Of a DNA stretch of 39,188 nucleotides, positions 1 through 39,188 are shown piece after piece. The first letter of the stretch is position 1. Every line of letters starts with the position of its first letter. The DNA is from Thermoproteota archaeon. GTDB taxonomy: Archaea; Thermoproteota; Methanomethylicia; Methanomethylicales; JAGHCH01. The stretch spans positions 1 to 39,188 of the forward strand of contig JAGHCH010000075.1 of assembly GCA_021160575.1 (NCBI GenBank). Reading direction: 5' to 3'. A program made the position numbers and the translations under genes. The notes below the pieces were generated by a model that worked only from the letters and a program-made list of their open reading frames with translations, did not search any database and was not told where the DNA came from.

Positions 1-116
1 GCTATAATCTCCCCGGGAACCCCTCTAGCCCACAAGTAGAGGGCTTCAGTGCAATCTACTCTTCCTGAGCTCACATAGTTCTCCATTAGGCCCGCAACTT
101 CATCTTCTCTAGCCAA
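1..116 (-). CDS. N-terminal fragment of an unidentified protein; the gene runs off the left edge
   Basis: The minus-strand frame is open from the window edge up to TTG at 116 (ATG at 86), with an in-frame TAG just upstream. My translation is (L)AREDEVAGLMENYVSSGRVDCTEALYLWARGVPGEIIA... It is divergent from moaA. I recognise no family. Confidence 0.3.
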   Translation of the reverse strand, partial: MAREDEVAGLMENYVSSGRVDCTEALYLWARGVPGEII

Positions 117-217
117 GAAGTGCTCCCTCTACAATATTCTATAGTGCGCTTTTTCCGTAAATGAAGCTTAAGGTTTAATTTTCGGAAACTGCATGTTACT
201 CTACTGGTGCCCATTCA

Positions 218-1129
218 TTGCTGGTAGACCGCTATGGCCGTCCAGTGGATAGGCTTCGAATCTCCGTAACACAGCGCTGCAATCTCAAGTGCTTCTACTG
301 CCACAAAGAGGGGATACGGGAGACCGGAGGACCTGAACTCTCCCCAGAGGAGCTATCAAAGATAGTTGAAGTCGCCGCCTCTCTCGACATAAGAAAAGTG
401 AAGCTCACTGGAGGAGAGCCCCTCGTACGCGAAGACATAGTCGAAATAGTATTCCTCCTCTCTCAACACGGTCTCCAGGATCTCGGAGTGACCACTAACG
501 GAATTCTACTATCACAACTTGCCTCGTCGTTAGCTGATGCTGGGCTTATGCGAGTAAACGTAAACCTACCATCCCTTAAACCAAGCAACTATCGAAGGAT
601 CGCTGGAGTTGACAGATTGCATGATGTGCTTTCAGGCGTCAACGCAGCTAGAGATGCCGGGCTAACTCCCATCAAGCTCAACTACGTGGTCTTGAAAGGC
701 CTAAACGATAACGAATTTTTCTCTATGCTGAATTACGCTAGGAAAGTTGACGCAATCCTCCAGGTCATAGAGCTGGAGCCCATGGGCTCCGGGAGATCCG
801 TCTATGGAGACTACCATGCGGATCTCAAGCCTTACGAAGAGTGGCTACACCAACACTCTTCAAAGATCACCACCAGAAGCTTCCACCTTAGAAAGCAGTA
901 CCTTGTAGACGGCGTATGGGTGGAGCTCGTGAAGCCTATTCATAACCCCCTCTTCTGCCTTCACTGCACAAGGCTCCGCCTAACCTCGAGCGGCAAGCTC
1001 AAAACATGTCTAATGAGTAACGATCCCGAAATAGACCTTAAACCGCTCCTAGACAAGTCAGAATGGCGTGAACTTCTACGCGAAGCCTTCTTGAAGGCTG
1101 TCGCCCTACGCAAGCCTTTCTACCAATAG
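218..1129 (+). CDS. moaA: GTP 3',8-cyclase MoaA (molybdenum cofactor biosynthesis, radical SAM)
   Basis: 303-aa ORF with N-terminal LRISVTQRCNLKCFYCH (CxxxCxxC radical-SAM cluster) and the KLTGGEPL motif. C-terminal Cys triad FCLHCTRLRLTSSGKLKTC fits the MoaA auxiliary cluster. TTG start, with the TATA-like aaggtttaatttt about 35 nt upstream. Confidence 0.9.
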   Translation: MLVDRYGRPVDRLRISVTQRCNLKCFYCHKEGIRETGGPELSPEELSKIVEVAASLDIRKVKLTGGEPLVREDIVEIVFLLSQHGLQDLGVTTNGILLSQLASSLADAGLMRVNVNLPSLKPSNYRRIAGVDRLHDVLSGVNAARDAGLTPIKLNYVVLKGLNDNEFFSMLNYARKVDAILQVIELEPMGSGRSVYGDYHADLKPYEEWLHQHSSKITTRSFHLRKQYLVDGVWVELVKPIHNPLFCLHCTRLRLTSSGKLKTCLMSNDPEIDLKPLLDKSEWRELLREAFLKAVALRKPFYQ

Positions 1130-1180
1130 CCTTAAACGTAACGTTATATACTGTGAAAACCAGATGGTTTCCAACCTCCC

Positions 1181-1810
1181 TTGCAGCTTAAGGTGAGCTT
1201 GTTGAGCAAACTCCCCAAAAGATGGGCTCCTTCAGAAGAGCTCCCAGAAACTCCTACACCACTGAAGCCCAAAATTGAAAAGGCAATCAAGCTGTTACAA
1301 CTCCAAATCAAGAGGCTTGACGCTCGCCGAGAAGAACTCATGCTGAAAGACAAAGCCCTCTTCAACACCATAGTCAAGTACTACAGTGAAGGCGACACTG
1401 GACATGCCACCCTCTACGCCAACGAACTGGCAGAGCTGCGCAGAATCATCAATGCCTCCCTCAGAGCCAAGCTGGCATTAGAGCAGATTCTTGAGAGGCT
1501 CACCACCATCAAAGAGCTAGGAGACGCCATCATTGCGGTATCACAAGCCTCTCAGATTATAAAAGGCGTGAAGCCATCCATCACCTCCCTCCTCCCAGAA
1601 GCTGAGGAGGAGCTAAGCAAAGTTGATGAGCTGCTCTCCGGAGTTCTAACAGCTGCAACACAGGTTGGGGTTCCTGAAGTTGCAAGCTACATGGTCTCTG
1701 AAAGCGCAGAGCAAATACTCCAAGAAGCCGCTCGAGTAGCGGAGAAAATCCTCAAGGAGAAACTTCCTGAACTTCCTGGAAGCCAGCTTGAGAGTACCTC
1801 TGATCAGTGA
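1181..1810 (+). CDS. ESCRT-III / Snf7-family protein (CdvB-like paralogue A, no winged-helix extension)
   Basis: 209 aa and all-helical. The core KIEKAIKLLQLQIKRLDARREELMLKDKALFNTIVKYYSEGDTGHATLYANELAELRR matches the archaeal CdvB/Snf7 helical-hairpin pattern. The C-terminus has an acidic tail and a proline motif KLPELPGS. The start may instead be GTG 1193 (MSLLSKLPKRW). TATA gttatatact lies at 1143-1152. Confidence 0.75.
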   Translation: MQLKVSLLSKLPKRWAPSEELPETPTPLKPKIEKAIKLLQLQIKRLDARREELMLKDKALFNTIVKYYSEGDTGHATLYANELAELRRIINASLRAKLALEQILERLTTIKELGDAIIAVSQASQIIKGVKPSITSLLPEAEEELSKVDELLSGVLTAATQVGVPEVASYMVSESAEQILQEAARVAEKILKEKLPELPGSQLESTSDQ

Positions 1811-1873
1811 AGCTTTTTTGAGTAACAAAGTATAAATTGCGTAACCTCTTCCTCTTCCCGCTGGTGCTCTTCA

Positions 1874-2476
1874 GTGCGGGGCGCTAGAACTAGGGCATTC
1901 CACATTCCTCTCGTCGCCCTCTTCATAGCCATGGTGGGTATCCTTGAGCTATTGCCCAAGCCTAGAGCACCTTGGGGTATGTCCATAGATTTCGTCGCAG
2001 TTCCTGTGCTCGTAGCCTTCTTCCTCCTTGGAACACGATATGCGTTGGCAGTCTCCGTAGGCATGCTAGTTATCCTCTCCTTCATAGGTGGAGGTGCCTA
2101 CATAGGAGCTACCATGAAGTTCACGGCTACACTCCCCATGTTCCTCATGCCAGCTTTTCTTCTCTACACCCCCCTCTTCAGTAGCTCCAAGTCGCCTAGA
2201 GCATATGCCCATCTTCCAAAGTACTTAGCAGCGGTGGCTCTAGCCATTATGGTGCGCTGCTTAGCCATGATAGCCCTCAACTACTACTGGGCAGTGCCCC
2301 TCTTCCTCGACATGCCCATTGAGGAGGCCATTGAAACGTACTTCTTCGGAAGCATTTGGGGCTTCGTCTGGTTTGTCTCCTCCATGAACATAGTCCAAGG
2401 AATAGTAGACGCAGCCGCTAGCTGGCTCATAGTCTTCGGCTCAAAGCTTCACGAAAGGCTACCCAAGCTTAGCTGA
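1874..2476 (+). CDS. Polytopic membrane protein (about 6 TM; weak resemblance to ECF-transporter S components)
   Basis: 200 aa with six hydrophobic segments (IPLVALFIAMVGILELL, IDFVAVPVLVAFFLLG, YALAVSVGMLVILSFIGG and others). The function assignment is tentative. GTG start. Confidence 0.55.
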   Translation: MRGARTRAFHIPLVALFIAMVGILELLPKPRAPWGMSIDFVAVPVLVAFFLLGTRYALAVSVGMLVILSFIGGGAYIGATMKFTATLPMFLMPAFLLYTPLFSSSKSPRAYAHLPKYLAAVALAIMVRCLAMIALNYYWAVPLFLDMPIEEAIETYFFGSIWGFVWFVSSMNIVQGIVDAAASWLIVFGSKLHERLPKLS

Positions 2477-2884
2477 CTCCTTCAATTCATTAAAAAGCCT
2501 GCTGCAGAGCTTATGAGCCTTAACAGCCCACTCCACAGCTTTTTCAGCCAATTTACGGTCAACAACTTCATCTGGAGAGAGCATCTCCAGCTCATTACCA
2601 TACATGCTAACTTCCCTCATACCCGTCAACTTCTTCGACGCCTCCCTCAACTCTGGAAGCTCCCGCCGAAACCAGCTTGGAAAGCGCTCCTCTACTTCGC
2701 CTAGAACATCTGATACGTCATGCTTCCTCGGATACTCCACTCCCACAACTCTCAGCGCAGCCTTTAAAGACAGCTCAACACACTCCTGAGCAAGCCTCAG
2801 CGCGTACGCATTCAACCCATCATCCAAGGCTTCCCTTGCATGGCGAAGCCTCGCGTTAGCTTGCTTCAAGTAGGCTTCAGCCAC
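2459..2884 (-). CDS. HEPN domain protein (toxin-like partner of the adjacent MNT)
   Basis: 141 aa and helical. LSLKAALRVVGVEYPRKHDVSDVL resembles the conserved HEPN (PF05168-type) segment. Its GTG start overlaps the stop of the upstream nucleotidyltransferase by 8 nt (GTGGCTGA). Confidence 0.8.
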   Translation of the reverse strand: MAEAYLKQANARLRHAREALDDGLNAYALRLAQECVELSLKAALRVVGVEYPRKHDVSDVLGEVEERFPSWFRRELPELREASKKLTGMREVSMYGNELEMLSPDEVVDRKLAEKAVEWAVKAHKLCSRLFNELKESAKLG

Positions 2885-3635
2885 CTTGAGAAGCTTCAGA
2901 GCCCGCCACCTCCTCGGCTTTAAAGCCGGGTCTTAGATCCCAATACCATGCATTCTTGCCGATAGCCACCCTCCTAGCACCTATCTCCGCCAAGTATCCC
3001 CTCAGCCTTGAAAGAGTTCTTTCAAGAAAGCCATTTCTATCGTGTATAATAATCCCATCAACCGTCACATCAAGAAGTATCAGCGGAAACCTCTCCACCT
3101 CTCCTCTCCTCAGAGGGAGAATGCTCAACCCCGTGTGCACTTCATACCTACGAAGCCTCTTCAGCTCATCAGAAACCATTTCCTCAATCTCACACAGCGC
3201 TTCAACCCTTGAAGCTAGGCTTCCACTAAAGCTGTCTGAAACTGCTAGGATGTCGAGATCGCTATCCAGCCGAGCCGTTCCACGGGCAATCGAACCATAA
3301 ATGCACAGAGCTTCAACTTCAAAATCCCTAATCAAGTGAATCGCTACATCACTGATCAACTGCAAATATCTCTCCTGCTTGATTTTGTCGAGGTTCTTGA
3401 TAGCTCCAGAGGCCAAGTACAACAAGCTCTCCGGCTTGAGCACTCTATACAGCCTAGGCCTAGCTCTACTGTGATAGAAGAGGACTCTAGCAGCGTGAAG
3501 TCTACTGAAAGCTATGCTCAACTTCTCTCTACTCTGCCCAAGAAGCTTCATTGCCTCAGCAAAGGTGAAGGGCTCAGCTCCAAAGTTCACGTAAACTCTA
3601 GCGTAAAGCTCTCCAAGCCAGCGCGGCAGCCACAT
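2877..3635 (-). CDS. Minimal nucleotidyltransferase (MNT) with an N-terminal wHTH-like extension
   Basis: 252 aa. The Pol-beta-type NTase motif is IYGSIARGTARLDSDLDILAV (G-S-x-x-R-G ... D-x-D). The N-terminal region of about 100 aa (FTFAEAMKLLGQSREKLSIAFSRLHAARVLF) looks DNA-binding. The gene forms an operon with HEPN. Confidence 0.85.
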   Translation of the reverse strand: MWLPRWLGELYARVYVNFGAEPFTFAEAMKLLGQSREKLSIAFSRLHAARVLFYHSRARPRLYRVLKPESLLYLASGAIKNLDKIKQERYLQLISDVAIHLIRDFEVEALCIYGSIARGTARLDSDLDILAVSDSFSGSLASRVEALCEIEEMVSDELKRLRRYEVHTGLSILPLRRGEVERFPLILLDVTVDGIIIHDRNGFLERTLSRLRGYLAEIGARRVAIGKNAWYWDLRPGFKAEEVAGSEASQGG

Positions 3636-3641
3636 AACTTT

Positions 3642-3669
3642 AACTATTTATTAAGGCAAACAAATAGTT
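3642..3669. promoter_or_regulatory. Inverted repeat AACTATTT-N12-AAATAGTT in the divergent MNT / phosphoesterase promoter region
   Basis: Perfect 8-nt arms at 3642-3649 and 3662-3669, read directly. It lies 7 nt upstream of the MNT ATG (3635) and 31 nt upstream of ATG 3700, embedded in A/T-rich TATA-like sequence. Confidence 0.4.
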
Positions 3670-3699
3670 TACCTAAATCTTCAAGGAGCCTCCTTCGAG

Positions 3700-4449
3700 A
3701 TGCGCAGAAAAATCGTTGCCCTCGCAGCAGCCCTAGCACTTCTATTCTTCTCGGTATACAGCTTACCCTTCCTCTATGATCGCATCCATACCTACACTAT
3801 TTCCATCAAGCCGGGCAGCGTGATCGTCGTGGTTTCCGACCTTCACATAGAGAACAATCCAAGAAATCTCTCTGCTATCGGAGCTTTAGTGAAGAGCACT
3901 AATGCCTCTCTCCTCGTAATAAACGGGGATCTCTTCGATGATCAATACGGCAGAGCCCTTGATCCCAATCTCCTAGTTGATGCCTTCAAGAGAATGAATC
4001 TCTCCACTACGCAGCATGTTCAAGTGATCTATGTGCTGGCCCTTTACAGCCATGACCCCTTCATTGATTCCCCTACAGCCACCTTAAATGCGAGCAGCTT
4101 TCAAGTGCTTGCGGTGAAGGGTGCTCTCCTCCTAGAGGCTCCATCGGAGCGGATTATCCTCCTACATGGTGACTACGCAATTCGATTTGGCTTCATTGCT
4201 GGGGTTCTCGACATGGCTTCTCACGGCTTAGCTCTCGGGAGGATGGCTAGAATGGTTCTTCATGTTGAACCTGATTGCTGGGTAGCTGTGGGGCACTCTC
4301 ACATTCCCGGAATTAGCTATGAAGACCGCGTAGCCAATACTGGCACTTGGCTAAATCGTTTCATAGATAGCTCTGACACCGCCCTAGTGGTCAAAGTTGA
4401 TGAGCTGGGCAAGTTGCACCTTAAATTGGTTAGCATGAAGGAGGCTTAG
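3700..4449 (+). CDS. Membrane-anchored calcineurin-like metallophosphoesterase
   Basis: 249 aa with an N-terminal hydrophobic anchor IVALAAALALLFFSVYSL. Phosphoesterase motifs are VVVSDLHI, VINGDLFDD, LLHGDY and VGHSHIPG. Confidence 0.75.
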   Translation: MRRKIVALAAALALLFFSVYSLPFLYDRIHTYTISIKPGSVIVVVSDLHIENNPRNLSAIGALVKSTNASLLVINGDLFDDQYGRALDPNLLVDAFKRMNLSTTQHVQVIYVLALYSHDPFIDSPTATLNASSFQVLAVKGALLLEAPSERIILLHGDYAIRFGFIAGVLDMASHGLALGRMARMVLHVEPDCWVAVGHSHIPGISYEDRVANTGTWLNRFIDSSDTALVVKVDELGKLHLKLVSMKEA

Positions 4450-4508
4450 CTGTAGGCAACGCTATAACATGCGGCTGCCATAGATTCTTGACTAGGAGCT
4501 GGTGTTAC

Positions 4509-6473
4509 ATGAGCTATCGCTTAAGCGGTAAGGGGCCAGTCTTCGAGGGCAGCATCACCTCAGTTAAGGTTCCTCGAAGAGGCTACAAGTGGTATGGCGT
4601 AGTCAAAGTTAGAACTGAACATCTAGGCGAAGTTTCCCTTCTCATGACAGGCGTGATTGCGCAATGGCTTCTACCCGGTGAGAAAGTTAAGATCACTCTC
4701 CTCGAGGAGCCCAAGGTAGTGGACTCCTCCAAAATCCTAGGCTTCAACGATTACCTCCTCCATAGGCTCTGGGGCTTGGACTGGGTTCCAGTATGGCCTC
4801 CTTTTCAAGAGGAGTTCACTCTTCCTAGGAAAGATCCCTTGACTGGGAGAACTCTCTATCAATACCATGTAGTGGCTAGGGAAGCCCTAACTGAGCATGA
4901 TTATGAGGAGGTTGTTGGATTAGAGCAGTATCATTATGCTTCCAAGGAGGAGCTGGTAGCCATCTGGCGCTGCCTCCTCTGCGGCGAATACGCTGAAGCC
5001 AATGCTCAGCCGGAGTGCCCCCGCTGCAAAACCCCCATGAGAATCCAAGAGATCAGAGGCTCCCTCCCATCTTCAAGGTTCCTGGTCCTAGAGCTCAAGA
5101 GCAGACAGCCCTACGAGCCCAAAGTAATCGCCTACGTCAGAGTGGATACCCCCATTCCGTTGATGTCGCGTAGACTTACTCCCCAAGGAGATAGAATTGA
5201 GCACATGATACGTGAAAAGGTGTTTCCTAAGGAGTGGTTCCACCCAACCTATTGGCCTCAAGTCTATCAAGAGTGGCAGAAGGTGGTATCCCGCTACAGA
5301 GACCTCGCCAAGCTCTATGGCAGATCGCTCGCCATGGCGATGGTGGGCGAAGAGATCGCTGAAGAAGCCTTGAAGCGAGCCAATACAGCTGCCGCTAGGA
5401 TAGCGAGAGTCGTTGTGCACCCCGACTATAGAGGAGACGGCTTCGGAGTCCTAGCAGTAACCGCTGCTCTGAAGTGGATTAAAGAACGCCGAATTCCCGA
5501 GATGCGGAAGCCAAAGCATGTGGTCGAAACCATCGCCCAAATGGCTAGATACAACCCCTTCTTCGAGAAAGCTGGCTTCAAGTACATGTGGGAGACTAGA
5601 AGCGGCCGCCCAGTGCTCATGTATCCTCTCACCCCCGAAGCTGAGGAGAAGATCGGCAGCTTCCTCTCCAAGGATCCCTACGCCAGCAAGCATGGCGGGA
5701 AGCTCTACCGCTCCCACTTCGGCGAAGTGGAGCCCCTCTCCGCCCCCATAAGGCTCAAAGGGTTAACCAAGATGTACTCGAGCACCCTTGATGTGCAGAG
5801 GCTTCCAGAGGATTTACAAGAGGTGCTTAGAGCCTTCGGCGTCGAGAGGCGTGTTGTAGAGCGCTACGTGGTGAGAGACGCTAACCTAGAGATAGCTCCC
5901 CGCGAGATAGCAGTGGTGGTAGGGGCTTCTGGCGCTGGCAAAACTACGCTTCTCCGCATGATAGTCGGAGGGGCTCTAAAGCTTGAGGATCCCGGATATG
6001 TACCTTCAAGCGGCAAGGTGGAGGTTCCCGAAAACGCCAGGCTAGCCTACCTTTTCCCTGGAGAGCACGAGCCCAGCTTCGGCGATGAACCTCTCTTGGA
6101 ACATGTTAAAAGGAAATGCGGCGACATCGCCTTAGCCGTAGAGATCCTCAACACCGTGGGACTCTCAGATGCCGTCTTCTACAGAGCAAGATTCCAAGAA
6201 CTCTCCACAGGGCAGAAGGAGAGAGCCAAGCTCGCAAGCCTCCTCGCAGAGAAGCCAAACCTATTAGTGATCGACGAATTCACAGCCCACCTCGACGCCT
6301 TAACCGGTAGGAGGGTTGCCAGAAAGCTCGGAGAAGTGGCCAAGAGAGCTGGAATAACTCTCATTGTAGCCACCAACAGACCGGAGATCATCGATGCTCT
6401 CTCGCCAACAAAAATGATCTACGTGGGCTACGGAGCCTTACACGCTGCGGCTCCTCAGCTCCCCTCCCGCTAG
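4509..6473 (+). CDS. Multidomain fusion: N-terminal beta-rich domain, zinc ribbon, GNAT acetyltransferase and a soluble ABC-type ATPase (COG2401-type architecture)
   Basis: The ORF opens at TTG 4488, with ATG at 4509. The zinc ribbon is CLLCGEYAEANAQPECPRCKT. GNAT motif A is RVVVHPDYRGDGFGVLAVTAAL. ABC motifs are Walker A GASGAGKTT, signature LSTGQKERAKL, Walker B LLVIDEF and D-loop AHLD. The H-loop position reads IVATNRPE, with Asn where His is usual. There are no TM segments. Confidence 0.85.
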   Translation: MSYRLSGKGPVFEGSITSVKVPRRGYKWYGVVKVRTEHLGEVSLLMTGVIAQWLLPGEKVKITLLEEPKVVDSSKILGFNDYLLHRLWGLDWVPVWPPFQEEFTLPRKDPLTGRTLYQYHVVAREALTEHDYEEVVGLEQYHYASKEELVAIWRCLLCGEYAEANAQPECPRCKTPMRIQEIRGSLPSSRFLVLELKSRQPYEPKVIAYVRVDTPIPLMSRRLTPQGDRIEHMIREKVFPKEWFHPTYWPQVYQEWQKVVSRYRDLAKLYGRSLAMAMVGEEIAEEALKRANTAAARIARVVVHPDYRGDGFGVLAVTAALKWIKERRIPEMRKPKHVVETIAQMARYNPFFEKAGFKYMWETRSGRPVLMYPLTPEAEEKIGSFLSKDPYASKHGGKLYRSHFGEVEPLSAPIRLKGLTKMYSSTLDVQRLPEDLQEVLRAFGVERRVVERYVVRDANLEIAPREIAVVVGASGAGKTTLLRMIVGGALKLEDPGYVPSSGKVEVPENARLAYLFPGEHEPSFGDEPLLEHVKRKCGDIALAVEILNTVGLSDAVFYRARFQELSTGQKERAKLASLLAEKPNLLVIDEFTAHLDALTGRRVARKLGEVAKRAGITLIVATNRPEIIDALSPTKMIYVGYGALHAAAPQLPSR

Positions 6474-6972
6474 CCCTACACAAGCCATCGGAGAGCCCAA
6501 CAACATAGAGGTAAAGGTCATACCATCTCCCAGTGCTCTCTTCATCAAGAACTGTAAACTTCTTCACTGGAATCCATCCCGGAATCTTGAAGTCAACTGA
6601 AACAACCCTAGCACCTCTCGGAAGCTGGCAGCTCAACTTAGGTGCCAAGAGGCGATTCAAGCTGGTGAGCTGATACAAGGTAACTACATCCGCCTTCGGC
6701 AGCTTCATCGACAGGATGTCTCCATGAAGAACCTTCACAAACTCTGCCACACGACTCTTGAAGGCATTAAAGAGCGCTTTCTCTACTAAGTCTCTGCGAA
6801 TCTCCACGCCAACAGCTCTGGCGCCGAAATCCCTTGCGGCAGCCACCAAGAATCTACCGTCACCGCATCCCAGATCGCAGACAAGCTCCCCTGGCTTCAC
6901 ATCTGCTACTCTGAGAGCCTCCCTCACCACCCTCCAAGGAGTAGGCACAAAGGGGGAGACTCTCCCAGCCAT
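6388..6972 (-). CDS. Class I SAM-dependent methyltransferase, aKMT-like (crenarchaeal protein lysine methyltransferase family)
   Basis: 194 aa with FVPTPWRVV...VCDLGCGDGRFLVAAA (motif I)...VGVEI...VVTLYQL...PKL...GARVVSVDFKIPGW...LYLYVVG. This layout matches what I recall of Sulfolobus aKMT. The 3' end overlaps the convergent GNAT-ABC gene by 86 nt. Confidence 0.75.
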   Translation of the reverse strand: MAGRVSPFVPTPWRVVREALRVADVKPGELVCDLGCGDGRFLVAAARDFGARAVGVEIRRDLVEKALFNAFKSRVAEFVKVLHGDILSMKLPKADVVTLYQLTSLNRLLAPKLSCQLPRGARVVSVDFKIPGWIPVKKFTVLDEESTGRWYDLYLYVVGLSDGLCRASGRGAEEPQRVRLRSPRRSFLLAREHR

Positions 6973-7072
6973 ACCAAATTCTCCAGCTAGAAAGGCAGCT
7001 ATTTAAACTCCACTGAAGGGGAAAGTATGGGAGTCGAAAGAGCTAATGGGAGGTTGTGGATGAGTGACGGCA

Positions 7073-7390
7073 ATGGTGGAATTCACCGTCCTTCCATTAG
7101 GCACCCCTAGTACCAGTGCGAGGCAGTATGTGGCTAAAGCACTTAAAGCTCTCAAGGATGCAGGCTACTCTTATCAGCTCACTCCTATGGGTACTATTGT
7201 GGAAGCTACCACCATCGAGGAGGCTCTCAAAGCTGTAACCGTAGCGCACAACTCCCTCTTTGAAGAAGGGGTCCAAAGGGTGGTCACAGTAATCAAGGTG
7301 GATGATAGGCGGGATAAGCCGGGCACGCGTGCACAAGGAAAAGTGGAAGCAGTCCTCTCAGAGCTCAGAAAACTTGAAGGAAAAGATTAG
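7073..7390 (+). CDS. MTH1187/YkoF-family (UPF0045/DUF77) small ligand-binding protein
   Basis: VEFTVLPLGTPSTSARQYVAKALKALKDAGYSYQLTPMGTIVEA is the characteristic family opening. The frame opens at GTG 7064 and ATG is at 7073. An SD-like gggagg lies at 7048-7053. Confidence 0.8.
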   Translation: MVEFTVLPLGTPSTSARQYVAKALKALKDAGYSYQLTPMGTIVEATTIEEALKAVTVAHNSLFEEGVQRVVTVIKVDDRRDKPGTRAQGKVEAVLSELRKLEGKD

Positions 7391-7803
7391 GGGCTGGGTT
7401 TCCTTCTGCAGATGGTCTCTAAGTCACTGAAGATTCCCATAGTAGTATCTACCACGCCTACAGCTGCTATAGCTTCCCCATCCTTAACCACAGGCACCAC
7501 TAGCACTGGAATCCCCTTGTAAGCCCCCTCCTTTGGTATCGTCTTAATCACCTTGCAGTCTTTAATTGCCTCCTCAAGTATAGGGCCCGTGTAGTCGCAG
7601 TCAATAACCCTTCCACCCTCTATCCTCACTCCACGCCTCTCCTTAGTCCTCATCGTAACTGGCAGTCTGTTGAGAAGCTCATGAATCGCCATGGCTAGCG
7701 CCAAGTAGTCCTCTGGAGGTGAGTCCTTATCTATCTTGATCAACAAGCTCCCTCCAACAGTAACTATACAATCACTTAGCGTTAAAACCTCGCGTCCCTT
7801 CAT
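7387..7803 (-). CDS. Conserved archaeal hypothetical protein (possibly DUF2111/COG4029-like)
   Basis: 138-aa ORF. Its ATG overlaps the stop of the upstream YfcE gene (ATGA), and it is the last gene of a three-gene minus-strand operon. The family assignment is from memory only. Confidence 0.6.
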   Translation of the reverse strand: MKGREVLTLSDCIVTVGGSLLIKIDKDSPPEDYLALAMAIHELLNRLPVTMRTKERRGVRIEGGRVIDCDYTGPILEEAIKDCKVIKTIPKEGAYKGIPVLVVPVVKDGEAIAAVGVVDTTMGIFSDLETICRRKPSP

Positions 7804-8297
7804 TTCAGTTTTATAAACTCAACTTTAAGGCTGGGCACCTCAAGCAGCGCTATGGTCGCATCGCCAGTTAAGTAGCCGCAACACTCCCCCGGATTCGCAA
7901 TGAGTCCTGAACTCAGCTTCGTGCATTCAAACTGGTGGGTGTGCCCGCACACCACTACATCGTATCTCCCAGAGAGAGCCAATGCCTCGACAATCTCCCG
8001 GTGGAACCCGTGGAGCAGCGCTATCTCAATGCCTTCCACTTTCACTACTCCAAATTCTCCCCTCAGTTCTCCACCAATCTCCTCGTACTTCCTTTTAAGC
8101 CCCTCAACTTCGCCGTCAACATTTCCTAGGACACCTATTAGCTTTGCATCCAGCTCCGCGAACTTCGCCACTGTAAAGGGCGCGTTATGATCTCCTGCAT
8201 GCAGCACCAGCTCCACGCCTCTCCTTTTAAACTCCTTCACAGCTTTCTCCACATTAGAGAGGTTATCATGAGTATCCGCGATCAAGCCCACCAGCAT
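7800..8297 (-). CDS. YfcE/MJ0936-family metallophosphodiesterase
   Basis: 165 aa with motifs LIADTHDN, LHAGDH, LGNVDGE and VCGHTHQ. Confidence 0.9.
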   Translation of the reverse strand: MLVGLIADTHDNLSNVEKAVKEFKRRGVELVLHAGDHNAPFTVAKFAELDAKLIGVLGNVDGEVEGLKRKYEEIGGELRGEFGVVKVEGIEIALLHGFHREIVEALALSGRYDVVVCGHTHQFECTKLSSGLIANPGECCGYLTGDATIALLEVPSLKVEFIKLK

Positions 8298-8311
8298 CTC
8301 ATCTCTCCCTC

Positions 8312-8731
8312 CTAAACACCCATCACTTGAACGACGACCCTCCTCCTGCGGCTTCTCACATCAAGCTCCAAGAACACTATCTGCTGCCAAGTGCCCAAGA
8401 TAAGTTCCCCCTCCACAATAGGCACTGTCAAGCTAGGACCTATCAATGATGCTCTAACATGGCTGTGCCCGTTATGGTCATGCCACATCTTTTCGTGCTC
8501 ATAGTACAGGTCTCTAGGAGCAATTCTCTCCAGAATGTTCATGATGTCCTTCTTCAAGCCCGGCTCATACTCAATGGTGGTGACAGCCCCAGTAGATCCT
8601 GGAACAAAAACAGTCGCTGTTCCATTCAGAACCCCAGACTCCCTAACAGCCTCTCTAACCCTCTCAGTGAGATCTATCACCTCTCCCTCTCCAGAGGTAT
8701 TGAACTCAAGGGTCTTCGTGAAGACCTTCAT
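8312..8731 (-). CDS. YjbQ/UPF0047 family protein (secondary thiamine-phosphate synthase-like)
   Basis: MKVFTKTLEFNTSGEGEVIDLTERV...ATVFVPGSTGAVTTIEYEPGL...HDHNGHSHVRASLIGPS...GTWQQIVFLELD is the typical YjbQ pattern. The ORF track extends to 8761, but ATG 8731 fits the family N-terminus. Confidence 0.9.
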   Translation of the reverse strand: MKVFTKTLEFNTSGEGEVIDLTERVREAVRESGVLNGTATVFVPGSTGAVTTIEYEPGLKKDIMNILERIAPRDLYYEHEKMWHDHNGHSHVRASLIGPSLTVPIVEGELILGTWQQIVFLELDVRSRRRRVVVQVMGV

Positions 8732-8825
8732 GGAAACCACCGCGAAGAAAACTCTATGCAAGGAAAGATTATAACCTTCCCAAATCCACCTACTCTAGCG
8801 TCATCATCCAAGAGGGATAGTCTCC

Positions 8826-9563
8826 TTGATCGACACGTTGCTCTGGATCGGCTGTACCTCAAGCTTCCGAACCATTGAAGTCGCTAAAGCGGCCTATGCA
8901 GCCCTCAAAAAGCTCAACGTCTCCTTCACCTACCTAGGCGGCGAAGAAGGGTGCTGTGGCTCTGTATTTCTGAGGGCTGGAATGAAGGAGCTTGTAGGGC
9001 AGCTGGCCGCGAGGAATAAGGCTCAGTTTGAAGAGTTAAAGGTGCGGAGACTCGTGACTCCCTGCGCTGGCTGCTTCAGAACCTTCAGCCTAGACTACCC
9101 CCAGCTCCTCGAAGGCTTCTCCGTGGAGGTTCTTCACATCTCCCAGCTCTTCGAGGAACTGCTGCCTAGGGCGGATCTCAAGCCGCTGCCCTTAAGGGTG
9201 GCCTACCACGATCCCTGCCACCTTGCAAGGCACTGCGGCGTCTACGATGCTCCGAGAAATGCACTTGCTGAAATCCCCAAGCTACAGCTTGTGGAGTTGC
9301 CTCTAAACCGTGAGAAGGCACTGTGCTGTGGAGCTGGAGGTGGTGTGAGAGCTGCGTATCCTGAAGTGGCCTTGGAGCTCGCCCGCCAGATTCTTGAGGA
9401 GGCTGCTCAAGTTGGAGCAGAAGTTCTAGCTTCGAGCTGTCCTTTCTGCCTCCTAAACCCCAGAGAGGCTTCTCGAAGCTTCAACGGGATCAAAGTCCTC
9501 GATATCACTGAACTCGTCTACGCATCTTTAACTGGGAGGATCTCCCATGTCATGGTTCGATGA
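8826..9563 (+). CDS. lutA: LutA/GlpC/HdrB-like (Fe-S) oxidoreductase with two CCG cysteine-rich domains
   Basis: 245 aa with two CCG-domain Cys patterns: WIGC...CCGS...PCAGC and HDPCH...CCGAGGG...SCPFC. It overlaps the downstream LutB-like gene by 17 nt. Confidence 0.8.
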   Translation: MIDTLLWIGCTSSFRTIEVAKAAYAALKKLNVSFTYLGGEEGCCGSVFLRAGMKELVGQLAARNKAQFEELKVRRLVTPCAGCFRTFSLDYPQLLEGFSVEVLHISQLFEELLPRADLKPLPLRVAYHDPCHLARHCGVYDAPRNALAEIPKLQLVELPLNREKALCCGAGGGVRAAYPEVALELARQILEEAAQVGAEVLASSCPFCLLNPREASRSFNGIKVLDITELVYASLTGRISHVMVR

Positions 9564-10860
9564 GAGCAGAGAGCTGCTGATCTCTGCATTGAAGGACGCT
9601 GCTAGACGCACAGCTCTAGCTAGAGCCGTCGAAGCATACACCTCTGCTAAGTATAGCGTCCTTCCCAGTATCCCCGACTTAGACGAGCTCTCCCAGCAGG
9701 TTAGAGAGGTCAAGGAAAAGGCTGTTCAAATGCTTGAGGAGCTTGCCAAGCAGGCGAAGGAATCCATCGAAAGAGCGAGCGGGCACGCCTACATAGCAAG
9801 GACAGCTGAAGAAGCCCTCAAGATAGCCGAGCAAATCATAGGCTCTGGAAAAACCATAGTCAAATCCAAGTCTCTAACGGCTGAAGAAATTAAACTTAGG
9901 AAATTCCTTGAAGCCAAGGGTAACCGAGTCATTGAAACTGACTTGGGAGAATTCATTGTTCAGCTAAGAGGTGAAACGCCTACTCACATTGTTAACCCTG
10001 CAATTCACGTCCCTCGAGAAGCTGTAGCTGAACTCTTCTCCAAGATGGTTGGACGGCGGCTTCCTTCCGATATCCCCCATCTAGTGGCTATGGCCAGAGA
10101 GCTACTCAGAGAGGAGTTCTTTAGAGCAGAGGTAGGGGTCAGCGGCGCCAATGTGATAGCCGCCGACACGGGCACCATATTCATCCTTGAGAATGAAGGT
10201 AACGCTCGCTTTGTCACTAACGCTCCGCCAGTCCACGTCTGCATAGCTGGCTTCGAGAAGGTGGTCCCATCCATACGCGACGCTTTCAACGTGGTGCGCC
10301 TACTACCTCCCTATGCCACCGGAATAATGATGGCTGGCTACGTCTCCATGATCACCGGTCCAAGTAAAACAGCCGACATAGAGAAGACGGTTGCCTACGG
10401 GGTGCACGGGCCGAAGGAGCTGCATGTCATTCTACTAGACAACGGCAGGATCGAAATGGCTAAGCACCCAGTGCTCAGGGAAGCCCTTTACTGCATCCGC
10501 TGCGGGGGCTGCCTCTACGAGTGCCCCATCTACAGAATATTAGACGGCTTCTTTGGAGCCAACTACTTCGCTGGTATAGGGGTTCCATGGGTTATGTACA
10601 CGCGAAGTCCCCAAGAAGCAGCCTTCTTCGCCTACGCCTGCACCACCTGCGGCAGATGCAGGGAGCTATGCCCATTGAGAATCGACATCCCCTCCATAGT
10701 AGAGGCTTGCAGGGCTATTCTTAGAGAGAAGGGCTTCACCGTTCCAAGGCATATGCAACTAGCTGAAAACTTCTTAAAAGAGCTTAACCCCTACGGAGAG
10801 CCTAAGAATAAAAGAGCCAGCTGGCTTCAGCAAAGTGAAAGTATGCGAAAGGGCTTCTAG
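9547..10860 (+). CDS. lutB: LutB-like iron-sulfur protein (LUD/DUF162 domain plus 2x[4Fe-4S])
   Basis: 437 aa. The LUD core is VSGANVIAADTGTIFILENEGNARF. Ferredoxin motifs are CIRCGGCLYECP and CTTCGRCRELCP. Confidence 0.85.
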   Translation: MSWFDESRELLISALKDAARRTALARAVEAYTSAKYSVLPSIPDLDELSQQVREVKEKAVQMLEELAKQAKESIERASGHAYIARTAEEALKIAEQIIGSGKTIVKSKSLTAEEIKLRKFLEAKGNRVIETDLGEFIVQLRGETPTHIVNPAIHVPREAVAELFSKMVGRRLPSDIPHLVAMARELLREEFFRAEVGVSGANVIAADTGTIFILENEGNARFVTNAPPVHVCIAGFEKVVPSIRDAFNVVRLLPPYATGIMMAGYVSMITGPSKTADIEKTVAYGVHGPKELHVILLDNGRIEMAKHPVLREALYCIRCGGCLYECPIYRILDGFFGANYFAGIGVPWVMYTRSPQEAAFFAYACTTCGRCRELCPLRIDIPSIVEACRAILREKGFTVPRHMQLAENFLKELNPYGEPKNKRASWLQQSESMRKGF

Positions 10861-11465
10861 ATGCGGACGCCCTCTTGCTCCTCCACTGGTATCGGCGGTA
10901 GCTTGGATTTCAGCTGTTGCTCTGCTACGGCAGCGGCCTCCTCTAAGATCTTCCTTGCTTCCTCGCTCACATAGCCAGGCTCTGGCGTTACACCAGTGGT
11001 TTGCGTCGCCTCCACCAGCAGATCTGTGAATAGATCACTAAGATCAGAGAACGTCTTGTCAGCTTCAGGAGTGAGAGCTGCAACTCCAGCTCTGATGTTC
11101 TTCACGACGTCCAGTGCTGGGGCCACTATACTGACGATGTCACCGAAGTCCCTAATGGTAGTTAGTCTCATGGCTATTTGCTTGAAGGCTAACATGGCTA
11201 GGTATACGTTCCTGTGAAGTTTTCTCACCTCAGCTAATTCAGTGGCGTAAATCCTAGCCCTCGCCATATCTCCAGAGCTGTAGTATTTGACTACCCTTTC
11301 AAAGAGCTCTCTGTCCTTTATTGCTAGTCTAGCTGAAGCTTGCTCAAAAAGAGCTATTTGCCTGTTAATGGTTCGAATAGCTTGCTCTAATCTAGGTTTA
11401 AACGGCGCAGACACGCTACCTCCTCCACTCTCTCTGGGCTCCCATCTTTCAACAAATTTACTCAT
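10857..11465 (-). CDS. ESCRT-III / Snf7-family protein (CdvB-like paralogue B)
   Basis: 202 aa. PRLEQAIRTINRQIALFEQASARLAIKDRELFERVVKYYSSGDMARARIYATELAEVRK aligns residue for residue with paralogue A. The C-terminal proline motif is KLPPIPVEE. Its stop shares the tetranucleotide CTAG with the lutB stop. Confidence 0.75.
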   Translation of the reverse strand: MSKFVERWEPRESGGGSVSAPFKPRLEQAIRTINRQIALFEQASARLAIKDRELFERVVKYYSSGDMARARIYATELAEVRKLHRNVYLAMLAFKQIAMRLTTIRDFGDIVSIVAPALDVVKNIRAGVAALTPEADKTFSDLSDLFTDLLVEATQTTGVTPEPGYVSEEARKILEEAAAVAEQQLKSKLPPIPVEEQEGVRI

Positions 11466-11609
11466 AGCAATCTCCCACTGCTTGTAGGTAAAAGTGCAAG
11501 CCCGCCACTTAAAAGGGTTTCCAGCGTTCGTGAGGAAGCATCTACTGGTATAACATTATATGCCGGGATCAGAAATTATGTTTTCACGTGGAAGGAGGGG
11601 AGAACTAAT

Positions 11610-11915
11610 ATGCCTGGCTTCTGCTGGCGTTGGAGGCATGTTCACGGTCCTGGAAGGCCTATGAAACCTAGGATGATCTCCGAGAAGCCCAAAGTAGTGA
11701 GTTTCAACCCTGTAGGAGGAAGAGGAGAGCCTATCACGTTAACTTTAGATGAGTTCGAAGCCCTTAAGCTGGTGGATTACCTTGGTTTTCTTCAAGAGGA
11801 GGCGGCCTTTAAGATGGGTGTTTCACGAGGCACTCTTTGGAGATGCTTAAATAATGCTAGGCGTAAGGTTGCAGCTATGATAGTGGAGGGAAGACCTCTT
11901 CGAATAGTGGACTGA
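11610..11915 (+). CDS. DUF134/UPF0251 family DNA-binding protein
   Basis: GRPMKPRMI...F.P...TLTLDEFEALKLVDYLGFLQEEAAFKMGVSRGTLWRCLNNARRKVAAMIVEG is the characteristic DUF134 pattern (sigma-70 region-4-like HTH). An SD ggagggg lies upstream. Confidence 0.8.
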   Translation: MPGFCWRWRHVHGPGRPMKPRMISEKPKVVSFNPVGGRGEPITLTLDEFEALKLVDYLGFLQEEAAFKMGVSRGTLWRCLNNARRKVAAMIVEGRPLRIVD

Positions 11916-11916
11916 T

Positions 11917-12300
11917 TTAGCTCTTCTGCAGCCTCTCTATAAACTCTACTAGCTTCTGTAGGGTCTCCTTGCTAATGGTGTGCTCTATGGCGCAAGCATC
12001 TCGATACGCGATCTTCTCATTTACTCCTAAAACTTCTTTGAAGAACTGCTGGAGGACTTGATGCCTTCTATAGATCTCTCTAGCTGCTTTCTCTCCTTCC
12101 TCTGTTAAGACGAGTTCACCATACCTCTCATGCTTGAGGAAGCCGCGCTCCGCAAGTCTCTTTACGGCCTCTGAAACGCTGGCTTCTCTCACTTTAAGGT
12201 GCTCTGCCACGTCTTTTACTCGCACGGTGCTAGTCTTCCGTGAGATCAAGTAGATGGCTTCAAGGTAGTCTTCTAGGGAGGCTGTCAAGCCGACAGCCAT
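11917..12300 (-). CDS. DtxR/MntR-family metal-dependent transcriptional regulator (N-terminal DNA-binding and dimerisation domains only)
   Basis: LEDYLEAIYLISRKTSTVRVKDVAEHLKVREASVSEAVKRLAERGFL...LTEEGEKAAREIYRRHQVLQQFF is the typical family sequence. Confidence 0.85.
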   Translation of the reverse strand: MAVGLTASLEDYLEAIYLISRKTSTVRVKDVAEHLKVREASVSEAVKRLAERGFLKHERYGELVLTEEGEKAAREIYRRHQVLQQFFKEVLGVNEKIAYRDACAIEHTISKETLQKLVEFIERLQKS

Positions 12301-12414
12301 AGGTGAGTCCCTCTGGCAATTCTAACTTTGTGCAAACGCACTTAAAAAGCAGAGGCTATGTGTTTTCAGCTACTTGACTCCTGCATCTTGAAGGGAGGCT
12401 TAGGATAGAGAAGC

Positions 12415-13269
12415 TTATTTCTTGCTGCGCCTAGCCTTGGAGTACAGCTTCTTGAGAAGAAGCGCGTCTCCTTCAATGTTAGGGGATTCACTGATGATAA
12501 CTCCTTCAACCTTGAAATCCTTTAAAGCCTTCACCAAGTCGCGGTAGTTGAAGTCCGATTCCTCTAGGTTGAGGTGCTTGATCTCCCCCTTCTCGCCATA
12601 CTCTATCCCGGAAAAGTGCATGTGCATGTTTCTTAAGCACTCCCTGCCGAGCCTCTTCTCAAGCAGCTCGAAAATAGATGCTATTTCTTCATAGGTGTTG
12701 TATCCTCCAACGCTTCTGGCATGAAGATGGGCAAAATCTACGCAGGGGAGAACCCCCTCAATCTCCTCGCTGAGTCCCACTACCTCCTCAAGACTTCCAA
12801 ACTCGGCTAAGCCGCCAGCAGTCTCTGGGCGAACCCAGACCTCCACCCCCTCATCCTTCAAGGTCGCCATAATCCTCTCTAAGCTCTCCTTAACCCGGCT
12901 ATAGACCACTTGAGGCTCATCCTCACCATAGTAGGCGGCGTGGAAGACGATAGACCAACCGCCCACCTTGTGAGCCACCCTCGCCGTATCCAAGATTCTC
13001 TTAATACTTGCCTCCACCTTCTCCTTTTCTGGAGAGTTCAGGTTCACGTAATAGGGGGCATGCGCCGTTAAGACCACCTTAGCCTCCTCAGCTACCTTCT
13101 TCACCCTCTGAGCCAAGGAATCGCTCATCCTCACCCCATACACAAACTCCAATTCCATGGCATCCAAGCCAAGCTCCCTAACTCTCACTATCCCCTCAAT
13201 ACTCCCCTTCTTAGGAGTGCTCACGGGTACTCCAGCTGTTCCAAAGAGAAGCCCCTTAACAGGCTTCAA
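12415..13269 (-). CDS. Endonuclease IV-like TIM-barrel protein (AP endonuclease family 2 / xylose-isomerase-like fold)
   Basis: 284 aa. FGTAGVP...GLDAMELEFVYGV...LTAHAPYYVNLNS...IVFHAAYY...RPETAG...VDFAHLHAR...HMHFSGIEYGEKGEIKHL fits the archaeal Nfo-like metal-site pattern. TTG start. Confidence 0.75.
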   Translation of the reverse strand: MKPVKGLLFGTAGVPVSTPKKGSIEGIVRVRELGLDAMELEFVYGVRMSDSLAQRVKKVAEEAKVVLTAHAPYYVNLNSPEKEKVEASIKRILDTARVAHKVGGWSIVFHAAYYGEDEPQVVYSRVKESLERIMATLKDEGVEVWVRPETAGGLAEFGSLEEVVGLSEEIEGVLPCVDFAHLHARSVGGYNTYEEIASIFELLEKRLGRECLRNMHMHFSGIEYGEKGEIKHLNLEESDFNYRDLVKALKDFKVEGVIISESPNIEGDALLLKKLYSKARRSKK

Positions 13270-13417
13270 TTTCTAAACACCTCTCAGAGAAAAGTTGTGT
13301 AAAGCTTAAACTAAATAGATGTCTACTTGACACACTATTATATTAAACCTTTTTAGGGGGCATTAAACCATCTAGATATTGCTGTAAGCCAGCTTTAGCG
13401 GCTAGAGGGCCTACCTA

Positions 13418-14287
13418 ATGGAGATCCTAGATGCCTTCCTCTCGGTACTCGCTGCCCTTGCAATAGCTGTAGTAGCCTTCTACACCGTGAGAAAAGGGGT
13501 TTCAGAGCTTCTCCACAGAGTAGCACCCAAGAACCCAGCAGCAGCCACTGCAATAGCTTTCATCATCAAGGTTCTAGCAGCTGTGTGTGTCCTCGTCACA
13601 GTAATCTCTGTTATCTCCTACCTCTGGCCAGCAGCCAGCGTAAGCCTTCTAGGTCTTCTCACAGCAGCTGGGTTTGCAGGTATTATCATCGGTTTAGCTG
13701 CCCAAAGCAGCTTAAGCCACGTCTTCGCCGGACTAGTGGTAGCCTTCTCCCAGCCTATCAGAGTTGGCGACGTGGTCTACTACCAGAATGAGTACGGGGT
13801 TGTAGAGTCTATAGGGCTGATGCACACAGTCATCAAGCTGAGAAACGGCGTAAGAGTGGTGGTACCCAACAGCGATCTTATAGCCCGAGATATCGTTAAT
13901 CTCAGCCTCAAGGATCCCTTGACGGCTGCCACCGTAGATGTGGGCATAAGCTATGAATCAGATTTAAAAAAGGCGATTGAAGCCATGCTGGAGGCATGCC
14001 ATGAAGTGGACCACATAGTCTCCAAGCCTCCGCCAGAAGTAATAGTCACAGGTTTCGGAGAATCCAGCATCAACTTGAGGCTTTACGCTTGGCTTAAGAA
14101 GCCCTGGTACAAGAGAATAGTGGAAAGCCTCCTCTACCAAAAGGTCTTTGAGAAGTTTAAGCTCTACGGGGTAGAAATCCCATACCCGAGGAGAGTAGTG
14201 CTCCTTCCCCAGCAGAAGGCTGAAGTGCCAGTAGAGATAACAGAGACACTTGGCTTAAGCAATCCCGGTCAAGACCCCAAAACTTAA
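13418..14287 (+). CDS. Small-conductance mechanosensitive channel (MscS family)
   Basis: 289 aa with three N-terminal TM segments, then GLAAQSSLSHVFAGLVVAFSQPIRVGDVV (the MscS pore/beta-domain signature). Confidence 0.9.
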   Translation: MEILDAFLSVLAALAIAVVAFYTVRKGVSELLHRVAPKNPAAATAIAFIIKVLAAVCVLVTVISVISYLWPAASVSLLGLLTAAGFAGIIIGLAAQSSLSHVFAGLVVAFSQPIRVGDVVYYQNEYGVVESIGLMHTVIKLRNGVRVVVPNSDLIARDIVNLSLKDPLTAATVDVGISYESDLKKAIEAMLEACHEVDHIVSKPPPEVIVTGFGESSINLRLYAWLKKPWYKRIVESLLYQKVFEKFKLYGVEIPYPRRVVLLPQQKAEVPVEITETLGLSNPGQDPKT

Positions 14288-14313
14288 ATCGATTCATAGA
14301 CGCTATAAAGTAT

Positions 14314-14371
14314 GGCGATGATCACCCATTGCAGTGCTGACCTAGATGATGTGTGACTCCAATGGTGAGCC
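14314..14371 (+). ncRNA. Candidate C/D-box sRNA (2'-O-methylation guide), 58 nt
   Basis: Read directly: GGCG-AUGAUCA(C)-CCCAUUGCAGUG(12 nt)-CUGA(D')-CCUAG-AUGAUGU(C')-GUGACUCCAAUG(12 nt)-GUGA(D)-GCC. Both guides are exactly 12 nt. The C-box G6>C and D-box C1>G changes are mutually compensatory for the G6:C1 pair. The GGC/GCC flanks can pair. It lies in the 113-nt gap after the mscS stop. Confidence 0.45.
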
Positions 14372-14400
14372 ACACGCTAAGGCGGGGTGAGGGTTAACCA

Positions 14401-14607
14401 TTGGGAAAGACTGTAAGGCTTGAGGACTTACTCCGAGGAAAGCAAAAAGTAGTTGAGGAGATTTTAAAGGATCTCAGCCCTGAAGTTAGGGAGAAAGTTC
14501 TGGAGACCCTAAGCACCAGCAGAACCCTCGATGAACTTCAGGAGAACCTACGAATGCTCCTAGGGGTGGGCACAGCAAGGAAAATCATGAAGAAGCTAAC
14601 CCTCTAA
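14401..14607 (+). CDS. Small hypothetical protein (68 aa) with a C-terminal helix-hairpin-helix-like LLGVGTARKIMKKL
   Basis: TTG start preceded by the SD-like ggggtgaggg. Helical, charged composition. No family recognised. Confidence 0.45.
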   Translation: MGKTVRLEDLLRGKQKVVEEILKDLSPEVREKVLETLSTSRTLDELQENLRMLLGVGTARKIMKKLTL

Positions 14608-14660
14608 CCACATATTACGCGAGCACAGCGAATACTGTTTCAGTGTTAATCAGAGAAGCA

Positions 14661-14670
14661 ATATATATTT
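14661..14670 (+). promoter_or_regulatory. TATA box (atatatattt) for the 14732 operon
   Basis: This A/T block overlaps the TTG (14669) used by the ORF track, which argues that the real start is ATG 14732. That ATG has the SD-like gaggggg at 14721-14727. Confidence 0.5.
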
Positions 14671-14731
14671 GGTTAAGGCAATAAAGTCTAACACTTACCT
14701 GCTAGAGATCATCCTTCATAGAGGGGGCCTC

Positions 14732-15463
14732 ATGCCAGACGAAAAAGTCATAGAAATTACTATTGACGCTAAAACATTGCTCCTCGTGGCGATATCAGTT
14801 GCAGTTGTGATTTCTCTCATCAGCGTTTACGCATCTCCATGGATCACCGAGCACGAGAAAGCTCCCTCCCTAGACATCATAGACTTCAAGGTCAAAGTAA
14901 TTGCTCCAAACGGCACTGTCTTCCTTTACGACTGCGACACCAATCTCATAACGCCCGGCGTGGTAAACGTCTTCAAGAAGTACAATGCTACAGCAGGGGT
15001 CACGCTGCTTGGCACAGTTAATAAAGTGAAGCTCTCTAATGGCTCGAGGGTTATTTTCTCCCTGACTTTAAGTGCAGCTGCCGGCTACTTCGCCCCCCAT
15101 GGTCCCTATGTCTCCTACTATCTATACCCATATGGCTACTACTACCCATACTACACCTATCCATATGCTTATTACTACTACTTCTTCCCGCCAGCGAAGC
15201 CCATCAGCTTCACGGCTATAGTGAACATCTGGTTCAGCAAGCTCTCCGGCATCTACTCCTGCGCCCTCGACTATAATGCTTCAAGCATGCTTCCAGATGC
15301 CATCAAGACCGTGGATGTCCCATTCTTGATTCCATCAAGTGCTCTTCCAGGATGCTACAACGCCTCCATCTACGTCTGGGACTCACTGTTACCTAGCGGA
15401 GGTTTGAGAAAAGCCATTGACAGCGGCTTCTACATCGTGCCCTTGGAGGTTGTCACCACATGA
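14732..15463 (+). CDS. N-terminally anchored extracytoplasmic protein with a Tyr/Pro-rich low-complexity block
   Basis: 243 aa from ATG 14732. One TM segment, LLLVAISVAVVISLISVYA. N-x-S/T sequons NGT, NAT, NGS, NAS and NAS. The block GYFAPHGPYVSYYLYPYGYYYPYYTYPYAYYYYFFPP is encoded at 15086-15193. Its stop overlaps the next ATG (ATGA). Confidence 0.7.
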   Translation: MPDEKVIEITIDAKTLLLVAISVAVVISLISVYASPWITEHEKAPSLDIIDFKVKVIAPNGTVFLYDCDTNLITPGVVNVFKKYNATAGVTLLGTVNKVKLSNGSRVIFSLTLSAAAGYFAPHGPYVSYYLYPYGYYYPYYTYPYAYYYYFFPPAKPISFTAIVNIWFSKLSGIYSCALDYNASSMLPDAIKTVDVPFLIPSSALPGCYNASIYVWDSLLPSGGLRKAIDSGFYIVPLEVVTT

Positions 15464-18400
15464 GGGGGTGTAAAGGGTTGAAATCACCTAAATTCATCTC
15501 AACAGCAGCTCTCATGATCCTCATCTTAGCTTCCATGACACCATTAGCGCTAGCCGCCTTCTCAGTATCCACCGACCGCGCCTACTACAAGCCCGGAGAC
15601 TCCATAATAATCTCCATTACTGGCGCAACCCCTAATGACGTGGTAACCTTGCAGATCAACAGCACGCCAACCAACATCCTTTGGGTCTACGAAGTCACCA
15701 CAGACTCCAGTGGAAGCGCTAACGTCACTGTAGTTGCTTCTTGGGACTGGCTGGCCGGAAAGCCAGATGAAAGCTTCACGGTCTACGCAAAAGATCAAGG
15801 AACTCAAACCCTGGCCCTAACAACTTTCGACATTGATGCCCAGCGTCCAGCAGTCTTCATAGCCTATCCACTTCCAGGATCATGCATCAACAACCCCCGC
15901 CCAACCATGGTGGCAACCTACTTTGATAATGTTGGCGTTGATGTCAACAGGGTATTCCTCTTCCTAGACAACGTGAATGTAACTGCTCAAGCTCAACAAA
16001 TTAACGCCACCCACGCTGTCTATACCCCCTCAGCTGACCTACCCGAGGGTGTTCACAACTTCACTATAGTGGTATTCGACCTTGCTGGAAACATGAATTC
16101 CACTTTCTCCATTTTCACCATAGACTACACCGCCCCTGAGTTCTACAACTTCACCCCCGCCAACAACACCTTGATAGCCAATGCTCAGCCACTCATAGCT
16201 GTCAACTTCACTGACAACACTGGAATCAATTACACCAGCATCATCATGTGGCTCAACGGCACCGACGTAACTGCTCAAGCTAACATCTATGCGGGAGGAA
16301 TAGCCTACACGCCTCCAGCCCCGCTGGCTGAAAGAATCTGGAATGCTTGTGTCTATCTTGAGGACATAGCTGGCAACGAGAACTCCACCTTCTGGCTCTT
16401 CACAGTCGACATCACTCCTCCACTAGCCTCCAACTTCAAGCCAGCTAACGGCTCTACCATCTCCAACACCAAGCCGTTGATAGCCGCCAACTACACCGAT
16501 CTTCACGATGTGAACACTTCTGCAGTAAGGCTATACCTCAATGGCAAGGATGTAACCTTGAAGGCAACGGTGAAGCCAACCTACATCGCCTATAGACCAG
16601 CCGCCGACTTACCAGAGAAGAAGCACACGGTGGTCCTCTACATTGAAGACATGGCTGGCAACGGTAAGAACTACACATGGAGCTTCACCATAAGCATCCC
16701 AGCTCCACCACCGCCGCCAGATACCGAACCCCCAGAAATATACAACCTCAGACCAGCTCCTGGCTCCACAGTTTCAACAGCTACTCCAACTATCTCAGCC
16801 AGCTACAGAGACAATGTGGCAATTGACGTTGATTCGGTGAGGATATACGTGGATGGAGTCGACGTGACTGCTGAAGCCACCGTAACCGCCTCCTCCGTAA
16901 CCTACGTGCCTCCAGCTCCTCTCAGCGAGGGCATGCACACCGTCCGCGTAAAGGTGGCCGACACCTCTGGCAACACCAACGAGCGTGAATGGTGGTTCAA
17001 CGTCAAACTGCCAGACACCACGCCCCCCACAATAGTGAGCGTCACACCACCAGATGGGGCAACGGTGTCCACGGCAACTCCAACTATCTCTGCGTCATAC
17101 ACTGATGACACGGGCATTGATGTAAACTCTGTGAGGCTCTACGTAGACGGAGTTGACGTAACTAGCGAAGCCACGGTTACTGCATCCTCAGTAACCTATA
17201 CGCCGACAACACTCTTCGCCAACAACACAGGCCACACAGCCAGAGTGGAGGTAGCAGACCTAGCTGGCAACACCGCTGAGAGGGAGTGGAGCTTTACTGT
17301 AAGGTTGCCTCCAGCACCTCCAGCCGTTGAGCTAGCCTCACTAACTCTCTCCTGCGAGGCCACTGAGATATCTCCAGGAGACCCAGTAACCCTCACTCTA
17401 CTGGCCCTAGACACCACTGGCTCTGGCATGCCCGGGGTCACCGCCCACATCTACATAGACGACATCTACTACACAACCGTTGGGCCTACAAATGAACATG
17501 GCGAAGTCACCTTAACCATACCCGCTGGAGTGCTCGTCGAGGTTGGCACCCACACGATCTATGCGGCTGCCGAGGGAATCACCTCCAACACGGTCACAAT
17601 AGAAGTGCTCTCAATAGCTCCTCCACCAGTAAACTTCACCACAAGCTTACCAGCTATGGCCAATGTGTCGCTGCCAGCCGAGATAGTGGAGCAGGTGAAG
17701 GTGCTTAGAAGCATGATGGTCTACTCTGAGCAAGCCGTAGAGTCGGTCACCATCTCCACGGAGTTCCTGCCACTAGCCCCACCGGATGTGACTCCTCCTG
17801 AGGGAGTGGTCTACGCCCACTTCAAGATCTGCACCATACCCAAACTGGACTTCCCGGTCACCGCATATCTTGAGGTTAAGGTCTCCAAGGCATGGATCCG
17901 CTCACACAGCATAGCCCTCGACTCCATAACTATGATGGCTTATATCAACGAGTCCTGGCAGTCCATATCCATGAACCTCATAGGCGAAGACGACCACTTC
18001 TACTACTTCTCAGTAGTAGTTGAAATTCGCACCCTCTTCTCCATAGTAGGCACAGCAGTTACCGACACCGAGCCTCCAACCATCTATGACCTCCAGCCAG
18101 CTCCTGACGCCACGGTAACCGAGGTCACCCCAACCATCTCAGCTAAGTATAATGACAACACCGGAATAGACATCGGCTCAGTTAAGATCTACGTCGACGG
18201 TGTAGATGTAACTGCAAACGTCACCATAACAGCCAGCCAAGTCACCTACACGCCAGCAAAGCCCCTCACCGCTGGAGTACACACAGTCAAGGTAACGGTA
18301 GCCGACATCTACGGCAACAAAGCAGAGAGGGAGTGGAGCTTCACCATAGTACCGCCAGATACCGAGCCTCCAGAGATCTACGACCTTCATCCAGCTCCAG

Positions 18401-18738
18401 ACTCAGAAATCACAGAAACCAAGCCCACCATCTCAGCCAAGTATAGAGATCCCTCAGGCATTAGTGTGAACTCAGTTAAACTCTACGTCGATGGTGTAGA
18501 TGTAACCTCCAAGGCAGCAGTCACCGAGTCGCAGGTAACCTACACACCCGAGAAAGACCTCAGCACAGGCTCTCACACAGTCAAGGTAACGGTAGCCGAC
18601 ATCTACGGCAACAAAGCAGAGAGGGAGTGGAGCTTCACCATCACAGCTCCATTCCCGTGGCCTCTCGTAATCGCCATAATAATCGTAGTAGTAGTGATTA
18701 TAGCAGCCGCCGTCTACTACGCTAAGACCCGCCGCTAG
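15460..18738 (+). CDS. Large cell-surface glycoprotein: Sec signal, 7 Ig-like (SbsA/Big-type) repeats, a PGF-pre-PGF-like domain and a C-terminal TM anchor
   Basis: 1092 aa. The signal peptide is ...LILASMTPLALA/AFSV. Seven repeats of about 98 aa follow the pattern P.pgs.v....PtIsAsY.D..GIdv.SV.lYVDGVDVT..A.vt.s.VtYtP...L..G.HtV.V.VaD..GN..EReWsFt. The central segment (VYAHFKI...KAWI...ITMMAYINESWQSI...YYFSVVV..FSIVG) resembles the archaeal PGF-pre-PGF domain. The C-terminus is WPLVIAIIIVVVVIIAAAVYYAKTRR. Confidence 0.9.
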   Translation: MRGCKGLKSPKFISTAALMILILASMTPLALAAFSVSTDRAYYKPGDSIIISITGATPNDVVTLQINSTPTNILWVYEVTTDSSGSANVTVVASWDWLAGKPDESFTVYAKDQGTQTLALTTFDIDAQRPAVFIAYPLPGSCINNPRPTMVATYFDNVGVDVNRVFLFLDNVNVTAQAQQINATHAVYTPSADLPEGVHNFTIVVFDLAGNMNSTFSIFTIDYTAPEFYNFTPANNTLIANAQPLIAVNFTDNTGINYTSIIMWLNGTDVTAQANIYAGGIAYTPPAPLAERIWNACVYLEDIAGNENSTFWLFTVDITPPLASNFKPANGSTISNTKPLIAANYTDLHDVNTSAVRLYLNGKDVTLKATVKPTYIAYRPAADLPEKKHTVVLYIEDMAGNGKNYTWSFTISIPAPPPPPDTEPPEIYNLRPAPGSTVSTATPTISASYRDNVAIDVDSVRIYVDGVDVTAEATVTASSVTYVPPAPLSEGMHTVRVKVADTSGNTNEREWWFNVKLPDTTPPTIVSVTPPDGATVSTATPTISASYTDDTGIDVNSVRLYVDGVDVTSEATVTASSVTYTPTTLFANNTGHTARVEVADLAGNTAEREWSFTVRLPPAPPAVELASLTLSCEATEISPGDPVTLTLLALDTTGSGMPGVTAHIYIDDIYYTTVGPTNEHGEVTLTIPAGVLVEVGTHTIYAAAEGITSNTVTIEVLSIAPPPVNFTTSLPAMANVSLPAEIVEQVKVLRSMMVYSEQAVESVTISTEFLPLAPPDVTPPEGVVYAHFKICTIPKLDFPVTAYLEVKVSKAWIRSHSIALDSITMMAYINESWQSISMNLIGEDDHFYYFSVVVEIRTLFSIVGTAVTDTEPPTIYDLQPAPDATVTEVTPTISAKYNDNTGIDIGSVKIYVDGVDVTANVTITASQVTYTPAKPLTAGVHTVKVTVADIYGNKAEREWSFTIVPPDTEPPEIYDLHPAPDSEITETKPTISAKYRDPSGISVNSVKLYVDGVDVTSKAAVTESQVTYTPEKDLSTGSHTVKVTVADIYGNKAEREWSFTITAPFPWPLVIAIIIVVVVIIAAAVYYAKTRR
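15838..17310 (+). repeat. Five tandem coding repeats of about 294 nt (Ig-like modules R1-R5)
   Basis: Periodicity is visible in the translation: R1 AQRPAVFIAYPLPG..., R2 YTAPEFYNFTPANN..., R3 ITPPLASNFKPANG..., R4 DTEPPEIYNLRPAPG..., R5 DTTPPTIVSVTPPDG... Confidence 0.85.
18061..18651 (+). repeat. Two tandem 294-nt coding repeats (Ig-like modules R6-R7) containing a perfect 68-nt duplicate
   Basis: 18280-18347 and 18574-18641 are identical (cacacagtcaaggtaacggtagccgacatctacggcaacaaagcagagagggagtggagcttcaccat). The offset is exactly 294 nt. The rest of the two modules differs at many positions. Confidence 0.9.
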
Positions 18739-18756
18739 CCTTCAACATCCACAAAC

Positions 18757-18779
18757 CTTTTTCTTCTCTTCTTCCTTTC
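18757..18779 (+). terminator. Pyrimidine/oligo-T tract after the surface-protein gene
   Basis: ctttttcttctcttcttcctttc starts 19 nt after the stop and contains a T5 run at 18758-18762. Archaeal termination typically uses oligo-T. Confidence 0.35.
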
Positions 18780-18810
18780 AACTATAACTGGAAGAGGTGC
18801 GGAGCCCTCC

Positions 18811-19206
18811 ATGCCTCCCCTCTGTGAAATCTGTAGAGAACGTCCAGCCCAATACGTCTGCCAAAACTGCGGAGCGAGAGTCTGCGCAGAGTGCATAGAC
18901 CCCCACACCGGGCTCTGTTCCTACTGCCAGCCTAAAGCCACTACGCCAGCGCCAATAGCCACAGGCCTCCCCCTAGGCCTCAAAGTAATCTTCCTAGGAA
19001 TAGCCATGATCTTCATAGGCTTCCTCCTACTTTTCGCCTCAGCCCTTCTCTCCCCCGGAACTCAAGGCTCCGTCAGCGGAGGCGCTATAGTCTTCATAGG
19101 CCCCTTCCCCATAGCCTTTGGCTTTGGCCCCTATGCTCCCACACTCCTAGCCGTAGGTCTCTTAATCGCCACGCTGCTCTTCTTCTTGGCTTTCCGAAGA
19201 CACTAG
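18811..19206 (+). CDS. Zinc-ribbon (4x CxxC) plus 3-TM membrane protein, C-terminal part DUF131-like
   Basis: 131 aa. The N-terminus is CEICRERPAQYVCQNCGARVCAECIDPHTGLCSYC (8 Cys). Hydrophobic segments follow, and GGAIVFIGPFPIAFGFGP is the motif I associate with the archaeal DUF131/TIGR00304 family. Confidence 0.7.
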   Translation: MPPLCEICRERPAQYVCQNCGARVCAECIDPHTGLCSYCQPKATTPAPIATGLPLGLKVIFLGIAMIFIGFLLLFASALLSPGTQGSVSGGAIVFIGPFPIAFGFGPYAPTLLAVGLLIATLLFFLAFRRH

Positions 19207-19256
19207 CCCTCCTCCTTACGTTAGAGTAAAAGCTTATATTGCAGAAATTCTTCTTT

Positions 19257-19282
19257 GAGGTATACCTCAATAAGGTATACCT
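19257..19282. promoter_or_regulatory. Two palindromic operator-like sites (GAGGTATACCTC and AGGTATACCT) upstream of padR
   Basis: A perfect 12-bp palindrome sits at 19257-19268 and a perfect 10-bp palindrome with the same core at 19273-19282, centres 15 bp apart. They lie between the TATA-like cttatatt (19233-19240) and ATG 19293, so they would cover the expected transcription start. Confidence 0.55.
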
Positions 19283-19292
19283 CGTGGTGGCT

Positions 19293-19661
19293 ATGCGTCA
19301 GCTTTTCAACTTGTGGAAAATCGGATTAAAGAAGGGTCTCCTTGGAGTGTTCATCCTTCTACTCCTTCGAGAGAAACCTATGCATGGCTTTGAGCTGGCA
19401 AAGGAGATAGAGCGAGTGACTGGTGGAATGCTGAAGGTTAAACCCAAAGTTCTGTACCCTATCCTCCAGCGCATGGTGTTGTTCCACCTCGTTGATAGGG
19501 TTAGGGAGAGGTCTCCTGTAGGTCCTCCCCGCTACATCTACAAGCTGACGAGAGATGGCGAGCTATTCTTGAGGGAGATTATCCACTACTACACCCCCAT
19601 TGTTAGAGCGCTGATCAAGCTGGCTAGGCAGACTGCAAGGGCGCCGGAGGAATCGAAGTAA
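19293..19661 (+). CDS. PadR-family transcriptional regulator
   Basis: LLGVFILLLLREKPMHGFELAKEIERVTGGMLKVKPKVLYPILQRMVLFHLV...RYIYKLTRDGELFL is the PadR wHTH pattern. The ORF track starts at TTG 19239, but that extension covers the TATA and operators. The stop overlaps the MMPL ATG (TAATG). Confidence 0.85.
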   Translation: MRQLFNLWKIGLKKGLLGVFILLLLREKPMHGFELAKEIERVTGGMLKVKPKVLYPILQRMVLFHLVDRVRERSPVGPPRYIYKLTRDGELFLREIIHYYTPIVRALIKLARQTARAPEESK

Positions 19662-22600
19662 TGGTGTTTAAGGGGCTAGCCAACCTGGTCACCAAGCGAT
19701 ACAAGCTCATCATAGCTGCATGGATCATAGCAGCTATCATTTTGATACCCTATGGGTTTAAGCTTGAATCCATCACAACCTATGAGGTCAAAGCTCCAGC
19801 CCACATGGAATCGGTACTCGCCGAGAATCTCATCAAAGAATCCTTTACCAACTTCCCAAATGGCAGCTTAATAATTGTCGTGGAAGCCGACAACGTGACT
19901 TCCCCGCATGTAGCCTCCCTAATCATCAAGCTCAATGAGACGCTGCGCACTCTGGAGCCTGTGAATAACGTTTCTTCCATCTATGACCTTGAAAAGAGGT
20001 TGCTCAAGCAGCTCTTCTCCGAAGACACGCTAGACGCTTTAAGCAAGGTTAAGGAGAACATCACCGACTTAAGCGAACAGCTACACGATCTCTACGGCAT
20101 AGTTGAAAATGCAAGTCAGAGGCTTTACGAAGCCATAGACTACGTCAATGAGTCTAACCAAGCCCTCTACAACCTCACCGAGCTAGCTGAGAACCTCACC
20201 GACGCCCTCCATGAAGCCAAGGAGATGGTCTTCGACGCCTATCACTCTTTAAAGCAGCTTGAGGGCGGCGTCTCTGGAATGGGCTGCATGGTCTACGGCG
20301 TCCCCAGCCTCTATGTCAAGATATGGCTCCAGTACAACTCCACCCTAGGCAAAATACTTCCAGTTACAGTTATCAATGCTATGGCCAACGCCACTCTATA
20401 CAATGTCACTAACAACTTCCAAGGAAACCTCCTCGCTAAATCCTTCTACGACCTCTTCTACATCGAGTGGAATCAAAGCTTCTCCACGCAGCCAGCTCTC
20501 GACCCCTATGCAAGGGCTAAAAGCGCCATAGATTCAGCAGCTCTCAAAATGCTCGCCCAGCTAACCAGCCCCAAAACCAAGTTCCTCTTTAGCGCTGTAT
20601 GGCGAAGCCTCAGCTTCACCACATGGAACTCGACATGGGCCATCAAGCAGCTCACCTACAAGATAGCCTCTCAAAGAATTCCCCCAGCCTACCGAGACAC
20701 TATAAGAGAGGTCTACTTTAAGAACGGAAACCCCCTCGTAGTCAAACTATGCCTAGTCAAAGGCTTCGCCGATGAGATCTGCGAGGAATACCCAGACTTT
20801 AACAGAAGCTCGGTAGAGCAGCTCCTCCTTGACCTCTACGACTTGAAGGAAAACGAAAGCGTGGTGCCTGCAGTTATTTCCTTCATGAAGTCGCAGATAA
20901 ACGAGACAATGGCTCAAGACCTCGAAGACTATCTAAACATGACTGTCGAGGAGTTCCTTTGGGAAGTCTACGAACTCGGAGAGAATCCGCCTCTCACCAA
21001 GATGGTCTCTCTAGTGGTAAATTCCTCCTCTAATGCAATACCGGAAGATGATAGAGAGCAGCTTGAAGAGTACTTGAACATGACTGTCGAGGAGTTCCTT
21101 TGGGAAGTCTATGATCTTGGAGAAACTCCATCACCACGTGCAATTCAATCATTCATAGTGAACTTTTCCTCCAAGGCCCTTTCAGAAGATGAGCGGGAAG
21201 ACCTTGAAGACTTCTTCAATATGACCGTAGAGCAACTCCTCTGGAAGATCTTCAGCTTAGGCTATCCTCCAAATGAAGCCGAGTTAGAGGGCTTCATCGT
21301 AGATACTCTGACGAACGCCTTCAAGGAAAACCTCACCTCCCCCTTCTTAGAAGTGAACACGGCATCGCTTAAGAAACATCTTCACCAGCTCTATAAGATC
21401 TCCGGCAACGGCTCACAAGGCATTCTACGCCAACTGCTCGAGCAAACCCTCCTCCAAGAAACTTTCCACAGCTACCCCATAGCACCTTCAGAAGACATCC
21501 TCCACAAGTTCATCAGCAAGGATGACCGCATCCTCATCGTCAACGTGAACCTCAAGTACGATGCCGGAAGCTATGAAGCTCGAAAAGCCACAGAGCAAGT
21601 TAGGCAGCTCCTCGCTTCTCTCGACAACCAAGAATCCAGCGTCAAGTTCTATGTAACTGGAACACCAGCCTTCAACCACGATAGCTCTGTGGAGCTGAAG
21701 CGGGATATCTCAAGAATAGATCCAACGCTGATCTTCATGGCGCTAGTGCTGGTAGGTCTCTACTTCTCCTCCTTCACAGCTCCTCTCCTACCAGTGCTCA
21801 TCATAGGCTTAGCCGTACTCATGGCTCAGGGAGTCCTCTTCTTCGTGGGGCAAGTGATTCCCATCTACTATGCCACACGCCTCCTAGTGCCAGTCACCAG
21901 CCTAGGAGCTGGGGTGGACTTCTCCATCTTCATCATGTCCCGCTACCTAGAAGAGAGGCGTAAAGGTATGGATAAGAGGAGCTCAGTCTTCACAGCCATC
22001 CAGTGGGCTGGCGAGAGCGTCGCTACAAGCGGGGGGACCACTATCTCAGCCTTCGGGGCATTAGCTCTCTCCCAGCTATCCTCGGTCAGCTCCATAGGGC
22101 TGGGCGTGATGCTCGGCATCGGCATGGTGCTGCTGGCTTCTCTTACGCTCACCCCCTCTATTCTCATGCTACTCGGAGATAGATGCTTCATCGGAGCCAA
22201 AATCCGCAGAAGACCATCCGCTGCACCGAAGCCGAGCAGAACTGCCAGATACTTCGCGCATGCAGCTAGAATTACCAGAAGGCATGCTAAGGCGATAATA
22301 GCCGTCTCTCTGATCATCGCTATAGCTTGTTCATGCGTAGTGGCCACCATGGAAACCTCTAACGACATCATCGCTGATCTCCCTCCATCTGAGAGCAAGC
22401 AAGCCTTCGAAGTAGCCTCCACCTACTTCCCACCAGGTGAGCTCTTTCCAACCTATGTGGTAGCCCAGCTGCCCGCCAAGATAGCCACCCCAAAGGGATT
22501 CAACAACACCGCTCTACGTCAAGTCGAGCAGTTCTCAAAGATGCTGGAATCCATACCCGGAGTAGTTAAGGTGGAATCTCTGGTCCAGCCCTACGGTAAG

Positions 22601-23473
22601 CCCATCAACTACACAGAGCCCGACGAAGTCACAGAGAAGCTGATGAAAAGCTACCTAGGCAAGGATAATTCCACCGTGCTCTTTCAAGTAATCCTAGGCT
22701 ACGAACCCTTCAGTGAGGATGCCCTTCAAACGGCGAAGCTTATCCGTGAAAAGATTAGCAGCTTCAAGGAGCAACTGCCCCTCTTCAAGGAGGCGGAAGT
22801 GCTAGTAGGGGGGAGCTCCGCTGGTGCTCTCGACACCGAGGCCTTTGCTTGGAATGAGTTCCTACACCTAGCAGCCTTTGTCATAGTAGCAATCTTCATC
22901 ATTCTCTCCATAGTTCTCAACTCCATACTCACGCCGCTGAGGCTCATCGCAACCATCGTCTTCGGAGTCTTCTGGAGCCTAGCCATCACCACCCTACTCT
23001 TCCAGAAGGCTTTAGGAGTCCCCATCTTCTTCTTGGTGCCCATGATTCTCTTCATAGCAATGACTGGGCTAGGCATAGACTACGACATCTTCCTGGTAAC
23101 ACGTGCGCGTGAGGAGGTGATTAAGGGGAAGAGTGATGAAGATGCTATCTCCGAAGCTTTGGTGCACACTGGTGGAATCATCACCGCCTGTGGAGTAGTG
23201 ATGGCTGGCTCCCTAGGCTCCTTGATGCTCTCCACTTCTCCAATGCTCTATGTGATGGGCTTCGCCCTAGCGCTATCAGTGCTCTTCGACACCTTCATCA
23301 TTAGAACCTACTTGGTGCCAGCGGTCATGCTGATGCTCAAGAAGTACAACTGGTGGGCTCCCTGGAGGCTTCGCAAGATGACTCCTCTAGTAGAAGCTAT
23401 AGAGCAGAAAGAGCAAAGCATAGCACGCCAAGGGGGTCAAAGTCCAGAAGATCACAAGTTTCATCAGCTCTAA
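19661..23473 (+). CDS. MMPL/RND-superfamily exporter with a very large N-glycosylation-sequon-rich ectodomain
   Basis: 1270 aa. TM1 is followed by about 650 aa with no hydrophobic segments, then a TM bundle with GAGVDFSIFIMSRYLEERRKG. A second loop of about 200 aa is followed by a second bundle with GLGIDYDIFLVTRAREEV (the duplicated MMPL/RND signature). An SD ggagga lies 10 nt upstream. Confidence 0.9.
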   Translation: MVFKGLANLVTKRYKLIIAAWIIAAIILIPYGFKLESITTYEVKAPAHMESVLAENLIKESFTNFPNGSLIIVVEADNVTSPHVASLIIKLNETLRTLEPVNNVSSIYDLEKRLLKQLFSEDTLDALSKVKENITDLSEQLHDLYGIVENASQRLYEAIDYVNESNQALYNLTELAENLTDALHEAKEMVFDAYHSLKQLEGGVSGMGCMVYGVPSLYVKIWLQYNSTLGKILPVTVINAMANATLYNVTNNFQGNLLAKSFYDLFYIEWNQSFSTQPALDPYARAKSAIDSAALKMLAQLTSPKTKFLFSAVWRSLSFTTWNSTWAIKQLTYKIASQRIPPAYRDTIREVYFKNGNPLVVKLCLVKGFADEICEEYPDFNRSSVEQLLLDLYDLKENESVVPAVISFMKSQINETMAQDLEDYLNMTVEEFLWEVYELGENPPLTKMVSLVVNSSSNAIPEDDREQLEEYLNMTVEEFLWEVYDLGETPSPRAIQSFIVNFSSKALSEDEREDLEDFFNMTVEQLLWKIFSLGYPPNEAELEGFIVDTLTNAFKENLTSPFLEVNTASLKKHLHQLYKISGNGSQGILRQLLEQTLLQETFHSYPIAPSEDILHKFISKDDRILIVNVNLKYDAGSYEARKATEQVRQLLASLDNQESSVKFYVTGTPAFNHDSSVELKRDISRIDPTLIFMALVLVGLYFSSFTAPLLPVLIIGLAVLMAQGVLFFVGQVIPIYYATRLLVPVTSLGAGVDFSIFIMSRYLEERRKGMDKRSSVFTAIQWAGESVATSGGTTISAFGALALSQLSSVSSIGLGVMLGIGMVLLASLTLTPSILMLLGDRCFIGAKIRRRPSAAPKPSRTARYFAHAARITRRHAKAIIAVSLIIAIACSCVVATMETSNDIIADLPPSESKQAFEVASTYFPPGELFPTYVVAQLPAKIATPKGFNNTALRQVEQFSKMLESIPGVVKVESLVQPYGKPINYTEPDEVTEKLMKSYLGKDNSTVLFQVILGYEPFSEDALQTAKLIREKISSFKEQLPLFKEAEVLVGGSSAGALDTEAFAWNEFLHLAAFVIVAIFIILSIVLNSILTPLRLIATIVFGVFWSLAITTLLFQKALGVPIFFLVPMILFIAMTGLGIDYDIFLVTRAREEVIKGKSDEDAISEALVHTGGIITACGVVMAGSLGSLMLSTSPMLYVMGFALALSVLFDTFIIRTYLVPAVMLMLKKYNWWAPWRLRKMTPLVEAIEQKEQSIARQGGQSPEDHKFHQL
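20921..21343 (+). repeat. Three tandem 141-nt (47-aa) coding repeats in the MMPL ectodomain
   Basis: The units are LEDYLNMTVEEFLWEVYELGENPP..., LEEYLNMTVEEFLWEVYDLGETPS... and LEDFFNMTVEQLLWKIFSLGYPPN... A 35-nt perfect match (aacatgactgtcgaggagttcctttgggaagtcta) occurs at 20936 and 21077. Confidence 0.9.
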
Positions 23474-24319
23474 GGGGTTAACAGCTCTAACCCCCTTAGC
23501 CAAGCCAGCTCCAATGATTCCCCCAACCATGGCTTGAGTGATGGAGACGGGGATGCCAAACTGGGTGAAGAAGTGGATGGTGAGCGCTCCGCTCAGCTGA
23601 GCTGCTAGAGTGGTCGTGGCGCCAAACTTCACAAAGCCCGTGCCCAGCTTCTCTGCCACCACCCATCCTAAGCTTAGCACCCCTACTACAGCCATAGCCC
23701 CTGCAATCGCCCCAGCTAGCGCATAGTGGGCTTCTCCGCCGTAGATGCTGCTCATCAATCCCAGCGTGTTGGCTCCCAAGACATAAGCTATGTAAAAGGC
23801 TCCGAAGAGGCTGAGGCAGCCATAAAGCGTGTAGATTTCCGTTACACCCCCGATCTTACGGGCCATGGACATCAAAGCCCTCGCCAACACCACGCCTAAA
23901 ACCACTGCCACTAATGGCGTAGTCGCCCAGGATGCTAAGACCCACTGCACGTAGCTCTCTGAGACCTTTAAGCCAAGCGGGTGGCATACCCCCAGTAAGC
24001 CTCCAACAATGGCAAAGGTCACGGGCAAAGGCATCTTTAGAAAAGTTGCAAACGCTGTAACCATCGCTGCCACGCCTAAAATCACAGCAGCCACATAAGG
24101 ATCCCTAACTGGAGCTTGTGCAGCGGAGAGGGCTGAAAGCATCTTCCAGCCTTCAGCTACCAGCCCAGCCACCAAGCCAGCTGCAAAGAGGATCGACACC
24201 TTTGCATAGCTTGCAACCTTGCCTCCTATAGCTGGGCCAACACCATTAGATGCATTATTAGCGCCAAGGAGAAAGGCACAGAGCGCTAAGCTGAATAGAA
24301 GAGCTGTTTCAGCGGGCAT
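23387..24319 (-). CDS. Inorganic phosphate transporter, PiT (PHO4) family
   Basis: 310 aa and polytopic, with LGANNASNGVGPAIGG near the N-terminus and GANTLG in the second half (PiT repeats). The 3' end overlaps the MMPL gene by 87 nt. Confidence 0.9.
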   Translation of the reverse strand: MPAETALLFSLALCAFLLGANNASNGVGPAIGGKVASYAKVSILFAAGLVAGLVAEGWKMLSALSAAQAPVRDPYVAAVILGVAAMVTAFATFLKMPLPVTFAIVGGLLGVCHPLGLKVSESYVQWVLASWATTPLVAVVLGVVLARALMSMARKIGGVTEIYTLYGCLSLFGAFYIAYVLGANTLGLMSSIYGGEAHYALAGAIAGAMAVVGVLSLGWVVAEKLGTGFVKFGATTTLAAQLSGALTIHFFTQFGIPVSITQAMVGGIIGAGLAKGVRAVNPLELMKLVIFWTLTPLACYALLFLLYSFY

Positions 24320-24321
24320 TC

Positions 24322-25014
24322 TTAGCTCATCGCCTTGGTGGCTATCAGCGTCAAGACGTCTGAAGCCCTCTCAGCGTTATCCGCCACTTGGTCGAGTGAG
24401 AGAATGTAGTCCTTGAGCTGAAGGTACGTGACTACACTCAGCTGATCTTCTATTTCGCCTAAGCTCTCAAGCAGCTTGATCTTCAACTCATCGAGCAGCT
24501 CCTCCTTCTTCTCCACCTCATGTGCTACCATGAAGGACTCCTCCACATTCTTCTCAAGCAGCTCCACCCCCTGCAGCAAGTGCTCCACGCAGCGCACCAC
24601 ATCCCTAGCCATCGTCTTCAACTCCACCCCGCAGCTCTCCACAAACAGCCTCAACTCCTCCGAAGAGATCACTCTGAGGTAGAGCACCCTTGAAGCATCC
24701 TTAGCTGCATCAGCTACCTCATCCAAGCTGTCAACAAGCTTCATGTAATCCTCCTTCAATCCTATGAAGAAAGCTCCCTTCGCCAGGTTCAGCTCAATTC
24801 TCCTCTTCAGATCATCTGCCTCCCTCTCGATGGTGGCTATCAAAGCTGCGTGCTCTCTGACATTTCTCCAATCTCCTTCAAGGAAGGCTGCGGCTTGAGG
24901 CTCTAATAGCTTCACAGCTGATGAAATCATCTTGCAAAGCTCTCTAATCGCCTCTGCAGCGCCCCTCGCCTGAGGGATTAGCCTGCCTAGCTTCACCATA
25001 ACTGACAACCTCAA
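24322..25014 (-). CDS. DUF47/TIGR00153 PhoU-like protein (PiT-associated regulator)
   Basis: Helical protein with IATIEREADDLKRRIELNL...LVDSLDEVADAAKDAS. Its stop is 2 nt from the PiT ATG, the classic DUF47-PiT pair. The true start may be ATG 24999. Confidence 0.85.
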   Translation of the reverse strand: MRLSVMVKLGRLIPQARGAAEAIRELCKMISSAVKLLEPQAAAFLEGDWRNVREHAALIATIEREADDLKRRIELNLAKGAFFIGLKEDYMKLVDSLDEVADAAKDASRVLYLRVISSEELRLFVESCGVELKTMARDVVRCVEHLLQGVELLEKNVEESFMVAHEVEKKEELLDELKIKLLESLGEIEDQLSVVTYLQLKDYILSLDQVADNAERASDVLTLIATKAMS

Positions 25015-25037
25015 ATCAACTTGCCCTACAACGGCTA

Positions 25038-25868
25038 TTAACCTACCTTAAGTTTACCCAAGCTGAGCGAGAAAACATCCTTCCTTCTATGCCTCAGCAC
25101 TGGCAGCAGCTCCCTAACTCTCCTAATTCTCTCCAAGTCGATCTCAGCTACCAGCAGCTTCTCCTCCTCGCCAGCCTCCGCTACGATGATGCCCATCGGA
25201 TCTACTACTGCGCTTCTTCCACACCTAAGCCTCCCCGTTTGGTTAGCTCCAAGCATGTAGACTTCATTTTCCAAGGCTCTAACCTTCAGTAAGGTCAGCC
25301 AGTGCTCCTCCTTCAGAGAACCAGCAAACCATGCCGATGGAACAGCTATGATATCAGCTCCCTTCAACGCCAGAATTCTCGAAACCTCTGGAAACCTCAG
25401 ATCATAGCAGATCTCCATTCCAATGACGCCCAGCTCAGTTTTCACCGGAGCCGCAATATCGTCTCCAGCGACGATCTTCTCGGATTCTCTAACCTCCATG
25501 GCATCGTAGAGGTGGAGCTTCCTATAGGTGGCAGCTATCTCCCCCTCTGGGTTAATCATCACCGCCGTGCTATACGCCTTCATGCCAGTTGCCTTCTCAT
25601 AGATACCCACTATCAAGTATACTTCACACTCTTTAGCAATCTCCCTGAGCCGCTTAACGAAGAAACCTTGCAAATCCTCGGCTACCACTGTAGGCATTTC
25701 CTCTCGCTTCAAGCTAGCTATAGCATATTCAGGGGCCACCACCAGCCTTGCTCCTTGAGATGCGGCTTCACGGCACATCTCCGCGATCTTCTTCAAGTTC
25801 TCCTCCTTCTCTCTCGAAACCTCCATCTGCAGTAAAGCAATCTTGAACTTCAATAGCAATCTCCTCAA
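25038..25868 (-). CDS. Carbon-nitrogen hydrolase (nitrilase superfamily)
   Basis: KIALLQMEV...VVAPEYA (Glu)...YRKLHLYD (Lys)...MEICYDLRFPE (Cys) gives the catalytic E-K-C triad context. The start may be an internal TTG near 25853. Confidence 0.9.
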   Translation of the reverse strand: MRRLLLKFKIALLQMEVSREKEENLKKIAEMCREAASQGARLVVAPEYAIASLKREEMPTVVAEDLQGFFVKRLREIAKECEVYLIVGIYEKATGMKAYSTAVMINPEGEIAATYRKLHLYDAMEVRESEKIVAGDDIAAPVKTELGVIGMEICYDLRFPEVSRILALKGADIIAVPSAWFAGSLKEEHWLTLLKVRALENEVYMLGANQTGRLRCGRSAVVDPMGIIVAEAGEEEKLLVAEIDLERIRRVRELLPVLRHRRKDVFSLSLGKLKVG

Positions 25869-25989
25869 TTAAGGGCTAAGCCTTCAAAGATAGGCTCTAT
25901 TATGTGTCTAGGGAATCATATAGCTTCTTCACGATCCACTAGCTGTAGGATGCTTCTCTAGCGTCGCTTGAAGCTGCCTTAGACGCCGC

Positions 25990-26325
25990 TTAAACATTCT
26001 CTTCCTCGAGGACCCTGTGAACCACGCGCTTAACTCTATCTAGAAGCTCTCTACCAGCTCCGGTTAGCCTGTAGTATCGAAGCGTGCGTCTACCCCTCCT
26101 ACTGAGAAAGCTGTCTAGAAGACCCGATTCTTCAAGCTCATAGAGCAATGGATAAACAGTTCCGGAGTGCAGCTTAATACCCATATTCTTCTTCAGCTCT
26201 TTCAAGATAGTGTATCCTGTCATCTCATGCTTCTCCAACAGCGCAAGAATAACAAATCTAACTAGCCCTTTCAAAAGCAGACCCTTAATGCGGTTGAAAG
26301 CCAATTCAGAGATCACAGACAACAA
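25990..26325 (-). CDS. PadR-family transcriptional regulator (second copy)
   Basis: VRFVILALLEKHEMTGYTILKELKKNMGIKLHSGTVYPLLYELEESGLL...RYYRLTGAGRELL. It is divergent from the radical SAM gene. Confidence 0.85.
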   Translation of the reverse strand: MLSVISELAFNRIKGLLLKGLVRFVILALLEKHEMTGYTILKELKKNMGIKLHSGTVYPLLYELEESGLLDSFLSRRGRRTLRYYRLTGAGRELLDRVKRVVHRVLEEENV

Positions 26326-26398
26326 CCTCCAACTTCAGCCCGATGCACTGCACACATCCCATTTCATAGAGGTGCTCTTCGCTCCATACTTCACTTAT

Positions 26399-26417
26399 TT
26401 TCTAAGTATTTTAGAAA
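26399..26417. promoter_or_regulatory. Inverted repeat TTTCTAA-N5-TTAGAAA in the divergent padR / radical-SAM promoter region
   Basis: Perfect 7-nt arms, read directly. It lies 74 nt upstream of the padR start (26325) and 50 nt upstream of TTG 26467, next to the TATA-like aaagtttat. Confidence 0.4.
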
Positions 26418-26466
26418 CAAAAAGTTTATGGGAACTTGCTTGTTATGAGTTTGCCGGTGAGCGACA

Positions 26467-28056
26467 TTGCGAGGTTTTCCCGTGGTGCTTACTGCAGATA
26501 AAACGGTGATGAACCGATATGGAGGTAGCCTATTCTACGGTTTCATAGTTACCGCTCCCCGTAGAGCCGCTTGGTATCTATCTCCAGAAAAGCTGCTTAA
26601 GTTCATCCTTCTAAATCCTCCCTGTGACGAGAGTGGGAGAGCTGTAATTGCTCCCCAAGGACTTCGAAGAGTGGAGGCAGCTCTCCTAGATAGTGAGGTT
26701 GTCTCCCCCGATGATCTCATAGTTGCTGTCCCGCATAGGTTAAGGGATGTGATAGGTTCAGAAACGAAAATTATTGGTGTAAATGTAGTAGACCCCTTGG
26801 GAATGGGGCCAGCTTCCACAACTTTATCTGGTCCCTATGGGCTCATCCACGATGAAGCCAACAACGCCTACCACTTCCGTAAGCTAGTTACCAGCAGAGT
26901 GATTCAAGAGGCTAGAAAAAATGGCGCCTACCTAGTGGTAGGTGGCCCCGGAGCTTGGCAACTCACACCTCAAAAAATGGAGGAATACGGCATCGACATA
27001 GTGGTGGTTGGCGAAGCCGAACTCGTGTTCCCAGAAATCGTTCGCCGCATCCTCGATGGCGAATCTCTAGAAACACCCCTCATAGTCAACATTCCACCTA
27101 CACAGTATCCCTCCACGGATCAAATCCCCCTCCTCAGAGGGGCTACTGTTGGAGGAGTAGTAGAAGTTTCGCGGGGCTGTGGCAGAGGCTGCCGCTTCTG
27201 CACCCCCACTCTCAGAAAACTCCGACACCGAAAACTTGAGGATATCATCCACGACGTCAAGGTCAACGTGGAGAATGGGCAGACCAGTATATGTCTTCAC
27301 GCAGAGGACATTCTCCAGTACGGCAGCTATACCTTCAGAGTAGAACATGAAAAAGTTGTCAAACTTTTCCAGGGAGTTAGGGCCGTCGAGGGAATTAAAA
27401 GCATAGGCGTGAGCCATGCGGCTTTGTCATCTATTGCTGCTAGTCCACGTACTGTTGAAGCCATCTCGGAGGTATTGGAGCTAGACTATCGCCATTGGAT
27501 GGGCTATCAAACGGGGATCGAGACTGGAAGTCCTAGGCTGATGGAAAAGCACATGCGCATGAAACCCTATCCCTTCACACCCCAAGAGTGGCCTGATGTT
27601 GTTGAAAGAGCATTCGCAATATCTGTTGATAATGGGTGGGTTCCCTGTGCAACCTTGATAGTAAATCTTCCTGGAGAAACCCCAGACGATATCATAAAAA
27701 CCACAGAGCTTGTGGAACGACTTAACCCTTATAGAAGCTTCGTAACTCCACTGCTCTATGTGCCGATGGGAGACCAGATGGAAGCAACCAAAGCCATGCG
27801 CTTCTTGGAGGATGCTGAATGGTATCATTTGGAGCTCTATAAGGCTGTTTGGAGGCATAACATCAAGTGGATGAAGGAGCTGGCATGGGACTATAGCAAA
27901 GGAAGCAGTCTCCCAGCAAGGTTTGCCGTCCGCACACTGGTGAGAGTGATTACATGGATCGTTAACCGTAAAGCCGAGAAGTTCTTTGAAGAGGAGCTCT
28001 CCAAGCGGAAAGCAGCAGCACCTGTTCTGAAGGCCAGCGTCCCCATTCCCGCTTAG
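26467..28056 (+). CDS. Radical SAM protein with an N-terminal B12-binding-like (Rossmann) domain
   Basis: 529 aa. VVLTADKTVMNRYGG... opens like B12/rSAM proteins. VVGGPGAW...VVVGEAE is Rossmann-like. The cluster motif is VSRGCGRGCRFCTP. The subfamily cannot be assigned by eye. Confidence 0.85.
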   Translation: MRGFPVVLTADKTVMNRYGGSLFYGFIVTAPRRAAWYLSPEKLLKFILLNPPCDESGRAVIAPQGLRRVEAALLDSEVVSPDDLIVAVPHRLRDVIGSETKIIGVNVVDPLGMGPASTTLSGPYGLIHDEANNAYHFRKLVTSRVIQEARKNGAYLVVGGPGAWQLTPQKMEEYGIDIVVVGEAELVFPEIVRRILDGESLETPLIVNIPPTQYPSTDQIPLLRGATVGGVVEVSRGCGRGCRFCTPTLRKLRHRKLEDIIHDVKVNVENGQTSICLHAEDILQYGSYTFRVEHEKVVKLFQGVRAVEGIKSIGVSHAALSSIAASPRTVEAISEVLELDYRHWMGYQTGIETGSPRLMEKHMRMKPYPFTPQEWPDVVERAFAISVDNGWVPCATLIVNLPGETPDDIIKTTELVERLNPYRSFVTPLLYVPMGDQMEATKAMRFLEDAEWYHLELYKAVWRHNIKWMKELAWDYSKGSSLPARFAVRTLVRVITWIVNRKAEKFFEEELSKRKAAAPVLKASVPIPA

Positions 28057-28066
28057 CGCTTCCCTC

Positions 28067-28071
28067 TTTTT
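28067..28071 (+). terminator. Oligo-T (T5) 11 nt after the radical SAM stop
   Basis: ccctctttttagc. This is a weak indication that the radical SAM gene and the downstream FAD gene may be separate transcripts. Confidence 0.3.
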
Positions 28072-28148
28072 AGCTGGAGCTATGCAATGAATACCTTGTT
28101 TGCTAGACCCGCTAGGCTTTAAAGGGGCTTCACCTCGGAGGAGCATCA

Positions 28149-29480
28149 ATGGGCAGCATAGTTCAACTAGGAATACTTGGAGCAGGGCTCTCAGGATTAG
28201 TCATCGCATATAAAAGCAGCTTCCCTGCTCTAATTTTCGAAGCAAGCAATACCATGGGTGGTCTTCTTCGCTCTGAGGAGATTGAGGGCTACGTCTTCGA
28301 TGCTGGTGGATCTCACATAGTCTTCTCTAAGGATCAGCAGCTTCTCGCAACCATGCTCAGCTTTCTTGACGGCAAGTGGGTTGAACACCGTAGAGATGCC
28401 AGAATCTACTATAGAGGAAGGTTTATCAAATACCCTTTTGAAAACGGGCTATATCAGCTGCCTCCGCAGGAGCGGTATGAATGCCTCGCAAGCTTCGTAA
28501 AGCACCTCGTTAGAAGGGCAAGAGGAGAGCTGAAGCCTCCCCGAAACTTCAAGGAGTGGTGCTACTACGTCTTCGGCGAAGCAATAGCCAACCGCCACTT
28601 AGTCCCCTATAGCGAGAAGATCTGGAAGCACCCCCTCAAGGAAATAAGCCTAGACTGGGTCTCTGGGAGGGTTCCAGAGCCCCCAGTAGAAGACGTATTG
28701 AAGTCGGCAGTAGGGCTTCCCACCGAGGGATACACTCATCAGCTCACGTTCTACTACCCCTTAGAGGGCGGGATTCACTCTCTGGCGAGAAGCCTAGCCA
28801 GCAAGGCCCAGAGTAAGTGTGTGTTCCTCCAAGATCATCCTGTTAAGCGGATTAAACCGGAGGATAGATGCTTCATCGTATCCTCGGGGAGGAAGGAATA
28901 CTCAGTGGAGAAGCTGGTGTCAACCATCCCTCTCCCAGAGCTGCTGAAAGCACTTCCAGATAGCGCGGTGCCAGAAAAAGTGAAGGAAGCAGTCAAGAAG
29001 CTGAAGTACCTTTCCCTAGCTGTGGTAGGTCTCGGAGTTCGGGGAAGGGCCCCTCCCTACCACTGGGTGTACCTCCCCTTCAATGGGATAGCTCACCGAA
29101 TTTCCTTCCCCAGCAACTACAGCCCTCACAATGCCCCTATCGGACACTACAGCGTGCTAGCAGAGATCTCCTACCTCCCCTCCGATGACCTCTCCAAGAT
29201 GAGCGACTCCAGCCTCGTGGAGAGGGTTGTAGATGACCTCCATGAGATGGGTGTAATCAAGAGGGAGCACGTAGTGCTCTCCAAGGTTTGGAGGTGGAAC
29301 TACGCCTACATAGTCTACGACCACAGCTACCGCAGCGCGGTATCTACCATCAAGAACTATCTCAACACCTTGGGAATAACGGTAGCTGGCAGATTTGGCG
29401 GCTGGCAGTACCTCAATATGGACGCAGTGGTTGACGAGGCATTGAAGGTGGCTGAAGACATCAACCTCTCAAAGAACTAG
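28149..29480 (+). CDS. FAD-dependent oxidoreductase (amine oxidase / protoporphyrinogen oxidase-like, COG1232-type)
   Basis: The N-terminal dinucleotide fold is LGILGAGLSGLVIAY...FEASNTMGGL, and the C-terminus is GRFGGWQYLNMDAVVDEA. An SD ggaggagc lies upstream. Confidence 0.8.
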   Translation: MGSIVQLGILGAGLSGLVIAYKSSFPALIFEASNTMGGLLRSEEIEGYVFDAGGSHIVFSKDQQLLATMLSFLDGKWVEHRRDARIYYRGRFIKYPFENGLYQLPPQERYECLASFVKHLVRRARGELKPPRNFKEWCYYVFGEAIANRHLVPYSEKIWKHPLKEISLDWVSGRVPEPPVEDVLKSAVGLPTEGYTHQLTFYYPLEGGIHSLARSLASKAQSKCVFLQDHPVKRIKPEDRCFIVSSGRKEYSVEKLVSTIPLPELLKALPDSAVPEKVKEAVKKLKYLSLAVVGLGVRGRAPPYHWVYLPFNGIAHRISFPSNYSPHNAPIGHYSVLAEISYLPSDDLSKMSDSSLVERVVDDLHEMGVIKREHVVLSKVWRWNYAYIVYDHSYRSAVSTIKNYLNTLGITVAGRFGGWQYLNMDAVVDEALKVAEDINLSKN

Positions 29481-30547
29481 AGCTTAACTAAAACATACTC
29501 CAGCTCGCCAGCCCCTCTCGCGCTGGCTTCTCTCAAGTGAAGCTTAGGATCAACGCCATTAAGGTTAGCAAAGCCACCATACTCCGGGTACATGTACTCC
29601 TCGATCAAGTCTATGGACGCGCAATCCACCGCCACCGGATCCGTTGACGCTAAGAAGCCCACATCCCTAGCTACTATCTCATTGGGCTTAGGCACGCAGT
29701 CGCAGAGCTTGGTGATCTGCTCCGCCACCGTGATGTAGGCCACCGGCTTCCTCCACTTCCTAAAGGCATCAACAACTGCCGCCGCCACCCATCCTACTCT
29801 GCGGTTAAACTCCTCTATGGCGTCCTCTGGTACGGCTAGAGCATGTGTGGGGCAGCGCACCACGCATCCTCCACAGCTAATGCACTGTTCATACCTGAAA
29901 ACTGGCTTACCCTCCACCAGCGTCACAGCCTTCTGGGCGCATGCCTTCACACACTCTCCGCATCCAGTGCAGAGTTCTGGGAAGGCTAGGAAGGGTCTAT
30001 AGGGGCTATGCTGATATCTCTTCGTGGCCTTCGTTACACAGCCCATGGAGAGATTCTTTATGGCCCCTCCGAACCCCGTCATGCCATGCCCCTTCCCATG
30101 GCTGACCACTAGGATGGCATCAGCCTCGTAGAAGGCTCTAGCGATCTCCACCACATGCCCCTTAATCCACTCACACTTGTACAGCACTCCATCCTCGCCC
30201 TTCAAGCCATCAGCCACTATGAAGGGGGCGCCTAAAGACTCTAGAGTGAAGCCGTTCTCGGCTGCAACCTCCATGCAGCTAATAGCCGTGCTCCGGGGAC
30301 CCACATACAGGGTGGTGGTATCCGTGACAAAGGCGTCAAATCCCCTCTCCCTTAGCCAAGAAACCACTGCCGCCACATAGGATGGGTGCACATACGTCGT
30401 GTTGCCTCTCTCCCCTATGTGGATCTTAATCGCCACAGTGTTGCAGCCAGCAAAAAGCTCCTCCACTATAAGCTCCTCAAGAAGCTTGAACATCACCTTT
30501 CGAGGCGTAGCCGCCTTTTCAACTGGGAGGAAGAACACCTCAGCCAA
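29477..30547 (-). CDS. DUF362 domain protein with an inserted 2x[4Fe-4S] ferredoxin domain
   Basis: VAIKIHIGERGNTTYVHPSYVAAVVSWLRERGFDAFVTDTTTLY is the DUF362 N-terminal pattern. Ferredoxin motifs are CTGCGECVKAC and CISCGGCVVRCP. Its stop shares CTAG with the FAD gene stop. Confidence 0.85.
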   Translation of the reverse strand: MAEVFFLPVEKAATPRKVMFKLLEELIVEELFAGCNTVAIKIHIGERGNTTYVHPSYVAAVVSWLRERGFDAFVTDTTTLYVGPRSTAISCMEVAAENGFTLESLGAPFIVADGLKGEDGVLYKCEWIKGHVVEIARAFYEADAILVVSHGKGHGMTGFGGAIKNLSMGCVTKATKRYQHSPYRPFLAFPELCTGCGECVKACAQKAVTLVEGKPVFRYEQCISCGGCVVRCPTHALAVPEDAIEEFNRRVGWVAAAVVDAFRKWRKPVAYITVAEQITKLCDCVPKPNEIVARDVGFLASTDPVAVDCASIDLIEEYMYPEYGGFANLNGVDPKLHLREASARGAGELEYVLVKL

Positions 30548-30735
30548 TCCGCTCTCCTCACAACCACTATGCAGCTCTCCCCCTTAAGATCTGCGATGAC
30601 CTCACAGCACTTATTAACACTTAGTAGTGATCTAATTCTAGGCGTTGCGACAGCTATGGCACATTGCTCCCGATCTTCGGCTTGCATGGCGCTGACTCTA
30701 AGAGTTATCTCCCTCGAGAGGATCATTTAGACGTG

Positions 30736-31722
30736 ATGCCCATGACAAGGCTTCCGCTAATCTACAAGATCTCCCTAGACCTGGCAGCTAGCTATAACTT
30801 CCACCTCACCGCTAGAGCTTATGCCATCCCCGGAGAGTACGATGGCGAGCGCTACCAATGCTTATACACCCTTGAAGGCATGCCCACCGCCCTGGTAGCC
30901 AGAGTGCACCAAGGAGATCTCGTACTGAGCTTCTTCAGTGAAGCTAAGCTCCCTCCCTCCGGGCTGCTCGAAATAGCCAGCCACATCTTAGGCTTCCACG
31001 AAGATCTCGAGGAGTTCTACACCATAGTCAGCCGCGACCCCCTCCTGCACCCCGTATCCACCACTCTGCGAGGCATGCACATGAAGGCAACCTACAGCCT
31101 CTGGAACGGCTTCCTCATAGCAATCTGCCAGCAAAACGCCAGCTTCCGCCAAGGCTGGACCATGTACAGCAAAATAGTTCACCTCTTCGGAGACACGAAA
31201 ATCCTAGAGGATGGCTCAACCGTACATGCACCTCCAACACCCAACGCTCTCCTCACCATCGGAGAGAGAATCAGGAAGGCCGGGACAGGGTACCGTGCTG
31301 AAACCATCCTCAACCTAGCACAGTACTTCTCTGAACACCCCGAACTGCAAGCACCCCCCAGTGAAGTAAGCGAAAAGCTCCTCCAACAGCTGAAGAGAGT
31401 TAAGGGTGTAGGCGAGTACTCGTTTAGAGTGGCTCTTCTCTTCTCTCAACGCAGATACGATCTGCCACCAGTAGACCGATGGGTTGCAAGGCTTCTCAGC
31501 GAAATCTACGCCAACAAGCCTCTCAACTTAAAGGAGGCTGAAGAGCTCTCCAAGCAGCTCTGGAGGAGCTGGTGTGGACTCAGCATCTTCTTCATGACCA
31601 TTACCCTCAACGCAGCTATAATCTCTAAGGCACTTGAAGTAGCTAAAACTGGGAGGATTAACCCCATAACGGATGGAGACCAGCTATCCCCCCTAACCCT
31701 GTGGAGGAACCTCAAGCTCTAA
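30736..31722 (+). CDS. HhH-GPD superfamily DNA glycosylase (AlkA-like)
   Basis: LLQQLKRVKGVGEYSFRVALLFSQRRYDLPPVDRWVARLL is the HhH motif plus the catalytic Asp context. The ORF track opens at 30664 and ATG 30736 is the more plausible start. Confidence 0.75.
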   Translation: MPMTRLPLIYKISLDLAASYNFHLTARAYAIPGEYDGERYQCLYTLEGMPTALVARVHQGDLVLSFFSEAKLPPSGLLEIASHILGFHEDLEEFYTIVSRDPLLHPVSTTLRGMHMKATYSLWNGFLIAICQQNASFRQGWTMYSKIVHLFGDTKILEDGSTVHAPPTPNALLTIGERIRKAGTGYRAETILNLAQYFSEHPELQAPPSEVSEKLLQQLKRVKGVGEYSFRVALLFSQRRYDLPPVDRWVARLLSEIYANKPLNLKEAEELSKQLWRSWCGLSIFFMTITLNAAIISKALEVAKTGRINPITDGDQLSPLTLWRNLKL

Positions 31723-31901
31723 AGGCGGCTCACTTGAAATCCGGGTCATCATCAGCTCAGCCCACCGAAGGTTTCAGGGTCATCGCCGAGAAGAGTATAA
31801 TGCTGAGGATCTTTTAAAGGTTGAAGTTATTGCATGCGGGAATCTATAATAGCTTCTAGAGTTCCTATTTTTCATAAGGCTGGAGAGGTGTAGTCAGAGC
31901 C

Positions 31902-32219
31902 TTGAACTACAAGGAGCTCAAAAGGTATGTGGAGCAGCTGCAAGGCGAATGGCGCCGAATCCTAGACTCCAAGATCATCGACAAGCAAAGAGCGCAAGTG
32001 GTCTCCGGCGACAACAGTGAGCTCCTAGAGATCATAAGAGGCACAATACTCGTCTCCTCTCGCGACTCTCCCATAACCTTCGACGAGATAATTAGAGAGC
32101 ATGAGAAGAAGCTTGGAGTACAGCTTCCCAGACCCCCTCCCCCTCAAGTCGGCGGGTGGAGGAAGTTCGCCAGGGAGGTTCTCAGCAAGCTGCCTAAGAA
32201 GTGGGAGCCCCCCTACTAG
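31902..32219 (+). CDS. Hypothetical protein (105 aa)
   Basis: TTG start with the SD ggagaggtg 10 nt upstream. Helical N-terminus and a proline run PRPPPPQ. No family recognised. Confidence 0.5.
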   Translation: MNYKELKRYVEQLQGEWRRILDSKIIDKQRAQVVSGDNSELLEIIRGTILVSSRDSPITFDEIIREHEKKLGVQLPRPPPPQVGGWRKFAREVLSKLPKKWEPPY

Positions 32220-32231
32220 GAGTGAAACCAG

Positions 32232-32768
32232 GTGCCAGAAGTCCTCCTCCATTTTTCAATCCCATTTTCAGCCGTATTCTCCATTACTGGAAGGCTTCGC
32301 TACGCGTTTCTAGCAGGGGTTTTCGGCGTAATCCCAGACTTAGACATCCTCTTTGAAATTCATCGTTCTCCCACTCACTCCATTCCAGTACTCCTAGCAG
32401 TCGCCGTTCCCGTACTCGTCATGCTATCCTCGAGAAACAGCCGCTTCCTCAAAGCCTCGGAGATAGGGCTCTTCGGGATGCTATCCCATCCCATCCTAGA
32501 CCTCTTCGACGGCTACACCCCCATCCTCTGGCCTCTCTCCAGCTACTCCCCTTGGATTAAATTCTCAGTGGAGGCATACCTCTCAAGCACGCCCAGCCTC
32601 AACGTAGACTGCCAAGTGCTATGGCAACCTACAATCTTCCACCCTGTGGAAACCATAGGGGGAGTCCTAGTGACCCCTCTGGGAGCCGTCATCTCAGCCG
32701 CCCTAATGCTCCCTCCACTGGTAATGGTTGCCATCCACTACTACAAGTTCCTCAGAAGCCTCGACTAA
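32232..32768 (+). CDS. Membrane-bound metal-dependent hydrolase, DUF457/YdjM-like
   Basis: 178 aa and polytopic, with His/Asp motifs LHFSIPF, IPDLDILFEIHRSPTHS and SHPILDLFDG. Confidence 0.7.
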   Translation: MPEVLLHFSIPFSAVFSITGRLRYAFLAGVFGVIPDLDILFEIHRSPTHSIPVLLAVAVPVLVMLSSRNSRFLKASEIGLFGMLSHPILDLFDGYTPILWPLSSYSPWIKFSVEAYLSSTPSLNVDCQVLWQPTIFHPVETIGGVLVTPLGAVISAALMLPPLVMVAIHYYKFLRSLD

Positions 32769-33006
32769 CTCCTCTATATAGCGAGAAGAGCGCCCCTCAT
32801 TTTCTACAGAAGTTCCAATAGTGGTGTATCCCTCTATGGATGGGCCCCCAACACCTCGCAGAACTATATGAGCAGGTTCATGGAGGAAGCTACTGGTACC
32901 TCACCTACACACCAGCGCACATCCACGTCTATCCATATCCACCGCTGCCACCTTAACCCAAGTGTAGCGGCTTTTCCCACCTTTTTAGAACTCCCTCCCC
33001 GACGAG

Positions 33007-33732
33007 CTAAATAGCAAGCAAGTCTCGAGAAATAGGTCTCACCTCAACTCCCAGCCTCTCCGCAACTCCACGCGCCTTGAAGTCTATGAAGCCGCCCAAA
33101 ATCAGAAGCCTAGGCTTCACCCCAGTAACCCTACGGTAGAGTTCTCCAATACGGTAGAGCTCACTAACATCTCCTGCTGAAACTCTAGACTTCACCTCCA
33201 TAAGAATGTGAGCTTTGTCTCTGACCACCAGATCAACCTCCACGTCTGAGGCAGCACCATACACGAAGCCCTCTTCATCGCGGTAGCTCCACTTCTCCAC
33301 CTTAGCTGCGCCAAGCACCTCCTCCACAACATACTTCATAGCTTCACGGAAGCCAACCTCAGTCAAGATGCCGAACCGATGGCTGATCACAGTCAGCACA
33401 CGCCTATTCTCCCTCAACTCCTCCTCAACACGTGCAACTCTCTCCTCCAATCTCTGCTGTCTCTCCTCAAGCCTAGCGAAGTGTTCCTCCAACCGCTGTT
33501 GACGCTCCTCTAATCTAGCAAACTTCTCCTCCAACCTAGCAAAATGCTCCTCCAGTCTCTGCTGCCTTTCTTCAAGAGCCGCCTGCCTCTCCTCCAAAGC
33601 AGCTTGCCTTTCCTCCAGCCTAGCAAAGCGCTCAAGAAGCTCAGTAAACCCAAGCCTACCCATCACAGCATACCTAAACTCCCGATCCTCATCCAGCAGA
33701 CGGAGAAACTCCTCCTTAAGCTTCAACAACAA
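33007..33732 (-). CDS. Coiled-coil (DUF3782-like heptad array) protein with a C-terminal PD-(D/E)XK nuclease-fold domain (DUF1626/PDDEXK_10-like)
   Basis: 241 aa with about 11 consecutive heptads (LEERQAA, LEERQQR, LEEHFAR and so on). The C-terminal part is DVEVDLVVRDKAHILMEVKSRVSAGDV (D...E-V-K nuclease-like core). The TATA ctttatatag lies about 30 nt upstream of the TTG start. Confidence 0.8.
   Translation of the reverse strand: MLLKLKEEFLRLLDEDREFRYAVMGRLGFTELLERFARLEERQAALEERQAALEERQQRLEEHFARLEEKFARLEERQQRLEEHFARLEERQQRLEERVARVEEELRENRRVLTVISHRFGILTEVGFREAMKYVVEEVLGAAKVEKWSYRDEEGFVYGAASDVEVDLVVRDKAHILMEVKSRVSAGDVSELYRIGELYRRVTGVKPRLLILGGFIDFKARGVAERLGVEVRPISRDLLAI
33421..33636 (-). repeat. 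About ten tandem 21-nt (heptad) coding repeats
   Basis: The plus strand reads ctcctc/ttcctc every 21 nt. Identical heptads are encoded with different synonymous codons: LEERQQR appears as AGACAGCAGAGATTGGAGGAG, CGTCAACAGCGGTTGGAGGAA and AGGCAGCAGAGACTGGAGGAG (read in the order R-Q-Q-R-L-E-E). Confidence 0.9.
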
Positions 33733-33778
33733 ACCCTCAACACCACTAGAAACCTAGGCAGCTATATAAAGACACCAG

Positions 33779-34117
33779 CTAAATCCCCACCACCTTCAAC
33801 CTAGGCTTAACCTCAGCAATCCGCCTAAAATGCTCATCCACCGCAACTAAAGTGAGCTCTCTATTAACCGCCACAGCCGAAACAACTAAATCCACAGCTG
33901 GAACAGGTACTCCCCGCCTCCGCAGCTTCACCTGCAAAGAAAATGCTAACTCATAGTCTGCTCTACTTGGATAGATGATTTCAAGGCCCAGAACAGCCGC
34001 AGGAGGATGCTCCACCACATTCAAAGCTGTAGTATAGCCTGAAAGCCTCCTAACCCTCCGCACAGCATGAAGCTCCACTAACGCGCTTGTATCGTAGAGC
34101 TTCGCACCCGCCTCCAC
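33779..34117 (-). CDS. vapC: PIN-domain ribonuclease (VapC-type toxin)
   Basis: 112 aa with acidic residues in PIN positions (KLYDTSAL, VPAVDLVV, VAVDEHF). GTG start immediately preceded by an in-frame TGA. Confidence 0.8.
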   Translation of the reverse strand: MEAGAKLYDTSALVELHAVRRVRRLSGYTTALNVVEHPPAAVLGLEIIYPSRADYELAFSLQVKLRRRGVPVPAVDLVVSAVAVNRELTLVAVDEHFRRIAEVKPRLKVVGI

Positions 34118-34164
34118 TCAGCCTCACCAACCCGCCTCTGGAACTCCACTTCCCCTGCGGAGGC

Positions 34165-34359
34165 TCAAACAAAACATCCTCCTTTAAGCCAGCTCTCTTC
34201 AAGAACTCCTCTCCTCTCTCCACATCCCTCCCCCTCGAGGCGGTCGAGAAAATCCTCAATAGCTCTTCTAACAACCTCACTCCACCTAACCTCCGGATGT
34301 TTCCTCATACGCTCTCGCAGCTCCCTAGGAATGCGAACCGTAAGGTTCTCGCTAACCAT
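34165..34359 (-). CDS. vapB: VapB-type antitoxin (small DNA-binding protein)
   Basis: 64 aa from ATG 34359: MVSENLTVRIPRELRERMRKHPEVRWSEVVRRAIEDFLDRLEGEG... This is the pattern common to archaeal PIN-associated antitoxins. The longer ORF-track version (to 34512) lacks protein-like character. Confidence 0.6.
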   Translation of the reverse strand: MVSENLTVRIPRELRERMRKHPEVRWSEVVRRAIEDFLDRLEGEGCGERRGVLEESWLKGGCFV

Positions 34360-34431
34360 CACATGCTCCCACATACATTCAAATAAGAGCACGACATATA
34401 AAGCACAGTAGCCAAACCAGGAGAAGCTCCA

Positions 34432-34725
34432 ATGAATTTCATAAAACCCCACAAAGAAGGGGTCCTCCTCACCATACACGTCAAACCCTCCTCTCCTCGA
34501 AGAGGCATCCACCTAGACCCACAAACACAACAGCTAGAAGTACATGTTAAATCTCCGCCACACAGAGGAAAAGCCAACCAAGAAGCCATAAAACTCCTAG
34601 CCAAACACCTCAAAATCCCCCAAACAAATATCACCATAGTAGCTGGGCACCACCAACCCACCAAAACTCTCCTCATAAGAGGAGTAACCATTTCTCATCT
34701 CGAAGAGCTTCTAGCTTCGCTTTAA
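34432..34725 (+). CDS. YggU/DUF167 (UPF0235) family protein
   Basis: LLTIHVKPSSPRRGI...LEVHVKSPPHRGKANQEAIKLLAKHLKIPQTNITIVAGHHQPTKTLLIRG is the typical DUF167 pattern. Confidence 0.85.
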   Translation: MNFIKPHKEGVLLTIHVKPSSPRRGIHLDPQTQQLEVHVKSPPHRGKANQEAIKLLAKHLKIPQTNITIVAGHHQPTKTLLIRGVTISHLEELLASL

Positions 34726-34741
34726 CACCTCTAAAAAAGTT

Positions 34742-34779
34742 TTAGTGGTAGGGGTACCAATTAGTGGTAGAGGCACCAA
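34742..34779. promoter_or_regulatory. Tandem 19-nt direct repeat immediately upstream of the Arch_ATPase ATG
   Basis: ttagtggtaggggtaccaa (34742-34760) and ttagtggtagaggcaccaa (34761-34779) match at 17 of 19 positions. The first contains TGGTA-N4-TACCA. An A/T-rich palindrome CTAAAAaagTTTTAG (34731-34745) lies just upstream. The ATG is at 34783. Confidence 0.5.
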
Positions 34780-34782
34780 CAA

Positions 34783-35898
34783 ATGCTCTTCAGCCCAGCT
34801 CCCAAGGACAGCCGGGAAGATCTCTACGACCGGGAAGAAGAGCTAGACAGCCTCCTCCGCTTCCTCAACAACCCCCTAGGACCACTAGCCCTCATCCTAG
34901 GTCTGAGGCGCACCGGCAAAACTTCCCTCCTCAAGGTAGCCCTCAAAGAGCATGAAGGACTACACCTAGTCATAGATCTAAGAAAAGCCGAGGAGCAAGA
35001 GAAGCTCACCTATCGCAGCTTCATCGAACTTCTCCAAGACGCCATCAACAACATCTCCAGCAGAAAATGGCGGTCACAGCTTCTACAAGTACTCAGAGCG
35101 GTGAGAGGGGTTGAAATCCATGGTTTCAAAGTCTACCTAGCCTGGGGAGGGCGAAACAGAGTCTCTCTCCCCTTCATCCTCGAGCAGCTCAACGAGCTAG
35201 CAGCTCAAACTGGCACCGCCGCAGTGCTAGTTTTCGATGAAGCCCAAGAACTAGCTAGAATAGCTGGCTACCGCATAGACCGAATCCTCGCCTACGCCTA
35301 CGACCATCTCCGCCACCTCAAAATCATCCTCACTGGATCCAAGATCGGACTCCTCTACAGATTCATAGGCAGAGAAAACCCGGAAGCCCCCCTCTTCGGG
35401 AGAGCCACGTGGGACATCGAGCTCGCCTACTTCACCAAACAGCAATCACTCGAATTCCTCCAGCGCGGCTTCGAGCAAGTCAACATCAAAGTGGATCAAC
35501 AGCTTCTTCACCAAGCAGTAGAAAGGCTCAATGGAGTCCCCGGATGGCTCACCCTCTTCGGCTATCTCTCCCTTCAAAAGCCGCCGAAAACAGCCCTCAA
35601 ACAAGCAGAGCGGACAGCAGCAACCCTATTAGCCAACGAGCTGGAGAACTTCCTCAAGCTTCGGCCACAAGCCAGAAAGCGATACCTAGCAATCCTCAAA
35701 GCCATAGCACAGCAACCTGGCAGCTGGTCGCAGATCAAAAGAGCAGCTGAAGCAATCCTCGCCGAGCCCATCCCACCCAAAAACTACACCACCCTCCTCC
35801 ACAACCTACAGGACGCTGGCTTCATAGCTAAGACACCAGACAACAACTACCACCTCACAGACGCACTACTGGCTAAAGCCCTCGCCAAAATCAAGTAG
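34783..35898 (+). CDS. Archaeal ATPase (Arch_ATPase/PF01637-type AAA) with a C-terminal DUF234 winged-helix
   Basis: 371 aa. It opens REDLYDREEELDSLLRFL, then Walker A LILGLRRTGKTSLL and Walker B AVLVFDEAQEL, with a wH-like C-terminus. Confidence 0.9.
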   Translation: MLFSPAPKDSREDLYDREEELDSLLRFLNNPLGPLALILGLRRTGKTSLLKVALKEHEGLHLVIDLRKAEEQEKLTYRSFIELLQDAINNISSRKWRSQLLQVLRAVRGVEIHGFKVYLAWGGRNRVSLPFILEQLNELAAQTGTAAVLVFDEAQELARIAGYRIDRILAYAYDHLRHLKIILTGSKIGLLYRFIGRENPEAPLFGRATWDIELAYFTKQQSLEFLQRGFEQVNIKVDQQLLHQAVERLNGVPGWLTLFGYLSLQKPPKTALKQAERTAATLLANELENFLKLRPQARKRYLAILKAIAQQPGSWSQIKRAAEAILAEPIPPKNYTTLLHNLQDAGFIAKTPDNNYHLTDALLAKALAKIK

Positions 35899-35953
35899 AA
35901 AGCCCCAGCAGACCACTTAAAACTCGGAACTAGGGAAATTAACACCTAGGGAC

Positions 35954-36307
35954 GTGGCAGAAGTGAAGCTCATAATAGCCATCCCCACCAAAAACCGCGA
36001 AGGGCTAGAAGATGAAGTCTACGAGCTCTTCGCAAGAGCACCATACTTCACCATCATAGAGCTCTCAGAGGCGCAGCCACCACAACTCAAGGAAATCCTA
36101 GAAAACCAGTACAAAGACCTCCTCCACGGAGTAGGACCCCTAGTGCTGAAAACCCTCAAAGACAAGGGAGTAACCACCATAATGCTGCCAGAAGCCGGCA
36201 TAGGAGTAAAACAGCTAGCCAAAGAACTAGACATCCACCAAATAGAAGTAAAGCCAGGCATCAAAGTCCGCGACGCACTAAAAGAAGCACGCCAACATCC
36301 AACCTAG
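35954..36307 (+). CDS. NifB/NifX-family (dinitrogenase FeMo-cofactor-binding fold) small protein
   Basis: 117 aa with IAIPTKNREGLEDEVYELFARAPYFTIIEL...HGVGPLVLKTLKDKGVTTIML..GIGVKQLAKELDI. GTG start. Confidence 0.8.
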   Translation: MAEVKLIIAIPTKNREGLEDEVYELFARAPYFTIIELSEAQPPQLKEILENQYKDLLHGVGPLVLKTLKDKGVTTIMLPEAGIGVKQLAKELDIHQIEVKPGIKVRDALKEARQHPT

Positions 36308-36592
36308 CAAATACTCTCACCAAGCTTCAGATCTGACTCGCATATCGTAAAAGTCCTCCAGCCTCCTCTTCGGCTCCAAGCTAAAGTATCCCAAAACTAA
36401 CCCCCCTTAGTAACTAAACCCCCTAAGCTATAAAAAACTAATTGCAACTCTCCTCAAGCTGGTCAAACTCGGCTCCACACTTAAACTCCGCACAAAGAAA
36501 GCTTACCCCGACTTTGAGCTAAAGTGCCTAGAACGGTGAAAACCGCGCTGAAAGTCTCCGAGAATCTCCACATTGAAGATGCTTCAAAGCAT

Positions 36593-36625
36593 TTTGACAC
36601 CAAAGGGTATTGGTTTGACACCAAA
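36593..36625. promoter_or_regulatory. Two exact TTTGACACCAAA direct repeats 21 nt apart, upstream of the abrB-like gene
   Basis: The repeats are at 36593-36604 and 36614-36625. They are preceded by the palindrome ATGCTTcaAAGCAT (36579-36592) and followed by the TATA-like ttaaata (36627-36633). The ATG at 36655 would then be leaderless. Confidence 0.5.
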
Positions 36626-36654
36626 CTTAAATACCTTCTAAAGTACACCACGGT

Positions 36655-36849
36655 ATGGTGACTGCCATGAAAATTGAAATGAACGACGTTGAGTATGTGA
36701 CGGAGACCACTGTCACCATAAGGGGTTCAAGAAGGCGAACTACGGTGCCAAAAGTCATCGTAGATAAACTTGCAATCAAGGATAAAGACAGACTCCGGTG
36801 GATGCTCCTCAAGGACAAAACAATTCTCATCACAAAAGTCAGCAGATGA
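36655..36849 (+). CDS. AbrB/SpoVT/MazE-type (swapped-hairpin) DNA-binding protein
   Basis: 64 aa. TVTIRGSRRRTTVPKVIVDKLAIKDKDRLRWMLLKDKTILITKV fits the SpoVT-AbrB motif. Its stop is 6 nt before the TauE start. Confidence 0.7.
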   Translation: MVTAMKIEMNDVEYVTETTVTIRGSRRRTTVPKVIVDKLAIKDKDRLRWMLLKDKTILITKVSR

Positions 36850-36855
36850 CTTAAA

Positions 36856-37605
36856 TTGCTTGATTTATTCACGCTATGTGTATCGGCAGCAGCCTTCATA
36901 GCAGCTCTAATCGACACCTCCCTCGGCATGTGCTACGGCACCATCCTCGCACCAATTCTTCTAATAGCGGGATACCCCCCTGGAGTAACCGTCCCGACAA
37001 TACTCTTTTCTCAGCTAATTGTCGACATAGCGGGTGGCTTAACCCATGTCAAAGTCAAAAACTTCACCAAAAAAGATGTGAAAACAGCTCTACTCGTAGC
37101 TATTCCAGCAACAGTCCTCGTACCTCTCGGCGTATTCCTAAACATAAGTCTGCCCGTGATAGTCACCAAGACATACGTCGGTCTATTAGTCACCACCTTA
37201 GGGCTCCTACTCTTACTGGGAATAAGTTTCAAGAAGAGAAGTTCTAGTGGCCTTCTCTTGATATCCGGCATAGCGGGTTTCAACAAAGGGTTTATAGGCG
37301 GCGGCTTCGGCCCCGTCGTCGTGTCGGGGCAAGTAGTTTTCAATTACAATGATAGATCATCTGTTTCAATAGGTGACATTGCTGAAATTCCCGTATGCAT
37401 TGTCGGGTTATTAGCCTTCGCCTTGCAAGGCAAACTCACCTTCCTGCCAATCTACCTTGCTGTAACCATTCCAGCGTTAATAGCAGCTCTCATCGGACCA
37501 CACATAACGTTGGCATTCAGCAGAAAAGGGCTATTACGCAGTATAATAGGTGTAACAACCCTCCTCCTAGGCATCACGACTCTAATGAAAATCATCCTCG
37601 GTTGA
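36856..37605 (+). CDS. TauE/SafE (TSUP, DUF81) family anion exporter
   Basis: 249 aa with about 7 TM segments. The N-terminal AAAFIAALIDTSLGMCYGTILAPILL and the internal GFIGGGFGPVVV are the duplicated TSUP motifs. Confidence 0.85.
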   Translation: MLDLFTLCVSAAAFIAALIDTSLGMCYGTILAPILLIAGYPPGVTVPTILFSQLIVDIAGGLTHVKVKNFTKKDVKTALLVAIPATVLVPLGVFLNISLPVIVTKTYVGLLVTTLGLLLLLGISFKKRSSSGLLLISGIAGFNKGFIGGGFGPVVVSGQVVFNYNDRSSVSIGDIAEIPVCIVGLLAFALQGKLTFLPIYLAVTIPALIAALIGPHITLAFSRKGLLRSIIGVTTLLLGITTLMKIILG

Positions 37606-37834
37606 CATCCATGAAGACAAGGCTATCCAATACCGAATCAAAAACTGCTCTTCGTCGAATCACCAGTAAAACCTAACACTATATCCAAAGATACACCAGT
37701 TATCGTGCCAAAAACCTGTACAACACCAAAATAGTACGTAAAAGCACACTTCAATGCAGCAACCTCTAAAGCCTACGACACAGTTATACACGCCTCTCTC
37801 ATCAGCGCTGCGCGGGCACGTGAGGAGATCTCTG

Positions 37835-39188
37835 GTGAGCACCGTGAGCCAGTTACAGCTGCCAGATAAAGCCAAGAAGCTAGCCCTAGCCACCCTGCTT
37901 CTAGCCTCCCTAGTCATCAACATAGGCTTCTCCGGCTTAAGCCCAGTATTCCCCTACCTCATCCTAGCCCTCAAGGGAGTCCTCACCCAGCTACCAGAGC
38001 TAACCCTGCAAGCTATACCTGCTCACCAGGGAGCCATAGAGTTCGGCATCCTCATGGCAGCCTTCGTAGCCACCAGAGCCCCCATGGCACTCCTCTCCGG
38101 AACCCTCAGCGACCACCTAGGAAGAAAAAAGCTCATCCTCACTGGAATGACCCTCTACACTCTAGTATCCATAGGCTTCCTTATCTCCAACGACATTCCC
38201 ACCTTCACCCTCTTCAGAGCAGTACAAGGAATAGCCTCAGCCATGGTATGGCCAGTAGCAGAAGCCTACATCGCAGACATCACCACCTCCAAAACAAGGG
38301 GAAAAGCCATCTCGGCCTACATCACCACCATGAACATTGCTGAAATAGTGGGGCCAGCCATAGGAGTAATCATCTACAAAGCCTACATCGCCGCCTACGG
38401 CACAGCAGACGTAATAGCCGCCCTCAAATCACCCTTCATCTTCTTCGCAGCTACCAGCGTCATCTCAGCAATAATGCTCATCAAGCTGCCCAGCCTTCCC
38501 ACACCGAAAACCAGCGCTGAGACAGCCAGCCTTCACCTCAAAGCACTCCTAAAACATCTTCAACAACTACCCCCAGAAACCTCCAGAAGCATCAAAACCA
38601 TCTACGCCAACGGTGCCATGAACGGCATCTCCATGGGAATCATGCACACAGCCCTAGTCCTCTACATAGTAGAAGAAGTAGCCAAAGACCCCACAGCCCT
38701 AGGCATCCTCTTCTTCATAGTAGCAGCAGCAAGCCTACCCATCACCCTCGCCGCCGGCGCCATCAGCGACCACCTCGGAAAAAGAAAACCCCTCATCACA
38801 CTAGGCTACATTCTCTCAAGACCCACAGCCTTCATCATCCCCTTCCTCAAAGCCTTCCTCCACATCCTAATAGCAGCCACCTTCACCAGCTTAGCCTTTA
38901 GCCTTGCCATGCCCCTCATGAGAACCCTTCAAGCCGACCTCACCCCACAACAAATAAGAGGCACCATCTTCGGCGCCCAACAACTCTTCTTCAACTCCGG
39001 AATAGTCATAGGAGCACTCCTGGGAAGCATCCTAACCCAGCAATACGCCCCCCACCACTACACCATCCTAAACATCACCACCACCGGCTACATCATCCCC
39101 TTCTGGACCGTAGCCATCCTAGGCACCATCACCACCATCCTCCTCATCCTCTACATCACCGAAAAACCAGCAACCCGGCAGCAAATAC
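37835..39188 (+). CDS. MFS transporter, 3'-truncated by the window edge
   Basis: It is absent from the ORF track because no stop is reached. The frame is open from the TAA at 37766-37768 to the end, with candidate starts GTG 37820, 37835 and 37844. My translation is VSTVSQLQLPDKAKKLALATLLLASLVINIGFSG... MFS motif A occurs in both halves: LSGTLSDHLGRKKLIL and AAGAISDHLGKRKPLI. Confidence 0.8.
   Translation, partial: MSTVSQLQLPDKAKKLALATLLLASLVINIGFSGLSPVFPYLILALKGVLTQLPELTLQAIPAHQGAIEFGILMAAFVATRAPMALLSGTLSDHLGRKKLILTGMTLYTLVSIGFLISNDIPTFTLFRAVQGIASAMVWPVAEAYIADITTSKTRGKAISAYITTMNIAEIVGPAIGVIIYKAYIAAYGTADVIAALKSPFIFFAATSVISAIMLIKLPSLPTPKTSAETASLHLKALLKHLQQLPPETSRSIKTIYANGAMNGISMGIMHTALVLYIVEEVAKDPTALGILFFIVAAASLPITLAAGAISDHLGKRKPLITLGYILSRPTAFIIPFLKAFLHILIAATFTSLAFSLAMPLMRTLQADLTPQQIRGTIFGAQQLFFNSGIVIGALLGSILTQQYAPHHYTILNITTTGYIIPFWTVAILGTITTILLILYITEKPATRQQI

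What the first reader, a model, noticed from the sequence alone, without database searches (positions are those of the whole stretch)
3700..6473. Membrane metallophosphoesterase followed by a zinc-ribbon / GNAT / ABC-ATPase fusion with no transporter partner
- **Architecture.** The 654-aa protein combines four parts.
  - About 160 aa of beta-rich N-terminal sequence of unknown fold.
  - A CxxC...CxxC zinc ribbon.
  - A GNAT acetyltransferase (RGDGFG motif A).
  - A complete soluble ABC ATPase.
- **H-loop.** The H-loop His appears replaced by Asn (IVATNRPE), so the ATPase may act as a slow switch.
- **Known status.** The architecture matches the COG2401 class (an ABC ATPase fused to an acetyltransferase). 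To my knowledge its function is unknown.
- **Mechanistic analogy.** An NTPase coupled to a GNAT recalls the RNA cytidine acetyltransferase TmcA/NAT10, although that enzyme uses a different ATPase fold. GNAT toxins that acetylate aminoacyl-tRNA are another parallel. ABC ATPases are also the sensor modules of several phage-defence systems (Gabija, PARIS, Septu).
- **Context.** It sits 38-59 nt downstream of a co-directional anchored phosphoesterase and next to a HEPN-MNT pair.
- **Hypotheses.** It could be an ATP-gated macromolecule acetyltransferase, either for RNA or protein modification or as a defence effector.
Basis: partly seen in the sequence, partly recalled or inferred. Interest (0 to 1): 0.6.

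Follow-up and report, generated by a model that had tools for sequence, protein, structure and literature searches.

The report
Thermophile acetyltransferase fused to ABC ATPase
This archaeal gene encodes a soluble, highly conserved but untested enzyme of heat-loving microbes that joins a nucleic-acid-binding domain, an acetyltransferase and an ABC-type ATPase, and it most likely puts an ATP-dependent acetyl mark on RNA (less likely DNA) bases; the neighbouring phosphoesterase is unrelated to it.

Summary
**Observation.** The 654-aa ORF (4509-6473, +) is real. All GNAT and ABC motifs are intact.

**Refined anatomy.**
- Residues 10-110 form an OB fold.
- The GNAT starts near residue 115. The zinc ribbon and a helical hairpin are inserted inside it.
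- A single ABC domain follows. Its H-loop is Asn here; across the family it is His in 54 and Asn in 47 of 101 sequences.

**Context.** The phosphoesterase, MNT and HEPN neighbours have no homologue in about 170 related loci (74 archaeal-genome, 80 metagenome, plus others). No neighbour is conserved.

**Distribution.**
- The long form was seen only in organisms named as thermophiles, in both domains (Thermoproteota, Thermococcus, Archaeoglobi, Thermus, Thermomicrobium, Armatimonadota).
- It is patchy and sometimes broken.
- This copy sits in a methanogenic (mcrA-bearing) Thermoproteota genome but nests among Desulfurococcales sequences, so it was probably acquired horizontally (AU p 1e-5).

**Partner.** In basal branches the gene is fused to, or adjacent to, one ASCH subtype in 35 of 80 metagenome loci. 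A preprint reports that ASCH proteins remove acetyl groups from tRNA cytidine. This genome lacks that partner, but its canonical TmcA/Nat10 gene overlaps an ASCH gene.

**Reading.** An ATP-driven nucleobase acetyltransferase, with RNA favoured over DNA.

**Prior knowledge.** GNAT-ABC fusions were already predicted in the literature to acylate DNA bases. This scan has also noted the family in several other genomes.

The parts
4509..6473 (+). Whole gene: 654-aa OB / GNAT(Zn ribbon) / ABC ATPase protein
   Evidence: ORF. Start fixed by alignment with homologues. 61-70% identical full-length homologues. AlphaFold2 model with pLDDT 89 and pTM 0.85.
4536..4838 (+). N-terminal OB-fold domain (residues 10-110)
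   Evidence: Domain model pLDDT 88. All best structural matches are OB folds (SSB, RPA, Teb1, Pot1, PriB, AsnRS/AspRS, TiaS, Trbp111/CsaA); best Z 7.0. It is the least conserved part, with mean 39% identity to relatives against 62-64% for the GNAT and ABC parts.
4845..4958 (+). GNAT strand 1 and helix 1 (residues 113-150), with invariant E125, E139, Q140, H142, Y143
   Evidence: Secondary structure of the model. Invariant columns.
4959..5063 (+). Zinc ribbon inserted in the GNAT (residues 151-185; Cys155/158/170/173 at 4971-5027)
   Evidence: Sequence CLLCGEYAEANAQPECPRC. Ligand conservation. Position between GNAT helix 1 and strand 2 in the model.
5064..5633 (+). GNAT core (residues 186-375), with a helical insertion at 234-290 and acetyl-CoA motif A RGDGFG at 5430-5447
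   Evidence: Pfam Acetyltransf_1 and Acetyltransf_7. R308, G311 and G313 invariant in 101 sequences. Net charge +13. Nearest predicted structures are TmcA/NAT10 and DruA/Mom GNATs.
5634..5747 (+). Linker (residues 376-413) with conserved HGGKLY
   Evidence: Model. Conserved H395, G397, L399.
5748..6449 (+). Single ABC nucleotide-binding domain: Walker A 5922-5945, LSTGQ 6201-6215, Walker B 6261-6278, D-loop 6285-6296, H-loop Asn623 6375-6377
   Evidence: Pfam ABC_tran E 4e-16. Motifs checked by translation. Motif invariance and H/N alternation at the H-loop.
3700..4449 (+). Upstream membrane-anchored metallophosphoesterase: a neighbour only, not part of a conserved module
   Evidence: Pfam Metallophos 23.5 bits. 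N-terminal hydrophobic segment. No homologue near the gene in about 170 related loci.

Best explanation
The gene encodes a stand-alone, soluble, ATP-dependent nucleobase acetyltransferase that most likely acts on RNA (tRNA or rRNA; an N4-acetylcytidine-type mark).

**Shown by the analysis**
- An OB fold, a GNAT with intact acetyl-CoA motif that carries an inserted zinc ribbon, and one complete ABC ATPase domain.
- Restriction, among named hits, to thermophiles of both domains.
- Recurrent fusion or adjacency with one ASCH subtype in basal branches of the family.

**Inferred**
- The OB fold and zinc ribbon hold the nucleic acid.
- ATP binding closes two ABC domains into a head-to-tail dimer. 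This positions or remodels the substrate so that the GNAT can reach a base, playing the role the helicase module plays in TmcA/NAT10.
- Where present, the ASCH partner removes the mark or proof-reads it.

**This copy**
- It belongs to the crown clade that has lost the dedicated ASCH partner.
- It was probably acquired by horizontal transfer from a Desulfurococcales-like archaeon.
For: **Anatomy**
- Confident model.
- OB fold.
- Invariant catalytic motifs in 101 sequences.
- GNAT core net charge +13.

**Structural neighbours of the GNAT (residues 112-400)**
- Six TmcA/NAT10 clusters: TM by query 0.51-0.54, about 180 residues aligned.
- One DruA/Mom cluster. All of these are nucleobase-modifying GNATs.
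- PF13718 hits are weak, at E up to 1 in 19 of 28 members.

**ASCH link**
- P0124 carries a C-terminal ASCH domain (PF04266, E 2e-6).
- The T. roseum homologue has a convergent, overlapping ASCH gene.
- The same subtype is adjacent in three archaeal lineages.
- Of 80 metagenome loci, 13 are fused and 22 have an ASCH gene within 400 nt, in four different arrangements.
- In 401 Thermoproteota genomes the subtype was found strongly only in three genomes of three families, and all three carry the gene.
- All 38 distinct partner sequences keep GxKx[WFY]E[ILV]R.

**Literature**
- ASCH proteins deacetylate ac4C in tRNA (bioRxiv 10.64898/2026.02.27.708502) and as a free nucleoside (PMC6972931).

**Parallel in this genome**
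- The canonical TmcA/Nat10 gene overlaps a YqfB-type ASCH gene.

**Distribution**
- Thermophiles of both domains.
- 48-70% identity across them, which fits a conserved cellular target.
Against: - No experiment exists for any member.
- Sequence-level similarity to TmcA is only at the generic GNAT level: PF13718 15.3 bits against a cut-off of 24.6; hhalign probability 1.4%.
- OB-fold matches are below Z 8 and include many ssDNA binders.
- The published prediction for GNAT-ABC fusions is DNA, not RNA (PMC7824862).
- Reverse-order relatives lie in provirus packaging modules.
- This genome and the whole crown clade lack the dedicated ASCH partner.
- F-bearing genomes already have TmcA/Nat10.
- The gene is patchy and repeatedly broken, so it is dispensable.
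- The OB domain, the presumed specificity module, is the least conserved part.
Confidence: 0.42

Rival explanations
1. It is a DNA nucleobase acyl-modification enzyme (for example N4-acetyl-dC or an N6-acyl-dA), as predicted in the literature for GNAT-ABC fusions. Here it would be an orphan, chromosomal DNA marker.
For: [quoted passage not shown]
- A DruA/Mom cluster is among the nearest structures.
- The best OB matches include SSB, RPA, Pot1 and Teb1.
- Reverse-order ABC-GNAT relatives sit next to the large terminase, or inside the portal/capsid block, in 14 of 20 archaeal loci.
- (PIN)-GNAT-EVE operons with ASCH were read as DNA-base acetylation (PMC7641849).
Against: - No restriction, nuclease or other conflict gene is conserved next to the long form in about 170 loci.
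- No relative in IMG/VR viral contigs.
- TmcA/NAT10 clusters outnumber Mom-type clusters among the structural neighbours.
- The preprint's ASCH proteins acted on tRNA.
Confidence: 0.22
2. It is an ATP-regulated protein acetyltransferase, for example of chromatin or ribosomal proteins in thermophiles.
For: - Most characterised GNATs matched by Pfam Acetyltransf_1/7 act on proteins or small molecules.
- In this window the gene converges on an archaeal protein-lysine methyltransferase-like gene.
- An aKMT-like gene lies within about 5 kb in a few Pyrodictiaceae loci.
Against: - The aKMT gene is adjacent only here.
- The ASCH fusion or adjacency, the OB fold and the TmcA/Mom-like GNAT neighbours all point to nucleic acid.
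- No protein-substrate partner is conserved.
Confidence: 0.12
3. It acetylates a free nucleoside, nucleotide or other small molecule, and ASCH recycles the product (YqfB-like salvage).
For: - YqfB-type ASCH enzymes hydrolyse free N4-acetylcytidine (PMC6972931).
- Maf-like house-cleaning genes lie directly downstream in one lineage (7 loci).
Against: - An OB fold, a zinc ribbon and a dimerising ABC ATPase are unusual equipment for a small-molecule GNAT.
- The Maf neighbour is confined to one lineage.
Confidence: 0.08
4. It is a toxin or defence effector whose acetylation is reversed by ASCH as an enzymatic antidote (DarTG-like logic).
For: - Patchy distribution, horizontal transfer and repeated pseudogenes.
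- A writer-eraser gene pair in basal branches.
- A HEPN-MNT pair lies nearby in this window and, 7 kb away, in T. roseum.
Against: - Most carriers, including this genome, have the gene without the partner.
- 13 loci fuse writer and eraser in one chain.
- Very high conservation across domains.
- No mobile-element or island context.
- PADLOC gives only generic ABC matches.
Confidence: 0.07
5. It is the ATPase of a transporter, for example the energiser for the ECF S-component gene 2 kb upstream.
For: - An ECF substrate-component gene lies at 1874-2476.
- The ABC domain is of the transporter/ABC-F sequence type.
Against: - No permease or ECF gene lies near the homologues.
- The position where the Q-loop Gln is expected has an invariant Glu; this assignment is by position only.
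- The GNAT, OB and zinc-ribbon modules have no transport rationale.
Confidence: 0.03

Closest known systems
COG2401-type proteins ('ABC-type ATPase with predicted acetyltransferase domain' in JGI; 'GNAT family N-acetyltransferase' in NCBI)
   Same: Same family: full-length homologues at 61-70% identity carry these names. They share the GNAT plus single ABC domain and have no membrane part.
   Different: Nothing separates it from the long-form subfamily. The family itself is experimentally uncharacterised. Broader relatives have other N-termini or the reverse domain order.
TmcA / NAT10 / Kre33 ATP-dependent RNA cytidine N4-acetyltransferases
   Same: - A GNAT fused to an ATPase plus nucleic-acid-binding modules.
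- TmcA/NAT10 clusters are the nearest named structural neighbours of the GNAT part.
- In this genome TmcA is itself coupled to an ASCH gene, as the long form is in other lineages.
   Different: - The ATPase is an ABC domain, not a RecD-like helicase.
- There is no TmcA_N domain.
- PF13718 scores below its cut-off; hhalign is weak.
- Carriers also have a canonical TmcA.
GNAT + ABC ATPase DNA-nucleobase acyl-modification system predicted by Iyer, Zhang, Burroughs and Aravind 2013 (as summarised in PMC7824862)
   Same: The same pairing of a GNAT with an ABC ATPase, with a nucleobase as the predicted target.
   Different: - That prediction concerns phage and conflict contexts and DNA.
- The long form here is a solitary chromosomal gene of thermophiles with an OB fold and zinc ribbon.
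- The original paper was not available to read.
(PIN)-GNAT-EVE operons with ASCH (Bell et al. 2020, PMC7641849)
   Same: A GNAT genetically linked to an ASCH protein and often to an ATPase.
   Different: Those systems have EVE or PIN domains, an AAA_17 ATPase and restriction-modification or prophage contexts. None of these is seen here.
Soluble ABC ATPases acting on nucleic acid or ribosomes (ABC-F such as EttA and PoxtA; ABCE1)
   Same: Best solved-structure sequence matches of the ABC part. They are soluble and have no permease.
   Different: Those proteins have two ABC domains in one chain and no GNAT. The matches are at the general ABC level (E 1e-20 to 1e-13).

Membership tests
COG2401-type GNAT-ABC fusion | GNAT domain with acetyl-CoA motif A (R/Q-x-x-G-x-G/A) | tested here: met
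   Pfam Acetyltransf_1 25.7 bits against a cut-off of 20.7. RGDGFG at 5430-5447. R308, G311 and G313 invariant.
COG2401-type GNAT-ABC fusion | One ABC nucleotide-binding domain in the same chain, with Walker A, signature and Walker B | tested here: met
   ABC_tran E 4e-16. Motifs verified and invariant.
COG2401-type GNAT-ABC fusion | Full-length similarity to proteins so named | tested here: met
   61-70% identity over 95-99% of the length to proteins that JGI names 'ABC-type ATPase with predicted acetyltransferase domain'.
TmcA/NAT10 | TmcA_N (PF08351) and RecD-like helicase ATPase (PF05127) | tested here: not met
   No such Pfam match. The ATPase is ABC_tran.
TmcA/NAT10 | GNAT_acetyltr_2 (PF13718) above its cut-off | tested here: not met
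   15.3 bits against a cut-off of 24.6. hhalign against this genome's TmcA gives probability 1.4%. Only fold-level resemblance is seen.
TmcA/NAT10 | ATP-dependent formation of ac4C in RNA | not testable with these tools
   Needs biochemistry.
ABC transporter energising subunit | Conserved linkage to permease or substrate-binding genes | tested here: not met
   No conserved neighbour in 74 archaeal and 80 metagenome loci. The ECF S-component gene occurs only in this window.
GNAT toxin of type II toxin-antitoxin pairs (TacT/AtaT/ItaT) | Small single-domain GNAT with an adjacent RHH/DUF1778 antitoxin | tested here: not met
   A 654-aa multidomain protein. No such neighbour was found.
Defence ABC ATPases (GajA, AriA, PtuA) | Full-length match and a cognate partner gene (GajB, AriB, PtuB) | tested here: not met
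   PADLOC matches cover only the C-terminal ABC motifs (residues about 560-640), and no partner is present.
Mom/DruA GNATs | PF14236 match | tested here: inconclusive
   No Pfam match. One DruA/Mom cluster is among the structural neighbours, with TM 0.51 by query and 0.73 by that row.

The most novel reading that the evidence does not exclude
The long-form GNAT-ABC protein is a second RNA acetyltransferase of thermophiles, independent of Nat10. It would write an acetyl mark that Nat10 does not make: an orphan acetylated nucleoside, or ac4C at extra sites. It would use an ATP-closed ABC dimer as its engine. Together with its ASCH partner it would form a dedicated writer-eraser circuit for RNA acetylation in prokaryotes.
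Probability: 0.2. Interest if true: 0.85.

Novelty: new member of a known kind. Interest (0 to 1): 0.5.

Why it matters
- RNA acetylation has one known writer family, TmcA/NAT10, and it is tied to growth at high temperature.
- A second ATP-driven writer with a different engine, confined to thermophiles and genetically linked to a proposed eraser, would change how RNA (or DNA) acetylation is understood in prokaryotes.
- The family is conserved at 48-70% identity across archaea and bacteria, yet no member has been assayed.
- The present analysis provides a concrete substrate class, a partner protein and candidate mutants to test.

Tried and rejected
Neighbourhoods were rebuilt from fetched loci with my own ORF calls instead.
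- **Solved structures.** A sequence search for residues 1-430 found only motif-A-level hits (E 0.26).
- **hhalign** of the N-terminal/GNAT alignment against this genome's TmcA: probability 1.4%.
- **IMG/VR viral contigs:** no relative.
- **Longer fused forms** above 1145 aa: none found, which is weak evidence.
- **PADLOC:** only generic ABC matches.
- **RNA evidence.**
  - One metatranscriptome run has small low-depth contigs on 5422-5654 and 5931-6173.
  - Nothing bridges 4449-4509.
  - Expression and co-transcription with the phosphoesterase therefore stay open.
- **Model geometry.** The model's coordinates cannot be inspected with these tools, so whether the GNAT site faces the ABC dimer interface could not be answered.
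- **N6-acetyladenosine idea.** This nucleoside is known from Methanopyrus kandleri tRNA with no known enzyme (PMC6313347). Whether the family writes it could not be tested, because no handle on that genome was available.
- **Literature.** No paper mentions COG2401 by name. Iyer et al. 2013 is not held.
- **Local context.**
  - Rejected as part of a module: the phosphoesterase, HEPN-MNT and ECF S-component genes, which were not found near any homologue.
  - The aKMT-like gene is not a module partner either: it is adjacent only in this window and lies within about 5 kb in a few Pyrodictiaceae loci.
Full report
**1. What is there**

The window holds an ORF at 4488/4509-6473 on the + strand. Homologues begin at the ATG at 4509, which gives 654 aa.

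- Pfam finds ABC_tran at residues 456-593 (E 4e-16) and weak GNAT models (Acetyltransf_1 at 25.7 bits, above its cut-off).
- By translation the motifs lie at these coordinates:
  - RGDGFG 5430-5447
  - Walker A GASGAGKT 5922-5945
  - LSTGQ 6201-6215
  - Walker B LLVIDE 6261-6278
  - D-loop AHLD 6285-6296
  - H-loop ATNRP 6369-6383
- In an alignment of 101 non-redundant family members the following are invariant:
  - ABC side: Walker A Lys, signature S/G/Q, Walker B Asp-Glu, D-loop Asp.
  - GNAT side: R308, G311, G313.
  - Neither domain is degenerate.
- The H-loop is Asn623 here. Family-wide it is His in 54 and Asn in 47 sequences, with several switches. Asn is tolerated; a 'slow switch' is not shown.
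- The protein has no transmembrane segment.

**2. Refined anatomy**

An AlphaFold2 model built on 28 homologues is confident (pLDDT 89, pTM 0.85). It changes the domain map.

- Residues 11-108 are all-beta.
- The GNAT begins at about residue 115, with strand 115-125 and helix 129-142.
- The zinc ribbon (151-185) and a helical hairpin (234-290) are insertions within the GNAT.
- A 40-residue linker leads to the ABC domain (414-647).
- A separate model of residues 1-112 (pLDDT 88) matches only OB folds.
  - The matches are SSB, RPA, Teb1, Pot1, PriB, AsnRS/AspRS anticodon-binding domains, TiaS and Trbp111/CsaA.
  - The best Z is 7.0, so the fold is clear but no specific relative emerges.
- The OB part is the least conserved (39% mean identity to relatives, against 62-64% for the GNAT and ABC parts). 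The GNAT core is strongly basic, with net charge +13.

**3. Relatives and distribution**

- Full-length homologues at 61-70% identity occur in Pyrolobus, Pyrodictium, Staphylothermus, Stetteria and many Desulfurococcales MAGs.
- At 50% clustering the strict family is small, about seven full-length representatives. It is surrounded by a larger set of GNAT-ABC proteins with other N-termini or the reverse domain order.
- In 401 sampled Thermoproteota genomes the long form was found in about 24.
  - None was found in 32 genomes of the window's own order searched with this query.
  - Three copies contain stop codons.
- A scan of one genome per species found relatives in 422 species; the best 80 are all Thermoproteota MAGs.
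- Named hits elsewhere are all thermophiles:
  - Thermomicrobium roseum, at 48% identity.
  - Thermococcus, Archaeoglobi, Thermus scotoductus and Armatimonadota.
- Fragmented copies occur in Hyperthermus butylicus, Pyrodictium occultum and Thermococcus stetteri.
- Its protein nevertheless nests among Desulfurococcales/Pyrodictiaceae sequences, with SH-like support 96-98.
- An AU test rejects grouping it with the two same-class sequences (delta lnL 210, p 1e-5). Horizontal acquisition is the simplest reading.

**4. Context**

- No neighbour is conserved. The commonest flanking family occurs in 10 of 74 archaeal loci, all in one lineage.
- The phosphoesterase, MNT, HEPN and ECF S-component genes of this window have no homologue in about 170 related loci.
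- The 59-nt gap before 4509 contains a TATA-like CTATAA and a GGAG/GGTG stretch. This is compatible with an own promoter but proves nothing.
- Metatranscriptome contigs are too sparse to decide.

**5. The informative link: ASCH**

I found this link before consulting earlier notes of the scan.

- The T. roseum homologue has a convergent, overlapping ASCH gene.
- A 765-aa relative (P0124) carries a C-terminal ASCH domain.
- The same ASCH subtype is adjacent to the gene in three archaeal lineages.
- Among 80 metagenome loci of the more basal clades:
  - 13 are fusions.
  - 22 have the ASCH gene within 400 nt, as convergent-downstream, co-directional-upstream or divergent-upstream arrangements.
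- In the Thermoproteota sample the subtype was found strongly in only three genomes, from three families. All three carry the gene.
- All 38 distinct partner sequences keep the GxKx[WFY]E[ILV]R octapeptide.
- On an outgroup-rooted tree the ASCH-linked clades are basal. The crown clade that contains the window's gene lacks the partner. The rooting rests on two long branches.
- A 2026 preprint reports that 19 ASCH proteins of both motif types remove ac4C from tRNA (10.64898/2026.02.27.708502). YqfB hydrolyses free ac4C (PMC6972931).
- In this very genome the canonical TmcA/Nat10 gene (789 aa) overlaps a 112-aa YqfB-type ASCH gene by 32 nt. ASCH thus pairs with the proven RNA acetyltransferase family in the way it pairs with the long form elsewhere.

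**6. Structure-based leads for the GNAT**

- In the ESM Atlas the nearest models to residues 112-400 are, in order: the protein's own family, two standalone bacterial GNAT clusters, six TmcA/NAT10 clusters (TM by query 0.51-0.54, about 180 residues aligned) and one DruA/Mom cluster.
- These are leads, not membership. PF13718 scores 15.3 bits against a cut-off of 24.6, and hhalign against this genome's TmcA is weak.

**7. Interpretation**

The OB fold, the zinc ribbon, the basic GNAT with nucleobase-modifying structural neighbours, the fused ATPase and the ASCH link together favour an ATP-dependent nucleobase acetyltransferase.

I favour RNA over DNA for four reasons:
- The long form never travels with a nuclease or restriction gene.
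- It is conserved at 48-70% identity across domains.
- It is confined to thermophiles.
- ASCH activity has been reported on tRNA.

DNA remains a serious rival for two reasons:
- The literature already predicted that a GNAT coupled to an ABC ATPase acylates a DNA nucleobase (PMC7824862, citing Iyer et al. 2013).
- Reverse-order ABC-GNAT relatives lie beside the large terminase, or inside the portal-capsid block, in 14 of 20 archaeal loci.

The mechanism is inferred from general ABC knowledge, not shown: ATP-driven head-to-tail ABC dimerisation that positions the substrate for the GNAT.

Carriers also keep TmcA/Nat10, so the enzyme adds to that system and does not replace it.

**8. Novelty**

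- The family is catalogued, and the kind has been predicted computationally.
- This scan has noted the same family and the ASCH link in several other genomes.
- This window adds a horizontally acquired, partner-less copy in a methanogenic Thermoproteota genome, and a refined domain map.
- The biology is untested and worth an experiment, but this instance is a new member of a known kind.

Noticed in passing
Own genome contig C73, locus L129 91-2460 (+) and 2429-2767 (+): The canonical TmcA/Nat10 homologue (789 aa) overlaps by 32 nt a 112-aa ASCH gene with a YqfB-type SGRKTSTIR motif. This looks like a writer-eraser operon for RNA cytidine acetylation. In five other genomes checked, TmcA and ASCH genes are not adjacent.
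   Followed up: partly
Loci L216-L235 (20 Thermoproteota genomes): Reverse-order ABC-GNAT proteins of 473-530 aa are relatives of the window protein. In 11 of 20 loci they lie directly downstream of a large terminase gene. In 3 more they lie between portal and protease/capsid genes. PHROGs holds matching viral families (phrog_293, phrog_11143, phrog_886).
   Followed up: partly
window 6388-6972 (-): An archaeal protein-lysine methyltransferase-like gene (NCBIfam prot_lys_mtase_Arch, E 1e-32) converges on the GNAT-ABC gene with an 86-nt coding overlap. Similar genes lie 3-5 kb from the homologue in a few Pyrodictiaceae loci.
   Followed up: partly
window 1874-2476 (+): A solitary ECF-transporter substrate-component gene (PF12822, E 8e-9) has no EcfA or EcfT gene beside it. 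It is not found near any homologue of the GNAT-ABC gene.
   Followed up: partly
Locus L132 (Thermomicrobium roseum megaplasmid NC_011961), 1593-2328: A nucleotidyltransferase plus HEPN pair lies about 7 kb upstream of the bacterial homologue, echoing the HEPN-MNT pair in this window. It is probably coincidence, as such pairs are annotated in both this window and that record.
   Followed up: no
window 1181-1810 (+) and 10857-11465 (-): Two Snf7/ESCRT-III-like paralogues lie about 9 kb apart. The Pfam Snf7 match is weak (E 0.0065 for the first).
   Followed up: no
window 2400-7100 in public runs X1-X20: Near-identical DNA occurs in marine sediment and hydrothermal-vent metagenomes from several studies. 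One metatranscriptome from the same sample as a DNA run holds short low-depth pieces of several genes in the stretch.
   Followed up: partly

Follow-up and report, generated by a model that had tools for sequence, protein, structure and literature searches.

The mycobacterial transporters MmpL4 and MmpL5 are siderophore and drug exporters that operate with the adaptor MmpS, and MmpL3 provides the paradigm of Asp-Tyr proton-relay pairs in TM4 and TM10. MmpS5 combines a single TM helix with an Ig-like domain and acts as a clamp on the MmpL5 trimer and coiled coil. In Lactococcus lactis, LmrR regulates the lmrCD efflux genes. The MmpL5 insert is a 196-aa antiparallel coiled coil located in PD2, and it is stabilized by the Ig-like domain of MmpS5 (PMC12501195). 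PadR dimers bind palindromes, LmrR has an inter-subunit effector pocket, and PadR subfamily-2 proteins are single-domain proteins of 11 to 14 kDa (PMC5728393). At the archaeal cell surface, an Ig array combined with a C-terminal TM anchor and heavy glycosylation is a recognized S-layer plan, and homologs of the S-layer protein PySLP have been proposed in Methanomethylicia, in the Culexarchaeales (bioRxiv 10.64898/2026.08.21.746120).

The DNA stretch analyzed here (39,188 nucleotides, referred to as the window) is from a Methanomethylicia (Thermoproteota) archaeon, and proteins that cluster with its products at >=90% identity carry the name Candidatus Methanomethylicia. Members of the Methanomethylicia (formerly Verstraetearchaeota) are candidate methyl-reducing methanogens that are largely uncultured, and we know of no information on their cell envelope. 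As a first-pass annotation had described, five co-directional genes occupy the center of the window, all on the + strand. These genes probably constitute three independent units that are adjacent through lineage-specific synteny: unit A (14732-18738) carries the genes for a Tyr-rich protein and a surface protein, unit B (18811-19206) contains the ZnR-DUF131 gene alone, and unit C (19293-23473) comprises padR and the MMPL gene. This division is based on a T-run and on the separate TATA-like elements between genes, which are conserved upstream of genes 1, 3, and 4. The putative promoters and terminator were assigned by consensus reading and by comparison with three related sequences. The features of the locus are as follows.

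14652-14669, + strand: putative promoter upstream of unit A, with a purine-rich stretch AGAGAAGC ahead of TATA-like AATATATATT (sequence reading)
14732-15463, + strand: Tyr-rich membrane protein, 243 aa (ORF, hydropathy, AF2 model)
15080-15193, + strand: Tyr/Pro-rich block, residues 117-154, GYFAPHGPYVSYYLYPYGYYYPYYTYPYAYYYYFFPPA (loop inserted into the beta-sandwich)
15460-18738, + strand: cell-surface glycoprotein, 1092 aa (ORF, Pfam/NCBIfam, hydropathy)
18756-18779, + strand: T-rich tract CCTTTTTCTTCTCTTCTTCCTTTC, candidate archaeal oligo-T terminator (sequence reading)
18811-19206, + strand: membrane protein with an 8-Cys finger and a DUF131/TIGR00304 module, 131 aa (Pfam/NCBIfam, hydropathy)
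19226-19240, + strand: BRE/TATA-like element of the padR-MMPL unit, GTAAAAG CTTATATT (sequence reading)
19257-19283, + strand: two palindromic candidate PadR operators (motif scan and conservation)
19293-19661, + strand: PadR-family repressor, 122 aa, small single-domain subfamily-2 size class (PF03551)
19661-23473, + strand: MMPL/RND-superfamily transporter, 1270 aa (PF03176)
19979-21511, + strand: all-alpha insert of the transporter, ~510 aa, residues ~107-617 (AF2 model of residues 21-700)
20924-21346, + strand: three tandem 47-aa repeats, residues 422-562, with an NMT sequon conserved in each (protein sequence)

The surface-protein gene pair and the DUF131 gene

The first gene of unit A encodes a protein with a single N-terminal TM helix of signal-anchor type (residues 16-34 by hydropathy) and 25 Tyr residues, 17 of which fall inside one 40-residue window, matching the single-pass protein with a Tyr/Pro block described earlier. 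Its start was placed at ATG 14732 because the upstream in-frame extension is absent in the relative L003. The ectodomain carries five sequons and has an Ig-like beta-sandwich; in the AF2 model, which is of low to moderate confidence (pLDDT 65), a helix spans residues 13-41, strands occupy residues 46-116 and 158-241, and the Tyr/Pro block has a pLDDT of <35. Foldseek searches with this model retrieved generic Ig-like sandwiches alone (E about 1e-3), and sequence searches of Pfam, NCBIfam, and PDB gave no match. The family is rare and is without a Pfam or NCBIfam model: just three close homologs were found in the 5.8e9 proteins searched, and the family forms three clusters at 50% identity among 1.84e9 representatives. 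An exhaustive profile search added two distant relatives, P0052 and P0054 (E 1e-7 and 1.7e-5 against the Tyr-rich profile; hhalign 96.7%, E 3e-10). The Tyr/Pro block is almost invariant between relatives at 58% overall identity, and both distant proteins keep a GYxxPYG motif and the Tyr-rich run.

The promoter-like element of unit A lies ~65 nt 5' of ATG 14732, which is preceded by an SD-like GAGGGGG at 14721-14727. L003 keeps the AATATATA core and the SD-like/ATG region, and the intergenic DNA around them has diverged. The element at 14652-14669 is a candidate promoter of the gene pair.

The second gene encodes a protein of 115 kDa with a pI of 4.4, for which the Sec signal, seven Ig-like repeats, PGF-pre-PGF domain, C-terminal TM anchor, and numerous sequons of the first-pass annotation were all recovered. 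A hydrophobic signal peptide, ending in ALA followed by AF, precedes an MG2-like N-terminal domain, five Big_13 repeats, and a further Ig-like domain; these are followed by the PGF-pre-PGF domain (TIGR04213, residues 744-864, 54.8 bits versus a cutoff of 28 in NCBIfam), two more Big_13 repeats, a TM helix at residues 1067-1085, and the tail YYAKTRR with its basic KTRR. The Pfam match to Big_13 covers seven stretches (E 2.5e-45). There are 21 sequons, compared with 10.0 +/- 2.8 in shuffles, and 20 of the 21 are kept in L003. The PGF-pre-PGF domain is internal and a PGF-CTERM signal is absent; no archaeosortase-type C-terminal signal was found when the last 40 residues were compared with the NCBIfam CTERM models at E<=10. 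Among solved structures, no sequence relative was found at E<=1e-3.

The two genes of unit A share a stop/start overlap, the previously reported ATGA in the window, GTGA in L003, and TGATG in L011, which supports a coupled pair. The genes for P0052 and P0054 are each followed, 2 to 5 bp downstream, by a gene for a signal-peptide protein with an N-terminal domain similar to that of the window surface protein, a weak similarity (pairwise E 8e-5 and 1.4e-5) seen on two short contigs. This surface-protein partner is the sole neighbor of the five-gene set kept in the distant relatives. Tight coupling of the Tyr-rich gene to one for a large, secreted protein of the cell surface extends to the most remote relatives. 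Unit A is proposed to be a translationally coupled bicistron transcribed from its own TATA-like promoter. Its two products may associate at the cell surface, where the small Tyr-rich protein would act as a co-anchor or assembly partner of the large protein and both together could form an S-layer-type or adhesin-type surface structure. The pair of Tyr-rich anchor and Ig-array protein is a concrete, testable surface-layer or adhesin candidate for the Methanomethylicia.

Between units A and B, the T-rich tract directly 3' of the surface-gene stop codon is kept in L003, and a T8 run is found at the same position in L099; the tract is a putative terminator. A TATA-like AACTATAACT at 18780-18789 lies ~25 nt 5' of the gene 3 ATG, a spacing that suggests a leaderless transcript. 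The product of gene 3 had been described as a zinc-ribbon on a DUF131-like module. Its eight Cys residues and the fusion to DUF131 hold and are conserved in L003 and L099, but the four CxxC pairs best match B-box and HIT-type two-zinc fingers rather than a classical zinc ribbon, and the DUF131 part may contain two TM helices and a Gly/Pro-rich re-entrant segment instead of the three TM helices noted before. The C-terminal 70 residues match the family (TIGR00304/DUF131, E 5e-14, 51.9 bits versus a cutoff of 33; PF01998, 29.1 bits versus a cutoff of 22) and include the conserved GGAIxFIGPFPIxFG motif. In contrast, the N-terminal B-box/HIT-like finger is present in no other member retrieved, and the other members are tandem DUF131 pairs. 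Unit B, treated here as a bystander, would encode a membrane protein acting on its own, in which the DUF131 module carries a two-zinc finger on the cytoplasmic side.

The padR-MMPL gene pair

The product of gene 4 matches PF03551 (E 5e-16), its best solved relatives are PadR proteins of 110 to 124 aa, and it combines the PadR wHTH with the single-domain size class of subfamily 2. The listed open reading frame begins at TTG 19239; the padR start is likely ATG 19293, giving 122 aa, and this ATG corresponds to the padR start in L099. Within the BRE/TATA-like element upstream, AAAAGCTTATATT is invariant in L003 and has the equivalent CAAGCTTTATC in L099, and 19226-19240 is a plausible promoter element for the padR-MMPL unit. 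The paired palindromes that had been noted over the padR start site are present as two copies of GGTATACC, namely GAGGTATACCTC at 19257-19268 and AAGGTATACCTC at 19272-19283, with centers 15 bp apart. These candidate operators lie ~20 to 45 bp 3' of the TATA element and so span the predicted site of transcription initiation. L003 and L099 (the latter at 64% PadR identity) retain both copies, and the flanking sequences diverge with indels. The two GGTATACC sites are the only ones in 39 kb, compared with 0.32 expected (4 of 100 shuffles reach two), and a search for the operator in the rest of the cluster and window found none, including upstream of genes 1 to 3.

The padR and MMPL genes overlap at TAATG in the window and at TGATG in L099, and the two genes have the look of an autoregulated pair. 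Binding of PadR dimers to both GGTATACC palindromes over the transcription start would result in autorepression of the padR-MMPL operon, and a hydrophobic ligand might release PadR from the predicted operators. A 1464-aa MMPL with 24% identity (P0011) is directly followed by an overlapping PadR gene and is the only distant homolog with an adjacent PadR; regulators of the TrmB, MarR, IclR, or HVO_A0261 type adjoin other members of the clade. A wHTH regulator adjoining the MMPL gene is a recurring feature of this unit. Like LmrR-lmrCD and other PadR subfamily-2 efflux regulators, the locus pairs a small single-domain PadR of ~120 aa with a multidrug or lipophile exporter operon, which the PadR probably represses via palindromic operators. 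Unlike lmrCD, the transporter is MMPL/RND rather than ABC and the putative promoter is of the archaeal BRE/TATA kind. The operator GGTATACC is unrelated in sequence to characterized PadR boxes, and the first conserved Tyr of the DNA contact apparently is Phe here (GFEL), as read from the protein sequence.

The product of gene 5 belongs to PF03176 (E 1.2e-90, 304 bits versus a cutoff of 20.5, in two stretches) and to no curated subfamily, as none of the NCBIfam models scored above cutoff (actII [TIGR00833], 309.6 versus 874.7; HAE3 [TIGR00921], 211.8 versus 351.9; MmpL3, 119.9 versus 1400). The closest solved structures are those of MmpL5 and MmpL4 (E about 1e-55) and MmpL3 (about 1e-34), with matches restricted to residues 619-1249. 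The protein has a 12-TM topology with two large loops (TM1, a 654-aa loop, a five-TM cluster, TM7, a loop of ~170 aa, and a second cluster), and 11 of the 12 TM segments exceed the hydropathy threshold. Asp753 in TM4 and Asp1140-Tyr1141 in TM10 occupy invariant alignment columns. Position 754 in the TM4 relay is Phe where the clade consensus has Tyr, and proton coupling of the transporter is for this reason assumed. The two extracytoplasmic loops contain all 27 sequons (6.8 +/- 2.3 in shuffles), and the 465 residues of the TM segments and the cytoplasmic side are free of them; the first loop contains 24 NxS/T motifs versus 4 reversed S/TxN motifs. The size, the TAATG overlap with padR, the loop of ~650 aa with its 24 sequons, and the three 47-aa repeats had all been reported in the first-pass annotation and stood up to reanalysis. 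TRF missed these repeats as DNA tandem repeats, which implies that the duplication is old.

Most of the first-loop sequons lie in the insert, which divides the first extracytoplasmic porter subdomain and begins with two helices of ~40 residues. In the AF2 model of residues 21-700, of low to moderate confidence (overall pLDDT 54), the canonical alpha/beta core has values of 65 to 85 and the insert is helical with low confidence. One homolog, P0006, aligned through much of the insert (24% identity, E 5e-38). Of 63 full-length relatives from metagenomes, at least 59 have a first loop of 300 to 1136 aa with a strong N-glycosylation signature; the expanded glycosylated loop is typical of a broad archaeal MMPL clade, of which no characterized archaeal member is known to us. 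Large-loop MMPLs may represent a widespread and unstudied clade of archaeal transporters, and this result reaches beyond the present locus.

Like the window protein, MmpL4 and MmpL5 belong to PF03176, have a helical extracytoplasmic insert added to an MmpL3-type core, and, with Rv0678, are under the control of a wHTH repressor (PMC12501195); they are also its best solved-structure matches, which cover the TM core and the porter regions. In contrast, the window protein carries its insert in the first loop (PD1), and this insert spans ~510 aa, is largely multihelical, and is heavily enriched in N-glycosylation motifs. The regulator is of the PadR family instead of Rv0678, there is no MmpS gene, TM4 carries Asp-Phe where the clade consensus is Asp-Tyr, and the host is an archaeon without an outer membrane or cell wall. 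The MMPL is proposed to take a lipophilic or amphiphilic compound out of the membrane and export it, driven by protons on the coupling assumed above, with the glycosylated helical insert projecting into the space beneath the surface layer.

Alternative readings of the locus

A tentative possibility, compatible with the three-unit arrangement and narrowing the function of unit A, is that this unit encodes the principal S-layer. The 1092-aa protein would then be a compact representative of the type with an Ig array, TM anchor, and basic tail seen in Thermoproteota, and the Tyr-rich protein would serve as an additional subunit for membrane anchoring or stabilization, with a role like that of SlaB or Saci_1846. 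The resemblance to an S-layer building plan, already pointed out in the first-pass annotation, is a real one: tandem Ig-like domains, a C-terminal TM helix, and a basic tail are shared with PySLP-like proteins, and the secreted glycosylated array anchored in this way also recalls SlaA/SlaB of the Sulfolobales and csg of Haloferax volcanii. The protein is acidic and rich in conserved sequons, and the two-gene operon resembles slaAB in pairing a large protein with a small membrane-bound one (bioRxiv 10.64898/2026.08.21.746120). However, the surface protein has no sequence link to any solved S-layer protein (solved-structure sequences, E<=1e-3), and only ~8 residues (TAPFPWPL) separate the last Ig repeat from the TM helix, which makes the membrane-proximal beta-hairpin of the PySLP-like family unlikely. 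Its mass is far below the 292 kDa of PySLP, and the proposed Methanomethylicia homologs of PySLP are those of the Culexarchaeales. A PGF-pre-PGF domain without the PGF-CTERM signal also sets it apart from Ig-array S-layer proteins, and its partner, unlike SlaB, is N-terminally anchored and is without the coiled-coil stalk; the extreme rarity of the Tyr-rich family is as compatible with an accessory adhesin as with an S-layer. A broader proposal, speculative and rather doubtful, has two independent parts: unit A would be an undescribed two-component surface structure, either the S-layer of the lineage or a major adhesin, in which the Tyr/Pro loop docks or cross-links and the Tyr-rich protein holds or organizes the glycosylated Ig-array protein, and the glycosylated helical PD1 insert of the large-loop MMPLs would be a conduit crossing the sub-S-layer space as a functional analog of the MmpL5 coiled-coil tube. 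If these transporters export membrane lipids or lipophilic compounds across that space, they would be the archaeal counterpart of the mycobacterial MmpL conduits.

Closer links between the units are less likely. An MmpS-like adaptor role of the Tyr-rich protein toward the MMPL is highly improbable: the protein does share the gross MmpS layout of an N-terminal TM helix and an Ig-like sandwich, and the MMPL carries a long helical insert as MmpL5 does, but no MmpS match was found in Pfam, in PDB sequences, or among the top 50 Foldseek matches. A distance of 4.2 kb separates the Tyr-rich and MMPL genes; here and in all relatives, near or distant, the Tyr-rich gene is instead coupled to that of the surface protein, and the other MMPL loci are devoid of family members. 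The first-pass annotation had proposed that all five genes form one regulated module for surface-layer or adhesin assembly and export, in which a lipid or glycolipid exported by the PadR-controlled MMPL would be needed to assemble or anchor the Ig-array protein, with the Tyr-rich and ZnR-DUF131 proteins as accessory factors. We consider this unlikely. Gene order, co-directionality, and short spacers are conserved within the lineage at only 58 to 64% protein identity (L011 and L099), so that some functional linkage within the lineage is possible; sequon enrichment is strong in all extracytoplasmic parts, and a few distant large-loop MMPLs are adjacent to a large surface protein or fused to Flg_new_2 (L004/L005, L044, L056, L059, and P0007). 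Against this, homologs do not colocalize as the proposal had envisaged: the census covered 80 loci from metagenomes and about 10 from elsewhere, and at more than 85 loci the MMPL had neither a Tyr-rich nor a DUF131 relative nearby; surface-type neighbors at about five loci were sporadic, from unrelated families, and in mixed orientations. The PadR operator motif is missing 5' of genes 1 to 3, the units are set apart by the T-run and by promoter-like elements of their own, and glycosyltransferase, AglB, and archaeosortase genes were not found in the window.

The five-gene order is kept solely in close to intermediate relatives (58 to 88% protein identity) and is ordinary lineage synteny. The other possibility raised at the outset, that the genes are merely neighbors, describes the relationship between units better and fails within them, as the three-unit reading has it, and the unsupported five-gene export system should stay out of the annotation. 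At other loci, DUF131 genes occur as tandem pairs beside RPA-like and Iso_dh genes, in unrelated contexts.

Gene organization and neighborhoods of relatives

The five co-directional ORFs at the center of the window are all present as the first-pass annotation described, and its observation at the level of sequence is correct, including the overlaps that join genes 1 and 2 (ATGA) and padR to the MMPL gene (TAATG).

14732-15463, + strand, gene 1, Tyr-rich protein, 243 aa
15460-18738, + strand, gene 2, surface protein, 1092 aa
18811-19206, + strand, gene 3, ZnR-DUF131, 131 aa
likely start ATG 19293, gene 4, PadR (E 5e-16)
19661-23473, + strand, gene 5, MMPL transporter, 1270 aa (E 1e-90)

The interpretation placed on these genes, that all five constitute one regulated system for surface-layer or adhesin assembly and export, is not supported, as relatives of the Tyr-rich and DUF131 proteins are absent from the distant MMPL loci examined. 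On balance, the reading that fits the evidence best appears to be one of three adjacent units: genes 1 and 2 (unit A), gene 3 (unit B), and the padR-MMPL pair (unit C). The flanking genes are unrelated housekeeping genes, including those for an MscS channel, an AP endonuclease, PHO4/PhoU, a nitrilase-like hydrolase, and radical-SAM enzymes, among others. Products of flanking genes cluster, at ≥90% identity, with proteins assigned to Candidatus Methanomethylicia archaeon, which places the source in a class of Thermoproteota. The window contains no glycosyltransferase, oligosaccharyltransferase, or archaeosortase gene, and Rfam and tRNA scans of it detected no rRNA, tRNA, or Rfam element.

Only two close relatives of the MMPL transporter were found (98% and 88% identity). 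The genome encoding the 88% relative (L003) remains collinear across the whole 24 kb fetched, with all five ORFs intact, which demonstrates close relatedness only. In a more divergent lineage, the contig carrying the 57% relative of the Tyr-rich protein (L011) has a small 68-aa gene, the Tyr-rich gene, and the surface gene in that order, with a TGATG overlap. Another short contig of that sample (L099) carries, in sequence, the C-terminal anchor of the surface protein, a T8 run, ZnR-DUF131 (63% identity, all 8 Cys retained), padR (64% identity), and the start of the MMPL gene. The five-gene order is thus kept within the lineage but not beyond it.

The distant MMPL loci comprised about 10 from the protein database and 80 metagenome loci (26-42% identity), and neither profile nor single-sequence searches of all of their ORFs recovered a Tyr-rich or ZnR-DUF131 relative. 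A scan of species-representative genomes with the MMPL protein returned two distant Thermoplasmata loci only. The immediate neighbors of MMPL genes vary widely (GAPDH, LeuRS, and DUF835 are examples), and the sole recurring theme is a winged-helix regulator. Because single-sequence phmmer detects wHTH regulators poorly, Pfam scans were added for 48 upstream and 70 downstream ORFs; upstream ORFs matched TrmB (7) and IclR (4), and downstream ORFs matched MarR_2 (5) and HVO_A0261_N (4). Methanomassiliicoccus-type loci carry a divergent TrmB, and a PadR gene overlapping the MMPL gene recurs with P0011, a 1464-aa homolog of 24% identity. Large surface-type proteins are encoded next to MMPL at about five loci, in mixed orientations, and belong to unrelated families (papain plus Big_13, DUF11, PKD, NosD/beta-helix, and laminin-G).

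Several features are confined to particular groups of MMPL loci. In one subclade (L015-L020, L029, L031, L033, L035, and L037), a conserved, co-directional gene for a protein of ~610 aa, which could be a real MMPL partner there, lies 33 bp downstream; L015-L017, L019, L020, and L033 also have an upstream ORF of about 960-990 aa. DUF835 is the commonest Pfam family among downstream neighbors (9 members), and 6 upstream neighbors have class I tRNA-synthetase/LeuRS-type domain matches. The archaeal MMPL relative P0007 (1303 aa) carries a fused Flg_new_2 (InlB B-repeat-like) domain, and the gene for P0006 (1362 aa; L004/L005) is followed 50 bp downstream by one encoding a 1090-aa protein with Laminin_G_3 and Flg_new_2 domains; such isolated cases hint at links between MMPL and surface proteins in other lineages.

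The Tyr-rich protein and its surface-protein partner

The architecture originally attributed to the surface protein was confirmed: a hydrophobic, Sec-type N-terminal signal (ending in ALA, with AF following), seven Ig-like Big_13 stretches (E 2.5e-45), a PGF-pre-PGF domain (54.8 bits against a curated cutoff of 28), a C-terminal transmembrane helix followed by KTRR, and 21 sequons compared to 10.0 ± 2.8 in shuffled sequences. A test for an archaeosortase-type C-terminal signal found none, and the protein has no relative of solved structure. Recent work describes a plan of Ig array, transmembrane anchor, and basic tail in PySLP-like S-layer proteins throughout Thermoproteota, Methanomethylicia among them (bioRxiv 10.64898/2026.08.21.746120). 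Unit A shares this plan but, as far as it could be compared, not the features specific to that family (the beta-hairpin and detectable homology).

The Tyr-rich protein has one N-terminal transmembrane helix and 25 Tyr residues, 17 of them inside a 40-residue window, and has no match in Pfam or NCBIfam. A search of 5.8 billion sequences found three homologs, at 95%, 79%, and 57% identity, and the Tyr/Pro block is almost unchanged in the last of these. When 1.84 billion representatives were searched exhaustively with a profile, two true distant members of ~192 aa emerged, P0052 and P0054 (profile E 1e-7 and 1.7e-5), the latter with an hhalign probability of 96.7% (E 3e-10). Both keep the N-terminal ITIDAKxL, the transmembrane helix, GYxxPYG, a Tyr-rich insert, and the C-terminal W(D/S)xxLPxGG. 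The gene for a signal-peptide protein begins 2-5 bp downstream of each, and the N-terminal domain of these partners resembles the window surface protein (pairwise E 8e-5 and 1.4e-5), with the motifs VSTD(K/R)xxY and T(L/V)YAK in common. Since distant Tyr-rich relatives keep a surface-type partner, genes 1 and 2 form the conserved module, a rare pairing of a Tyr-rich anchor with a surface protein. No counterpart of the Tyr-rich protein has been described.

In a structural model (pLDDT 65), the Tyr-rich protein consists of a transmembrane helix (residues 13-41) and a beta-sandwich (46-116 and 158-241), with the Tyr/Pro block (117-154) as a loop that is either unstructured or unpredictable. By fold it matches Ig-like sandwiches of a generic kind, with E values of about 1e-3. 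A role as an MmpS adaptor was considered for this protein and rejected, as Pfam, the top 50 matches of a fold search, and a PDB sequence search gave no MmpS similarity.

Directly upstream of the Tyr-rich gene is a 68-aa ORF (14401-14607, + strand) without a family match, the C terminus of which (GVGTARKIMKKL) looks helix-hairpin-helix-like in sequence. Over the part visible, it is identical at 39 of 40 positions in the lineage whose Tyr-rich protein is only 58% identical, and it is therefore a very strongly constrained small protein; it is apparently absent upstream of the distant Tyr-rich relatives.

The large-loop MMPL transporter

The dimensions first reported for the MMPL transporter hold: within its 1270 aa, the first loop spans ~654 aa and contains 24 of the 27 sequons (6.8 ± 2.3 are expected for the whole protein), and residues 422-562 are made up of three 47-aa repeats with an NMT sequon in each. 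Neither these nor the Ig repeats of the surface protein were detected at the DNA level by TRF. All 27 sequons fall in two predicted outside loops, with 0 in the 465 transmembrane and cytoplasmic residues; all 27 are kept in the 88%-identical ortholog, and loop 1 has 24 NxS/T motifs against 4 reversed ones.

Among solved structures, the protein matches MmpL5, MmpL4, and MmpL3, but over residues 619-1249 only. Residues 21-700 were modeled with low confidence (pLDDT 54) as a canonical alpha/beta porter subdomain (pLDDT 65-85) interrupted by an all-helical insert of ~510 aa, which starts with two helices of ~40 residues. The extra element of MmpL5 is a 196-aa coiled coil in PD2 that forms a trimeric tube stabilized by MmpS5 (PMC12501195), whereas the insert in the window transporter is larger and lies in PD1. 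Asp753 (TM4) and Asp1140-Tyr1141 (TM10) occupy invariant alignment columns, and TM4 carries Phe754 where the consensus is Tyr.

Among 63 full-length metagenomic relatives, loop 1 has a median length of 384 aa and a maximum of 1136 aa, reaching at least 300 aa in 59 and at least 500 aa in 12, and the loops contain 729 NxS/T motifs against 203 reversed ones. Long first loops with many sequons are typical of this widespread archaeal clade of MMPL proteins with large, glycosylated loops, and the window transporter is at the upper end of its size range, not unique. Unit C is a familiar type of regulator/exporter pair, in which a wHTH repressor accompanies a pump of RND or MMPL type, with a transporter from this uncharacterized archaeal clade; literature searches on archaeal MMPL, HAE3, or PadR-MMPL pairs yielded essentially nothing relevant.

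ZnR-DUF131, proposed unit boundaries, and candidate padR operators

The fusion of an 8-Cys module to DUF131 reported for gene 3 was borne out (DUF131/TIGR00304, E 5e-14), but its classification as a zinc ribbon was not, as the four CxxC pairs match B-box/HIT-type two-zinc fingers better. Other DUF131 proteins are ~100 aa long, without a zinc finger, and are encoded in tandem pairs adjoining RPA-like and isocitrate-dehydrogenase-family genes. In L003 the gene is intact (9155-9553), and the public gene call gave an opposite-strand 32-aa ORF instead; in L099 it was called from an internal ATG, with loss of the zinc finger. Because these calls missed or shortened the gene, the fusion is probably underrepresented in protein databases.

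Unit boundaries and regulation were inferred from sequence. Unit A is preceded by a TATA-like AATATATATT (14660-14669) and an SD-like GAGGGGG before gene 1, both kept in L003, where the surrounding DNA has diverged. A T-rich tract (18756-18779) directly 3' of gene 2 is kept in L003 and corresponds to the T8 run in L099. A TATA-like AACTATAACT lies ~25 nt upstream of the gene 3 ATG, a spacing that suggests a leaderless transcript. Scans for sigma-70 promoters and intrinsic terminators gave counts at or below shuffle expectation; these models are bacterial and say nothing useful about an archaeon. The elements upstream of padR are as follows.

19226-19240, GTAAAAG-CTTATATT
19257-19268, palindrome copy GAGGTATACCTC
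19272-19283, palindrome copy AAGGTATACCTC

The candidate operator motif GGTATACC, which the first-pass annotation proposed to seek elsewhere, occurs in the window only at these two sites upstream of padR (0.32 expected), and no similar site was found upstream of genes 1-3. Both copies persist in L003 and L099, where the flanking intergenic DNA has diverged, with indels. A near-match at 32571 (GAGGCATACCTC) was discounted: it lies in coding sequence, and 1.6 such matches are expected by chance. The palindromes are ~20-45 bp downstream of the TATA element and therefore cover the expected archaeal transcription start, a placement consistent with autorepression by PadR. LmrR regulates the lmrCD efflux genes. 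By size, the window PadR is a small protein of the subfamily-2 class. Dimers of PadR repressors bind palindromes, and effectors bring about their release; LmrR, a subfamily-2 member, takes its effector in an inter-subunit pocket (PMC5728393).

In L009 (7900-8000; 12392-12712), the gene for a 1464-aa MMPL is followed by an overlapping PadR gene, and the DNA preceding the MMPL start contains a tandem pair of GGAWTCTGATATA repeats as well as a perfect palindrome, ATATCGCT-C-AGCGATAT. An analogous autoregulated operon may thus have its own, different set of PadR operators here. The window also encodes a second PadR paralog, which leads a co-directional run (23387-26325) with three further genes.

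25990-26325, - strand, second PadR, 32% identical to the first
25038-25868, - strand, nitrilase-like hydrolase
24322-25014, - strand, PhoU_div
23387-24319, - strand, PHO4-type permease

The 3' end of the permease gene overlaps that of the MMPL gene by 87 nt, an overlap also present in L003.
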